A stretch of DNA of 64,000 bases. Source: Octopus sinensis. Its lineage: Eukaryota. The notes below the pieces were generated by a model that was not told where the DNA came from, ran no database searches, and saw only the letters and a program-made list of their open reading frames with translations. The stretch lies in NCBI RefSeq assembly GCF_006345805.1, contig NC_042997.1:205840001-205904000 (forward strand), written 5' to 3'. The position numbers and the translations under genes were made by a program. This document shows, piece by piece, positions 1 to 64,000 of this stretch (the stretch's first letter is position 1; each line of letters begins with the position of its first letter).

Positions 1-313
1 ATAGTTTCAACAGTAATGGAATTTAATAAATCTTTCAAACGCTGTTCAATTTCCTCAAAATTTCCTTCAGAATATTTAAATCTCAGTGTATTAGTCTTGG
101 AATCTTTCCAAAGAACTTCAGCCAAAGTCTTTAATTGGTCATTAACTTCAGTTCTATGTTTCTTTAAAAAATTCAGATGGAACTTGGTAGGTAGTGAATA
201 GTCATGGACTTGCTGTTTCGAAATGATATTTTCTTCAGGTGGTTTCCAGAATGGTTGAACATCTAATTTCACACCTTCCAATTGATGTGGCATTCTACAA
301 ACGTTCAGCACAA
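1..313 (-). CDS. PARP14-like: Coding exon (4th coding exon seen; continues beyond window start) of a PARP14/PARP10-like RRM protein
   Basis: Acceptor cataatttag|TT at 314/313. Stop-free frame VLNVCRMPHQLEGVKLDVQPFWKPPEENIISKQ...LLNSITVET to base 1. Phase 1 matches the donor of the 5371-5604 exon. Not in the ORF track because the ORF is 3'-open. Confidence 0.8.
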
Positions 314-519
314 CTAAATTATGAAAAAGTAAAAAGATAAAATCATTTCGTTAGTGAGGGAAAAGGGGTGAACTGGGGAGTTCAGTGGGTAAATACAGAA
401 AAGTATTTGAAGACAAAGTTATATGTTATTATTATAATACATTAGCAAACAGAAAAATATAATCAATATTTAACTGATACTAAGTAAACACTATCTCTAT
501 TAATTATAATAAATACTAG

Positions 520-1780
520 AAACATCACTGTAATTTTGGTTTCAAATTTTGACACAAGGCCAGCAATTTCAGGAGAGTGGCTAAGTCAATTACATCAACC
601 CCAGTGCTCAACTGGTACTTATTTTATTGACCATAAACATCACTGGAATGTTTGTTTCAAATCTTGGCACAAGGCCAGCAATTTCAGGAGAGTGGTTAAG
701 TCAATTACATCAACCCCAGTGCTCAACTGGTACTTATTTTATTGACCATAAACATCACTGGAATTTTGGTTTCAAATTTTGGCACAAGGCCAGCAATTTC
801 AGGAGAGTGGTTAAGTCAATTACATCAACCCCAGTGCTCAACTGGTACTTATTTTATTGACCATAAACATCACTGGAATTTTGGTTTCAAATTTTGACAC
901 AAGGCCAGCAATTTCAGGAGAGTGGCTAAGTCAATTACATCAACCCCAGTGCTTAACTGGTACTTATTTTATTGACCATAAACATCACTGTAATTTTGGT
1001 TTCAAATTTTGGCACAAGGCCAGCAATTTCAGGAGAGTGTCTAAGTCAATTACATCAACCCCAGTGCTTAACTGGTACTTATTTTATTGACCATAAACAT
1101 CACTGTAATTTTGGTTTCAAATTTTGACACAAGGCCAGCAATTTCAGGAGAGTGGCTAAGTCAATTACATCAACCCCAGTGCTCAACTGGTACTTATTTT
1201 ACTGACCATAAACATCACTGGAATGTTTGTTTCAAATTTTGACACAAGGCCAGCAATTTCAGGAGAGTGGCTAAGTCAATTACATCAACACCAGTGCTCA
1301 ACTTGTAATTATTTTATTGACCATAAACATCACTGGAATGTTTGTTTCAAATTTTGGCACAAGGCCAGCAATTTCAGGAGAGTGGCTAAGTCAATTACAT
1401 CAACCCCAGTGCTCAACTGGTACTTATTTTATTGACCATAAACATCACTGGAATTTTGGTTTCAAATTTTGGCACAAGGCCAGCAATTTCAGGAGAGTGG
1501 CTAAGTCAATTACATCAACCCCAGTGCTCAACTGGTACTTATTTTATTGACCATAAACATCACTGGAATTTTGGTTTCAAATTTTGGCACAAGGCCAGCA
1601 ATTTCAGGAGAGTGACTAAGTCAATTACATCAACCCCGGTGCTCAACTGGTACTTATTTTATTGACCATAAACATCACTGGAATTTTGGTTTCAAATTTT
1701 GACACAAGGCCAGCAATTTCAGGAGAGTGGCTAAGTCAATTACATCAAACCCAGTCCTCAACTGGTACTTATTTTATTGA
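520..1780 (-). repeat. 115-bp minisatellite, ~11 copies, derived from the 3' half of a SINE
   Basis: Period 115 (ccataaacat at 631 and 746). The unit matches the body of dispersed SINE copies (63730-63905, 43900-44110) and runs directly into the SINE head at 1781-1903. Confidence 0.92.
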
Positions 1781-1903
1781 CCCCCAAAGGGATAAGAGAC
1801 AAAGTCAACGCTGGTAGAATTTGAACTCTAAGTGTAAAGTTTAATGAAATGCCACAAAGCATTTAGCCTGGCATGATAACTATTCTGCCATTTCACCACC
1901 TTA
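1781..1903 (-). mobile_element. tRNA-derived SINE head (family with gtcgacc..gaatttgaactc)
   Basis: Degenerate copy of the motif seen at 22400-22585, 43900-44110, 46130-46345 and 63730-63905. Confidence 0.75.
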
Positions 1904-1998
1904 ATCACTGAAATAATTATGAAAACATTGCTACTACAACAATGGTTCATTATAGCAATTATCAACTCTTACCGGCTAATGTGATGTTATTATCATCC

Positions 1999-2045
<47 letters not shown>

Positions 2046-2519
2046 TAGTTATATTTTTATAGCGTGCTTTCACTTCACTACCGAGCGCAGCTCTGTGTGC
2101 CTTGGGTATGTGCTGTGATTTTGATTTCACTTGCCTCAACAGGTCTTTGCAAGCAGAGTTTAGTGTCCAATGAAGGAAAGGCATGCATAAGTGGACTGGT
2201 TACACCCCTGGCCTATGCCAGGGGTGTAACCAGTTATAGTTATAGCCACATTGCTGTAGTTGATGTGTACACTGCAAAAAAATAAATTTACGGTAATGTA
2301 TCATAGTATTCCTCTGGTTATACGGCCTATTGCACATGGAGCTGACTTTCCAGTTCCTTTCACTCACTTGGTTTGAAGAATGTTACATTAAACAGTGATG
2401 AAGAAGCCAAATGAGAAGAAGGTGAATACTACTCTTGTGACTAAATCAAAAGTCTGTAGTTATTTACATAGCAAGAGCTCCTTGATTTGGTGAGATCTGA
2501 ACCTATCAAAGGGTGCAGT

Positions 2520-2860
2520 GGAAATTCTGGTTTAGGCTAAAAATGAGAAAGCTTTCATTACCGGGAACCTTCGTTTTGAAACCATCTCAGGAAACATGAG
2601 TTGTTACCATTCTTTGCTGAGGATGGAACAATGGTGTTTTTTGCTAAGCTATTTTGAGATCAAGAGTAATCCCCCAGAATGGAGGCTGTTCATGGATTCC
2701 TCCAAAAGGAGTTTGAAGGTTGTCTTCCTACACAATGGAAATAAGTATTCCACCATTCTGTACAACTACAGGACACATATGAAAATATAAAAAAAGTCTT
2801 TTGTTGAATATAAAATATGCAGAATACCACTGGCAAGTGTGTAGAGATTTCAAAATGATA
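2520..2860 (+). mobile_element. DNA transposase fragment (superfamily uncertain, possibly Chapaev/CMC-like)
   Basis: ORF 2596-2790 contains EWRLFMDSSKRSLKVVFLHNGNKY, a motif I recall from invertebrate cut-and-paste transposases. The following frame has IKYAEYHWQVCRDFK. Confidence 0.6.
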
Positions 2861-3350
2861 GAGCAGAGGAAGTTCAGAGAGCTGCTACCTCTGTTGGCAA
2901 CAAAAGGGCTCTCTCTCTCTCCCAAAGTGAAAGGTAGACTATATGGTGCTTGTGTGCACATAGCAGTGCAACATGGGCTCTGAATGTAGAAGACATGCAT
3001 AGACTGGAGAGAAATGAAGGCATTATGCTCCATTGGATGTGCAACATCAGTGTGCACATACAACAAATTACAAATGTGCTGAGGGAAAAGTTGGGAATAA
3101 GAGGAACCAGATGAAGCATGCAAAAAATAAGACTGTGCTGGTTTGGACACTGATGCATATGAATGAGGACAGTTGTATAAAGAAGTGCTGATCATTGAAC
3201 GTGGAGGATACCTGTGGAAGAGGGAGATCCAGGAAGACATGGGATGAAGTGGTGAGGACCTATCTCAGGATGTTGGGCCTCATGGAAGAAATGACAAAGG
3301 ACCAAGATGTCTGGCCTTATGAGGTTCTTGTGTATCCCACCTACATATAA
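2860..3350 (+). mobile_element. RTE-clade LINE 3' fragment
   Basis: RKFRELLPLLATKGLSL..KVKGRLYGACV, then frameshifted RLERNE..MLHWMCN, LREKLG, RLCWFGH and GRGRSRKTWDEVV. Confidence 0.8.
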
Positions 3351-3479
3351 CTACAAAAGCTTTGCACATCTTACTTCAACAAACCAATCTACATCTCCAC
3401 ATCTCCTCTTCCTCACAGATTGAAAGGATTAAATGTTATATGTCTAGATTTTAAAAAATACATAAGACACAGTACCAAA

Positions 3480-5290
3480 CAGTTGGATTAGTAAAACAAT
3501 GAGCATGTTTTGAATAGCAGAAACATGGAGAAAATGCTTAATGAACATATGAAACATTGGAAAACAAAATCTAAGAAAAGAGGAAATCAAAATCTCAGAA
3601 AAGTGAACATCAGACATGGAATATTCCAAGGTGATAACTTATCTCCATTACTATTCGTATTGGCCATGACACCGCTCATTTTGATACTAAGAAAAGTTGA
3701 AATTTCTTACAATTTGGGAAAAGGAAATGGTCAGATAAAATCATCTCCTTTTCATGGATGATATAAAGGTTTATGTGGAAAATGAGAAAAAACTTGAAAG
3801 TCTTGTATATACCATCCGGATTTTCTCAAATGACGTAGGTATGGAATTTGGGATAGAAAAATGTGCTATTTTGAAAATGACACAAGGAAAATTTGAAAGA
3901 AGCCAGGGAATTGAAATGCCAAATGGACAAACAATGAAAACGGTTGAGAAAGGACAGTGGTAAAAGTAGTAGGGAACATTGGAAACAGACGAGACAAAAA
4001 ATAAAGAAATGAAACAATTACCAGTAGGGAGTTAACAAGGAGAGTCAGAAAATTATTGCTGAATGCAAAAAAAGAAAAAAATGTTATTAAAGCAAAAAGT
4101 GCAAGAGCAGAACCTGTAATCAGATATGGAGTTGGAAATGTAGACTGGAGCAAAAACGATAGAAAGAAACTGGAGAGGAAAACTAGAAATGTATGGAGCC
4201 CACCATCCAAACCTAACAATAATAGACAAAGAAAAGTAATGTTGTTTACTAATTGATCCACCTTGTTAATTTGATTCCAGGATTGTAAAGAAAGGAGATG
4301 AAAAATGTTTTAAATCCAATCCCTTAAAATTTGAAATGGTGAGAATTTGGAGTATCAGAACCGTAACGGTCGTGCTTATTATAATAATTGGGAAGTGTAA
4401 GTAAAGATATAGACAAATGGTTGTAAGAGTTTGGAATAGGATGTCCTGTAGAGCTTCAGCAGAAAGTTTGCCTCTTAGAGACAGGAAAAACAACTACTAC
4501 TACAATAATTTGATGAAGTCATTGCCCTTACTGTGAATGAATGCTCTCAAGTTGCCCAAAACCAATATGAGTTGTGATGCATGAGCCTGGTGTACCCTTA
4601 TCAGATGGGTAGTCATGATGGGTATACTGGGCTTCATATATTCATACCCCAGTGTCACTTTGATGGCATGCACTGCTCTCTCACTCAACAACAACAACAA
4701 TAATAATGATAATAATAATAATAATAATTTGATGAAGCCATTGCCCTTACTGTGAATGAATGCTCTCAACATGCCCCAAACCAATATGAGTTGTGGTGAC
4801 ATGATGAGGCTACAAAAGTGATGCATTGGAAACTGTGAGGAAAGTTGGGGTTAGAGAGAAGCAAAACATGGTACAAACACAAACCACAGAGAATCACAGA
4901 GTCAGAGACCTGTAAAATATTGTGGGATTTTTCAATTCAGAAAGGGCCAAGTGCTTGAGTACAACAAGCCAGGCCTGGTCGTTGTGGACAAGGTGAACCA
5001 CATGTGTTCTATAACTGATGTTGCATACGCGTTTGACCCACAATTAGTTAGGTGAACAAGTGGACAATCCTCTTAAATGTGCTTGACTGTGAAAGATGGA
5101 GATAGTACTAATTATTATTGGGGCCCTGGGGACAGTATCAGAAGATATTAAGAGGAAATGAGGACAGAGCGCTGAGTAGAGCTGTCTGCCACCTTGTCAC
5201 AGCCATTATCATCAAGAAAATATTACATGGCTGAACAGAAGAGATAGCATGGTACCGCAGGCTGCGGATAGCAAGCCTCCAGGAGTTCCA
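3480..5290 (+). mobile_element. R4/Dong-like non-LTR retrotransposon remnants, interrupted at ~4260-4820
   Basis: RT motifs GIFQGDNLSPLLF, FMDDIKVY and FSNDVGMEFGIEKCA. The 3' part has KILWDFSIQ and IIIGALGTVS, typical of restriction-like-endonuclease elements. Frameshifted. Confidence 0.75.
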
Positions 5291-5370
5291 ACAAAACCTG
5301 AATTAAAACAATGCTAATAACTGACTCTGATAGGTAGACTAGACAAAGAGAGCAGAAAAAAATTACTTAC

Positions 5371-5604
5371 CACACGCCTCTTTAAAACTTATTATGTAAG
5401 TATCAGAGGTTTGTTGTTGAACTGAAGAAATATCTCCACCAACACTTTTTTTTCTACTTCCAAAATATCTTCGAAGACTGTCAAAGCTGACATTTGAAGA
5501 AACGTTTTTCACTTGAACACTGTTTATTTCCTTAATTCTATCCACTTTCAGTTGATTTCCTTTTAAGGGGTTGTTTTGGCACATCCTCTGAACATCCTCA
5601 AAAT
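5371..5604 (-). CDS. PARP14-like: Coding exon, RRM-like module of PARP14/PARP10-like gene
   Basis: Acceptor tatttattgcag|AT and donor TGTG|gtaagt; 234 nt, phase 1-1. DFEDVQRMCQNNPLKGNQLKV...SLRRYFGSRKKSVGGDISSV resembles the YFExxRRSGGG motif of PARP14/PARP10/NMI-type RRMs. Confidence 0.88.
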
Positions 5605-5769
5605 CTGCAATAAATACAGTGAATGGAAATACATTTTGGTAAAAGAATCAAATTGAAGTCAATTTACTGATGTTTTAACACATTTTACTTTTAATTGATT
5701 TTAAATGATTCTTCATATTTGGAGATTTTAGCATTAAAATGCAGTTCCAATTATTTAACAACTCCATAT

Positions 5770-6205
5770 AGGCACAGGTGTGGCTGTGTGGTAAGATGGT
5801 TGCTTCCCAGCCATATGGTTCTGGGTTCAGTCCTACTGTGTAGCACTTGGAAACAAATGTATTCTACTATAGCCTGGGTTAACCAAAGCCTTATGAGTGG
5901 ATTTGGTAGACGAAGACTGAAAGAAGCCATCTGTCTGTCTGTCCGTCTGTATGTTACTGTCTCCTTGCTTGTTGTAAATGAGTGTCCCTGTCATACAAGC
6001 AGTGTCCGTCATTTCCAGTCTTCCTTAAAACATGTCTGGTCACTGGGAAACATTACCTTACTTGGAAATAGGTGAAGGTTGGCAACATGAAGGGCATCCA
6101 GCTGCAGAAAATCCAACTCATCATCAAATTTTGTCCAACCCATGCAAGCATGGAAAAGTGGATTTTAAAACAGTGATGCTGATCATGATGATGATGATGA
6201 TGTGT
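5770..6205 (+). mobile_element. tRNA-derived SINE with RTE-like 3' tail
   Basis: A-box tggctgtgtgg and B-box ggttcagtcc. The 3' end aagggcatccagc..ccaacccatgc..gatgatgatg is shared with RTE 3' ends at 17800 and 21075. Confidence 0.8.
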
Positions 6206-8807
6206 CCTTTAGTAAATGTTTACTCATCCTTAATTGTAAAAGGTATTTCTATTTAGGGATAAATAAAGTGTAAAACATAAGAAACAAAATTTGATTGAGC
6301 AGATTTATGATGAAAGACAATCCAACCATGACCATTCCAATATCTAGAATGGTAGCTTCTGTTTTGAAGAAGGCAGGGTGTAATGGGAGGGATACTTTCC
6401 TGCTATTTCTATCAGCCTGAGCAACTGTGTAAAGGTCTTCAGATCCTTAAAAGTGTGTATTTTAAGGTAGAGATGGGAATTTCAACATTTCTCGTCTGGG
6501 CTCATTCTTGTATTCTAGAATATTGTACTTTGGTTAAAGACATGACAATATCAGAGACAAGTTAGAGATGAAGTTATTTAGACAAAAAAAACAAAAAAAA
6601 ACAAACTATTTCACTAAAAATACATATAACTACCCAACCATTTCTAAAGATATATCATCATTTAAGTTCTGTTGTCCATGCTGGCATGGGTTGGACGGTT
6701 TGACTGGGCTGGCATGCTGGAAGGCTGCATCAGACTCCAGTCTGATTTAGCATGGTTTTCTTTGGCTGAATGCCCTTCCTAACGCCAACCACTCTGAGAA
6801 TGTAATGGGTCCCTTTACATGCTTTGATGAATCTTCCCAAACATGACATAATACCAAAAATCTTCGTCATTGCCTCTGTGAGGCCCAACGCTCGAAAAGA
6901 ATTCAGCTACTTTGCGTCCGTGAGGCCCAACATTCAAAAGATGTTCTTTATGTGCCACCAGCACAGATCCCCAAATGTCTCTTGATTTCAAATTCTGACA
7001 CAAGGCCAGCAATTTGGAGGGAAGGGTTAGTTGATTGCATCAACCCCAATATTCCACCGGTACTTATTTCTTGAACCCTGCGAGGATGCAAGACTAGTAG
7101 GACAAGGAAAGAGAAGGAAGATGGGAGAGGGTCAAGAGAGAGAGAGAGAGAGAGAGAAAGCTTGTCCAAAAGGAAGTGACCAGGTTATGAGTAGTAGAGG
7201 GGATAGAGTGGGGGGAGTCTGCTTTGGCATGGTTTTTACATTTGGATGCCATTCTTAATGCCAACCATTTCACAGAGAGGGCTAGGGGCATTTTAAGGGG
7301 CACCTGCACTGGTAAGGTCTCCTCTCATATGGTTTTTATAGCAGGATGCCCCTCCTAATGCCAACCGTTATACAGAGTGGACTGGATGCTTTATACATGG
7401 CACCAGACCCAGCAAGGTCACCAAGTAACTTGCAAAACAAAGATCCTTTGAGAGGAGGGGCTGTGGTATTGGAGGAGGTGGCTTTGTGGTGTGAGGTGAT
7501 GTGTAGATACAGTATGACTGAAGGATGGAAACAGGTGTCTTGCTGTAGTGGAGTTTTGTATCCTTGTGTGTTGGAAAAAAAATAACACGGACAGAAGAAA
7601 GAAACATGAGGTTAAGCACTCTCTGCCAAACGGATCACAGTCAACTGCGCCAACCAATCAACTGCTGACACTCGGACAGTTCTCCATTTTATAGCAATGT
7701 GCTAATCCACTTTCATTCACTTGGGTGGGGGTGGGAAGCATTCCACGACATGGAGAGACATGGTTACCCGAGTCAGAGGGAAAGAGAAAGAGAGAGAGAG
7801 AGAGAGAGAGACGGTGGTAATGTGTCAGGGTATACTCTTAAAGTATGAGGATGGGAATGTAAATGGGATAGTATTGGATTTCCCAGGGTGCATGAATAGG
7901 GGGTTCATGTGAATGCCAGCAGGAGAGGAAGGACAGGATTGCAGGAGAAGAGAGGGAGAGGTAAGCATAGTGCATGAAGAAGAGGAGCAGAGATGTAGTT
8001 TTGGTCTATTGAGGTAGGGTGTGATGAGTGATTTAATGTTAGATAGGGGTGGAAGACACAGCAGTGGGGTGGGCAGGTCTTCTCGAGAACCTTCTATAAC
8101 CAGACATCACGATACATTGTCATCTTGAGATTGGCTCTCTCTTCCACACCTGCCATCCCCTTTAAGCAATCAACACTTCTATATACAGCTATTTCCATTC
8201 ATACACATCACATGTCCAAACCAATGCAATCTTGTCTCTTGCATGCAGCAATTCATTCCGCTTACGACCAACTTTTCTCTCAGCACATTTCCACTTTGTC
8301 ATACATGCACACTGACGTTGCATATCCAACGGAGCATACTGCTCCCGTTCCTCTCTAGTCTATGCATGTCTTAAGTGACCACTTGGCAAATAACTATAAA
8401 GAAGGGAAACTGAATCAGAGCATGTGTTTATTATTGGCATACTGACCCTCCCAAGACACACAAAAAATATTTTGTTTTAGAATTAAACTATATATTTCTT
8501 TTATTATTCTGTAATATGCATTTACATGGTAAAGACTCAGTTTTCTTTTTGTTCTAGGTAGAAATTTTTAACAAGTTCCCTCTATCAATCAAACAAAGAT
8601 GGTAAAATATTCCATTTACTTTCCCTCTTTCCAATGTTTAGAAACTGAAGGAACGGTCAAATACTGGAATCAGTTTCACTGATAAAACATCATCTCTAAT
8701 ATTTCTGATTTCCTGCTGGATAACCATCATTCCTGACAAATTTCTTCCTTTCCTGATAAATGTGAGAAACCAAAAGGCAAAATCTGGGAAGAAATAAAAG
8801 ATATAAA

Positions 8808-9200
8808 TAGGTGCAGACAAGGCTGTGTGCTAAGAAGTTTACTTCCCAACCACATGGTTCTGGGTTCAGTCCCACTGCATGGCACCTTGGGTGAGAATCT
8901 TCTACAGTAGCCTCAGTTCGGCCGAGGCATTATGAGTGGATTTGGTAGATGGAAACTGAAAGAAGCCCAGTATGTGTGTGTGTGTGACTGTTTGTTATCC
9001 ACCACTATTTGATGACTGGTATCAGTGTGTTTATGTTCCTATAACTTAGCAGATCAGCAAAATAGAGTGATTAAATGTTACCACGCTTAAAAAAGTGAGA
9101 AGCACTGGGGTTGATTCTTTTGACACAAAAAGATCTTCAAGGTGGTGCCCCAGCATGGCCTGAGTCATTAGACTAAAACATTTAAAACATAAAAGATATA
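8808..9200 (+). mobile_element. tRNA-derived SINE
   Basis: Same head as 5770 and 47959. 3' end ggtgccccagcatggcc. Confidence 0.8.
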
Positions 9201-9268
9201 CCAATCCTGTTAACAAAACAAAATTCAAGAAATCTTTTTCGTAACAAATCAAACTTGAAGAAACTTAC

Positions 9269-9505
9269 CAATTTCATTTTCGCAATAGACAAGAAAAGTT
9301 CCAGGTTTTCTTCCAGGGAAGACATATACAATTTCTAATTTCCCGTTCTCTTCCAAAAAATCAATTAACATTTTGTCCGACATGTCTTTGGGGCCATTTG
9401 ACACAATCATTGCATCTTCTTGCCAAACTAGATTTTTATACCAGTCCACTTGAAGTTCATGTTTGCTTACATTATGGACCTTCTTTTTGACAACATTTTC
9501 TGCAT
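9269..9505 (-). CDS. PARP14-like: Coding exon, RRM-like module of PARP14/PARP10-like gene
   Basis: Acceptor tattttgattttcag|AT and donor ATTG|gtaagt; 237 nt, phase 1-1. DAENVVKKKVHNVSKHELQVDWY...GRKPGTFLVYCENEI joins in frame to both neighbouring exons. Confidence 0.88.
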
Positions 9506-10329
9506 CTGAAAATCAAAATAGCAGAAGAAATTGAGAATATAATGTCATTATTAATGAATGGAGGTCATGGTTGTGTTGGTGTAGAACCAGGTCAGAGACA
9601 TTCCGACCATAAATACCCCCAAGTGTCCTTCCTTCTTTAAGATGTTAGGTGGTACATGAAGAAGATTTAACTGCCTTTTCTAGCAGATCAAGTCATAACT
9701 TAGAAGCCCCTTTGTTTGTTCAATAGCTTAGAGGATTATGAGGTTCCCTGTACAATTAATTGGTTCTAGTTCAATCCCACTGTCCAACAGCACCTTGAGC
9801 AAGTATCTTCTACCGCAGCCTCAAGACTGATATTTGCGACTGATATTTGGAAGAGAGAAACTGTGGACATCACAGGATTTGTGTGTGTGTGTGAGTTATC
9901 ACCAAAAGGCATTACTTGGAGGAGGCAGTACTCAATGAAAAGCTTTATAACTAGCAGACCATTATGTAGATAGAGAAAGATTCTTCAGATTTGAGGTGAC
10001 CTGTTGTCATCAAACATCAAGGCAACATCCCTGCTGATTAATATAGAATGCAATAATTATGATGATGATGATGATGATTTCTTTTAATTGCCACAAGTGA
10101 GGGGCATTACTCGGACATTTTACAATCTGTGTGTGTGTTGGGGGTTACATAAAGGATGAAGGGAAAGAAAGCACCAGTCAATGAACCCCACAGATCCAGG
10201 ATCACCCTGACCATGAAGGGCACGAGTCCTCACCCCGGTGTTGCCCTCCACTCACCAGGTGCATGCCTAAAGGAGCTTCATTCACCCTAATCATTCTTAC
10301 CAGTCAGCCACCTTCCCTCTCCACCCTCA

Positions 10330-10860
10330 ATTTCTTTTCCAAATGGAACTTTAAAAAAAAAAGGGATCTGGGTTTAACTTAAGTGGAAGGTGCCTTTCCT
10401 TAATTTTTTTCAGCCTCGTCCACCACACAAGCCCTTTCTCTAGGGAGAGAAACATCTTCTGCCCTGCTTTGTTAAAGGTCAGTGATGGGGTAATCCTCAA
10501 AACAGACTCAACTCATAGCCAGATCCTTCCTACATGTGCCAACAGCTGTTCAACATGACTCTGCAGATCAGAAATGCTTGGACACTGTACGAGGGCATCT
10601 CAGCCAGTCCCATCCATAGAGTTTATGCCAGCGCTGCTCCTCGGTAACCAGACCAAGAATTTCTGGAAACTACCTGTGCTAATTCCTGGCCTGAATGTCC
10701 TCCAAAGCAGACCAGATGCTTCATACTGGTCAACGCCTAATGTTTTCCTGAGAATGTCATTGCTCTTAGCCGACAATAGATTTCTATATATTGCTAACAT
10801 AGAACTTCCATGACCACAATACTTGATTGGCAGTGAATGCCAGATGACATTCCAGATGCC
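10330..10860 (-). mobile_element. Tx1/L1-like LINE C-terminal fragment
   Basis: LWRTFRPGISTGSFQKFLVW, then ALVQCPSISDLQSHVEQLLAHVGRI, which I recall as the zinc-knuckle end of Tx1-like ORF2. Degenerate. Confidence 0.5.
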
Positions 10861-11439
10861 ATGACTCTAATCCTGGTCTTTTTTTTTCTTGATCCCAGAC
10901 TGCAGCTTCCACCCATCCCCCCACTTTTTCATGCTAGCATAAGTTAGACGGAGACTTTAATTTACAAAGGATTTCACAGAACAATATTCAGAGAGAGGGA
11001 ACATGTGTTTCTCTATGCATATTTCATGTCTCTATTTCCTGTATCCTAGTTTGGTAGACTCACTTCTGCCATAACATTCCATTATGGCCCTTTTGTCATT
11101 CTGAGATCATCTTCTTCTCTACTTTGCAGAAGTATTCGAATAAACGACCAAGCCCACCTGGATGTACAGCAGGTCGCAAAAGGCTTTTCCTTGGGGATTC
11201 AGTGTTGTGATGATAATTTTTATTTGGCATTTCACTCAAAGAGGACTGTGTGTTTCAACCAAAAGCAACCATCTAAAGGCAAAAGAGACCTACTTCCCGT
11301 TGTCGTAGACCTAACCCAATAAAGGGGACCTCTCTATCTTCTCTGGTCTCGGCAGGTACACATTATCATTACGGCTACTATCATGGACCAGTAGCACAGT
11401 GTACAACGATATGACAATAACAAGGCTGTCTTCAGCAGC

Positions 11440-11478
<39 letters not shown>

Positions 11479-12011
11479 CATAATAAAGAAATACTGTCTG
11501 GATGGTCATTGATTCAAACTGAGACCCTCCACCATTTGCCTGGTTTCAGTTTTTGTCCTGCAGGGTGATCAAATACAAAGAAAAACATTCATCTCACAAA
11601 GTATCCACTGTGAGGTTGCTGGGTTTGTCCCTGATGGCCTGTCCTTCATGGATATTGACCAATTTCTGGCCTGCCACCATGGCTGCACTGGTGGTGGTGG
11701 TGGAGACACAAATGAACAATGCTGAGAGCAATGAGGGGAAGAACAAAAAAAATATGTTTAAGGAAAAAAGCAGGGGGTTCATAAGGTGACCCGAGTACTG
11801 CTGACACTGATGAAGTGGAGGGGACTGGATGATTATATTGGGGGTCAGGGTCAAGTGGTAAACTCTGATACATCCACCATACAGAGGGTATGCCAAGAAA
11901 TTGCAATACTGTTATCACCATCATTATTATTATTATTATTATTATTACTATTAAGACAAGACAAAGAGCACGATGCGATAGCAATAGATATTTTATTAGT
12001 TGAATGATATT

Positions 12012-13195
12012 TTAATAGTAATGCTGTCTTTGTCGAGTTGAAAATAAGAAGTGATAAAAATTCAAAATTATAGAAATTTAAATTTGAAGTATGAACGAGA
12101 GAAACCAGCATCCACACGTTGATGGAATGACATCATCAGGCTTCAATTTTATAACAGGCAAAAAAGAAAGAGACAGAAAAAAAGAGGTAAGGAAAAAAGG
12201 AAAGGAAAAAGAATATTTAATCAAAGAGTTTTGTATAAATTTGATGAAATTTTCCTGTCATTTTATTCATTCCTCCAAGGGCGTGATGTTAATAACCCAC
12301 AAACATATTTCTCCTCATGCATTTTGAGAAGTGAAAGTGAAGCAGATTCAGAATATTTTCTGAGAATATGCACTTTCAAGTCTTCCTCAAAATTGCAGCC
12401 ATTTGAAGCAAAATGTTCAGCAAGGTCTGTCGAACTACTGTTGTTGTGCCTGATGTCATATCTGTGCCCATTAAATCTTTTGTTTAATTGTTCTGTTGTG
12501 CAGCCAATATAAATCAAGTTGTGTTTCGTGCATTCTGCCATGAACACCAAATGGTAATCTCTACATGTCCCATCTTCTGTATAAATCATAACATTTCTGT
12601 TATGATTCCTGATTTGACTCATGTTATTGCGCAATGAACAGGGCTTACCTCTCTTGCAGCTGTTTTTCAAGGTACAGCAGAAACTCCAATGTTAGTTTTT
12701 TGGGGGCCAGAAGTAGAGCTCGATAATTCTCTTATATTTTTGTCCTATCTAAAGGTTACAATAGGCAGCTGAAGAAATATCTGTTTGAAATGAGGATATT
12801 TTTGCGCCACATGTTGGTAACTTTCTTTCAACACTTTTGAAATGCCAGTGAAATTTCAATGCCAGTTAATCACTAAAGGAATTCTGTCATTAATTGTATT
12901 GTGTTTGCTAAAATTATGCATGACGGTTTAACTATCTTTGCTAAGCTTAGCTATTTCATTTGCTATTTCCTTTAATCATGATGATTCACTATAACTGCAG
13001 TTGACATAATGGTGTACAAAAGCATTTGCATGTTTCCAGTAATCCCCTATGTCAGTACAAATGCTTAAAGACTGATGATGTCATTCCATCAACATGTGGA
13101 AGCTTTTTGTTCTCGTTCATACTTTAAACTTAAATTTCTATAATTTTGAATTTTTATCACTTCTTATTTTGAAAGACAGTATTACTGTGTTGAAA
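12012..13195 (-). mobile_element. Penelope-like element: GIY-YIG end flanked by ~125-bp inverted repeats
   Basis: ORF 12263-12670 has ECTKHNLIYIGCTTEQLNKRFNGHRYDI..LAEHF..DLKVHIL (GIY-YIG). 12012-12139 is the reverse complement of 13072-13195. Confidence 0.85.
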
Positions 13196-14080
13196 GTGTT
13201 TTGCATAGGATATGTGCAGTACCTAGTAGTGCAATTTTCTGTATGTTATATATATTTGTTAGTACTGGTGTTTTTGTTATGTATTTGTCTGAATATTTTT
13301 TTAACATACCTAATATGGCTACTATGATAGGAATTGTTTCTGTTTTTAGAATCCACATTCGAGTTACCTCCATTTCCAGGTCTTTGTATTTTGAGAGTTT
13401 CTCCATTCTTTTAGAGACACGTTGTCATCTGCCGGTATTGATACATCAATTAGAAAGCATTTTTTTCTTCATGATCTCTAACAACTGTATCTGGTCTGTC
13501 GGCTTAATTTCTCTATCTGTGTGTATCGGCATATCCCAGAGTATGGTTGCTTTCTCGTTTTCTGTGACCTTTTCTGGTGTGTACCTATACCATCTTTTTT
13601 CTGTTGTTATTCCATAATGTTGGCATAGCTTCCAGTATATGTAGGCCCCAACTTTGTCGTGTCTGTGAATATATTCCTTCTTAGCCAGGACTGGGCAGCT
13701 AGAGATAATATGATTTATTGTTTCTTGTCCATCTCCACATATTCTGCGGTTACTTGTAATATTTCTTTTCATTACATGATTTTGGTAATTTCTGGTGGGG
13801 AGGCTTTGGTCTTGTGCTGCAATTAAAAATCCCTCTGTTTCTGCTTTGAGTCCTGAGCTTCTCAACCATTGCTGGGATTTTTCTCTATCTATTTCTTTTG
13901 CGTTTAGTTTAGTCCAGTATTTGCTATGAAGAGGTTTTTCTTGCCATCATTTTATCATGGTCCGTTGCTGTTCTAGTTTTAGTTTGGATTTCATTTGTTT
14001 TACACTTTTTGTTGTTTCTTCTTTTTCTTCATAGTTGTTCGGTACTATAACTTCTTCTTTTGCATTTGTCAGCTTCCTTA
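13180..14080 (-). mobile_element. R4/Dong-like retrotransposon 3' region (zinc knuckle + restriction-like endonuclease)
   Basis: ETINHIISSCP, RHDKVGAYIYW, ILWDMPIHTD and EKLSKYKDLE..IPIIVAILG. Confidence 0.82.
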
Positions 14081-14119
14081 AAGACTAAAAACAGTTTTTT
14101 TCTTTTGTGTGTGTTTTGT

Positions 14120-15645
14120 GGCTTTTTGTATTAGTGTTCTTTCCTTCTGAAATAGGTATTTTTGCAGTCTTATGGTGGTTATTTTGTAATAGTTTTCTTT
14201 CCTTCTGAAATAGGTATTTTTGCAGTCTTATGGTGGTTATTTTGTAATAGTTTTCTTTCCTTCTGAAATAGGTATTTTGCAGTCTTATGGTGGTTATTTT
14301 GTAATAGTTTTCTTTCCTTCTGAAATAGGTATTTTTGCAGTCTTATGGTGGTTATTTTGTAATAGTTTTCTTTCCTCTGAAATAGGTATTTTTGCAGTCT
14401 TATGGTGGTATTTTGTAATAGTTTTTTTCCTTCTGAAATAGGTATTTTTGCAGTCTTATGGTGGTTATTTTGTAATAGTTTTCTTTCCTTCTGAAATAGG
14501 TATTTTTGCAGTCTTATGGTGGTTATTTTGTAATAGTTTTCTTTCCTTCTGAAATAGGTATTTTTGCAGTCTTATGGTGGTTATTTTGTAATAGTTTTCT
14601 TTCCTTCTGAAATAGGTATTTTTGCAGTCTTATGGTGGTTATTTTGTAATAGTTTTCTTTCCTTCTGAAATAGGTATTTTTGCAGTCTTATGGTGGTTAT
14701 TTTGTATTAGTGTTCTTTCCTTCTGAAATAGGTATTTTTGCAGTCTTATGGTGGTTATTTTGTAATAGTTTTCTTTCCTTCTGAAATAGGTATTTTTGCA
14801 GTCTTATGGTGGTTATTTTGTAATAGTTTTCTTTCCTTCTGAAATAGGTATTTTTGCAGTCTTATGGTGGTTATTTTGTAATAGTTTTCTTTCCTTCTGA
14901 AATAGGTATTTTTGCAGTCTTATGGTGGTTATTTTGTATTAGTGTTCTTTCCTTCTGAAATAGGTATTTTTGCAGTCTTATGGTGGTTATTTTGTAATAG
15001 TTTTCTTTCCTTCTGAAATAGGTATTTTTGCAGTCTTATGGTGGTTATTTTGTAATAGTTTTCTTTCTTCTGAAATAGGTATTTTGCAGTCTTATGGTGG
15101 TTATTTTGTAATAGTTTTCTTTCCTTCTGAAATAGGTATTTTTGCAGTCTTATGGTGGTATTTTGTATTAGTGTTCTTTCCTTCTGAAATAGGTATTTTT
15201 GCAGTCTTATGGTGGTTATTTTGTAATAGTTTTCTTTCCTTCTGAAATAGGTATTTTTGCAGTCTTATGGTGGTTATTTTGTAATAGTTTTCTTCCTTCT
15301 GAAATAGGTATTTTTGCAGTCTTATGGTGGTTATTTTGTAATAGTTTTCTTTCCTTCTGAAATAGGTATTTTTGCAGTCTTATGGTGGTTATTTTGTATT
15401 AGTTTTCTTTCCTTCTGAAATAGGTATTTTTGCAGTCTTATGGTGGTTATTTTGTATTAGTTTTCTTTCCTTCTGAAATAGGTATTTTTGCAGTCTTATG
15501 GTGGTTATTTTGTATTAGTTTTCTTTCCTTCTGAAATAGGTATTTTTGCAGTCTTATGGTGGTTATTTTGTAACAGTTTTCTTTCCTTCTGAAATAGGTA
15601 TTTTTGCAGTCTTATGGTGGTTATTTTGTAATAGTTTTCTACCAC
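14120..15645. repeat. 58-bp minisatellite, ~26 copies
   Basis: Unit ccttctgaaataggtatttttgcagtcttatggtggttattttgtaatagttttcttt; period 58 (14143 to 14201). Nearly identical copies and no spacers. Confidence 0.95.
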
Positions 15646-15749
15646 CTTCTATACATTGTATATACAACCTTTCTATGTCAGATTTTATTATTATCATTAT
15701 TATTATCAGTATTATATTATTTCAAAAAGATTGACGTAACTCTTCACAA

Positions 15750-17270
15750 AGGTAAACAGTCACAGAAATGCAAGATGTCAATTAAACTACCCTGTGATCC
15801 TTACCAAACAAAAAAGACTTCATCAATGAACCGTAACCAGAGTATTATCTCATGACCATGTAGGAATTTGAATGCCTTCAGTGACTGTGTCTTGAATTTC
15901 TGCATGAAGAGATTAGCAAAATTAGCTGCCATAGGGGTACCCATGGCATAAACCTTTATTGGGTGGTAAAATGTTTGTCCAAACTTCATTGTGTTACTTT
16001 GTAACACAAGCTTTAACAGCCTACAGAGAAAATTTGAGGAAATACTTTTGTTTAGCTATTTTTCAAAGGCATCCATGCATAATTCTACCTCTGTATGGTG
16101 GTTAATATTGGGATATAAGAAAGAAACATCCATGATTACCAAAAAACAACTTTCAACATTGCTTCAGTACCTAAAAAGGTTGTTTATGTTAGATGTAAAA
16201 TCAAGTATCCTGAATATAGGAACTTGATCTTTTTGCAACAGGGAGTAGAAAGCCATCTAGCCACTTTGACATTTTGGTTGTACAATAGACATGTGTGTGG
16301 CAAATTGGGCGCATTGGAGGAAATTTTTTGAACTTTTTGTCTATTTTAGGGAGACCATAAAATACAGGTGTTCCTCTTTCTGACTGTAAAATCCTGGATT
16401 TGGCCTTATTCATAAAATTATTTTTTTCCATTTACAGAATTATTTTGTCTGGAAAAGATCACAGAATAGTTTAATTAAATTCTTGCATTTCTGTGACTGT
16501 TATGCTAAAAACTGTGGCTTAAGTCCAACATAAAATTTACGTCTTGTTTTTCAAAAACTAGCATTGATTATTTGGACACAAAAGTTAAGTTTTCTGGAGG
16601 CAGAATAGTGACAGAGTTACTTTGCAAGCCCATGTCATCCCACATTTACTCCCACCACCGATCATCCACAGCATATAATTTGGTCAAATCCCAAATCCCA
16701 ATAGTTGAGGATAAAACAGATTCGTACTGACATAAGGGATTACTAGAAACATGCACATCATTATGTCAAATGCAGTTACAGTGAATCCCGATTAAAGGAA
16801 ATAGCAAATGACACAGCTAACATTAGCCAAGAAAGTTAAGCCCAATTCACACATAATTTTAGCAAACACAATAGAATGTGTGACAGAAATGCTTTAGTGA
16901 TTAACTGGCATCAAAATTTCTCTGGCATTTCAAAAGCGTTGAAAGAAAGTTACCAGCATGTTGCAGAAAAATATCCTTGTTTCAAACTAATATTTCTTCA
17001 GCCACCCATTGTAGCCATTCGACAGAGTATAAGGGACCTTTTAACCTCTACTTCTAACTCCGAGAAAACTAACATTGGGGTATCTGCACGCAGTACCTTG
17101 AAAAACAGCCGCAAGAGAGGTAAGCCCTCTTCATTGCGCAACAACATGAGTCAAGTCAGGAATCATAACAGAAATGTTATGATTTATACAGAAGGTGGGA
17201 AATGTAGAGCTTTACATTTTGCTGTGTTCATGGCAGAATGCACGAAATGCAACTTGGTTTATGGGGGCTA
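15750..17270. mobile_element. Penelope-like element with inverted 5' RT half
   Basis: Minus 15750-16440: TPVFYGLPKI..PPMRPI, AMGTPMAANFANLFM, WLRFIDEVFFVW. Plus 16457-17270: DYLDTKV and a GIY-YIG start homologous to 12263-12980. About 45 bp is duplicated at the break. Confidence 0.85.
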
Positions 17271-17799
17271 TGGGGTGTTAGAATTTCAACCCCTCCAGTT
17301 TCAGAATTTCTTTTATTCACTCTTGGAAGAATGCATTATCTCAGCCTGGTTGTGTTTGTAGAAAGTTGAAAAGTTATCAAATTTTAGACACTTTAGTGAC
17401 AACAGCTTGCTTTCAACATCTTCAAAAGATCTGAGGTCGCTAAAGCGGCAATAAATTTGATCTCCTTTGATTTTAGTGGTAGGTGAAAACATATGGGTAA
17501 TTACAAACGCATATGTGCATATCTGTGTGTGTGTATACACGTGTGCATGCACATGTACTGTAGAACGGTCAGTAATGTAGTTGTTGTAGCTGTAATCGTT
17601 ACTGTTGTGGTGATTCTTGTTGCTACTGTTTACATTTGGTTGCTGGGTAACAAATGGAATCTGAAAAGCTGACTGTTTCATTAAGTAGGTCATCAACTGA
17701 CATTGAATCAAGGTTGAGGCTAGGTCTCTTATTGTTGTTGCTGTTGAAAAGTATTTGAAGAGAAAACACGTGGACTTATGGTATTGGTAAAACACCCAC

Positions 17800-18230
17800 A
17801 TATCATCATCATCATCATCGTCGTTTAACGTCCGTTCTCCATGCTAGCATGGGTTGGACGGTTCGACCGGGGTTCTGGGAAGCCAGAAGGCTGCACCAGG
17901 CTCCAGTCTAATCTGGCAATGCTTCTACAGCTGGATGCCCTTCCTAACGCCAACCACTCCGAGAGTGTAGTGGGTGCTTTTTACGTGCCACCTGCACAGG
18001 TGCCAGGCAGGGCTGGCAACGGCCACGGTTAGATTGGTGTATTTTATGTGCCACCGGCACGGAAGCCAGTCGAGGCGGTGCTGGCATCGGCCACGAGTCG
18101 GATAGTGCTTTTTACGTACCACCAGACCAGGGGTCCTGGCTGGTTCAATTCGATTTCGATTTCGCTTGCCCCAACATGTCTTCACAAGCAAAGGGGGTTG
18201 GCATGGGTGCCTGTCGTACGGTCGCATTGG
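17800..18230 (-). mobile_element. Young RTE 3' end
   Basis: (gat)n tail; nearly identical in reverse orientation to 21075-21290. Confidence 0.8.
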
Positions 18231-18439
18231 AGTATTTTTATTTATATGCGTATATATATATAAACAGAGAAAAATATTAAATTATTTTATTCCCGGGTAT
18301 CACAGAATTATTATCGAATTAGTGAATTTACAAAAGAAGTAAGAAAATATTTTGAGTTTACAATTTGAAATTTTCCAAAATATACATTCAGAAAAGTTTT
18401 ATAAACTGAGAAGATTCACAAAATAATTTTTCTTTCTCT

Positions 18440-18800
18440 TTGAACAAAGATTCATCACCCTTCTGTCTTGAGATTCCATCTGATGCCAGGCAGAATGCCT
18501 TTGCTGATCTTCAGAAAATCTCATCTCCCTTCAGTCTTAAGATACTATCTGATGTGCAGCCACATGCATTTCTTCTCTCTGGCAAAGTCACATCTCCCTT
18601 CTGTTTTGATACTGCATTAGTTTAATGGTAAATATGTAATTGTAAATCCCTTGTAACCTAGCAACTGGTGCAATAATTATTAAGTTGTAATTGAATGGTA
18701 AACGTATATTATCACATACCTTGGACTTGCCATCGAATTGTTTTTTGTCACGAGTTTCACCTTCAGGCATTCATTATATTGGTCAACGCATCTACACTGA
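18440..18800 (-). mobile_element. Short Helitron-like copy with 2-3 diverged 69-bp STPR-like units
   Basis: 18690-18790 is the reverse complement of 28610-28730 (ggtgaaactc.tgacaaaaaacaatt). 18440-18620 translates like the antisense of the 69-bp array (QNAFADLQKISSPF). Confidence 0.75.
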
Positions 18801-18864
18801 CACACCATTCTGCTGTGGTGGCCGTAAAGATGGAAAGTTGCCGATGAGTAATGTTGTTCACATT

Positions 18865-19260
18865 ACTCTTTTACTTGTTTCAGTCATTTGACTGCGGCCA
18901 TGCTGGAGCACCGCCTTTAATCGAGTAACTCGACCCCGGGACTTATTCTTTTGTAAGCCCAGTACTTATTCTATCGGTCTCTTTTTGCCGAACCGCTAAG
19001 TAACGGGGATATAAACACACCAGCATCGGTTATCAAGCAATGCTAGGGGGACAAACACAGACACACAAACACACACATACACATATATATATATATATAT
19101 ACGACGGGCTTCTTTCAGTTTCCAGCTACCAAATCCACTCACAAGGCTTTGGTTGGCCCGAGGCTATAGTAGAAGACACTTGCCCAAGGTGCCATGCAGT
19201 GGGACTGAACCTGGAACCATGTGGTTGGTAAACAAGCTACTTACCACACAGCCACTATTA
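18865..19260 (-). mobile_element. tRNA-derived SINE, full length
   Basis: Reverse complement of the 47959-48362 family, with an internal CA/TA microsatellite. Confidence 0.88.
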
Positions 19261-20729
19261 TTCATTTAGTTATCACAGTAGAATTAAAATTGAAAGAAAA
19301 CAAGTATAACAATTTCATATGACATTACAATATAGATGTTATTCTTTCACTTTTGACACATAATACCAAACCAGTGCCAATGTTATTTTGTTTTATCAAA
19401 ATGAAAAAAATTACATGCTGACACTCACAGGGTCTGATACTATTACCTTGTAGAAGTTGATTTGATTTGGTTGAGCTGTTTGAGAATGCATAGGGAACAG
19501 ACAGATAAACAGACAAAGAATGTTATATATATAGACAAGGAAGTCGATTTGTAAACAGAACTTACAAGCCCCATTTGAGCGTATATATCCTCTAGAAGAA
19601 AATAGCTTTTGCTACTTTAGGAGAGTTTTTTTCTAATGCATGACTGCTAAGTGGTACTGTTGAAATGTCATTAATTAGTAATAAAGGCTTCTCAGCTGTA
19701 TGTGGCCCATAGCAGTCATACTTGTGCCTGCATGACCACATGAACGTTTTCTGACAGAGGGAGAAATGTGAATAGTGTATTTAAATAGACAGAGTTCAAA
19801 AAGCTTAAAATAAGGAAAGTAATGTTGTAGGGAGAATGTACAAATACTGTAAAGATAAAGATATTTACACACAACAAAATTGAAATGCACTGAAGTCAAT
19901 TTTTGGCAGATGTGGCAAAACTGAATTTAAACGCACTGGGTAAACAAAAATTAAAGATAAGTAAGCTATTTTCCAGGGAGAACGCACAAAAACCATAACA
20001 ACAGAGATTTTTACATATGACTAATTGAAATACATGGAAGGCAATTTGTAGACAGAAGTTAGTGTGTGAGTGAGTTAAAGAGAGGGAGAGAGAGTGAAAG
20101 AAAAAGACATAGAAAAGAGAGGAACTATTACAGAGGGTGAGAGAGAATATGTGTAAGCAAGAGAAACAGAGAATGAGAAAAAAGAGGGAAGAGAGAAATA
20201 AACAGAGAGAGAACCAGTTGAAAACTGCAGAAGCTTTTAGAGAGATTCGTGTAAAACACCATTTTCCCCCTGTTTCTCTCTTTACACAGGAGCTCTGGGC
20301 GAAATGTTATAGTGCATGACCATCCTTGGCGCATAAGTAATGTGTGTGTAAAGTTTGGTGGAAGTCTATTTCACTGGCTAATTGTTGTATAGAGTGTGTC
20401 TTGTGTTTGTATATTAGTTTGTTTAGGTTGTATTATAGAATCGATAGTATGTTGCATAGGATGTGGGCTGTTCCTTGCAGGGCTATTTTTTGAAAAGTAC
20501 GTAGTGTTCAGGACCCAGTTATTATTATTGTTATTATTATTATTCTATGTTTGGCTTTTGCTTTGCTTTTCTACAAGTTGACTCACCCAGAAACCTTAAG
20601 AGACAACAATTTTGAAGTTCATGCTGGTGTTATAACTAGTGTGCCATATTTTTGGTTTTGCACAGAGAATTGTTCTTGAGAATGTCTAAGAAAACACAAG
20701 AAAATTATGAGTTTGTTTTAAAAATATAT

Positions 20730-21065
20730 TTGATAATAGGATGATATTCTGATGTTAAAGTGACAGTAAAAGGTGTTTGCTGTTATGTACATTTAAATGT
20801 ATTTTCACACTGTTTACGGATTAAAATGTTTTAGGGAATTACATAGGCAATATTTTATGTAGGATATGGGCAGTTCTCATGAGCACTATTTTTTAAATTT
20901 CTTCCATCTTGGGATTTTTTGGTATCAGAGAAAGGTAGCAATCAGATCTTTTTGCTATTGCTCCTTGGGTACCTGTGACAATAGGTATTGTTTTAGTCTT
21001 GAAGTTCCACACTTTGCCAATTTCTATTTCAAGATCTTTGTACTTTGTCTTGTTACTGCATTATT
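20730..21065 (-). mobile_element. R4/Dong-like 3' end with 3' UTR
   Basis: KYKDLEIEIGKVWNFKT reading. The UTR aaaaggtgtttgctgttatgtacattt also occurs at 45720-45830 and 48740-48860. Confidence 0.7.
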
Positions 21066-21074
21066 CCTCTATTA

Positions 21075-21290
21075 TCACCTGCACAGGTGCCCCACCTGGC
21101 ACCTGTGCAGGTGGCACGTAAAAAGCACCCACTACACTCACGGAGTGGTTGGCGTTAGGAAGGGCATCCAGCTGTAGAAACATTGCCAGATTAGACTGGA
21201 GCCTGGTGCAGCCTTCTGGCTTCCCAGAACCCCGGTCGAACCGTCCAACCCATGCTAGCATGGAGAACGGACGTTAAACGACGATGATGA
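21075..21290 (+). mobile_element. Young RTE 3' end with 5' foldback
   Basis: Near-identical to 17800-18005 (reverse). Starts with a 16-bp inverted repeat, cacctgcacaggtgcc / ggcacctgtgcaggtg. Confidence 0.8.
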
Positions 21291-21720
21291 TCAAATCCAT
21301 AATCAGTAGAACCTACCCTTTTAGTAGAACCCCCTGTACAGATAGGAACTGTACTGTGTCTAGATTTAGCCCACAAACAAACTGTAAAGCCAGAAATGTA
21401 GTCTATAGTATAAGATGTATAGAGGGACAATGCAGTAACAAGACAACGATGTACATAGGGTAAATGGCATGGAGCATAGGAGAGCGGATAAATGAAACAT
21501 TGGAGAGAACTTAAGGAAGGAAAGAGCTCATCGATTCTATACCAACATGCCGAGCAGGAACACAGGGGCTCAATCAACAACATAGAAGTTAAAATCTTGT
21601 CCACACATAGAACAGACGCAACAATCAGACAAATTACGGAAGCTACACACATAATAGGAGATAAACCTAGCCTGAATAGGAAACTAGAATGGAACACTAG
21701 CACACACCACAACATATGAC
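21290..21720 (+). mobile_element. Penelope-like GIY-YIG C-terminal fragment
   Basis: SSILYQHAEQEH...VKILS..RQITEATHIIGDKPSLNRKLEWN. Confidence 0.65.
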
Positions 21721-21873
21721 AGAAGAGGATCCCCATAAACTGGTTACAATATAAACAAAACTGAAAACATAATAAATAAGATAAAATACACAGATAAATA
21801 AACAAATGGAAGTAAATAACTATATACATTTTTATTATTATGATTATTATTATTATTATTATTATTCTTATAC

Positions 21874-21913
<40 letters not shown>

Positions 21914-22399
21914 GTAGGTGTAAACACATAAACAAAATAAACAAAAACAAATTATATGAATGTGTATAAACAGGCGATATAAATATTACAGGCACTCCCC
22001 CCACACACACACTAACTAAACATAGACACACATAGGGGTATACGCATGTGCAAATGAAGACACATACAATAGGAATACAAAATACAAAATGGCTGACCGT
22101 TAGTAAGGAGAGACACACAAATAAGAAAGAAGAAAGCAAAGGTCCACTGATGAGGTCACAGAAGTGTGATGATAGAACTCTGGCTGAAATAAGAATAAGA
22201 TTAATGTAAAAAATAAATAACGCTGATATATAGTGTGTGTGTTTTTATTGGCTAAACTGACAAAATGACCATTCCAAAATACAACAATATCTGTTTCAAC
22301 ACACGATTTCACATCAAAAATCTTGCACAACAAATATATAAATGTAATAATTGCTTCTATTATTATATTTATTTATGTATTACCCCCAGGATGCTAAAC

Positions 22400-22585
22400 A
22401 TAGAGGAGAAAAACAAAGGGATTAAGTTGATTACATTGATCCCAGTGCATAACTGGTACTTGCTTAATCGATACTGAAAGATAAAGTCGACCTCAGCAGA
22501 ATTTGAACTCAGAACATAACGGCAGAAAAAATACTGCCAAGCATTTTGCCCGGTGTGCTAACGATTCTGTCAGCTCACCACCTTG
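22400..22585 (-). mobile_element. tRNA-derived SINE
   Basis: gtcgacctcagcagaatttgaactcagaac..gcattttgcccggtgtgctaacgattc motif. Confidence 0.8.
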
Positions 22586-23031
22586 TTTCTATTATTATAT
22601 TGCAAATCTATGATCTGACACATGACATTCATTTTATGTTTGTTTGTTTTTTTTCTATGCTATTGTGGGTATTTGAGGGAGCAATATAAAGCAGGATGCC
22701 CTTTCTCTCACCAACCCATAACTACTTCCCAAATAAAGAATATCTTCCCCATAATTATTTCCCAAATAAACAATATATTTAGCAATAGAGAGACAACTCC
22801 AAGCATGTTTCAGTGATGAGACCTCTTCATTATGATCCTATCAAACTATTCAACACATTCCATTATAGAAAATTGATGATGGTGACAGTGGTGATGGTTG
22901 ACATTGCTTATATTAATCTAATGTGTTCACAGTAACTACATACAAATTGTCCAACCTATGCAAGCATGGACAACAGACTTTTTGACGATGTCTGTAAATG
23001 ATTTCATGAAATAAAGAATATTTCTTCTAAC

Positions 23032-23212
23032 CTTTTTCCGATTCAAATGTGATAATAACTTCCCCAGAATCTTGGATCCGTCCTTGGATTCCTTTAATAG
23101 GTCCTCCACTTGATCTCCTCTTGTTCTCAAAATAAGACTGAATGGCTTCCAAACGGAAATCAGTTGGGACTCCTGACACCAATATCGTTCTGCCCTCTTC
23201 ATCTCCTCCCAT
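23032..23212 (-). CDS. PARP14-like: First coding exon (RRM1) of PARP14/PARP10-like gene; the exon extends to 23229 as 5' UTR
   Basis: Acceptor ttattttgcag| at 23230, ATG in aatATGg context at 23212, donor AAAG|gttaga. MGGDEEGRTILVSGVPTDFRLEAIQSYFENKRRSSGGPIKGIQ..EVIITFESEK contains YFENKRRSSGG. The catalytic domains lie outside the window, so the exact family member is inferred. Confidence 0.88.
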
Positions 23213-23689
23213 ATTCGAGACAGATATTCCTGCAAAATAAAACCAAGATTTAATGCTAGACAAATACAAGTTACTCACCATCCATGTAACAATACTGTGC
23301 TATCCACATCATAAACATCCACTTAACATGCCTGATGTAAACCTGAAATACATGTAGCCTTCAAACAGTCCAGATATGCTAGAAGTAACAGCCAAAGTTT
23401 TTCAAAAGTTCACCCAGTTATTTTTAAAATAGACAGCTTACCACATGGAGTAAAGGCTGCAAAGTCATTCAGATAAGCAATCTCTTGAATCAACCTAGCA
23501 AAACCTAATTCCCCATTTTACATCATTCATATTTCACTCCTATAGCTCATTTACTATCTATCTATCATTATTATTATCATTATTGTTACCATCATCATCA
23601 TTATTATTATTATCATCTATATATGTTTGTATGTATTTATTTTCATGGATGTTCGTATGTATGTATTTGTATGTATGTATCTATTTATC

Positions 23690-24080
23690 TGCCCAGTCGA
23701 AATCGACTCTCGGTCACTCGTTGGATCAGTGTCCTCCAGTCAGTTCTATCCTGGGCCGCTTCTTTCAGATTGGCTATGTCCATTCCAGTATCCCTCTTGA
23801 TGATGTCAAGCCAGCAGGTTCTTGGTCGGCCTCTTCCTCTCTTGCCACTGACCATTCTGAGCATGATGTCCTTCTCCAGGGATTTTCTCCGCATAATATG
23901 ACCGAAATATGCCAATCTATGCATGGTGATCCTAGCTTCTAGCGACATTTTCGGCTTGATCTGCTTAAGAACTTCTCCATTGGTGACCCTCGCTGTCCAT
24001 GGAATCCGTAAAAGTCTTCTCCAACACCAAAGCTTGAATGCATTAATTCTCCTCTGGTCAGCTTTCTTTAGTGTCTAGGT
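23690..24080 (-). mobile_element. RTE/BovB-like 3' fragment
   Basis: RLAYFGHIMRRKSLEKDIMLRMVSGKRGRGRPRTCWLDIIK. Confidence 0.8.
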
Positions 24081-24599
24081 CTCGCATCCATATGTTGCTA
24101 TGTATGTATATTTGTATGTATGTACATATGTATTTATACGTATACAAATACATGTATATCTGTTTATATCTATCTCTCTTCTTCTCTCTCTCTCTCTGTA
24201 TTTGTTTGGCAGCCTTATATATTAAGATTATCTTTGTACTCATCTTAATTTGTATTTTATTTTATTTATCTATTTATCTATACATAGATATATATATATA
24301 TATATTTCTATTTATTTATTTCTTTACTGGAATCCACTGCAAGTTTGACCGAACTAAAGAAATCGGTCAAAAAATAATATACGACCCTGGTTATGGTATG
24401 GAAATGATAAATTTCAAACCACATCGTTCCCTATGCCATGCTGACTAACATTATTTTCCCTGTATAAAAACTAAATCCATGCAGTACCCAGTATTTGCTT
24501 CACAAATTTTTCAAACTTTGAACCCCCATTTTGTGTTTGTTTACAATCTGCGTAAATTTGTTTACGAAGTGATCGCTTCAAACTAGCATTCTGAAAAAA

Positions 24600-25020
24600 A
24601 TAAAAGTCTAATGGTTTCACTTCTTAAGAAAGGCTATTCAAAAGTTTAATATAATATAATAAGTAATAAGTAAATACTTATTATATCATATTGAACTTTT
24701 TAATACGTTTTAATAAAAAAATAAATGAATAAATAAAAAATTAATTAATTAATTAAGAAAAATAAAAATGAAAATAATAATAATAAATTTAAAAATTAAA
24801 AGTTTAAAAATTTATAAATTTAAAATTTTCAAAATAATATAAAAAAATATAAAAATTTATAAATATAAATTAAAAATTTTAAATTTAAATAATTTTATAT
24901 TTTATATATTTTGTATATTATATTAATTTTATTTATTTCTATGTTTTGGTTTATGTTTTTCACTGTTTGATTTGCCTAATAGTGGTTTTATCTCTAATTT
25001 AATTTAGATATATATATATA
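24600..25020. repeat. Extremely AT-rich low-complexity tract
   Basis: Almost no G or C and no regular period. Confidence 0.8.
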
Positions 25021-25739
25021 TAGTTGAAATTTACAGGAGGTAGGAGGTATTGTTAGCAGCGTTGTAAGCATAAGCATTATGGTCATTGAATGATGTAGAT
25101 TTAAGCGGTGTAGCAGAAATATGGATATTCCAGGGGCGGGGTGTCAGCTGAAAGCTGGTCTAGTTTGTCCAAATAGATGGGCTTGCAGGTATAATGGCGG
25201 GTACCACCAGCGGGGAAGGGTTCAGACAAAGAGAAAGGAAACAAGCACAAATGCACACAGAAACAAGCATGCACAGACAGCCAAATAGCTTTTACATTTA
25301 CTTCCCAAGGCCAAGGAAATGGGTAGTTGTTGGCATATTTCTAAACAACGAAAATGGAATTAAATATAGCCGAACCTGGTTGCACTTGTCACAGTAGAGA
25401 GATAGAGAAAGAGAGGGAGAGAGGTAGAGAAGGAGGAGAGAGATAGAGAGAGGGGGGCAGGTAGAGAAAGAGAGGGAGAGAGATAGAGAAAGAGAGAGTG
25501 CAGGTAATATAGAGAACAACACCATTCGGGAGGAGGAGTTGGCAGAAACGATAATTGCTTACAACGCTGTTAACACTAGCTCCTACCTCCAGTAAGGGCA
25601 GCAATCAAACATGCTTGAATGTTTTCAGGTCGAAAGGGAGATCAACGAAACATGCCTAAATGACGAACACCACAACAACCCTCTTCTTTTCAGGCACTAA
25701 ATAACATCCCTCCTCCCCAAACCTCACTCCACATTACCT

Positions 25740-28028
25740 TCCCAGTTTTCAGAGTTGGCACTGTCAGTGTTGGCACACTGAAAGGTAGATCTAGTGAGAT
25801 TGTAGAGATGCTTGAAAGGAGATGGGTTGATGTATGCTGCATACAAGAGGTAAGATGGAGAGGGGCTTCAGCTAGGGTTCTCACAGGCAAGGCACATAGG
25901 TATAAGGTCTTCTGGCAAGGTAACATGGATGGTGTAGGGGATGTTGGCATACTCCTTGAAGAGAAATGGGTGGAAAAGGTCATAGAGGTTGTCAGGGTAT
26001 GCGATAGAGTGCTTAAGATCAGGCTAGCCCTACAGAACAGCACAGCAACAATTATCTCTGCCTACACCCGACATGCGGGGTTACCAAATGATCAGAAGGA
26101 CCACTTTTATGAAACCCTTCTACAGGCTACCTCAAAGATGAGTGGAAATGACCTCATCTTTGTGGCTAGATACTTTAATGGGCATGTTAGGCAGGTATCT
26201 GGAATCTTCACTGGGGTACACGAAGCTACTGGAATTCTGTGATGCATGTAACCTTTTAATCTGCAACACTAACTTCAGGAAGCCAGACTGCCACCTGATA
26301 ACCTATCAGTCAGGAGATTCCGCTAGCCAAATAGACTTCATCCTCACCAGATAGCAGGATGCAGGGTCGCTCTTAAATACAAAGACCCTCCCGGGTGAAG
26401 AATGTATCCCTCAGCATAGGCTAATCATTAGTGACTTTAAGCTTGAAGCCAGAAGGACTCCAAGAAACAGACCAATCCAGAAAAGAAGGATTTGGAAGCT
26501 AAAGAACCCTTCACATGGTCAGAGATTTAGGGACATCCTCATCAAGAAATTTGATGAGAGGGAGGAGGAGCTTCAGACGTCGGACATAGAAAGTAGCTAG
26601 GAATTCCTACGGGACAGCTTGCTGAGTGCCACTGACCAAGTCTGCAGATGGTGCAAAGTCCCTTCCAGACCCAGAGTTACGTGGTGGTGGAATAGAACGG
26701 TAGACAAAGCCATTAGAGCAAAAAAACAGGCCTGGAAAGCCTGGAAGGATGTGGGTAGCAGGGAACTGTACCACGTAGCCAAAAGGGAGGCTGGGAGGCA
26801 GGTGTACGTGGCCAAGGGAGAAGTGGAAAAGAAGAAGTTTGCCAAAGTATTTCGGATTGCAAGAGAGTGTGTGAGAGAAAATTGTGATGTCACAGGAAAG
26901 AAATGTGTTCGAATGGATGATGGTGCACTTGCTTTTAGTGATTCTGAAAAGAAAGAGGCTTGGAGAAGCCATTATGAGAGACTGCTGAATATGGAGAATG
27001 AATGGGAGGAGGAAAGCCTGCCAAATGTTGACCCAGTAGAGGGACCAGATATCCCAATAGACAGTGTCTTGGTAGATAAAGCAATTAAGGGTATGAAGCC
27101 AGGAAAAGCCCCTACCTGATCAGGAATCACTGCTAAGATGCTTAAAATATCTGGTGGTGTGGGCTATGGCCTAGTCACCCACATTGTAAACCAGGTAGTT
27201 CATAACGGAGTCATACCCAATGACTGGCATAGCAGCACCATAGTCTACTGCTACAAGGGTAAAGGTGATGCTCTAGACAGAAATAACTACAGAGGAATCA
27301 AACTGCTGGATCAGGTGATGAAGGTGATAGAGGGGATCATAGCCCATCTCATTAGGGTGAGAGTCTGCTTAGATGAGATACAGTTCGGTTTTGTTCCAGG
27401 CAGAAGCACCACTGATGCCATATTCCTGGTTCGACAACTGCAGGAGAAATACCTAGCCAAAGATAAACCCCTATACTTAGCCTTTGTGGACTTGGAGAAA
27501 GCCTTTGACAGGGTCCCCCGATCCCTTATCTGGTGGGTGATGTGGAAACTGGAGATAGACAAATGGTTAATAAGGGCTGTACAGGCCCTAAACAGAGATG
27601 CTGTTAGTAAGGTTAGGGTTGGCAATGAGTATAGTGAAGAATTCTGGGTAGAAGTAGGGGTCCACCAAGGTTCAGCCCTCAGTCCCCTTTTATTCATCAT
27701 AGTCCTCCAGACAATAACAGAGGAATTCAAGAGGGGTTGCCCCTGAGAGCTCCTCTATGCTGATGACCTAGCCCTTGTAGCAGAATCACTACTGGAACTA
27801 GAGAAGAAATTTCGTGTGTGGAAGCTTGGTTTAGAATCAAAAGGCCTTAGAGTCAATGTAGCAAAGACCAAAGTTCTAGCAAGTAGGAAGGTGAACACAT
27901 CACACACCCCTTCAGGTAGGTGGCCCTGCTTGATCTGTAGAAAAGGTGTGGGTAGAAACTCCTTAAGATGTACCCAGTGTAAGCTATGGACACATAAGAG
28001 GTGCAGCAATATCAAAGGAAGGTTAATA
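25740..28028 (+). mobile_element. RTE-clade LINE, endonuclease + RT, 3'-truncated, pseudogenised
   Basis: APE motif DVCCIQEVRW. RT motifs YRGIKLL, QFGFVPGRSTTDAIF, FVDLEKAFDRVPR, GVHQGSALSPLLF and YADDL. Cys-rich WPCLICRKGVG..CTQCKLWTHKRCS. Stops and frameshifts present. Confidence 0.93.
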
Positions 28029-28130
28029 GAAGAAGAAGAAGAAGAAGAAGAAGAAGAAGAAGAAGAAGAAGAAGAAGAAGAAGAAGAAGAAGAAGAAGAA
28101 GAAGAAGAAGAAGAAGAAGAAGAAGAAGAA
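28029..28130 (+). repeat. Pure (GAA)34 microsatellite
   Basis: Uninterrupted gaa tract at the point where the RTE is cut off. Confidence 0.95.
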
Positions 28131-28599
28131 GATTTTATGTTGGGTTTTCTTATATTTAGTCTAATTTCATTAATTTCATATCCTGTGCCATTTTTTCCCT
28201 GATCCTCTTTCATTTGATTTAGATTTTTAAATGTTATTCTTTTGGCATGTCTGAATGTTTCTGACGTTTTCAGATGGATATCTGTATGCGTCTGTTTTCT
28301 GAAGAACTGAAGCAGCACATAGTATTTTGTCTTACTCATTTTGCGGCAAACAAAACATTTACCATAGAGCCTCTGTGGCAGAGTAACCCAGTTTGTAATC
28401 ATACGAGAAAATCACTCAACATAGTTTGGTTGTTATCATTTTCATAAGGTCTGTGGGTACAAATTTTGTATACCAATATTGTTGGGAAAGAAAAAGAGTC
28501 AAAATTAAATGCAACGTATACATAATTGATTTTTTAAATGACTGAAATAATAAGTAATTAAAAATGAGACGTTTCATGTGAAACAACCTAATACGTATG

Positions 28600-31500
28600 T
28601 GACGAGAACGGCTGGAGGTGAAACTCTTGACAAAAAACAATTAGGTGGCATGTCCAGGATATATAAAAATACACATCTACCATTCAATTAACAGTTCAGA
28701 ATTATTGCAGCAGATGCAGGGTATTTACAATTTGCTCGTATTTGGTTAATTTACACCACATAAAAACATATTGACATACTATAAATATACAACTGCTTAC
28801 AAAAACAGAGATTAATGTATATTTTTTTTCTATGTACAAAATTTTTTGTTTCTAATATTAAAAAAAAATATACCCCCAAAGAAAAAATCATAACCTCTCC
28901 AGAAACACCTACAAAGCAAGGGGGAGTGCAGAAAACTGAAGGCGAGTGTCTCAAGAGATAAGCAACATGAGATATTCTCAAGATTAGCAAAGGCATGCTG
29001 CAGTACATCAGATGGAGTCTCAAGAGGGAAGAAGGGACATGACACTTTCCAAAGAACACCAAACGCATGCTGCAACACATCATATAGGACCTCAAGAGAG
29101 AAGGGAGATGAGACTTTCTGAAGATCAGCAAAGGCATTCTGCTGGACATCTGATGGAGTCTCAAGACAGAAAGGAGATGAGACTTTCCCAAGATCAACAA
29201 AGGCATTCTGCTGGACATCAGATGGAGTCTCAAGACAGAAAGGAGATGAGACTTTCTGAAGATCAGCAAAGGCATTCTGCTGGACATCAGATGGAGTCTC
29301 AAGACAGAAAGGAGATGAGACTTTCCCAAGATCAACAAAGGCATTCTGCTGGACATCAGATGGAGTCTCAAGACAGAAAGGAGATGAGACTTTCTGAAGA
29401 TCAGCAAAGGCATTCTGCTGGACATCAGATGGAGTCTCAAGACAGAAAGGAGATGAGACTTTCCCAAGATCAGCAGAGGCATTCTGCTGGACATCAGATG
29501 GAGTCTCAAGACAGAAAGGAGATGAGACTTTCTGAAGATCAGCAATGGCATTCTGCTGGACATCAGATGGAGTCTCAAGACAGAAAGGAGATGAGACTTT
29601 CCCAAGATCAACAAAGGCATTCTGCTGGACATCAGATGGAGTCTCAAGACAGAAAGGAGATGAGACTTTCTGAAGATCAGCAAAGGCATTCTGCTGGACA
29701 TCAGATGGAGTCTCAAGACAGAAAGGAGATGAGACTTTCTGAAGATCAGCAATGGCATTCTGCTGGACATCAGATGGAGTCTCAAGACAGAAAGGAGATG
29801 AGACTTTCCCAAGATCAGCAAAGGCATTCTGCTGGACATCAGATGGAGTCTCAAGACAGAAAGGAGATGAGACTTTCTGAAGATCAGCAAAGGCATTCTG
29901 CTGGACATCAGATGGAGTCTCAAGACAGAAAGGAGATGAGACTTTCCCAAGATCAGCAGAGGCATTCTGCTGGACATCAGATGGAGTCTCAAGACAGAAA
30001 GGAGATGAGACTTTCCCAAGATCAGCAGAGGCATTCTGCTGGACATCAGATGGAGTCTCAAGACAGAAAGGAGATGAGACTTTCCCAAGATCAGCAAAGG
30101 CATTCTGCTGGACATCAGATGGAGTCTCAAGACAGAAAGGAGATGAGACTTACCCAAGATCAACAAAGGCATTCTGCTGGACATCAGATGGAGTCTCAAG
30201 ACAGAAAGGAGATGAGACTTTCCCAAGATCAGCAGAGGCATTCTGCTGGACATCAGATGGAGTCTCAAGACAGAAAGGAGATGAGACTTTCCCAAGATCA
30301 GCAGAGGCATTCTGCTGGACATCAGATGGAGTCTCAAGACAGAAAGGAGATGAGACTTTCCCAAGATCAGCAAAGGCATTCTGCTGGACATCAGATGGAG
30401 TCTCAAGACAGAAAGGAGATGAGACTTTCCCAAGATCAGCAGAGGCATTCTGCTGGACATCAGATGGAGTCTCAAGACAGAAAGGAGATGAGACTTTCCC
30501 AAGATCAGCAGAGGCATTCTGCTGGACATCAGATGGAGTCTCAAGACAGAAAGGAGATGAGACTTTCCCAAGATCAGCAGAGGCATTCTGCTGGACATCA
30601 GATGGAGTCTCAAGACAGAAAGGAGATGAGACTTTCCAAGATCAGCAAAGGCATTCTGCTGGACATCAGATGGAGTCTCAAGACAGAAAGGAGATGAGAC
30701 TTTCTGAAGATCAGCAAAGGTATTCTGCTGGACATCAGATGGAGTCTCAAGACAGAAAGGAGATGAGACTTTCCAAGATCAGCAAAGGCATTCTGCTGGA
30801 CATCAGATGGAGTCTCAAGACAGAAAGGAGATGAGACTTTCTGAAGATCAGCAAAGGCATTCTGCTGGACATCAGATGGAGTCTCAAGACAGAAAGGAGA
30901 TGAGACTTTCTGAAGATTAGCAAAGGCATTCTGCTGGACATCAGATGGAGTCTCAAGACAGAAAGGAGATGAGACTTTCCCAAGATCAGCAAAGGCATTC
31001 TGCTGGACATCAGATGGAGTCTCAAGACAGAAAGGAGATGAGACTTTCCCAAGATCAGCAAAGGCATTCTGCTGGACATCAGATGGAGTCTCAAGACAGA
31101 AAGGAGATGAGACTTTCCCAAGATCAGCAAAGGCATTCTGCTGGACATCAGATGGAGTCTCAAGACAGAAAGGAGATGAGACTTTCCCAAGATCAGCAAA
31201 GGCATTCTGCTGGACATCAGATGGAGTCTCAAGACAGAAAGGAGATGAGACTTTCTGAAGATCAGCAAAGGCATTCTGCTGGACATCAGATGGAGTCTCA
31301 AGACAGAAAGGAGATGAGACTTTCCCAAGATCAGCAAAGGCATTCTGCTGGACATCAGATGGAGTCTCAAGACAGAAAGGAGATGAGACTTTCTGAAGAT
31401 CAGCAAAGGCATTCTGCTGGACATCAGATGGAGTCTCAAGACAGAAAGGAGATGAGACTTTCTGAAGATCAGCAAAGGCATTCTGCTGGACATCAGATGG

Positions 31501-33829
31501 AGTCTCAAGACAGAAAGGAGATGAGACTTTCTGAAGATCAGCAAAGGCATTCTGCTGGACATCAGATGGAGTCTCAAGACAGAAAGGAGATGAGACTTTC
31601 CCAAGATCAGCAAAGGCATTCTGCTGGACATCAGATGGAGTCTCAAGACAGAAAGGAGATGAGACTTTCTGAAGATCAGCAAAGGCATTCTGCTGGACAT
31701 CAGATGGAGTCTCAAGACAGAAAGGAGATGAGACTTTCTGAAGATCAGCAAAGGCATTCTGCTGGACATCAGATGGAGTCTCAAGACAGAAAGGAGATGA
31801 GACTTTCCCAAGATCAACAAAGGCATTCTGCTGGACATCAGATGGAGTCTCAAGACAGAAAGGAGATGAGACTTTCCCAAGATCAACAAAGGCATTCTGC
31901 TGGACATCAGATGGAGTCTCAAGACAGAAAGGAGATGAGACTTTCTGAAGATCAGCAAAGGCATTCTGCTGGACATCAGATGGAGTCTCAAGACAGAAAG
32001 GAGATGAGACTTTCTGAAGATCAGCAAAGGCATTCTGCTGGACATCAGATGGAGTCTCAAGACAGAAAGGAGATGAGACTTTCCCAAGATCACAAAGGCA
32101 TTCTGCTGGACATCAGATGGAGTCTCAAGACAGAAAGGAGATGAGACTTTCTGAAGATCAGCAAAGGCATTCTGCTGGACATCAGATGGAGTCTCAAGAC
32201 AGAAAGGAGATGAGACTTTCCCAAGATCAACAAAGGCATTCTGCTGGACATCAGATGGAGTCTCAAGACAGAAAGGAGATGAGACTTTCTGAAGATCAGC
32301 AATGGCATTCTGCTGGACATCAGATGGAGTCTCAAGACAGAAAGGAGATGAGACTTTCCCAAGATCAACAAAGGCCTTCTGCTGGACATCAGATGGAGTC
32401 TCAAGACAGAAAGGAGATGAGACTTTCTGAAGATCAGCAAAGGCATTCTGCTGGACATCAGATGGAGTCTCAAGACAGAAAGGAGATGAGACTTTCCCAA
32501 GATCAACAAAGGCATTCTGCTGGACATCAGATGGAGTCTCAAGACAGAAAGGAGATGAGACTTTCTGAAGATCAGCAAAGGCATTCTGCTGGACATCAGA
32601 TGGAGTCTCAAGACAGAAAGGAGATGAGACTTTCTGAAGATCAGCAAAGGCATTCTGCTGGACATCAGATGGAGTCTCAAGACAGAAAGGAGATGAGACT
32701 TTCCCAAGATCAACAAAGGCATTCTGCTGGACATCAGATGGAGTCTCAAGACAGAAAGGAGATGAGACTTTCCCAAGATCAGCAAAGGCATTCTGCTGGA
32801 CATCAGATGGAGTCTCAAGACAGAAAGGAGATGAGACTTTCCCAAGATCAACAAAGGCATTCTGCTGGACATCAGATGGAGTCTCAAGACAGAAAGGAGA
32901 TGAGACTTTCTGAAGATCAGCAAAGGCATTCTGCTGGACATCAGATGGAGTCTCAAGACAGAAAGGAGATGAGACTTTCTGAAGATCAACAAAGGCATTC
33001 TGCTGGACATCAGATGGAGTCTCAAGACAGAAAGGAGATGAGACTTTCCCAAGATCAACAAAGGCATTCTGCTGGACATCAGATGGAGTCTCAAGACAGA
33101 AAGGAGATGAGACTTTCTGAAGATCAACAAAGGCATTCTGCTGGACATCAGATGGAGTCTCAAGACAGAAAGGAGATGAGACTTTCCCAAGATCAACAAA
33201 GGCATTCTGCTGGAGTCTCAAGACAGAAAGGAGATGAGACTTTCCCAAGATCAGCAAAGGCATTCTGCTGGACATCAGATGGAGTCTCAAGACAGAAAGG
33301 AGATGAGACTTTCCCAAGATCAGCAAAGGCATTCTGCTGGACATCAGATGGAGTCTCAAGACAGAAAGGAGATGAGACTTTCCCAAGATCAACAAAGGCA
33401 TTCTGCTGGACATCAGATGGAGTCTCAAGACAGAAAGAAGATGAGACTTTCTGAAGATCAGCAAAGGCATGCAGCTGCAGCACTTAATGCTGAATCATTA
33501 AAACGTTTAGCTCACCAGATTACACAGAGGTTCAATAGAATAGCTCTCAGAATCAGGTCACATACAAATTCGTTCTTCACAACACCTGGAGCTTCTTTCA
33601 GATATGATCCATCGCATTCTTATAAAAATGATAATTCTGTCCAAATCGGTGACCTTTCTTGTCATCTGTGCATATATTCTTGTCATTTGTGCAAAGCTTT
33701 AACATCTACTCCACAAATGCTTCATGGTCAATGCTTCACTTTCCCACATCACCTGTTTCAACATAACTGCAATATATATGTACAAACTATGCCATTATAA
33801 TCTTGAGCAATGCCAGGCATCTCTGCTAG
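28600..33829 (+). mobile_element. Non-autonomous Helitron derivative (5' end not defined)
   Basis: The STPR-like array reads into ASFRYDPSHSYKNDNSVQIGDLSC..C, which resembles a Helitron RepHel N-terminus. Ends with a degenerate hairpin (gagcaatgccagg) and CTAG|T at 33826-33830. Confidence 0.72.
28940..33470 (+). repeat. 69-bp coding-type tandem array, ~64 homogeneous copies, 23-aa unit ESQDRKEMRLSQDQQRHSAGHQM (STPR-like)
   Basis: Period 69 bp = 23 codons. Plus-strand ORFs of 561, 399, 445 and 188 aa are separated by three 1-nt deletions, one 11-nt deletion and one TAG. E1, S2, R9 and L10 match the STPR pattern. Confidence 0.92.
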
Positions 33830-34759
33830 TAAGTAATAATATTACTTGAAAATAGTTTTACATTCATTGAGCACATTCAACTTTTCTCATTTTGAATATT
33901 TTTTGAAAAGATTAGCACCAAGACACTCGTCTTGATGAGTTCTATCATATGAGCTAAATGAAAACAAAATTTTTACACAAAATCTAAATGCTTAGGTTTT
34001 GAATTTGCTTTTAGGCATTATCACTGTTTTCGGCACATTTGGCCCCAATAGTATTTTATTTAAATTTCTTATATATATAATTAGCATCATAGGATTCCTG
34101 TAGTCAAGAAAAGTTGAATTTAAATATAGTTTTCTTTTGAAAGAAGAATATTTGGAGTCAAAGTCGATTTCAGTTATTAATCTAAATCTACTGAATATTT
34201 TTGCATATAACTAACATAGATAGATTCCTCTCACCAAAATCTATCATACAAGTTAAAATAAAATATAGATTTCTTAAAAAGAAAAATATTTGGTCACAAA
34301 GTCGATTTCAGGCGTTATTCTCCTGTTTTTGACCTCACATATTTAACTCAAACTTTTCTTCTACCAAAGCAATTTTCAAGTTTTATAACCGAAAATGTAG
34401 CTTAGGATAAGATCAATTTAAAAATGTAAACATCATCTAATTTGGTTAAAAACTGAGTTTGTTATAAAACCTAAAATTAGTTGCAAGTGAGTAAATGTTG
34501 ACCTTAAGAATATTATTCACTTACCATGTGTGAATGATAAATTTATAACATACACAACATATATATGCGCATACATATGTAACATATATTTCACATACAT
34601 ACATTCATACATACATTCATACATACATATATAAATACATTCATATATGCCTACATACAGACATAACATACATATATAAATTCATAACATACTAGCATAC
34701 CTACATACACACATACATAACATACATACATACGTAATTGTATATGTACATGATGATGG

Positions 34760-34796
<37 letters not shown>

Positions 34797-35877
34797 GATG
34801 ATGATGGCCATCCACTCGTGACCGAGGAAAACCATTCCTGATCTTTAGGAACATTGTGTGCATGAAGCTACCTTGTACTTTACACTTGCAGATCTGTTAG
34901 TGACTAACGAGTCCTGTTCTTAACAAACATACAGGACCGCAAACATTGCAGACCAAGTTTTTCCCATTTATTTTCAAGCAGCATGCTTAGATTCTTTATG
35001 AAAAGTATGTACGTACATATATACATATACAAGCATACATACATACATATATACACACATACATATATACATACAAGGTTTCTCAAAACCAGACAGGAGA
35101 AAGCTAATTCCAAGACTACATATCCAGTCCATCACTGAAACTGTAAAAGTCTGTAAAACTTTCCAGAAGTTTATCATTTAAATATATATGAGCATGTCTA
35201 GATATGTAACTATATGCATGAGAATTCATACATAAAATAAAACATACAAATATGCACATACATACATATATACAGACACAACAACCAAAACTACCCTGTT
35301 GTTGATGTTGAAATTCCAATAAAGGAACCTTGGATTTAGGTTAGAAACTGGTTCTTTCTCCATTGGTAAGAAATCTTGAAATAAACTGAATTATGATATA
35401 CATACATACATGATGGTCATCCACTTGTGACCGAGAAAGGCCATTGCAGAAAAAGAAAGGAAAAAGAGAAGAAAAACTGCCTTCTGTTGTTAAATGCTTT
35501 TAAAGAAGAAGAGAGAAAAAAAGAACTGTCTTATTAGATGGTTATTTTTTTTAAAAAAGATTTACTTTGACCATATGCAACGGTTTTGTTTTGTTGTAGG
35601 TGGCTTTTCTGGCTTCTTCACTGATTCTTCTTCTATTCTGAACAGTTTGATTTGCTAAGCGTTTTGCACATGAGGTTTACTGAACCAGCAAAACTTTTCC
35701 ATTGAACTCTCAGACATGTCTTGCAAGTTCATAATTTAACTTTTACACACCCACGTCAAACTCTACTGCTTAATTCTAAGAGGCCAGATAACATCGGATT
35801 GTTGAAACGGTTATTGGCATTAATGATATGGTCGAAAGGAATTACCAACTAGACGAAATTTGTGTTATAACAAATGA

Positions 35878-35910
35878 CTAGCAGTATAGCCTGGCTTTGC
35901 TCAGGGCTAA
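35878..35910 (-). mobile_element. Helitron-like 3' terminus
   Basis: The minus strand reads gccctgagcaaagccaggctatactgCTAG|t: a hairpin followed by CTAG and a T target. Confidence 0.65.
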
Positions 35911-36429
35911 GGATTATTAAGCTAATCAAGCTCTTTATTTCAAAGCAAACAAAGTAACATCGACGTCAAATTTGAGTGAAATCTGTTGAAATTGGTAAAC
36001 TTTCGGTTGAAATTTTGCAGACAATTTGATTGGGAAATCCCATAAAGAATCGGTTTAACAATTTTTTCCCCTCATCTTTTTTTTTTTTTTTTTCGTTTTT
36101 GGAGAACTTAAAGCATTCAAAGATCCAATGAGTCCTAAGTAATGTTGGCATCAAGTTTGAACAAAATACATCAAAATTGGTATACATTATCGTTGAAAAG
36201 AACCAGATCTCTCCTGTCGAAAATATGAACAGTTTCAAAACATTGTTTACAAAATGCAAATTTGTAAACATCCAGACGTAAGTTTTGTAAGTGGAATAGA
36301 GAGGCCTACCTTCTCCCGCAGAGATGTGAGAGTCAGATCTCTCCTTTCGAAAACATGAACAGTTTTGAAACATTGTTTACAAAATAATAGCTGATCGTTT
36401 GCGAAGGAGCGTGTCTACAGTCAACACTT

Positions 36430-36560
36430 AGGTCTTTTGCTCTGGTAACCTCTGCTTTCTCCCATGTTCACACACAACCAGCTATATATCGCTATAAGTA
36501 GAGCAACGGATTCAGCTAATTTGGAAATTAGTTGTAGAGAAACGGAGAAAATATCGTTTA
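36430..36560 (+). mobile_element. PIF1/Helitron helicase C-terminal motif remnant
   Basis: PMFTHNQLYIAISRATDS resembles PVFSHGQLYVALSR. Confidence 0.6.
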
Positions 36561-36576
36561 TATTGTGTATATATAT

Positions 36577-37668
36577 TGTTACGGAATCACCCGTCGTCGC
36601 CCGTCCCGAACGGCTCACACAAGTTCCGCCACGGAACCCAAAGAGGCGGAGAGAGGAGATACAGATAGATACTGCCACAACCTCAACAGCACAGAGATAC
36701 AGAGGCACAACCCGAGATACAACCCAAAGAGGCAAGGCAACAACTGGCAACACTGGCTTATATTCAAACAACAGTTTATACGACAATTACAATTGTTACA
36801 ACATCAAGATACATCAAAGCATGCACGTGACTACTCAATACATAATACAACAGCATTTCAAGAGTACAACTCAAAGCATAATACAACATCATGTAACAAT
36901 TCAAGAGTACACGTCCCAAGACAACAGTTCTTTAAAGTCTCTTCCTAAACATCACAATCAACAAGTCCTTTACTCTTCTTCTTCACAATGTCCTTTATCG
37001 ACCACATCGACAGAGTCCTTGACTGTTCTTTTTCTCTTACTGTTCAATACACCGTGACATATATCAATGCACAAACACATACCTCAATTCCTAATTGAAT
37101 CTGCCAGTGTCCCATTCCTCTCAATACTGCTAATTCCTCTGAATACTGCTAATTCCCTTCTGTGCCGCCAAGCTTTCTCGCATCCAACTTGCTCCTAAGA
37201 ATTCCAACGCTTGCTCCTTAAATCCAAGATCCATCTGTCTTCTTCGAGGACCGGCCAGCGACTGCCAGATCCGTCTGTGTTCTTCGACGACCGCTCAACG
37301 ACTGCCCAGAACCTCACTTCCTTGTCCTGACTTCCACTCCCTCATCTCCCTCTGTTCTACCACCTATAGTCTTTCTATTTGCTATCTGATTCCTTACTCT
37401 CTCTATATCGCCTCAATCTTTTACCCTCTCCATCTGTCCCTTTAGCCTTATACTCTATCTCTATTTGCTCTCACCCCTTAATCTGTCTTCCTCTTTACTT
37501 CTTCAAGGGGTGCTCAGAATGACCTCCAATCGACCGCACAAGGTCAGAAAGGTCCCTCCAAAACCCATTAGTCTTCCGTGAACAAAAGACTGTCACTTTT
37601 CTACTAGACATGCCGGAACCATAATTCCAATGTGGGTCACCGGGAAATGCACCAGCTAAACCGTAACA
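36577..37668. mobile_element. Solo LTR-like element in a (TA)n tract
   Basis: Termini TGTTACGG...CCGTAACA (8-bp inverted), flanked by ATAT on both sides; no retroelement ORF. Confidence 0.7.
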
Positions 37669-37678
37669 ATATATATAT

Positions 37679-37726
<48 letters not shown>

Positions 37727-37729
<3 letters not shown>

Positions 37730-40560
37730 TGATTGATTGATTGATTGATTGATTCTAGTTTCAGCTTATGAGCTGTGGCCATGCTGGGGCACCGCCATTT
37801 GGTGTTGCTACTTGGTTTCACTTCATGGAGGCTTTCTAGCAACTGCTATTTGGTGCATGAGAGAGTTCGATGCAGCTGCCCTCATCTGCCCCTCCTGCCG
37901 TGAAGTTGGTTCATCTGGGACACCTGACAAGAAGAGATCCAGCTTCATTTTAAAGACATTTGTATCCACCCCATGCAGGTCTCTCAGGTTCTTCGGGAGG
38001 ATATTGAAGAGCTGTGGGCCTCGGAAGCCCAGGCTATCACAGAATCTTGTCCTACATCTTGATGGCAGGTTTGGAGTCCTAGGCACCACGCAGTGGCGCC
38101 CAGTTCTGGCATTTGAATAACTCTCGATGCCAAAGTTCAGGACACTTCCCTCCAGGATATTCCATATGTATATTATGGCATATCTTTCCCGCCTACACTC
38201 CAGGGAATATAATTTTAATCTCTTGAGTCTTTCTCAGTAGCTTACATTCTGCATAGAGGCTATCTTCTTTGTGTAGCTTCGTTGGATCGCCTCAAGTTCT
38301 GTGATCAACTTGACACTGGATGGTGACCATAGCTGAGAGCAATAGTCAAAGTGGCTTAGGACAAGTGTCTTCCAGAGGACCATCATGGTTTCTTGTTCTC
38401 TTGTTCTAAAGGTTCTAAGAATCCATCCAGCCAGCCGTCTACATTTCATTGTCAGTTTAGCAACATGTACATGAAAGGTCGCGTCATCACTCATGTGAAT
38501 ACCCAGGTCACGCACTGATTGTGCCTCTGGGATTGCAATCCCTCCGGGTCCAGTGTATTCATTGGGTATTGCATTCAGTTTTGCATGCTGATAGTATAAA
38601 GCTTGAAACTTTCCAGCATTGAACTGCATGCTATTCTTTTCAGCCCACTTGTATATTTCGTCCAGCTCACATTGCAGGTGTTTAGTGTCCTCAGGGTTCT
38701 GTATTGCCTGTGAAACTTTTGTATCATCTGCATAACTTGTGATCGTGGCTCTCTGCGTGCTGAGGGCATGTCTGAGAGGGCCATTATGAACAGTAGTGGT
38801 CCCAGAACAGTGCCCTGCGGAACACCGCTCACTATTTGTGTGTTAATGGAGGTGGCCCCATTGGCTACTACCACCTGACTTCTATCCTTCAGAAAGTCAT
38901 GAAGCCATTCTCCCAGTTTTCCAACTATGTTGAGATCACACAGTTTGTGACATATCATTCCATGATCGACTTTATCAAAGGCCTTTGCAAAGTCGAGATA
39001 TATCACTTCCACATTTGAGTGGTTGAGCAGCCGTTTCAGCACCCAGTCATAGTGTTGTAGGAGCTGAGTTAAATAGCTTCTCCCTGGTCGGAAACCATGT
39101 TGGGTGTCGGGCAGCAAGTCATTCTCTTCAAGGAAGGTGATCAGCTTCCTTCTGACTATTCGTTCCATGACCTTGCTGATGTGTGAGGTCAGAGAGATAG
39201 GTCTATAGTTCTTGGCTTCCGCTCTGCTACCTCCTTTATGAATGGGGCATATTTTACCTTCCTTCAGTTTTCCTGGAAGTTTGCCAGCTGCAAGGAAGCT
39301 CTGAAAGAGGAACTGCAGTGGTCTTGCTAGGACTCTCTTACATGCTTTTAGGAGGATTGCCGGGAATCCATCGGGGCCAGTAGCTGAGTCTGTTTTCATT
39401 TCATCTATAGCCTTGGTTACATCGTCTTCCTTTATATCGATGTAATCTATCGTCGCCGCCTCTGATTTTATATCTGCAGTGGTAAAAAAGTCTGTTGGAT
39501 TGGTGATTTGGAGATGCCCAAGGGGTGGAGTGAAAACACTCTTGAATTGCTCATTCAGTATTTCACTTACCCTCATTGGTTTTCCTGTAAGTGTGCCATC
39601 CTTTTCGAGGAGTGGCCCTATTCTACAGTGCACTGTAGCTGTTTCTTTGGCATACCTGTAGAAAGCTCTGGGGTTAGATTTTATGTTTTCTATAGCCCAG
39701 GCTTCTTTGTCTGCTCTTTCTTTTTCATGGGAGAGTTGCAGACATTTTTCGATTTCCAACAGTTTTATTTTTAGGCGGGACTTTTCACTGCTTTCAATCT
39801 GTTTGTTTAGGCGATTTGAAAATTTCGTACGCCGTCTCATTAAAATTTTCCTCTCTCTGGGGATTTTGTTCTTGTGTACAGTGGCCTTTCTCTCTGGGAC
39901 ACATTTGTAGCATATGGCTTGCATTACAGACATGAATTGTTGAAGTTTCACGTCGATGTCTGGCGAGGAGAGACATTTAGGCCAGTTTTGTTTGAGGATC
40001 TCTTTCTCAATTTGTTTCCAGTTTGCCTTATGGTAGTTCAAGCTGAAAGATTTTGAGGGTTTCTTGTAGGCTGCATGTCCGTGCTCTCTTTTGGCCCATA
40101 CATGGTCAGCTCTATCATGTTGTGATCCGAGAGTAGTGTCGGTGTCACTTTCACATTATGGATGAGATCCATGTCATTTGTGAAGCAGAGATCCAGTGTG
40201 TTACCTGCCCTGGTTGGTTGGAGTATTACCTGCTCCATGTACAGGGTGTTGATGAGGTTCAGGAGGGACCTTGCCTGTCCTCATTCACATCTTGTCATTC
40301 CTGGGAGAGAAAGGCCCTCGGGCCATCTGACATTGGGCAGATTGAAGTCTCCCATAAGAAGCACACCTATGTGTTGTTCTAATGTGGTTAGAATTTCTTC
40401 TATTTTTATAAGGCAGTCTTCAAACTTGCCCACATGGCTTGGGGCATCTGGAGGGCGATATGTAGCACACACAACTACATCAAGTTGCCTAATATGTACA
40501 ATTAGTGTGTCACACACCGAGTTTGAGTATGACAAGAGGACCTGGGGGATAAGAGGACAA
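37727..40560 (-). mobile_element. CR1/L2-like LINE, 5'-truncated ORF2
   Basis: 488-aa ORF with NYRPISLTS, QHGFRPGRS, YLDFAKAFDKVDHG and GVPQGTVLGPLLF. Downstream frames give QFNAGKF, VRDLGI and DYCSQLWSP. (AATC)n 3' tail at 37727-37752. Confidence 0.93.
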
Positions 40561-40812
40561 GGACCTGGGGGACAAGAGTATGACAAGAGGACCTGACAAG
40601 AGGACCTGACAAGAGGACCTATATATATATATATATATATATATACGGGCAACACACACACATTGCATACGTATGTTTTGTATGCATACATGCTCGTGTG
40701 TGTGTGACTGAAGCCATTCACACATACATACATACATACATAACAACAGCTGTCTGTTTTTGCCTGTCAATCACTCAGTAAAAAGGCGAAATTTTAAAAA
40801 TCTGTTATCTCC

Positions 40813-40848
<36 letters not shown>

Positions 40849-41399
40849 TTCTCCTACCCTCTCTTTACACCATCGCTAGAAGGGGACTTAACTCATGTTT
40901 GTAAACAATGGTGGATTTCTCCGCCGTGAAAATTGTTAAGTTATGGTCGAAAATTTATTTTTACCACTATTCACAAGTGCCTCGGAGGAAAATAATTTGA
41001 CGAAAATGCAGCTAGGATCATGACAAATGTTCTCCTAAAGTTGGAGCGACATGCGTGCTAATTTGTTGACATGCATAAATTACATTCGTGTACACACACA
41101 CACATATCCTGCCTTTTATATATATATATACAGATATGGATTCAACTATCCGGTTCCTGGTATATTTAGGATTAATCCACAATTCCTTAGAGTGCTATAA
41201 CCAAGCTATGGTCTTGGTAAAGCAGTGTCAAGTCTCTGAAGGGAAGATGTGAAAGTGTTCTGTATGCAAATGGTTTCGGTGTATTAGTCGGGAGTCCTTT
41301 TTCTCTGGTTCCCATCTATCACTAAATCGTCTTACAAAATTGATGTACAGGTGGGCTGAAATTGATTGCAAGCAGTGTACTGTTATGTGACAGGTTAAG

Positions 41400-42046
41400 A
41401 TGTCTAGTGAAGCCATAGTAAACTGGTACAATTACTTTCAAGATATCTGTGCCATGAGGTGCATTCAAAATCTCATGCATATTGGAGGGGTTGTGGTGGA
41501 GATTGATGAATCCAAATTTATGCACAGGAAGTACCACAATGGCCAATATTGGATTGGTCACTGGGTTGTAGGAATGGTTGAATACCACAGTCTGAGATGT
41601 ATTTTAGTTCCTGTACCAGACAGAAGTGCTGCCACATTGCTACCCATAATTGATAGCCATGTCCTTCCAGGAACTAGGTTGGCAAGCTTACAACCAGCTC
41701 CAAAACCATTCTACAGTCAATCACAGTTTCAATTTCGTAGACCCAAACGACGCTTCAGTTCATTTATCAAAAACAAATACTGCAACAGGCACGGAATTTC
41801 TGATGCTCTATTTTCAACATATCTTCAGGAGTTTTGTTGGCGACATTACCACAGCTCAAATACTGGCGATTCATTGGTTAAAATTCGAAGAATTAAACTA
41901 CGTTAAACTTACAAATTACAAATTTATCAAAAAACCCAAGTGAAAATAATGTTTTCTTTTGACACATTCTACCAGTATACGAAGTTTCAAATTGTTTAGT
42001 TAACTAGAAATTGTGTTGAAAACTGCCGTTCAAAAGGAAAAGATCC
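41400..42046 (+). mobile_element. Merlin/IS1595-like transposase pseudogene with right terminal repeat
   Basis: VVEIDESKFMHRKY..HWVVGMVE..VPDRSAATLLPII..VLPGT, then shifted WQAYNQL..VNHSFNFVDP. 41960-42046 matches the MITE TIR ending in agatcc. Confidence 0.88.
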
Positions 42047-42107
42047 CAACTAGGAAGCAATGACAGATAAAATATCCAAATCGAAAGAATGCCGAATGCC
42101 CATTTAA

Positions 42108-42144
<37 letters not shown>

Positions 42145-42719
42145 GGTGTGTGCGTGCGTGTGTGTGTGTACGCGCGCGTGTGTGTGTCTGTGTATGTGTG
42201 CGTGTGGGCGTACAGATATGCAAGTGTATGCATATAGTTCTGTGATGCAAATGATCTTATGATCTGTAATACTAACTTCAGGAAACCTCCAAGTCACCTG
42301 TCCACTTACTAATCTGGTGGTTACACTAGTCAGATTGACTACATTCTCACCAGGTAATGAGAAAGACGGTTACTTATAAATATGTGGAGGACATCTGAAG
42401 GTTCCTACATGACAACCTGTTGGGGGCTACCGTCCAGATCTGTGGCTGGTGCAAAGTCACCTTACGACCTAAGGTGACATGGTGGTGGAACAATGTAAGT
42501 TGACAGGGTCATTAAGGAAAGAAACAGGCATGGAAGGACTTAAATTTCGTTTTGAATCTCAGCCACGAAAATAAAATATATGTGTGGGTGCGTGTGTATG
42601 TTTATATTTATATATAATGTATGTTAGTGTGTATGTGTGCAGACACACAACCTTTTTATTACCCTAAATTCCGATACAGCCATAATCTACCCCATCGGAA
42701 AGGTATTTGTGGAAAATTT

Positions 42720-43712
42720 CACTTGGAAATACGTACGTACACACACACACACACATTCTGAAAACGGAGAAGAAACAACAAATCCACGTAGTAATAATGT
42801 AAAGGAAAAGCATTGAAAGCGATTTTGTGAAATATTTGTAAAGCAATGGAGAGATGTAAAACGAAAACTTACCTCGTAACAACTCTGAGTAAAACTGAAA
42901 CTTGAATAATCTTTATCTAATCGTTTTTAAGCTGTCGATTGGTTTAACAACAACTTTGTATGACATCAATGGTTTTCCCAGAAAATACACTTACCCTCTG
43001 CCCTCTTTTATACAATTTATTTTCCAAGAAAACTTTGTGAGAAGTTTATCATTATCTTCCGAGAAAAAACACTTACCCTCTGCCCTCTTTTATACAATTT
43101 ATTTTCCAAGAAAACTTTGTGAGAAGTTTATCATTATCTTCCGAGAAAAACCACTTCCCTCTGCCCTCTTTTACACAATTTATTTTCCAAGAAAACTTTG
43201 TGATAAAGTTTTATTATTATCTAAAACAGACGACATAAAAAAAAAACAACTTTTCAAAAGAAGAAAAACCGGAGATAGTTTTTTTTATAGGAAATGAAGT
43301 CGAATGTAGGTTAGAGAAGATTTCACTTTCATTTTTGACACTTCCCTCGCTATACTTGGTGTTCTCTAATGGTGGCCACTAGTTGACATGGTTTTTCTTC
43401 AGTTTGTGTACGCTCACACATTTGTTGGCGTGTTTTTTCCACAAAAATTCAGTATGTGTGTGTACACACACACACACACGCACACACACACACATAATAT
43501 ACTTATGTAGCAGATAGCTACCAACTTTGTAAGCTAGGATTTGAAACCGAATCCCCATTTCCCCACAAGCCCCCACCTGTTATTCTCTCCTGTTACACTA
43601 GGAAATTTATGAAAGTATAGTGACTTCTTAGATCTTTTCGAAGCATCCATAATTTTAAAAAAAACATGATACATTGGAAAAATCCTTCGTATAGTTTCCA
43701 TAATTTAGTTAG
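42720..43712 (-). promoter_or_regulatory. Promoter / first non-coding exon module, copy A (putative promoter of the PARP14-like gene)
   Basis: Donor GAG|gtaagt at 42873/42872; ISRE-like agtttcagtttt ~42891-42903; six TTCNNNGAA at 42975, 43022, 43057, 43104, 43139 and 43185; TATAAAAG in the units; IRF-type GAAAGTGAAA at 43321-43336. The link to the gene is inferred from strand and position. Confidence 0.62.
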
Positions 43713-43899
43713 AAATAATATAAAATTTAGTTAGGAATTTACTCAACCAAATCGGTTTTCCTCCTCTTTGGTCCGTGGGTACCTACTCAAAGGCCTATCT
43801 CTTATTTCAAGTATGGGGTATCAGACACAACACAAACCTTACTCTTCCTATCTATCTATATTCTGTTAACCTGTCTCTCTGCAGTACTTACATACAGAC

Positions 43900-44110
43900 T
43901 AAGGTATGTTTCTTTATTACCCACAAGGGGCTAAACATAGAGGGGACAAACAAGGACAGACAAACGAATTAAGTTGATTACATCGAGCCCAGTGCGTAAC
44001 TGGTACTTAATTTATCGACTCCGAAAGGATGAAAGGCAAAGTCGACCTCAGCGGAATTTGAACCCAGAACGTAACTGCAGACGAAATACGGCTACGCATT
44101 TCGTCCGGTG
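43900..44110 (-). mobile_element. tRNA-derived SINE
   Basis: Same family as 46130-46345 (reverse complement). Confidence 0.8.
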
Positions 44111-45022
44111 TAATCCTACATTGTAACAACCGTAATAATATTCTAGTACATATAAATCGCAGTACGTGTGTGTATAATGACTAACGCATTCATTAATACT
44201 TTTGTTTACCTACCAATGTGTAAGAATTAGCACTTCCTTCTCAAAGCTTGGATTCGAAATCAGATCCAAGAATCATTGGTCGTAAAATACCAATGCACAA
44301 AAAGGCGCGAAATCAGAATCTCTTTGTTCTGACAAAAAATGATGGATCGTCTCCCTTCGACCTCTGACCCGAGCAGGTCAGGCGAAGTTTAACAGGACGA
44401 CCAGCGACCTACTGTACGCAATAACACTCTTGCGGTATATCTATTTTTCTGGCTATTTGAGATGTTATAAATAGAACGGAGAAATAGGTATCTAGAGAGA
44501 ACCCGAACCAACGTTTAAGAGAACGTCACGCATTTATGAGGACGACGAAAGAATAATCAGAAAGGTGACTCTGTACTGCATGATTTACACACACGCACAC
44601 ACACACACCATCAAACATATTCTGCTTTAATGTGTATCCTGTATTATGCATTCCTTTAATATGTATTATTTGCAACCACTATTTAATATGCATTTTGTAC
44701 AAGCGATGTGTAACATTGCTTACAAATTGATGTAGTGATAATAAATCTTTAATTTATTACAAAGCACTTATGTATTTATTAATACATCCACGCATCCACT
44801 ACAGCATTGTTTCACTTGAGGGATGCTTATTTACCCCTCCATTATGATATTTCGACTATTGTCCATTGTTGCAAATACGTTTTAGCATTGAGGTTCTAGC
44901 CTTTTTTAAACAATCACATATGATTCGTCCCAAAGAATCAACCTTTAAATAAGACTTTTACTACCACTAGCGAAAGTTATACATAAATTTCAGAAAGCTC
45001 CATACCAATTTCCTGCACACTG

Positions 45023-45640
45023 TTGAAAAGAGGTGCCCCTGCTAGAGCTACAACTATTCCAGGGCAGCTTGAAACATATACAGTGTGTGCTGCTGAAGCA
45101 AGGGCCATAGAAGCCTCAGAAGAGAGTGCTATTTGTCAGGCACATAATGCTGCATCCACTTCTGCCGCAAGGTTAACAGATGACAGTAACCATTGGATGA
45201 TGAGACTTCATTCTAATATTCACCAAAAGGCTCTTGTCCATGGCCTTTGGAAGCCATCGAGGTATCGGTGGGCATAAAAGGCACTGAACTGTGATCCTGC
45301 TGCGGATTACACCATTCATTGAGGGACTGTTACAGGGAATATGTCTGTAATATGCTGCTCAAACGGAAAGGTTCGCCTGACCTGCAAAACACTACTCAGC
45401 CTTTCCTCTCCTTGGTCAAGACCCTGATTCACAGCAATTTCTATAGGAAATTCACGCTTATAACTCCAGATGACAAGTTTTGGTCCCAAATCAATTCATG
45501 AAGGCTCATATATGCCAACATTCAAAATTCAGGGCCAATCCTATCATCGGATAGGCTCTATTCCTCCTGCCAACAACACTGAACACCGATTCCTTCAAAT
45601 TTACTTCATGGGAGATATCACTGAGCAAATGGCTCGCTGA
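45023..45640 (+). mobile_element. Helitron RepHel N-terminal fragment
   Basis: ICCSNGKVRL and QMTSFGP..YMPTFKIQGQSYHRIGSI..FLQIYFMGD. A single STPR-like unit (RAIEASEESAIC) lies upstream. Confidence 0.82.
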
Positions 45641-45719
45641 GCTCAGGTGGAACCTGGGACAATGTGAAAACAGTACCACCAAAGCAACTTAAACCATCCA
45701 AAAGACGTGTGCATTTGCC

Positions 45720-46130
45720 AGTTGGATTATAAGACGATAGTCTGATATTAAGAGTGCAGTATAAGATGTTTGCTGTTATGTACATTTAAAAATATTTTGA
45801 CTTTTTGCAGATAAAAATGCTTTTCGTATTACATAGACAATATTTTACGTAGGGTATGGGCAGTATCTATGAACACTATTATTTGAATTTTTTCCATTTT
45901 TGGACTTCCTGGTATCTGAGCTAGGTAGCAATCAGCCCCTTTTGCTATCAATCCGAGGGAACCTGTGACAATACATATAGTTTTACTCTTGAGGTTCCAC
46001 ATTTTGCCAATTTCTATTTCAAGATCTTCATACTTGCTCAGTTTTTGGTAGGTCTTGTCAAACACATTTATGTCGAGTGGGACAGTCATATGGATGAGGA
46101 GGCAAGACTTTTGTCTGGAAACCTTCAATA
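45720..46130 (-). mobile_element. R4/Dong-like 3' end
   Basis: QKLSKYEDLEIEIGKMWNLKSKTICIVTGSLGLI; UTR shared with 20730. Confidence 0.75.
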
Positions 46131-46345
46131 TAATAGCTGGCAGAATCGTTAGCATGCCAGACAAAATGTTTTGCAGTATTTCGTCTGTCGCTACGTTCTG
46201 AGTTTAAATTCCACCGAGGTCGACTTTGCTTTTCATCCTTTCAGGGTCGATTAATTAAGTACCAGTTACGCACTGAGGTCGATGTAATCGACTTAATCCC
46301 TTCGTCTGTCCTTGTTTGAACCCCTCTATGTTTAGCCCCTTGTAG
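46130..46345 (+). mobile_element. tRNA-derived SINE
   Basis: agctggcagaatcgttagcatgcc..ttctgagtttaaattccaccgaggtcgac head. Confidence 0.8.
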
Positions 46346-46660
46346 GCAATAAATATAATGTCTGGCCTATTTGCATATCTTTCTGTCAGTATGTGTGTGT
46401 GTGTGTATGCTGTGGTTACCAAACTCATAATTTACAACAGCCAGGTTTTGCAATAATATGACTCAAATAAATACTATGTGCACAAAGGTAAGTCCGTGCA
46501 TGTGTGCATGTACACAGAAACTGAAGGTTTGTGGGAAAAACCACACCAACTAGTGGCCACCATTGGAGAAAACCAGATAAAGTATATTGAGGGGAGTGGT
46601 AAAAATGAAAGTGAAATCTTTTCTAACCTATATTCACCTTCATTTCCTATAAAAACTATT

Positions 46661-47700
46661 GGATCTTTACCTTTTGACCGACACATTTAAAAAATAATTG
46701 TTTGTAACTAAACACTTTCAAACTTCGGACACTGGTAGAATGTGTCATATAAAACATCTTTTACTCTTAGCATTTATAAGAAAGAATTATATTTCCGAAG
46801 ATATTTCACGTTAAAGTAGTCCTGTTTTGGTAATTTCAACCAATCAATGATGTGTATTCAGCTGAATAAAATTACTGCTGTTGTTTGTCAACAAGAACTT
46901 CCGGCGGTGTATATTTCGATTGTCACTGTTATTTATGACAACCCTAAAACCCTAACCCTAACACCCTAACCATTATCCTAAAACCCTGAAATCTTAACCC
47001 TAACCCTAAAACGCTAACCATAACCCTAAAACCATAAAGCTAAAACCAGTACAAATGCATGAACGATGTCATAAATAACAGTGACAAACAAAATATAAGC
47101 CGCCGATAGTTGTTGTTCACAAACAACAGCAGTAATTTTATTTAGCTGAATACACGTCATTGATTGGTTGAAATTACGAAATATGACAACTTTATCACGA
47201 ATATACTTCGTAAATATAATTTTTTCTCAAAAATGCTAAGAGTATGCTTGTTTACCAACCACATGGTTCCGGATTCAGTCCTTGAGCAAGTGTCTTCTAC
47301 TATAGCCTCGGGCCAACCAAAGCCTTGTGAATGGATTTGGTAGACGGAAACTGAAAGAAGCTCATCGTATATATGTATATATATATATATGCGTGTGTTT
47401 GTCCCCCTAGCATTGCTTGACAACCGATGCTGGTGTGTTTATGTCCCCGTCACTTAGCGGTTCAGCAAAAGAGACCGATAGAATAAGTACTGGGCTTACA
47501 AAAGAATAAGTCCCGGGGTCGAGTTGCTCAATTAAAGGTGGTGCTCCAGCATGGCCGCAGTCAAATGACTGAAACAACTAAAAGAGTAAGAAGAGAGTAA
47601 AAGATGTTTTATATGACACATTCTACCAGTGTCCGAAGTTTGAAAGTGTTTGATTACAAAAAATTATTTTTTAAATCTGTAGGTCAAAAGGTAAAGATCC
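46661..47700. mobile_element. Foldback MITE of the Merlin family with a telomere-like core
   Basis: TIR ggatctttaccttttgacc / ggtcaaaaggtaaagatcc; 8-bp TSD aaactatt (46653-46660, 47701-47708); arms inverted over ~280 bp; ccctaa-like core 46941-47048. Confidence 0.92.
47245..47599 (+). mobile_element. 5'-truncated SINE nested in the MITE right arm
   Basis: Interrupts the arm at agagta, which is duplicated on both sides. Confidence 0.85.
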
Positions 47701-47958
47701 AAACTATTTCATGTTTTTCTTCTTTTGAAAATTTTTCTTTATGTTGGCCATTGTAAATAATTATAAACTTTTATGGGAAAACTTTCGTAGATGTAAATTG
47801 TATAAAAGAGGGCAAGTGTTTTTCTCAGAAAAAACATTGATGTCATACAATGTTATTGTAAAACCAATGGACGGTTTTAAAACCATCAAATTAATATTCA
47901 ACTTTCAGTTTTGCTCAGAGTTGTTACGAGGTAAGTTTTTGCTTTCTATCTTCCCGTA

Positions 47959-48362
47959 GGCGCAGGAATGGCTGTGTGGTAATTAGCTTGTTTACCAACC
48001 ACATGGTTCCGGGTTCAGTCCTATTGCGTGGCACCTTGGGCAAGTGTCTTCTACTATAGCCACGGGCCGACCAAAGTCTTGTGAGTGGATTTGGTAGACG
48101 GAAACTGAAAGAAGCCTATCGTATATCTGTATATATATATATGCGTGTGTATGTTTGTGTCTGTCCCCCTAGCATTGCTTGACAACTGATGCTGGTGTGT
48201 TTATGTCCCTGTTACTTAGCGGTTCAGCAAAAGAGACTGATAGAATAAGTACTGGGCTTACAAAAGGATAAGTCCCGGGGTTGAGTTGCTCGATTAAAGG
48301 CGGTGCTCCAGCATGGCCGTAGTCAAATGACTGAAACAAGTAAAAGAGTAAAAGAGAGAGAG
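47959..48362 (+). mobile_element. Full-length tRNA-derived SINE
   Basis: A-box tggctgtgtgg, B-box ggttcagtcc, 3' ggcggtgctccagcatggcc..tgactgaaac and (aaaagag)n tail. Confidence 0.9.
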
Positions 48363-50894
48363 TCTCTCCATTGCTTTACAAATACTTTACAAAGTAGCTT
48401 TCAGTACTTTTTACTACATTATAACTACATGAATTTGTTATCTCTGAATTTTAAGAATATATATGTGTGTGTGTGTGTTTGTTTTTACACAATTACATTT
48501 CAGAAGGGGTACATAACAGCTTTATCGGGATTTAAGGTGTAAAATGGTTGTTACATCATTTTTTTACAATGATTCATTTTCTGTCTTAATTGTATTGCTT
48601 TCATTTTGATTTCTTGGGTGGGACATTTCTTTCTTTCCTGTCTTTATTCCTTTCTTTGCCCTATCATTCTTTGTTTCTTCTCCTCGTCCTCCTTCCTGTC
48701 AGCTTCCTCAAAACATACCTACATTAAAAGATTGCTTTAAAATTAATTTGATGATAAGATGATAGTCTGATGTTAAGATGGCAGTAAAAGGTGTTTGCTA
48801 TTATGTACGTTTAAAAATATTTTGACTATGTTAGCAGATTAAAATATTTTGGGGATTACATAGACCCGGTGCTCACAGGCAAAATATTTTTTTTCCCCAG
48901 TAATGAACTCATTTGCATACAAGCAATCAGAGCTAACCTTGGCCTTGTCATAACATTCGTGAATGTGTTAAAAACAACCAATCCCTTGGCAAAACGCACT
49001 CTACAAAGTTGAAGAACAGTGTTGTAAGTCGATCGATTGCCAAGTTATTCCTACATTTAGAAGAAGATAAGTGTAGTGGGTATATATGTTCAGTATCAAG
49101 TATTGATATGGCTGCGTGTATGTTATTACAATAGTTCATAAAGAGATGAAGAATAAATTTAAGACCTATATATTTACTACGTAAAAATATATTTTATTTA
49201 CTGGTCAATGATGATACATAGAATCAAAATGTAGAATCTAGTTGAATGGAGTAATCTATGCAAGAAAGTCCAGAGATAGAAAATGTAGAAATAACAGCTA
49301 AGTGGTGGTTTTCAGTCAGGTGGTGTAGATAATAGACTGATAAAGCAATGACGTGAATGGCTCTAAGTCTAATTGACTAAGAAGCGAAGAGCTGGGTTAG
49401 CAAGCTGTTTTTATTAATGGAACGTTAGACATTCTAGAAACTTCCAAGAGAAATGCTAAGCTTCTTGAATAATTAAGAATCACTTCTCACGAGGGAGGTT
49501 ACTCTATAAACATTATTGCAAGATAGATCATTCAGCTATTTAGCTACAGACTACTACACAAGTAATTAGATAGATTTACATCTATACTTAATGTTGGATT
49601 TTGTTTGGGCCCCATGTGGTAAAGATGTGGATGGGGAAAATGTGGGTAGAGGGGGATGTGCTAGCAACTCTCTCCCCTTACCGTTTTACAAAGTAAACAA
49701 CACAACTACACAGAGGCAGCCATGGTCGAAACAAGAACAAGAACAACAAGCATTATTAAAAGAGAAAAGAAGCATGGTCATTCCTTACACAAGTGACCTT
49801 ATCGCCCATCACTTATGTACTCATAAATTATTTTGATAGCTGAGTTCTGATTGGGTATATGTAAATGAGTTCATAACTGGGGTCCAGAACTCTCGTGGGA
49901 AAAAAAATTTCACAAGCTGCTCACCGATGATGCCGTGAATGTTGCCAAGTTGTGTAATTTACTAGAAAATGTAAATGAGTGTAGTTTCCTAATTTTTTGA
50001 CTGATTTTCTACATTCCTAATTTTAAATGTTGATGTTGATCTGAGAACATCGTAATCAATATGGTGTTGTGTCGTTTTGCGCCCTCTTGGCATATATCAG
50101 TGGGTACATGTTGTATCACTAATTTCAGTCTGAGCGTAGGTACCTAATGTTAGCTCCATATAGAGATGGTGCTCAATTGATCTATGACGATGGTGGGGGG
50201 TGGAATGTGGTGCTTATGTGAGACCTGCTATGCTGTACTCACAGAGTGGCATACACCATTCTATGCCTGACTGGCTGTACAGTGATACACAGTATGTGGA
50301 TTTTCAAAGCGAGCTCTGTTTGGGTGTATGCAAATGAGTTCATTACTGGGATCTGGAACTCTCGTGGGAAAAAAAATTTCGGCCATGGGCCACATTGTGT
50401 CTCGCTTAATATTTTCATGCGGTCCACTGGCAATTCAAATTATAATTCTATGTTATTTTCTGGTTATATTTTTGTTTACTTTGTTAGAGCATGATGAGAA
50501 AATCATTCTCAGAGTGTATTATTTTGAACGGACCAATGGAAACATCAATAGAGGATGGTAAAATGAGGGAGGTCATGTTGGCTTATGACACAGAATGGCT
50601 GACTATACATTGTAGAATGAACCATTTTGTTGATACATAATTAACAGCCATTATTTCAGTTTCAAATCTTTTGCAGTCGGATCAATATTGATTGTGTAAT
50701 TTCCTAACCTTGTTTACAATGTCAAGTGATAATGGCTTCAGTGGTACTTCAGTGTTTCTAGTCCAGGCTAAGCCTAATGCTAAGAAGCTAATGCAGAAGA
50801 GCCTATTTATTCTTCGTTTGTTTCTGATTTCTGGAATATTGATATCAACATGATTAGGTAATAATTTTAATTGTTAATTTTAACAGCCCATTAT

Positions 50895-51385
50895 CAGGTC
50901 ATGGCATCTCATACTAAGAAGAGAAAAATAACAGAAGAAAAGAGAAAGTTCAATATCCTATGGACAGAAAAATATTTTGTAATTGAAACATCCAATAATA
51001 TTATGAGTCACAATAAATTAATTAAACAGAGAAAGACGGGAAATGAAAATAAATGAATTGAAGAAGAAGCTGAGTTCACAACAAAACAGTTTCAAAAAAC
51101 ATGTTGGGAAAACTGGTACATGTACAAAAGTTAGTTATTTAATAGCTGGGAAATTGGTAAGCCACTGATTGATGGCAAATTAATATAAAGAAGGTATTGT
51201 AATTGCTTTTAATGAATATTGTCCAAAGAAGGTGAAATTATTCAATGAAACAAGTCTGTTGCATCAGACAATTGGTGGAAGAATTGATGACTTATTTGAG
51301 AGTATTTTGGGTACATTGCAGACTTAATTATCTAAATGTGTTCATTACAGGTTAGCATTGGACAAAAGTACTGATCAAAGTATGA
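50895..51385 (+). mobile_element. hAT (SPIN/Charlie, GTF2IRD2-like) transposase remnant
   Basis: KKRKITEEKRKFNILWTEKYF, then frameshifted LSSQQNSF, CPKKVKLF, TIGGRIDDL and LALDKSTD. Confidence 0.72.
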
Positions 51386-52319
51386 CTCCTTCATGTGTCG
51401 CCTGATTGACTATATGAATGACTAGGCCATAGCCCACACCGCCAGATGTTTTAAGCATCTCTGCAGTGATTCCTGATGGGCTGGGGGGCTTTCCCTGTCT
51501 TCATACTCTTTATTGCTGTCAATTTGGATAGTTGGTCCCTCTGTTGTGTTGACATTCGGCAGACTCTCTTTCTCCTATTCATTTAGCAACCTTTCATAGT
51601 GGCATCTCCAAGTCTCTCTCCTTGCTGTACTGCCTCATTAAATGCAAGTGAGCCATTATCCATGCGGACACATGTGGTTTATATGGGGCATAATAATATG
51701 CCTAAATTATTATGCCCCATATAAACCACACTTCATTCTTAAATACTAAATTTAAATATTCCTAATTCTAAGAATTTACATCTTGTTTGCCTCCCTTCCA
51801 TAATATTTCAAAGATTTTAGTATTTGTGCCAATTAATACCTTATTTACTAAGAATATTCTCATAAAAAGTTCTTCTAAAACCTCCTTAATTAATATTCAA
51901 AACCTGATAAAGAATAGATTATATTATCTAGGTTATTTAGTCTCTATTTCTATGAAAGTCTTATTATTAATATAATTTTTAACCAAAAGTTTGATCATTT
52001 CTTCACCCGATATTAAACACTAATCTTACACGACAACTCCCATGATAAGGAAATATTAATTTTAATCTAGTAATTATAAAATTATAATGTAATTATTAGG
52101 TATTTTCTTATAGCAGCTTATCTCACCTATTATAAATAAGCTAGGTATATTCTATAATAAATTTTTAGAACACAAATCTAGTCTACCCCTTATCTACAAT
52201 ATTCTACAATTTTATTTTTCAATTCACTTATTTAAATTTCCTTCACTAAAATTTTAAACCATTTTAGCTCACTCATTTACCCACTATATCATCTTACTGT
52301 TCTCTTTCTATTCCCCTCC

Positions 52320-54610
52320 TCTCCTTCACTCTGTCTCTCTCTCTTCCCCTCCTCTCCCTCACGCTGTCTCTCTTCCTCTCCCCTTCCTCTACCTCCCTCT
52401 GTCTCTAACACCCCCATACCCCTCTCTCTCCTTATATCACCCTCTCTCTTTCCTCAATATCTCCCTCTCCCTTTCCCTATTTCCCCTCCGTGTTTCTTCT
52501 TTTCTACTTCCTCTTCTTCACTCTGTCTCTTTCTCTTCTCCTCCTCTCCCTCACTCTGTCTCTCTTTCTCTCTAATACCTCATACCCCCACTCTCTCCTC
52601 ATATCACCCTCTCTCTTTCCTTTATATTTCCCTCTCTCTTTCCCTATACCCATCCCAACTGTGTTTCTTCTTTTCTACCTCCCTCTATCCTCTACTTCCC
52701 TCTGGGCTTAAAAACGAAGATGGCACCAAAGTGGGAGAAGAAAGAATTAAATCTTCTGCAAGCATGGGTAATTGCTAGTGGCGATCTGTCAAACAACAGC
52801 ATCACTACTGCACTGAAGAACAATGGCTTTCACAGAACCATTGACCAGATAGAGCGGAAGAAGAGTGAATTTAACCGGTCTTATATGCTCATAAGACCAC
52901 GCATTGACACTCTGGATGACATAATCGAAAACTATTGTGGCAAGGCTGATAAGGAGGGAGAAGATGAAAAGGAAACAAAACCCGGAAGTCTCCTTGATCT
53001 AGTAGTTCCTCAAAAGAATGAATCACCCACCCTCGTGAACGACCAGGCAGAAATGGATAGGGGAGCCAAGGAAGTAGTAACTAGGAGCCCCTCTGTGCCA
53101 GTGGTCCTACAAAGGAATGGATCCCTCACCCCATTAGAAAACCAGAGGAAAAAGTTCCCACCACAAGGAAAGGAAGGACGGAACACAAAAATAAAGAAGG
53201 AAAGGAAGGAAAAGGCAAAAATGAAACAACCAAAACCGAAACCCCAACCCACCAAACAAACAACAGAAAACCCCATGGAGGATCCAATGCCATCCAAAAC
53301 CCTACAGGAAAGATGAAATTTGGAAGGCATTCAAGAACCTGCAAATTTTACTTGCAAGGCAAATGTTGGCATGGGGAAGATGACAAAAACTGCTTGTTTG
53401 CCCACCCAACACCCCGCCAAACCTACAGGGTCCTTAAAGAGAAAAACTTCACCGAGGAAAGACAAAAAATGTCTCCAAGGAAAAAATTTACAAAAGAAGT
53501 GTGCTCCTCAGATGTTCTGCGCAATGCAGCAGCTGAGCAAGAGTCTTTTTTGTGCATGGCGCAAAAGATTTGTACAACAGCTGACCTGGGTACACCAAGC
53601 ACAAACAAGGAACCTTTGCCCACAACTATGCAAGACCACCACTGTCAACAGACACGGGATGGCCTCCCTTAACTCCTGCACAGTCGTCACCCCAATACTT
53701 TTACTAAATATTGGGGGCCTGTTCCATCATAATAAAAGCAAAATTTCTTTCCTGAGAGATCTTACTGCATGCAATCAATCCCTATGCATAGCACTCGTGG
53801 AAACTCACTTCAGCCCTGATATAGAGGATGCAGAAGTACACGTACCAAACTATGCCATACTGCAAACAGACAGAAGGGAAAGGAGCCATGGTGGAGTTGC
53901 TGTATACATTCATGATAACCTCACACCCAGGTCTTACTGTCACACTCAAATTCGGTATGTGATACTCTAATTGTATACATAAGACAACATAATATCGTCA
54001 TATGCAATACATATTGCCCACCGGATGCTCCAAACCACATAGGCAAGTTTGAAGATTGCCTCACAAGAATTAAAGAAATCCTCATGAATCTGGAACACCA
54101 TGCGACTATATTTCTTATGGATGATTTCAACTTTCCCAACGTCAAATGGCCCGAAGGTCTCAGACTCTCAGGAATGATTCATTGCAAGCAAGCACAGGTG
54201 GAGTCCCTGCTCAACCTCACCAATGCCTTATTCATGGAGCAAGCTGTAATCAGACCAACTAGGGCGAATAACATTATGGATCTCTGCTTCACAAACAATA
54301 TGGACATCATTCATGATGTGAAAGTGACACCGACATTAGTCTCAGATCACAACATAATAGAGCTGTCTATGGTTGGGCCGAAAGTAACTAGAGACATACA
54401 GCCTAAAGGAAGCACCCGAAATCTTTCCAATCTGAACTTCCACAAAGCAGATTGGAAATCAATCCAAAAAGAGATCCTCAGACAGTACTGGCTGAAATGT
54501 CTCTCCACACCAGACATTGACATGAAACTAGAATATTTCATGTCGCTTGTGCAAGCCATATGCCAGAAATATGTCTCAGAGCACAAGGTCAAAACAAGCA
54601 GAATTTGCAA
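52320..54610 (+). mobile_element. CR1/L2-like LINE 5' half: CT-rich UTR, ORF1 and endonuclease; 3'-truncated
   Basis: ORF 52720-53316 starts with a Myb/SANT-like WEKKEL..RTIDQIERK. The next frame has a CCCH finger, CKFYLQGKCWHG..CLFAHP. APE motifs IALVETH, GGVAVY and DDFNFP are homologous to 40000-40560. Confidence 0.85.
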
Positions 54611-55341
54611 AGCGTTGGATTGTTCATCCACTAATAGGGAATATGATATGGGTTTAGACCGTCATGAGACAGGTTAGTTTCATCCTACCAATGTATTTCG
54701 CGCCACTGGTTGACATGTGACACGAGGGTCTCTACGTAGTCCGCGCCACTGTTTGACACGTGACGCGAATTGTCTCGACTTATTTCGCGCCACAGTCGCA
54801 AATCAACCAATCAAGACCTTCGGTTAAAATTCCATTTTCTGAAGTTCTGTGAGCCAACCAAACAGTTTATAAAGCAGGGTTCACTGAGACTTTCGTCTTT
54901 AGTTCTAGTTCTTCTAAGATCTAACTTAGGCCACCTGCTGCTCAACTTAGAGATATGCGATTGTCTCTGCTACTACCTGTTGCTATGCTGATACAAACAT
55001 GAACTGTGAACCGAATTCCATTGTTAATTCTATAGTCAGTACCTTTTATGCCTCACGAACACACAGACACAAAAACATGCTAACGCTTACGAACTCCTAA
55101 CATTGACACGATCGTAAAATATGTAAAATAAATAATATTTATCTCCCAACAGAAGACTCGTTGTCAATTCACTTATGTTCTATTGTTACTGTATGTATTT
55201 ATGGCTTGTAATAATTAGTTAAGAGTAGAACCGCGTGCGATCGTATTTCCTACACGATACGACCACATGTGCTCCTATTTCTTATAACAGCATCACCTGC
55301 GTCAGACTATAAAATAATCTCGGCAGATAATACTGTAGCAC

Positions 55342-57672
55342 CAAGAGGAACTTCTTTCGGGGTTTCAGTGGAGCCCTGCAAATCTTCTCGATATCCAGGG
55401 ACACCTGCTCCACCGAATCTAAACCAAACTCTTGACTCGAGCTCAAAGTCCCTGTAGGTAGGACACCTCGCCTGGTTCTACCTTTTTCATCTTGCTACTA
55501 TCGAGACTCGGCAGAGTGCTATCATGGACAAGGTAAGACTTGCTCCAGCCGCGAATGGAGAACCATGCACACTTACCGATGTTGATACCTAGCCCGACTG
55601 CGCGATAGAACTCCAGGCATCTATCCACAAAAGCCTGGAGGCCATCACACGAGCCAGTGACTAAGACCAAATTGTCTGTGTACACTAGTCCTGCCATACT
55701 AATCCCCTCAAGACTGAAACCTCTGCCGTCTGACAAAATGTCTAACAACCGAATTTCGATGGGCTCGCTAAGTTGCCCACCAACTGAGAATCTGGTAGTG
55801 TTACTTTCAGAATCCCCTCCACGAGCGCTATTACATGCTCATGGAAGGCAAGCCTTGGCAGTCCCGCATACACCAACGAGTGCAAAACTGTATCGAAGGC
55901 CTTGGCGAGATCCATGAAAGCCACCTCCAGACGCGGTATTCTCAACCGTGCTGCCCTCCCAATCGCTCGACTGACCAGCTGCCGCAAGAGAAAAGAATTC
56001 TCGCTGCAGCCGTCAGCCTGGATAAATCCGCATTGAGCAGGATTCAGGGGAGTTACCTGAAACATCTTTTGGCGACCATTTTCGGAAAAAAACGATATTC
56101 CATAGGATCATCTGTACTTTTCGGAATCAGGATGGATTTTCCTCGTTTCAGGATATCGAGAACCTTTCCGGTCAACATACAGTTACACACGTCGGTGAGG
56201 ATACACGTGTCCATGGACTTGACCTTACAAACGCTAAGTCCGTCTGGACCCGCCGCTGAGGAAGGATTCATTTGCCTCCGACTAATTTTCACCTCCTCCT
56301 TAGAAAACGGTCACAAAATAGGATCGTTATCTACCTTGAAGGAGGAAGGGTAGTCGTTATAGAGCTCTATAACGAGCATAGGGATTGGGCATCCTTGCTT
56401 CGTATCCTTGCCAAGTACCACTGTAAGGAGCTTCTTCCTATCCTGTTTATATAACTCCTGGTGGAGTGCAAGCTGATGTTGCTTTGCACATCACCGAAAC
56501 TGGGACCGGTTTGGGCCTTTAGATCTTTGGTACCCTCCAGAGGCCTCTATCCTGTGCAACCTATATTGCTCCACACTTCTTGAAAAGGAATCCCGTGGTC
56601 GTATCCTCAATGTGTTCCAATAGGGCCTCGGAGAAGACCACTGACCAACGGGTATGCCCAGGACATGCAGCATCAAGGAATCGATCTCTTTAGTCAGGAC
56701 AAGAAGATCTACCCTCGACTTGTGAATGGGAGTCAGCAACGGACAGCCCTGACACTTGAAGACTCTCGCGAGCCCTCTTGGCCAGAGCTGCCCTCTTGGA
56801 TCCTATCTGTTTTGCAGTTTTGCCAGGCAGGAACATTGCTACATTAATGTGTCTAACCCCGGTTGCCAACAATTCAGCTTCCTTCTCAACGAGGACCGCT
56901 ACTTCCTTGTCTGACCAGCAGCCCTTGCGTATCCGGCCAGAAGCTGCTCGGTTAACACGCTTTATTGCCAACTGTTCCTTATAAGTGGCGATACTGTGCT
57001 CATTAGCAGCAACAGGATACTGATAGCACACATGTTGCGACCTACCTGCAACCGTCAAAAAAGAATGGCTGCAGTGGTCGCATCTGAAGGAAGATTGAGA
57101 AGACCAGATTCACCAACGCACTTGCCAACGTGACACCTCATAGAATGGAGGTGTCCACTCTCCCTACCACGTTTACTACATCTGTAGACTGGCTCACGCT
57201 GTGCCTACAGTCCAAATGTTCTCCCCAATGGTAGGGAGAAGAGAAGCGCTGAGGACATAGCGGAAGGCTATGGAGCAAGAAGCGCAAAGAATAGATAGCA
57301 AAAATTCATCTGCCAGAGTGGGGCCAAACATTTCCACAATCCCCTCCCGGATCACTTCTAAAGTAAGAAAGTGTTTGTAATCGAGAGGGTCTTGAGTCAA
57401 GTCTGGCTAGATTACCTGACGTACTCTCTAGTATATATGAAAGAAGAAGATGTGGTCTCCGGGAGAAGTATCCGCCTACTGTTGCAACAAGAGGAACTTC
57501 TTTCGGGGTTTCAGTGGAGCCCTGCAAATCTTCTCGATATCCAGGGACACCTGCTCCACCGAATCTAAACCAAACTCTTGACTCGAGCTCAAAGTCCCTG
57601 TAGGTAGGACACCTCGCCTGGTTCTACCTTTTTCATCTTGCTACCATCGAAACTCGGCAGAGTGCTATCATG
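55342..57672 (-). mobile_element. Defective R2-like non-LTR element (zinc fingers + Myb + RT) between 185-bp direct repeats
   Basis: FRCDHCSHSFLTVAGRSQH finger; CCHC-like YRCSK..CHVGKC; Myb WSDKEVAVLVEKEAEL..RHIN..PGKTAKQI; RT SAAGPDG, QCGFIQADGC and FMDLAKAFDTV. The GVxQGD region appears deleted. Confidence 0.8.
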
Positions 57673-58445
57673 TATGTATGTACATATACAAGTACGTTTG
57701 TATGTATGTAAGTTTTGTTCCTGTTCCTCTTCAGCAAGTTCAAGCTGGTTGCTAATGAATTGACAAGAGTTTTTGAGTTAAAAGAGTTCCCAGCGTTTGT
57801 AAATGTGTGGTTGAGTTGGAGTGCAGGTTGAACTCTTGATGCCCAGACTCAAGCACGTGCATCTATTCACCTAAAGAATCTCTGATGGTAAATCTTTGGA
57901 ATGTCTTACAAAATCTTCCCTGTGCCACGCAGAGATCGGATTTTGGAGATCTCTTTTGATCTTTCTTTGGAAAAGCCTAACAGTTCTAGGTGGTTGTGTA
58001 AGTGTGTAAGCACATAGCCTAATGCACCTATATTATAGGTACAAACGAGAATTTATAGTCAGGGCCCAAGGGCTGAGTGCTCTAAATTAATTCATCGTGT
58101 TTTCTTTTTCCTTGACTTTCAATATCCTCTCTCGGCGGAATGCAAGGTATGCTTCACCGGTCCAGGGGAGGCTACTCTTCCTCAAAATGCTGCTTACAGG
58201 ATGTATTGCTTTTTCTGGGTATGTATTCTCGCTTAGGTTTCAGTCACTGTAGGAGGTGGTATGATGTACCCGATGCTGGCCCGTACTAGGAAATGGCAGG
58301 GTCGGTTTGTGCTAGATTACCTGACGCAAACCACTGGGAACTCTTTTAACTCAAAAACTCTTGTCGCTTCATTAGCAACCAGCTTGAACTTGCTGAAGAG
58401 GAACAGGAACAAAACTTACATACATAAAAACGTACTTGTATACGT

Positions 58446-58451
<6 letters not shown>
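57672..58451. repeat. Cassette with ~120-bp inverted repeats
   Basis: 57672-57793 is the reverse complement of 58334-58451; ~540 bp spacer without a recognisable ORF. Confidence 0.85.
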
Positions 58452-58482
<31 letters not shown>

Positions 58483-58859
58483 AATACATACATTCACAGA
58501 CGCATACACTCATATATACATATGTACATACATACATACATACACACTCGTACATACACACACGCATACACACTCATACATATATACATACATACACACA
58601 CACATTCATACATACATACTCACATACATACACACTTACATATACACATATATATACATATATATGGTGGCTGTCCCCTCGTTATCGAGTATGGCCATTG
58701 CACGAAGCTTAATCAATGTTGTTATCGTGCAATGCCTGTGCAAGAAGATTTTTTTAAAGTGAGGAAAGGCTGTGCACTGAGTCAATCCGACTCACTAAGC
58801 AACAGCAGCCATAATCCAAAAAGAAGAGCAAGTCAACATCATCGGTAACCACTGAACCG

Positions 58860-59218
58860 CAAGTTTTATGTCGGAGTTATCCCAGTTACCTGAGTTACCT
58901 TCTCCTAGAGGGATGCCCTAACAAAGGCTAGGAGTCCTTCACTCCCAATGGTTTAACCGGGCGATCGGGTATTCATTCCGATTATTTCTATGTCCCTGCA
59001 CATGATACAGCCTTAAGACATTTATTGGATGTCCATTGACTCTCAAGAGTTCCTTCACCCTTTGACGGGTTTTGTTTTTCATCCCGCAGGGTGTCCAATA
59101 AACACCCTCCTCACCAAGCAAGTTTGGTGTGGTTGCAGGTTTAGTCGCCGACGACCCGACCATGCAAAATGTGGTACTGGGTTTACATGTCACCAGTAGC
59201 ACTCGAAAGTGACCTGAC
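58860..59218 (-). mobile_element. Possible RTE-type 5' UTR remnant
   Basis: The minus strand contains tagggcatccctctaggagaaggtaactc, similar to my recollection of RTE 5' UTR ends; embedded in (TACA)n. Confidence 0.4.
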
Positions 59219-59298
59219 ATACATACATACATACATACATACATACATACATACATACACACACATGCATACACACTCATACATACATATGTAGTGTA

Positions 59299-59936
59299 TG
59301 TTGCAGGCATGGCGTGGATTTCAGTTAACAGTTCAACAGCTCCTTTTCTCATGGTAAAACCTTCTGACTAATTTTGGGTAGTTATAAAAACAAGAACTCC
59401 GTAAGCAAATGCAGTTATTGAGAACCAACTTGGTGAGAGCGACCATCAGTTAGTGAACGGCCAACTAATCATAGCCACAAGCAGGCAGCTACCAAAGACA
59501 AATGGTCAGAGAGAGAAATGAACTTTACAATCAGCAACTATGAGACACAACTTCCTTCGACTCTCCCACTCTCACTGGCTCACTTTATTGTCTCTTACAA
59601 TATCACTCCATCTCTATCTGTAATTTCTACTACACAATGACAAGAACACAAACACAAACTATACAAGCAAAACCTACATCTATCTTTACTTCGCATGCTT
59701 TACGATTTTATCACCTGCCCGTCGAGGCAAGGTATTGTATAATGTAATATATTTTCTTCACAACTTCAGTCACTGTTCTTTCATCTTTGCATAATGGCAA
59801 TCAATGAAGAACAAACCATTACAACTGGTGACGACCCCGACGTTTCATCCTATTGTTTATCAATTATTGTGTACCATATTAATATCAACTGTTACAAAAT
59901 AATCTCTGTCGTTACAAATTAACTTCTACCGTAACA
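59299..59936. mobile_element. Solo LTR-like element in microsatellite
   Basis: TGTTGCAG...CCGTAACA termini, the same right end as 36577-37668; flanked by TACA/CA repeats. Confidence 0.45.
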
Positions 59937-62440
59937 CACACACACACACAGACACATACACACACACATGGGAAATTCTGTGTGTAGGTGTGTCTGTTTG
60001 CGGAGTTGTTAGCAAACTCCTCCTACATCTTTTTAACGATTTTGATGAAACTTGACATGTGAGTAGAACTATGTCTGGAAACCTCATGGCATACACAGAT
60101 TGTTGAAAAAAAAAATCGATAATAGGCCCCTGGAAGGGATCCTTATATATAAGTAATATATTTTATTTTAACAGCAAAAGGAAATAACCCATCATTTTCC
60201 GAAACCCTTTGGTATAAATCAAATTGAATATGCTTATTTCTTAGTATTTGAACTATTTTAGTTATTTTCTCAATTTATCCAGTGCAACCCTTAAACAAGT
60301 AAATAGTATTTTCCTAAATAATAAATCCACTTATTTCGGTTAGTGATTTATTCACGAATATACCAACACTAGTACCGCTGAGGGTAATATTCTCTGGGAA
60401 CGCACAAAAGCCCTTTTCAGAGTTATATACTTTGAAGTGTTATTATCTCATACCTCTTATTACGTAACATGTTTCACAATTTTAGTATACATACCGTATT
60501 AGTATTTCTTCCCATGTTCTATATATTCTGGGAATGCAATAAAGTCCCTTTCAGGGCTACTTTATTTGAACTCTTACTATCGGGTTACTAATTATTACAT
60601 AGCTGACTTCACAATTTGGGCATTCGTAACTTATTGGGAATTCCTAAAAACAAGATCCTGTGTAAGACAGTTCGGTATTCTCTGTAAATGCACAAAACCG
60701 TTTTAAGGGCTACATACTTTGTATTGCTGTTACTGGATTAGTGAAACAGTTATGAGAACGGAACCAAGGGATAAGCCTGCTTTCCTGGGAATTACCAGGT
60801 ACGTCAGCTTGTATATACATACATGTATGTGAGTATGTATGTATGTATGGTATGTTTGTGTGTATTTGTATGTATGTATGTATGTGTGTGTGTGTGTGTG
60901 TGCATGTTATGGTCACCAATCATAAGAACGAACTCACCAATTACAATTGTCGGGGTTTGCAATCATATGAGTCGAATAAATGAGTGAAGAAGGACAACAT
61001 TATTTGTTTGTTTGGATGGTCATTATATTTATATGATTATTACGGTGGTGTAAGAATTAACACTTCCTTCTTCAAGCCTAGATTCGAAACCGAATCCAAG
61101 AATTCTCGGTCGTCCAAACCACGACGATCAACAGGCGCAAAAAAAGGTTTTCTTTGTCCTGTCAAAAATTGATTCATCATCTCCCTTTGACCTGCCACCT
61201 CAGCATGTCAGGCTAAGTTCATCTGGATAGGGGTTGACCAATTTAGGTACAAACTCTGCTGCAGTATGTCTGTCTTTCTAGCTGCCAATTTTTATTATAA
61301 ATACGAGGGTGAAACAGAAAGGTAGGCAGACAGACGGGAGCAGACAGACGAGATAGATCTATCTACGACCCAAAGGTTTTTGGCAGACGACAGAGACAGA
61401 GAGAACTGTTCGAAGTGCCGATAGACTGCTGTTTCGAATGAAACACGCACACACACAAACATACTCACTCCTAATATGACTTTCCACGAATGTACTCTGT
61501 ATTTCTAGCAACTCGTAGCAGTTGCCTACATTTTGTATGTAGTGCACCTATAACCAATCAAACCCTGTAAATAAATTCATTTCAATTATGAATCGGTTTA
61601 CGTATTTGTTTACATACACACTTAACCACTACAGTGGTTACAATATAGGATTGTTTGTATACACTGGTCATTAGCCATTATGGTCCATCGTGTATGGTAG
61701 TTATCTTCATCTGTGAGTGACTACTAGAGAAGGACAGGCTAATAGAATAAGGGTAGGTAGAAAGAGTAAGGTTTGTGTTGTCTTGCCTTGAAATTAGAAA
61801 GTTAGAGGCCCTTTCAGTAAACATCCACTGACAAACGAGAAAGAAAACCGACTTGGTTGAGTATATATGTATATAAAGGGAAAGTTTACGAAAATAAACC
61901 AAAGACGAAGGCAGGTGGTGTACAAACAAACAAATGTATTAGTATAGCGCTCAGGAATAGAAAAAGTCTTTTACGTCTCGAGCCTACGCTCTTCTACAGA
62001 AAGGGACACAGAAAAAAAACAAGGAGAGAAAAAATGCGTGTAGTAGCTAACAATCTATCATGGCGTCTTGACTTCGGACAATGGTCAGACGCGAGAGGGA
62101 CAGTAGGGGAGATAACAGGGTCAAGTGACTTCTAATACGTAGGTGCCCCCAACACAAAGGTGCGTGTGTGTATAAGAGAGTATGTATGTGCGTGTGAAAG
62201 AGGTCTGGTGGTCTGGACGTGTGTGTGTATGTATGTGTGGGTGTAAAGATGTGGGGATGGGTGTGTGGGTGGTGTGTTGTGAAGTGATATGTGTATGTAT
62301 GTGTAGGTGTAGAGATGTGGGGATGGGTGTGGGGGGAGGGGTATGGGATAGTGGTGAGGCATGTGGGATAGGGGTGAGGTGTGTGGGGGAAGGGGGTGGA
62401 AGGTGGAGTATATATATATATATATACATATATATTACTC

Positions 62441-63370
62441 CTAACTAAATTATGGGAAACTATATAACGGCTTTTTCCTCAGTATCATGCGTTTGACATA
62501 TGGATGCCTTGAAAAGATCTAAGAAGTCACTATACTTTCATAAATTTCCTAGTGTAACAGGAGAGAATAACAGGTGGGGACTTGTGGGAAAATGGGGATT
62601 CGGTTTCAAATCCTAACTTACAAAGCTGGTAGCTATCTGCTACATATGTATATTATGTGTGTGTGTGTGTGTGCGTGTGTGTGTGTGTGTACACACACAT
62701 ACTGAATTTTTGTGGAAAAAACACGCCAACAAGTGTGTGAGCGTACACAAACTGAAGAAAAACCATGCCAACTAGTGGCCACCATTAGAGAACACCAAGT
62801 ATAGCGAGGAGAGTGTCAAAAATGAAAGTGAAATCTTCTCTAACCTACATTCGACTTCATTTCCTATAAAAAAAACTATCTCCAGCTTTTCTTCTTTTGA
62901 AAAGTTGTTTTTTTTTTTATGTCGTCTGTTTTAGATAATAATAAAACTTTATCACAAAGTTTTCTTGGAAAATAAATTGTGTAAAAGAGGGCAGAGGGGA
63001 AGTGGTTTTTCTCGGAAGATAATGATAAACTTCTATCACAAAGTTTTCTTGGAAAATAAATTGTATAAAAGAGGGCAGAGGGTAAGTGTTTTTTCTGGGA
63101 AAACCATTGATGTCATACAAAGTTGTTGTTAAACCAAACGACAGCTTAAAAACGATTAGATAAAGATTATTCAAGTTTCAGTTTTACTCAGAGTTGTTAC
63201 GAGGTAAGTTTTCGTTTTACATCTCTCCATTGCTTTACAAATATTTCACAAAATCGCTTTCAATGCTTTTCACTACATTATAACTACGTGGATTTGTTGT
63301 TTCTTCTCCGTTTTCAGAATGTGTGTGTGTCTGTGTGTCTGTGTGTGTGCACGCGCGCGAATTTCCAAGT
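62441..63370 (+). promoter_or_regulatory. Promoter / first-exon module, copy C (inverted duplicate of copy A), pointing out of the window
   Basis: IRF-type site 62821-62833; GAS at 62962, 63009, 63046 and 63093; tataaaag 63064; ISRE-like agtttcagtttt ~63174-63185; donor GAG|gtaagt at 63203/63204. Confidence 0.65.
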
Positions 63371-63729
63371 TTTGTAGGTATGTGTGATGTGTGTCATTAT
63401 GTATGTCTGCAAAGCCATCGATATTTTCTCTCTTCAAGCGAATCTACAGCTTCTGAAAGTTATGAAGAAACAAAACCGACGAAGGGGCACATGTGTAGGT
63501 ATGCCATGTTTTTCTGGTCATAAACTGGTGACCGGTAATAAAGTCACAAATAATTTATGTTCCCTCCCCCTAGGATAATCCCCCCAACGGACAAAACCCC
63601 CACCGTTTTCCTGTGACTTTTTTTTCATGTGGATTCCATAAAATTATGTTGAAAGTTTGAACGCGTGTCAAGCTCGAAATGGCAGCCAAATCTCCTCATA
63701 TAGGCCACACCCTAGAAGGACAAGCGAAA

Positions 63730-63905
63730 TACTTAGTGGTATTTCATCTGTCTTTACTTTCTGAGTTCAAATTCCACCAAAGTCTTTGCCTTTCATCCTT
63801 TCGGGGTCGATAAATTAAGTACCAGTTGCATCCTGGGATTGATCTAATAGACTGGCCTCCCCACAAAAAGTTTCGGGCCTTGTGCCTAGAGTGGAAAAGA
63901 ATATT
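63730..63905 (+). mobile_element. tRNA-derived SINE
   Basis: ttctgagttcaaattccacc..ggggtcgataaattaagtaccagttg..ggccttgtgcc. Confidence 0.78.
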
Positions 63906-64000
63906 GAAGACGATGGAGTTTTGTGGCAAATGACCGCCGCCCCAGTAGAATGAAAATATAGCAAATCCGGGCTAGGTTTGAAACAGGAGTTGTAGTGAGA

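What the first reader, a model, noticed from the sequence alone, without database searches (positions are those of the whole stretch)
28940..33829. Helitron-borne STPR-like 23-aa repeat expanded to ~64 copies inside the gene's first intron
Seen: the 69-bp unit gives ESQDRKEMRLSQDQQRHSAGHQM, and the last frame (33234-33800) runs into a Helitron-like FRYDP..SVQIG..C segment followed by a hairpin and CTAG end. Repairing three 1-nt deletions, one 11-nt deletion and one TAG would give an ORF of roughly 1,600 aa. Several recurrent variants are synonymous (CAA/CAG) or conservative (Q/E). Known: STPR is a 23-residue DNA-binding repeat found in four copies in Bombyx FMBP-1. Inferred: an extreme expansion of a DNA-binding repeat array, either a young coding minisatellite or a domesticated protein.
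Basis: partly seen in the sequence, partly recalled or inferred. Interest (0 to 1): 0.72.

Follow-up and report, generated by a model that had tools for sequence, protein, structure and literature searches.

The report
Dead Helitron repeat turned minisatellite
A 69-base stretch that once coded for a DNA-binding repeat (STPR) at the start of a Helitron transposon gene has been copied about 65 times in a row inside a broken leftover of that transposon, and it now looks like an ordinary, non-coding minisatellite rather than a gene.

Summary
There is a 69-bp tandem array at 28,967-33,477 (65.5 copies), with the unit peptide, three 1-nt deletions, one 11-nt deletion and one TAG exactly as described.

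The unit is an STPR-type repeat of Helitron origin:
- The last ORF matches N-termini of Helitron-like proteins (E=2e-23).
- A profile of those relatives matches both the Helraiser transposase (E=9e-16) and the Bombyx FMBP-1 STPR domain (E=3e-5).

Relatives carry 1-6 units. Three related DNA copies carry 2, 2.5 and 6-7 units, and the units in the 6-7-unit copy are diverged from each other. Here, 62 units are nearly identical.

The array is not a live gene:
- The ancestral ATG reads ATA, and the first unit has two stops.
- There are five frame-breaking lesions.
- Helitron homology ends at about 33,730, and no Rep or helicase domain adjoins.
- Four of the six frames of the unit are stop-free anyway.
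- Variants fit neutrality.
- No long-array protein exists in 5.8 billion clusters.

Two more minisatellites lie in the same window, which is dense in transposon remains and probably comes from an octopod. The "hairpin + CTAG" end is not supported, and the "first intron" claim is untestable here.

Verdict: a recent minisatellite expansion seeded by coding repeats of a dead Helitron fragment. Modest interest.

The parts
28600..28870 (+). 5' non-coding part of the Helitron-derived fragment, upstream of the old ORF
   Evidence: 28,606-28,717 is 80% identical to 18,772-18,661 on the other strand. It aligns with L001 and L003 from Logan assemblies. The boundary is approximate and no terminus could be recognised.
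28871..28873 (+). Former start codon, now ATA
   Evidence: The window reads ATA CCC CCA AAG where L001 reads ATG CCA CCA AAG. Relatives start MPPKK / MPRKRK.
28943..29152 (+). Three old, diverged edge units: a degenerate unit with TAA and TAG, a 72-nt unit, and a unit starting ATAG
   Evidence: The units at 29,012-29,152 align with the units of the inverted copy at 18.5 kb.
29153..33416 (+). 62 homogenised 69-bp units, the expanded minisatellite core. Lesions: 1-nt deletions in units 30,602-30,669, 30,739-30,806 and 32,049-32,116; TAG at 30,918-30,920; 11-nt deletion in unit 33,152-33,209.
   Evidence: There are four main unit types (18, 11, 11 and 8 copies) in runs and alternations.
33417..33485 (+). 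Last unit, diverged (MESQDRKKMRLSEDQQRHAAAAL), the transition to unique sequence
   Evidence: It aligns with the last STPR unit of relatives.
33486..33730 (+). Remnant of the Helitron N-terminal domain after the repeats (F.YDP...Y.ND..QIG.L...C..C.A), with an in-frame 21-bp direct duplication (33,656-33,672 / 33,677-33,693)
   Evidence: phmmer E=2e-23 to P0001 over query residues 2-160. See the alignment. hhalign to the relatives-only profile gives 99.2%. The profile matches Helraiser residues 14-235. Homology to L001 fades at about 33,730.
33731..33829 (+). Sequence with no detectable relative.
   Evidence: Sequence. There is no match elsewhere in the window or to L001. Relatives continue here with GE.PGMCC.GGK, which the window lacks.
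18430..19537 (-). Second, inverted 5' fragment of the same family, with about 2.5 units and then truncated. It shows the unexpanded state.
   Evidence: tblastn, ORF MRFSEDQQRHSAWHQMESQDRRVM, alignment, units at 18,617-18,446, and L003 22-280 matching 19,537-19,279.

Best explanation
The array is a recently expanded, non-functional minisatellite. Its 69-bp unit is one (or two adjacent) of the 23-residue STPR DNA-binding repeats encoded at the N-terminus of a Helitron transposase.

An old Helitron fragment carried a few diverged 69-bp coding repeats. The fragment consisted of the 5' region, the start of the ORF, the STPR repeats and the first ~80 residues after them. It lacked the Rep and helicase parts. 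Because head-to-tail copies were already present, replication slippage or unequal exchange could change their number. One or two inner units were amplified to about 62 near-identical copies. The outer units were left old and diverged.

Since then the array has picked up neutral point changes, frameshifts and a stop. It is not expected to make a working protein. Its effect on the host is at most that of any 4.5-kb minisatellite.

Shown: the homology, the copy-number contrast, the decay of the flanks, and the neutral variant spectrum. Inferred: the slippage or unequal-exchange mechanism, and the order of events.
For: Origin:
- The tail ORF hits 24 proteins, the best at E=2e-23. They carry 23-aa ES.E.R..RL..DQ.RH repeats followed by F.YDP..QIG..C..C.A..GE.PGMCC.GGK. 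P0011 carries Helitron_like_N and PIF1, and P0016 carries PIF1.
- PF21107 STPRs is above its cut-off in P0002, P0005, P0008, P0020 and P0022.
- The relatives-only profile matches the window at 99.2% probability, E=3e-19. It matches Helraiser 7lcc at E=8.7e-16 and FMBP-1 STPR 5d23 at E=3.1e-5.
- A unit HMM built from relatives only scores the window unit at 22.7 bits. Shuffles score 0.8+-3.1, and 0 of 2000 reach it. The other open frames score about 0.

Expansion:
- Relatives have 1-6 units.
- L001 has 2 units and the 18.5-kb copy has 2.5. L003 has 6-7 units at strict 69-bp spacing that are only 50-66% alike.
- Here, 62 units differ at 9 positions only.

Decay:
- ATG has become ATA, and the first unit carries stops.
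- There are five lesions in the array.
- Homology ends at about 33,730, while L001 and L003 go on into the CC.GGK motif.
- tblastn with a full RepHel relative finds nothing beside the array.

Neutrality:
- 3 of 9 point events are synonymous, against 17% expected (P=0.20). 0 of 5 rare events are synonymous.
- 4 of 6 frames of the unit are stop-free, and the minus strand holds ORFs of 907 and 620 aa.

Context:
- Two more minisatellites lie in the window.
- Helitron-carried tandem arrays are known in molluscs (PMC7492417).
Against: - No reads, transcripts or population data were available. Expression, the true copy number and the reality of the three 1-nt deletions are therefore unknown; two of those deletions lie in a CCC run.
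- Every unit starts with ATG, so long ORFs (561, 399 and 445 aa) remain. A peptide product cannot be excluded.
- All internal variants cluster in unit positions 34-53 (P about 0.003-0.03). A plain neutral model does not predict this.
- The element's true ends were not found.
Confidence: 0.8

Rival explanations
1. The array is, or very recently was, a coding minisatellite. It would be a live or domesticated gene making a protein with dozens of STPR helices that tracks along DNA.
For: - The historical coding frame is still mostly open (ORFs of 561, 399, 445 and 188 aa).
- The unit keeps Glu1, Ser2, Arg9 and Leu10, which PMC4856987 names as conserved STPR residues.
- The common variants are synonymous or Q/E.
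- Two of the three 1-nt deletions lie in a homopolymer and could be sequencing errors.
Against: - The start codon is lost, and the first unit has TAA and TAG.
- The TAG and the 11-nt deletion are not homopolymer-type errors.
- The tail is truncated and ends in a stop, with no further domain.
- The rare variants are all non-synonymous, nonsense or frameshift.
- 4 of 6 frames are open by construction.
- No protein of 310-980 aa resembling the array exists in 5.8 billion clusters. No hit in 1.84 billion representatives has more than 3 matched stretches.
- The unit has lost the basic residue at position 20/21 and has a net charge of about 0.
Confidence: 0.04
2. The array is the internal cargo of a dispersed non-autonomous Helitron family. 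As in oyster Helentrons that carry satellite-like repeats, many copies with variable arrays would exist across the genome, spread by transposition.
For: - Helitron/Helentron non-autonomous elements carrying tandem arrays are documented in molluscs (PMC7492417).
- The fragment keeps a 5' region and a short tail, as an internally deleted element would.
- The same family occurs twice in this window and in Logan contigs.
Against: - The three other copies examined (18.5 kb, L001, L003) are unexpanded; L004-L006 were fetched but not analysed.
- No terminus was recognisable. The proposed 3' hairpin is a 4-5 bp palindrome.
- The exact unit was not found in the metagenome collection.
- The host genome itself could not be searched.
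Confidence: 0.12
3. The copy number and some of the lesions are artefacts of long-read assembly or polishing of a repetitive stretch. The real array would be shorter, longer or cleaner.
For: - Near-identical 69-bp units over 4.5 kb are hard to assemble.
- Two deletions lie in a CCC run.
- Variants cluster oddly in unit positions 34-53.
Against: - The ordered map of unit types, with runs and alternations and distinct edge units, looks like a real minisatellite variant map.
- Even a different copy number would not change what the array is.
- The TAG, the 11-nt deletion, the lost ATG and the truncated tail are not typical polishing errors.
Confidence: 0.1

Closest known systems
STPR domain (Pfam PF21107) of Bombyx mori FMBP-1 (PDB 5d23/5d2q/5d2s)
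   Same: - Strict 23-residue period.
- Glu1, Ser/Thr2, Arg9 and Leu10 are kept.
- A profile of the window's relatives aligns in register with the four FMBP-1 repeats (E=3e-5).
   Different: - FMBP-1 and nearly all described STPR proteins have 3-7 repeats (PMC4856987); this array has about 65.
- The window's own ORFs do not reach PF21107.
- The unit is not basic (Gly20/His21 where others have Arg).
- The array is broken and not part of a protein.
N-terminal region of Helitron (HLE1) transposases, e.g. Helraiser (PDB 7lcc), and STPRs reported in HLE1 elements by HELIANO (PMC11417382)
   Same: The order of parts is the same: short basic N-terminus, STPR-type repeats, then F.YDP...QIG...C..C.A. 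HELIANO lists STPRs as a domain found almost exclusively in HLE1.
   Different: Only the first ~170 residue-equivalents survive here. The CC.GGK motif, the Rep (HUH) and the PIF1 helicase are absent next to the array. No TC...CTRR termini could be shown.
Satellite-like tandem arrays carried by non-autonomous Helentrons/Helitrons in oysters and Drosophila (PMC7492417, PMC8268682)
   Same: A tandem array sits inside a rolling-circle-transposon remnant in a mollusc genome.
   Different: In those cases the repeats are non-coding internal modules present in many dispersed copies. Here the unit comes from the transposase's own coding repeat, and the three other copies examined are unexpanded.
Classical minisatellites (10-100 bp units, variant-repeat interspersion)
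   Same: - Unit size of 69 bp, head-to-tail order and 95-100% identity.
- Older, diverged edge units.
- Runs and alternations of unit types.
- Two other minisatellites lie in the same window.
   Different: The unit length is a multiple of three, and its origin as a protein repeat can be traced.

Membership tests
STPR repeat (PF21107) | Tandem repeats of exactly 23 residues | tested here: met
   69-bp period over 65.5 copies. Units of relatives and of L003 have the same spacing.
STPR repeat (PF21107) | Conserved Glu1, Thr/Ser2 and Arg9 (PMC4856987), and DNA-contact residues Arg6, Leu10, Tyr16 and Arg20 | tested here: inconclusive
   The unit E1 S2 ... K6 ... R9 L10 ... R16 ... G20 H21 keeps Glu1, Ser2, Arg9 and Leu10 and has Lys at 6. 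It lacks the basic residue at 20/21.
STPR repeat (PF21107) | Match to the Pfam model above its gathering score | tested here: not met
   There is no PF21107 hit for the window ORFs even at E<=10. The test is met only by relatives: P0002 36.0, P0005 30.4, P0008 30.6, P0020 27.2 and P0022 38.0 bits, against a cut-off of 27.
STPR repeat (PF21107) | Homology to the solved FMBP-1 STPR domain | tested here: met
   The test is transitive. The relatives-only profile A5 matches the window tail at 99.2% and 5d23_A at E=3.1e-5. Direct phmmer of the window ORF against the PDB finds nothing.
STPR repeat (PF21107) | Binds DNA along the major groove | not testable with these tools
   This needs a binding assay. 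It is also moot if no protein is made.
Helitron (HLE1) element | N-terminal region of the RepHel protein | tested here: met
   phmmer E=2e-23. The profile matches Helraiser residues 14-235 at E=8.7e-16.
Helitron (HLE1) element | Rep (HUH) endonuclease and PIF1-like helicase domains | tested here: not met
   tblastn with P0011 (Helitron_like_N + PIF1) and all other hits finds only the repeats and tail here. A 44-aa scrap at 36,449-36,580 gives UvrD_C_2 at E=0.023 only.
Helitron (HLE1) element | 5'-TC ... CTRR-3' ends with a 3' hairpin, inserted between A and T | tested here: inconclusive
   CTAG|T at 33,826-33,830 is preceded by a 4-5 bp palindrome. It is not shared with any other copy. The 5' limit of similarity (about 28,600) shows no TC terminus.
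Minisatellite | Head-to-tail array of 10-100 bp units with high identity, interspersed variant units and diverged edge units | tested here: met
Functional protein-coding gene | Start codon, uninterrupted frame, purifying selection and homologous full-length proteins | tested here: not met
   ATA in place of ATG, five lesions, a neutral variant spectrum, and no long-array protein in two very large protein searches.

The most novel reading that the evidence does not exclude
An intact allele or sister copy of this array may exist in the species and encode a protein with tens of STPR helices. STPR helices each cover 4 bp and bind (ATAC)n best in vitro (PMC4856987). Such a protein could coat long (ACAT)n microsatellites, which abound in this window. 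Alternatively, the STPR module could guide this Helitron family to such tracts.
Probability: 0.04. Interest if true: 0.65.

Novelty: new member of a known kind. Interest (0 to 1): 0.3.

Why it matters
It is a clean, traceable example of how a tandem array is born. A protein's own internal repeat supplied the head-to-tail copies that slippage needs, and after the gene died one unit grew to 4.5 kb. That is a useful teaching case for the origin of transposon-derived minisatellites. It is also a warning for annotation: long ORFs and 'synonymous' variants in a 3n-periodic array are not evidence of coding. It also confirms independently that STPR repeats are a regular N-terminal module of one Helitron lineage, reaching into cephalopod-like genomes. 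It does not open a new biological question unless the array proves to be expressed.

Tried and rejected
- Pfam on the array ORFs of both strands at E<=10 gave no STPR hit, only chance hits (LacZ_4, Carm_PH).
- The word-indexed protein search found nothing for the tail ORF or for the 561-aa array ORF.
- An exact-pattern scan of metagenome contigs for half a unit gave 0 hits.
- Direct phmmer of the tail ORF against the PDB gave only a chance hit at E=1.1.
- The ORF start at 36,464 (FTHNQLYIAISRATDSANLEI) looked to me like a PIF1 helicase C-terminus. There was no PDB hit and only UvrD_C_2 at E=0.023. It is kept as a passing note and is not part of the feature.
- The 45-kb Helitron N-terminal remnant was considered as a continuation of this ORF. 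It was rejected because it overlaps the same protein region (P0002 residues 67-271) and shares no DNA similarity, so it is a separate element.
- The 'hairpin + CTAG' as a Helitron 3' end has no second copy and no homology, and the stem is too short.
- A selection test on unit variants has too few independent events (9), and the split is neutral.
- A search for host exons turned up only transposon-type Pfam domains among the roughly 25 window ORFs scanned (the 130-aa-and-longer ORFs outside the array, plus one of 128 aa). The 95-130 aa ORFs were only looked over as translations.
- The run accession of the related contigs was not found in the paper library.
Full report
**Observation.** Tandem Repeats Finder reports a 69-bp array at 28,967-33,477 with 65.5 copies and 95% matches. 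Splitting the array at the unit start gives 64 units from 29,012, plus a degenerate unit at 28,943-29,011. The consensus unit reads MESQDRKEMRLSQDQQRHSAGHQ.

- 68-nt units at 30,602, 30,739 and 32,049;
- a 58-nt unit at 33,152;
- a TAG at 30,918-30,920.

The last frame (33,234-33,800) runs into ...SFRYDPSHSYKNDNSVQIGDLSC....

**What the unit is.** The window's ORFs do not hit any Pfam family, including STPRs, even at E<=10. An exhaustive phmmer search of 1.84 billion representative proteins with the 188-aa tail ORF gave 24 hits (best E=2.3e-23 and 5.1e-16).

These hits are N-terminal pieces of Helitron-like proteins. They have a short basic start (MPPKK...), three to six 23-residue repeats of the type E-[ST]-x-E-x-R-x-x-R-L-x-x-D-Q-x-R-H, and then F.YDP...Y.ND..QIG.L...C..C.A.KF.GE.PGMCC.GGK. 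One hit (P0011, 1,655 aa) carries Helitron_like_N and PIF1. Another (P0016) carries PIF1, and one is named 'ATP-dependent DNA helicase' in a spider.

Five relatives pass the Pfam gathering score for PF21107 STPRs, and eight more score below it.

A profile built from eleven relatives only (A5) gives three matches:
- the window tail, at 99.2% probability (E=3e-19, 143 columns, repeats in register);
- the resurrected Helitron transposase Helraiser (7lcc, E=8.7e-16, residues 14-235);
- the crystallised STPR domain of Bombyx FMBP-1 (5d23, E=3.1e-5).

A single-unit HMM built only from relatives' units scores the window unit at 22.7 bits. Shuffles of the unit score 0.8+-3.1, with a maximum of 15.8, and none of 2000 reaches it. 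The other stop-free frames of the DNA unit score about 0.

The unit is therefore an STPR-type repeat of Helitron origin, and MESQ... is the frame in which it once coded. HELIANO's survey lists STPRs among the domains found almost only in HLE1 Helitrons (PMC11417382).

**How unusual the copy number is.** The relatives carry 1-6 units, with a median of 3. The structural paper on FMBP-1 states that most STPR domains have four repeats and a few have three or five to seven (PMC4856987).

Three DNA copies of the same family show the unexpanded state:
- L001 (a Logan contig, about 72% identical in both flanks) has 2 units.
- An inverted fragment in this window (18,430-19,537, minus strand) has 2.5 units before it is truncated.
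- L003 has 6-7 units at strict 69-bp spacing, but they are only 50-66% identical to each other.

In the window, by contrast, 62 inner units differ at only nine positions. The outer units (28,943-29,152 and 33,417-33,485) are old and diverged, and they align with the units of the inverted copy. This is the pattern of a recent amplification of one or two inner units of a pre-existing short repeat.

**Why it is not a live gene.**
1. The ancestral start codon, ATG in L001 and matching the MPPK start of relatives, reads ATA at 28,871.
2. The first unit has TAA and TAG.
3. Five lesions break the frame inside the array. Even if the three 1-nt deletions were sequencing errors, the TAG and the 11-nt deletion remain.
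4. After C..C.A the homology fades at about 33,730. L001, L003 and all protein relatives continue into the CC.GGK motif, whereas the window ends in a stop at 33,798. A 21-bp direct duplication also sits at 33,656-33,693.
5. tblastn with all recovered relatives finds no Rep or helicase sequence beside the array.
6. Four of the six frames of the consensus unit are stop-free, and the minus strand carries ORFs of 907 and 620 aa. ORF length therefore says nothing here.
7. There are nine independent point events: three synonymous, five non-synonymous and one nonsense. With 17% synonymous expected, P=0.20. The five rare events include no synonymous change.
8. The common 'synonymous/conservative' variants are the ones that separate unit types. 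The E-type is shared with the adjacent old unit and with the 18.5-kb copy. They are best read as inherited from founder units that diverged while the sequence still coded.
9. No protein of 310-980 aa resembling the array was found among 5.8 billion clusters. No hit in the exhaustive search shows more than three matched stretches.

**Mechanism.**
- Shown: the homology, the short ancestral state, the near-identity of inner units against old edges, and the interspersion map of unit types. That map is HIBABADEBAECADDCJDDCDDDFKFALCCCCACAAACAABBAAMABENABAABCBAGBGOPCBQ, with runs, alternations and a duplicated two-unit block carrying the same 1-nt deletion.
- Inferred: replication slippage or unequal exchange between the pre-existing head-to-tail units. 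This may be helped by an inverted repeat inside each unit (GAGTCTC / GAGACT). Two units fold as DNA at -23.9 kcal/mol, z=-2.9.

The same window holds two more minisatellites, 115 bp x 11 and 58 bp x 26, so such expansions are common in this genome region. The surroundings are a transposon graveyard: two LINE reverse transcriptases, a LINE endonuclease, a Penelope-type GIY-YIG, an IS1595-like DDE, and another Helitron remnant. The best named relatives of one LINE come from Argonauta hians, so an octopod origin is likely. That is an inference.

- The 'hairpin and CTAG end' is a 4-5 bp palindrome (33,810-33,820) five bases before CTAG (33,826-33,829). It lies in about 100 bp that match no other copy, so it cannot be accepted as a Helitron terminus. 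The 5' limit of similarity (about 28,600) shows no TC end either.
- Whether the locus lies in a host gene's first intron cannot be told. No host exon was recognised.

**Comparison with the known, and novelty.** Tandem arrays inside rolling-circle transposon remnants are known, notably in oysters (PMC7492417). Minisatellites derived from transposons are also common. What is particular here is that the seed was the transposase's own protein repeat, and that the resulting number of STPR-coding units is about ten times that of any STPR protein seen. I file it as a new member of a known kind (transposon-derived minisatellite), with modest interest.

**Unexplained.** All point variants and both kinds of 1-nt deletion among the 62 inner units lie in unit positions 34-53, while positions 1-33 and 54-69 never vary. 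By simulation P=0.0035 for the seven rare events, or 0.026 with the 11-nt deletion included. Founder effects plus chance, a local mutational hot stretch, and polishing errors could not be separated.

Noticed in passing
window 29153-33416, unit positions 34-53: Every point variant and both kinds of 1-nt deletion among the 62 inner units fall in a 20-nt arc of the 69-nt unit. The other 49 positions never vary (P about 0.003-0.03 by simulation). The cause is unknown.
   Followed up: partly
window 520-1782 and 14124-15640: Two further minisatellites lie here: 115 bp x 11 (96% matches) and 58 bp x 26 (97%). Kilobase-scale tandem expansions are common in this region.
   Followed up: no
window 18430-19537 (-): An inverted 5' fragment of the same Helitron family with about 2.5 diverged units, then truncated. 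Its upstream part (19,279-19,537) matches L003 22-280, a stretch that the main copy lacks.
   Followed up: partly
window 45017-45640 (+): An N-terminal remnant of a different Helitron family (tblastn to P0001 residues 168-275 at E=1.5e-18 and to P0002 residues 67-271). It includes ...PTFKIQGQSYHRIGS...FLQIYFMGD and shares no DNA similarity with the main copy.
   Followed up: partly
window 36449-36580 (+): The piece PLLSPMFTHNQLYIAISRATDSANLEI resembles the last helicase motif of PIF1/UvrD-type helicases (UvrD_C_2 E=0.023, below threshold; no PDB hit). It may be a scrap of a Helitron helicase. It is followed by a C/A-rich stretch of unknown nature up to about 37,060.
   Followed up: partly
window 34593-34733, 35010-35075, 58417-58654: These are (ACAT)n/(TACA)n microsatellites. 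They belong to the same 4-bp repeat class as (ATAC)n, the best in-vitro ligand of the Bombyx STPR domain (PMC4856987). A link between STPR-bearing Helitrons and such tracts is pure speculation here.
   Followed up: no
window 25664-28132 (+): A LINE remnant lies directly upstream of the feature. It has a reverse transcriptase, a PHD-like zinc finger and an (AGA)35 tail (28,028-28,132).
   Followed up: partly
window 38234-40155 (-): A LINE reverse transcriptase whose best named relatives are Argonauta hians proteins (57-59% identity). This suggests the window comes from an octopod cephalopod.
   Followed up: partly
window 12263-12670 (-), 41400-41906 (+), 54084-54677 (+): Further transposon remnants: a GIY-YIG domain (Penelope-type), an IS1595-like DDE transposase piece, and a LINE endonuclease piece.
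   Followed up: no
window 33656-33693: An in-frame 21-bp direct duplication (TTCTTGTCATCTGTGCA / TTCTTGTCATTTGTGCA) doubles the C..C motif of the Helitron N-terminal domain. It is absent from L001 and from all protein relatives.
   Followed up: yes

Follow-up and report, generated by a model that had tools for sequence, protein, structure and literature searches.

A module of about 1 kb is present three times in the window, by which we mean the stretch of 64,000 nucleotides of Octopus sinensis that we analyzed (CM016859.1:205,840,001-205,904,000). In both O. sinensis and O. vulgaris, this module lies 5' of and sense to PARP14-like paralogs at every locus with enough 5' flank. It is conserved unevenly along its length, and the units that carry its motifs vary in copy number. 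Judging from the sequence, the module is very probably the promoter and the non-coding first exon of locally duplicated PARP14-like genes. Its putative inducibility by IRF and STAT factors is suggested by motif matches and their conservation, and we would put the chance of that part at slightly under even. Taken as one statement, that the module is the shared 5' control region and non-coding leader exon of the PARP14-like family and is IRF/STAT-inducible, our proposal seems somewhat likely to be right.

Three copies of the module

The original prediction was that the module occurs three times in the window, and we found all three copies again at the predicted positions. Copy A (42745-43715, minus strand) faces the left-hand PARP14-like gene, and is its putative promoter and non-coding leader exon; the O. 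vulgaris ortholog is at 3436-2546 of locus L005. Copy B (46540-47930, plus strand) is an older copy that is split by a transposon. Copy C (62438-63330, plus strand) faces the right-hand paralog. The last exon bases (42873 in A, 47930 in B, and 63203 in C) are the same as predicted. A and C are an inverted pair: their alignment runs from 43715/62438 to 42745/63330 and is 97.8% identical (18 mismatches in ~810 aligned bases), and A has one 82-bp unit more than C. B shares 78% of 398 aligned bases with A and C, and its identity to all other module copies is 70-78%.

In copy A (minus strand), the IRF-type site AAAATGAAAGTGAAA, with the core GAAAGTGAAA, is at 43320-43334. About 45 bp 3' of it is a TATA box, CCTATAAAAAAAA (43283-43291); this second TATA box was missing from the original description. 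Next, at 42975-43222, an 82-bp unit with two TTCYNRGAA (GAS-type) sites and one TATAAAAG-like box is repeated in tandem (3.0 copies). The array ends with the GAS TTCTGGGAA (42975-42983), which is followed by TGATGTCA (42961-42968), CCAAT (42938-42942), and the ISRE-like AGTTTCAGTTTT (42891-42902), with an Inr-like TCAGTT inside it. The leader exon ends at 42873 and the donor GT is at 42872-42871, so the proximal block of this copy is 42873-42983. Copy C (plus strand) has the IRF site at 62820-62834, 2.0 copies of the 82-bp unit at 62933-63101, TGATGTCA at 63108-63115, and AGTTTCAGTTTT at 63174-63185. There are six GAS sites in A and four in C, all four of the latter in the 82-bp units.

Copy B (plus strand) is in two parts. 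The distal block (46540-46660) has the IRF-type site (46603-46617) and a TATA box (46648-46654). The proximal block (47701-47932) has the GAS TTCTCAGAA (47822-47830), TGATGTCA (47838-47845), CCAAT (47864-47868), TCAGTT at 47905, and the donor GT (47931-47932). Between them is a 1,040-bp foldback (long inverted repeat) transposon (46661-47700), with an 8-bp target duplication (AAACTATT), CCCTAA-like repeats in the centre, and a nested SINE-like insert. Even so, the 20-mer AAAAATGAAAGTGAAATCTT is unchanged in A, B, and C, as had been predicted. The predicted order of the motifs is also right in every copy, but the TATAAAAG box and the second GAS, TTCTTGGAA, are not kept in all paralogs.

The IRF element core GAAANNGAAA is present in every copy, as GAAAGTGAAA or, in the O. 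vulgaris ortholog of A (A'), as GAAAATGAAA, and it reads GAAAGTGAAT in the unit beside the module at locus L004. The predicted ISRE-like element is present; the proximal AAAACTGAAACT differs from the ISRE consensus at one base, and it overlaps the initiator-like TCAGTT. The canonical ISRE GAAANNGAAACT has no exact match in the modules. TTCYNRGAA occurs 19 times in the window, as compared to 7.5 ± 2.7 times in shuffled sequences, and 11 of the 19 are inside the modules, which add up to 1.6 kb and whose copies are not independent of each other. GAAA-rich and TTC...GAA motifs are frequent in AT-rich DNA, and away from the modules their frequency is about that expected by chance.

The candidate core promoter elements (two TATA boxes, CCAAT, and the initiator-like TCAGTT) imply three differing start sites. 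If a TATA box were used, the GAS, CRE, CCAAT, and ISRE-like elements would lie within the transcript instead of 5' of it.

Paralogous loci and uneven conservation

We searched for the module in 573 kb of sequence from O. sinensis and O. vulgaris; this sample is biased towards PARP14-like loci. Besides the window and L005, which has the orthologs of A, B, and C, four further PARP14-like loci have the module upstream in the sense direction: L002 and L009, with two tandem copies each, and L003 and L004. The sampled paralogs of O. sinensis are on CM016859.1 at 205.84-206.05 and 211.6 Mb, with one more on an unplaced scaffold; those of O. vulgaris are on OX597814.1 at 5.7, 8.2, 206.5, and 216.4 Mb. 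Within this locus-biased sample, 11-mers that are specific to the module were not found outside PARP14-like 5' regions, while SINE-like repeats from the module region had 150-325 matches in the same 573 kb. Homology between the paralogs extends into the flanks and the intron, as segmental duplication predicts; for instance, the homology of C to L003 and L004 runs ~400 bp into the intron. Because the module is confined to PARP14-like 5' regions in these 573 kb, we view it as the 5' region of a gene family that was spread by segmental duplication, not as a dispersed transposon.

We also considered that the module might be a transposable element or a solo LTR, with its own promoter, that is near these genes by chance. 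TATA boxes, internal tandem repeats, and clusters of transcription factor motifs are LTR-like, and there is precedent in mammals, where interferon-inducible enhancers derived from transposable elements are known. However, the boundaries of the module lack terminal repeats or target duplications, and A and C are inverted rather than direct repeats. Together with the absence of copies elsewhere in the sample and the continuing homology of flanks and introns, this makes a transposable element very improbable.

We computed column conservation of the module across five paralog lineages. The IRF core, one STAT-type palindrome, TGATGTCA, CCAAT, the initiator/ISRE-like element, and the ACGAG|GTAAGT donor are conserved much above the rest. 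The IRF site has 14 invariant columns out of 15 and has survived intact even in B. All columns of TGATGTCA (8/8) and of CCAAT (5/5) are invariant, as are 22 of the 24 columns of the exon end and donor, and ACGAG|GTAAGT was found in all 15 module copies (15/15). The GAS palindrome TTCNNNGAA that is kept everywhere is the one directly 5' of TGATGTCA: its half-sites TTC and GAA are fixed, and its spacer is TGG, TCG, or TCA. The 95-bp proximal block, which extends from TGATGTCA to the donor, has 73 invariant columns out of 91 (80%), versus 28 of 61 in the adjoining intron and a background of 51%; elsewhere than in the proximal block, 46-51% of columns are invariant. A and C are 97.8% identical, as compared to 93.5-95% for the bodies of the left-hand and right-hand genes. 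Taken as a whole, however, the module is 76-88% identical between paralogs, and some introns of these genes reach 90-93%, so we argue for constraint from the unevenness within the module only.

The motif units vary in number as well. In O. sinensis, A has three of the 82-bp double-GAS units and C has two; in O. vulgaris, A' has one and C' has three. At L004, a 30-bp unit with the IRF motif is repeated 25.7 times (a 26-copy array). Tandem arrays can arise through slippage without selection.

The same data bear on whether the module might be a real promoter and leader exon that is not immune-inducible. Other factors would then act on it (NF-Y at CCAAT, bZIP/ATF proteins at TGATGTCA, or a PRDM1-like repressor at GAAAGTGAAA), and the IRF and GAS matches would be incidental. 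This would fit with TGATGTCA and CCAAT being as invariant as the IRF site, with the loss of the TTCTTGGAA site and the TATAAAAG box from several paralogs (the TATAAAAG box is unconserved in L002 and L003), and with the overlap of the ISRE-like element and an initiator-type TCAGTT. But the IRF core is perfect in B, which is the most diverged copy, and has been amplified 26-fold in one paralog, and the GAS half-sites are fixed despite the varying spacer. Furthermore, this gene family responds to interferon or viruses in vertebrates (PMC9087173) and is among the antiviral genes of oysters (PMC12803857). We consider a promoter without immune induction to be unlikely. The conserved IRF-type and STAT-type motifs make interferon-like induction plausible.

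The genes on either side

The left-hand gene does encode a PARP14-like protein, as predicted: its four exons in the window match RRM_PARP14_3 and RRM_PARP14_1 from Pfam, with 84.5 and 54.7 bits (the cut-offs are 24 and 27 bits). The first coding exon, with an RRM, is at 23033-23229 on the minus strand, with the acceptor CAG| before 23229 and the ATG at 23212. The further exons on this strand are 9505-9269, 5604-5371, and 313 to below 1, which runs off the window. All four visible exons are intact and have good splice sites. Neither the O. sinensis nor the O. vulgaris protein annotation includes this gene, and, as its 3' part is off the window, it may be a pseudogene.

The predicted join of 42873 to 23229 was said to put an in-frame stop and no ATG before the start codon at 23212. 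There is an in-frame TAA before this ATG, but there is also one upstream ATG, which lies within TGATGTCA. The final 148 nt of the leader have no other upstream ATG, and the junction gives a clean 5' UTR. In other paralogs, small intermediate exons ('MAEK/MEKR' and 'MTSQTTT') lie between the module and the first RRM exon. Neither is present in the window, and only because of this is a direct 42873-to-23229 junction plausible.

The paralog that was predicted to the right of the window turned out to be LOC115232391, which is on the plus strand and whose first coding exon is 9.8 kb past the window. In the O. vulgaris gene model of this paralog (P0005), ATGATTAG|GT is the first coding exon, and the splice that joins it to the 'KIPVEIMAEK' exon skips C. 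In O. sinensis, this exon end is at 50850-50857 (plus strand), between B and C. The P0005 exon indirectly supports plus-strand transcription that starts upstream of C, possibly at B. As to the rest of the family, paralog P0012 has three Macro stretches (by Pfam), and L006, L008, and L009 have gene models with Macro and PARP domains after those with RRMs.

Alternatively, the copies might be relics of a recent segmental duplication that are alike because of their age and gene conversion, with at least A and B inactive and the left gene decaying. The left gene is missing from the protein annotation of both species, it lacks the 'MAEK' exon, and its first intron is full of LINE fragments, along with a 4.5-kb satellite. 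A transposon splits B, and conversion between inverted repeats could account for the high identity of A and C. Between paralogs, the modules are also no more alike than introns are. However, mere relics seem inconsistent with the uneven conservation (80% invariant columns in the proximal block versus 46-51% elsewhere), which persists against B, at 78% overall identity. The intact visible exons of the left gene and the plus-strand exon between B and C also argue against decay. Overall, we think it quite unlikely that the copies are relics.

Returning to our proposal, the module would be a conserved 5' control region, with a short leader that ends in ACGAG|GTAAGT, of an octopus-specific, locally amplified PARP14-like family (with RRM, macro, and PARP domains). 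An inverted segmental duplication would have placed two near-identical copies back to back, 19 kb apart. Copy A would drive the left, minus-strand paralog, with the leader spliced over a 19.6-kb intron, filled with transposons and a satellite, to the RRM exon at 23229. Copy C would drive LOC115232391 on the plus strand, with the leader spliced over ~10.6 kb to a 'MAEK' exon past the window, and B may provide the right-hand gene with an alternative promoter that is more distal. Transcription would start ~30 bp 3' of either TATA box or else ~24 nt before the donor, at the TCAGTT initiator. IRF would be recruited at GAAAGTGAAA, STAT at TTCYNRGAA, bZIP proteins at the ATF/CRE-like TGATGTCA, and NF-Y at CCAAT. 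Like vertebrate PARP14, the PARP14-like family would thereby be switched on during an antiviral or interferon-like response.

Possible interferon-like control of PARP14-like genes

In vertebrates, PARP14 is a core interferon-stimulated gene, and IRF1 can drive it without STAT1 (PMC9087173). PARP9 and DTX3L share a bidirectional promoter that responds to interferon-gamma (Juszczynski 2006, as cited in PMC11251048 and PMC13224862). The promoters of vertebrate macro-PARPs resemble the octopus modules in the gene family (PARP14-type RRM, macro, and PARP domains), in having IRF-type and GAS-type motifs near the gene start, and in the head-to-head genes. In contrast to the single promoter of PARP9/DTX3L, octopus has a putative promoter in two or three separate copies, at distances of 3-19 kb, which arose by inverted duplication. 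Also, unlike vertebrate macro-PARP promoters, the octopus modules lack the canonical ISRE, and whereas the vertebrate genes have a known interferon response, that of the octopus genes is putative.

The statement that molluscs have no recognised interferon needs to be qualified, as a candidate IFN-like cytokine and a cGAS/STING-IRF axis have been reported in oyster (PMC8218723). Oyster antiviral genes are driven by IRF and STAT factors (PMC8218723, PMC5869526), and PARP14 is listed, beside JAK/STAT and IRF genes, as an antiviral effector in the response to OsHV-1 infection (PMC12803857). The oyster pathway (cGAS/STING-TBK1-IRF, CgIFNLP, and JAK/STAT) is, like ours, a mollusc system. The oyster work describes a trans-acting pathway and expression, without the architecture of a native PARP14 promoter, while our data are cis sequence from a cephalopod. 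Among the listed papers whose full text mentions both octopus and PARP14, we found no cephalopod cis-regulatory evidence for an interferon-like response.

In amphioxus and sponge, duplicated PARP14-like genes are tandem or nearby paralogs on one chromosome, as in octopus (PMC13224862, where Perina 2014 is cited). The octopus clusters differ in that the putative promoter and its leader exon were visibly duplicated along with the gene, in that one of the duplications is inverted, and in that the gene bodies are less similar to each other than the promoter copies.

More tentatively, and with more doubt than confidence, we speculate that cephalopods have an interferon-like IRF and JAK/STAT programme, into which an expanded PARP14-like family has been wired by a shared composite promoter. 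The output would be tuned by the copy number of binding-site units (one to three double-GAS units, which differ between sister species, and the 26-copy IRF array), and conversion or selection would maintain the similarity of the duplicated promoters.

Outside of vertebrates, there is little cis-regulatory evidence for an interferon-like response. This locus is a compact and well-delimited test object, with a conserved proximal block of 95 bp, one IRF site, and one conserved GAS. Natural variants are at hand too: the copy that is split by a transposon, modules with one, two, or three of the units, and the 26-copy IRF array. If the module is not inducible, what is left is an ordinary duplicated promoter. 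If it is inducible, then IRF/STAT control of macro-PARPs would be older than vertebrate interferons, and this family would show promoter copy number evolving alongside an immune gene family.

Copies of the module in the window

The window contains three copies of a ~1-kb module, which would comprise a promoter and a non-coding leader exon: copy A (42745-43715, minus strand), copy B (46540-47930, plus strand), and copy C (62438-63330, plus strand). Reading and aligning these regions bore out the three copies of the original prediction, as well as the order of the motifs within them and the last bases of the exons (42873 in A, 47930 in B, and 63203 in C). The 20-mer AAAAATGAAAGTGAAATCTT, which was said to be unchanged even in B, is indeed identical across all three copies. 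A and C form an inverted pair: aligned from 43715/62438 to 42745/63330, they have 97.8% identity (18 mismatches in ~810 aligned bases) and also differ by one 82-bp unit. B is the most diverged copy (70–78% identity to each other copy). Its distal and proximal blocks are split by a long-inverted-repeat (foldback-type) element of 1,040 bp (46661-47700), which has arms of ~280 bp, an 8-bp target duplication, degenerate CCCTAA telomere-like repeats at its centre (46940-47048), and a nested SINE-like insert (~47245-47593). Rfam and tRNA scans of the modules detected no structured RNA.

All three copies have orthologs in Octopus vulgaris. There, positions 41109-64000 of the window are matched colinearly by L005 (OX597814.1, reversed), at 97–98.5% identity, and this locus extends 52 kb further to the right.

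The PARP14-like genes on either side

Copy A faces a PARP14-like gene on the minus strand with four clean exons: 23229-23033 (with the ATG at 23212), 9505-9269, 5604-5371, and 313 to the window edge. These encode RRM domains of the PARP14 type (RRM_PARP14_3, 84.5 bits; RRM_PARP14_1, 54.7 bits). The gene's relatives are proteins from O. sinensis, O. vulgaris, and O. bimaculoides that are labelled as PARP14-like or PARP10-like. The gene itself is without a match among the annotated proteins (the closest hit has 93% identity over 59% of the query), and the protein clusters include no transcript-derived members of the PARP14-like family. A full-length paralog from O. vulgaris (P0012, 1477 amino acids) has three macro domains too, followed by PARP catalytic models.

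A paralog was also predicted to the right of the window, and it exists: LOC115232391 (P0001), on the plus strand, in L001 (O. sinensis GCA_006345805.1, CM016859.1:205,903,842-205,964,702). Positions 60-159 of L001 are identical to the window's final 100 bases, which places the window at CM016859.1:205,840,001-205,904,000. The 'MAEK' exon of LOC115232391 is 9.8 kb past the window's end. Further downstream are a tandem paralog (P0011, in L006) and a Macro+PARP model.

In other paralogs, small 'MAEK/MEKR' exons follow the module and precede RRM exon 1, and two O. vulgaris loci (L003 and L004) add a 'MTSQTTT' exon. We sought both kinds of exon between A and 23229 and neither is in the window, so a direct splice from A to 23229 is plausible. 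As predicted, joining 42873 to 23229 places an in-frame TAA before the ATG at 23212. The sole upstream ATG in the last 148 nt sits inside TGATGTCA, and it opens an upstream reading frame of 17 codons.

RRM exon 1 is present in the left gene, which has no 'MAEK' exon; the right-hand paralogs (P0001, P0005, and P0011) have the 'MAEK' exon and no RRM exon 1 (L001, L005, and L006 compared to positions 22834-23434 of the window). The duplicates have thus lost different exons at their 5' ends. The coding sequence of the O. vulgaris gene model P0005 begins in an exon on the plus strand, which ends between B and C, at window position 50857; the model splices over C. This hints at a transcription start upstream of C, possibly at B.

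Within the left gene's putative first intron is a 69-bp satellite (28900-33500; ~64 or more copies, 97–99% identical) that gives long spurious ORFs on both strands. Fragments of LINE-type endonuclease and reverse-transcriptase ORFs, on both strands, occupy this intron and the B-C spacer (25800-28200, 38237-40766, and 52720-57110). One endonuclease-like fragment ends with 92 bp that match eukaryotic 28S rRNA (54584-54675; model positions 2885-2984, 53 bits); these may derive from rDNA and have been carried by a retroelement. The left gene's intron between exons 3 and 4 contains a tandem array (520-1782; period ~115 bp), which is far longer in the right-hand paralog (~5 kb, L001 45539-50486). 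Also, a 585-bp segment between B and C (60229-60813) recurs with ~99% identity at L001 4467-5051, 5.5 kb before the 'MAEK' exon; O. vulgaris has both copies (L005 19489-20073 and 27787-28370).

Distribution of the module across paralogs

BLAST against all of the fetched loci found the module solely upstream of PARP14-like paralogs, and in the sense orientation every time. (In the fetched loci, each model begins at its first coding exon, so the annotation covered is that of coding exons.) Besides the orthologs of A, B, and C, there are two tandem copies each in L002, from O. sinensis, and L009, its ortholog in O. vulgaris, 8–10 kb before the first coding exon, and one copy each in L003 and L004, 2.9 kb before the first coding exon. 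L007 (P0013) has no module within 10 kb, and its first coding exon differs. The flank of L006 ends before the expected position of the module. Similarly, the O. bimaculoides model (L008) begins at exon 3, with exon 2 lying 9.5 kb upstream, and the 10-kb flank ends short of the 5' region.

We also considered that the module might be a transposon or LTR. Across 573 kb, we found no copies beyond the 5' regions of PARP14-like genes: the module-specific 11-mers TGATGTCATAC and ACGAGGTAAGT occur in 15 places, all of them modules, and SINE-like repeats from the A-B spacer have 150–325 hits in the same sequence. In this sample, which is biased towards these loci, the distribution of the copies and their boundaries led us to reject such an origin. 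Between paralog loci, homology extends upstream of the module and ~400 bp into the intron. This distribution and this continued homology fit a gene's 5' region that was copied by segmental duplication, and not a mobile element.

The best-supported reading is that the module is a duplicated promoter with a leader exon. This upholds part of the original interpretation, namely the promoter and first exon (from the comparative evidence, that is, the sense location upstream of paralogs) and the right-hand paralog.

Conservation and proposed control by IRF and STAT

In an alignment of five paralog lineages (A, B, L002, L003, and L004) with 357 ungapped columns, 58% of the columns are invariant, and these are distributed very unevenly. 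The invariant columns include 14 of 15 in the IRF site, all 8 of TGATGTCA, all 5 of CCAAT, 10 of 11 in AGTTTCA(G)TTTT, and 22 of 24 at the exon end and donor. From TGATGTCA to the donor, 73 of 91 columns are invariant, versus 28 of 61 for the first 100 nt of the intron. In the GAS immediately 5' of TGATGTCA, the TTC and GAA half-sites are fixed and the spacer is TGG, TCG, or TCA. The TTCTTGGAA site and the TATAAAAG box, by contrast, have been lost from several paralogs. Whole-module identity between paralogs (76–88%) is not above that of some same-gene introns (90–93%), so the argument for constraint is based on how uneven conservation is within the module, and on B. A and C are more similar to each other than are the bodies of the left and right genes (93.5–95%), which could reflect selection or conversion. 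Some of the differences between A and C are common to O. sinensis and O. vulgaris, so their duplication is older than the split between these species.

Another conserved motif, TAGTGGCCACCA(Y)T(R)G(R)GAA, lies on the 5' side of the IRF site, ~40 bp away, in every copy that reaches that far (window 43360-43380, 46558-46578, and 62775-62795; L002 1281-1300). We considered that it might be a CTCF site and dropped this idea: by eye, only 6–9 of 12 core positions match the vertebrate CTCF core, and the resemblance is to just half of that core.

The 82-bp unit contains two TTCYNRGAA sites and a TATA-like box. It is present in three copies in A and two in C, and in O. vulgaris, in one copy in A' and three in C'. 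In L004, a 30-bp unit with an IRF-type core, CAAAAATGAAAGTGAAGTCTCTCCAGGCGT, forms 25.7 tandem copies (96% match; 6001-6770, from OX597814.1 at ~216.44 Mb) that abut the module of P0003. (The O. vulgaris annotation calls a 273-amino-acid ORF through this array.) Amplification of these units is equally compatible with tuning of inducibility and with neutral slippage.

TTCYNRGAA occurs 19 times in the window, compared to 7.5 ± 2.7 after shuffling; the eight that lie outside the modules match the chance rate. Exact AAATGAAAGTGAAA is found in the window's three modules only. Since the copies of the module are not mutually independent, each ancestral module should be counted as having a single conserved IRF site and a single conserved GAS. 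TTCYNRGAA presumably resembles STAT5-type sites, and we take TGACATCA to resemble the ATF-2/c-Jun site of the interferon-beta enhancer.

Transcription might start at any of three candidate positions. Two of them lie ~30 bp on the 3' side of an element, either the TATA box next to the IRF site or the TATAAAAG box. The third is a TCAGTT initiator ~24 nt before the donor; by reading, it is preceded by CCAAT (about -45) and TTAAAAA (about -34).

We infer that IRF and STAT may control the module, given the motifs and their conservation and, by analogy, what is reported from vertebrates and oysters. In vertebrates, PARP14 is a core interferon-stimulated gene, and IRF1 can drive it (PMC9087173). In oysters, PARP14 is among the antiviral effectors, alongside JAK/STAT and IRF genes (PMC12803857). 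An IFN-like cytokine has been reported there as well, as has a cGAS/STING-IRF axis (PMC8218723, PMC5869526).

Promoters of the IRF/STAT type are of a known kind. Clustered duplications of PARP14-like genes were already known from other animals (PMC13224862). On the regulation of PARP14 in cephalopods, literature searches gave nothing specific. The locus matters chiefly for being so directly testable.
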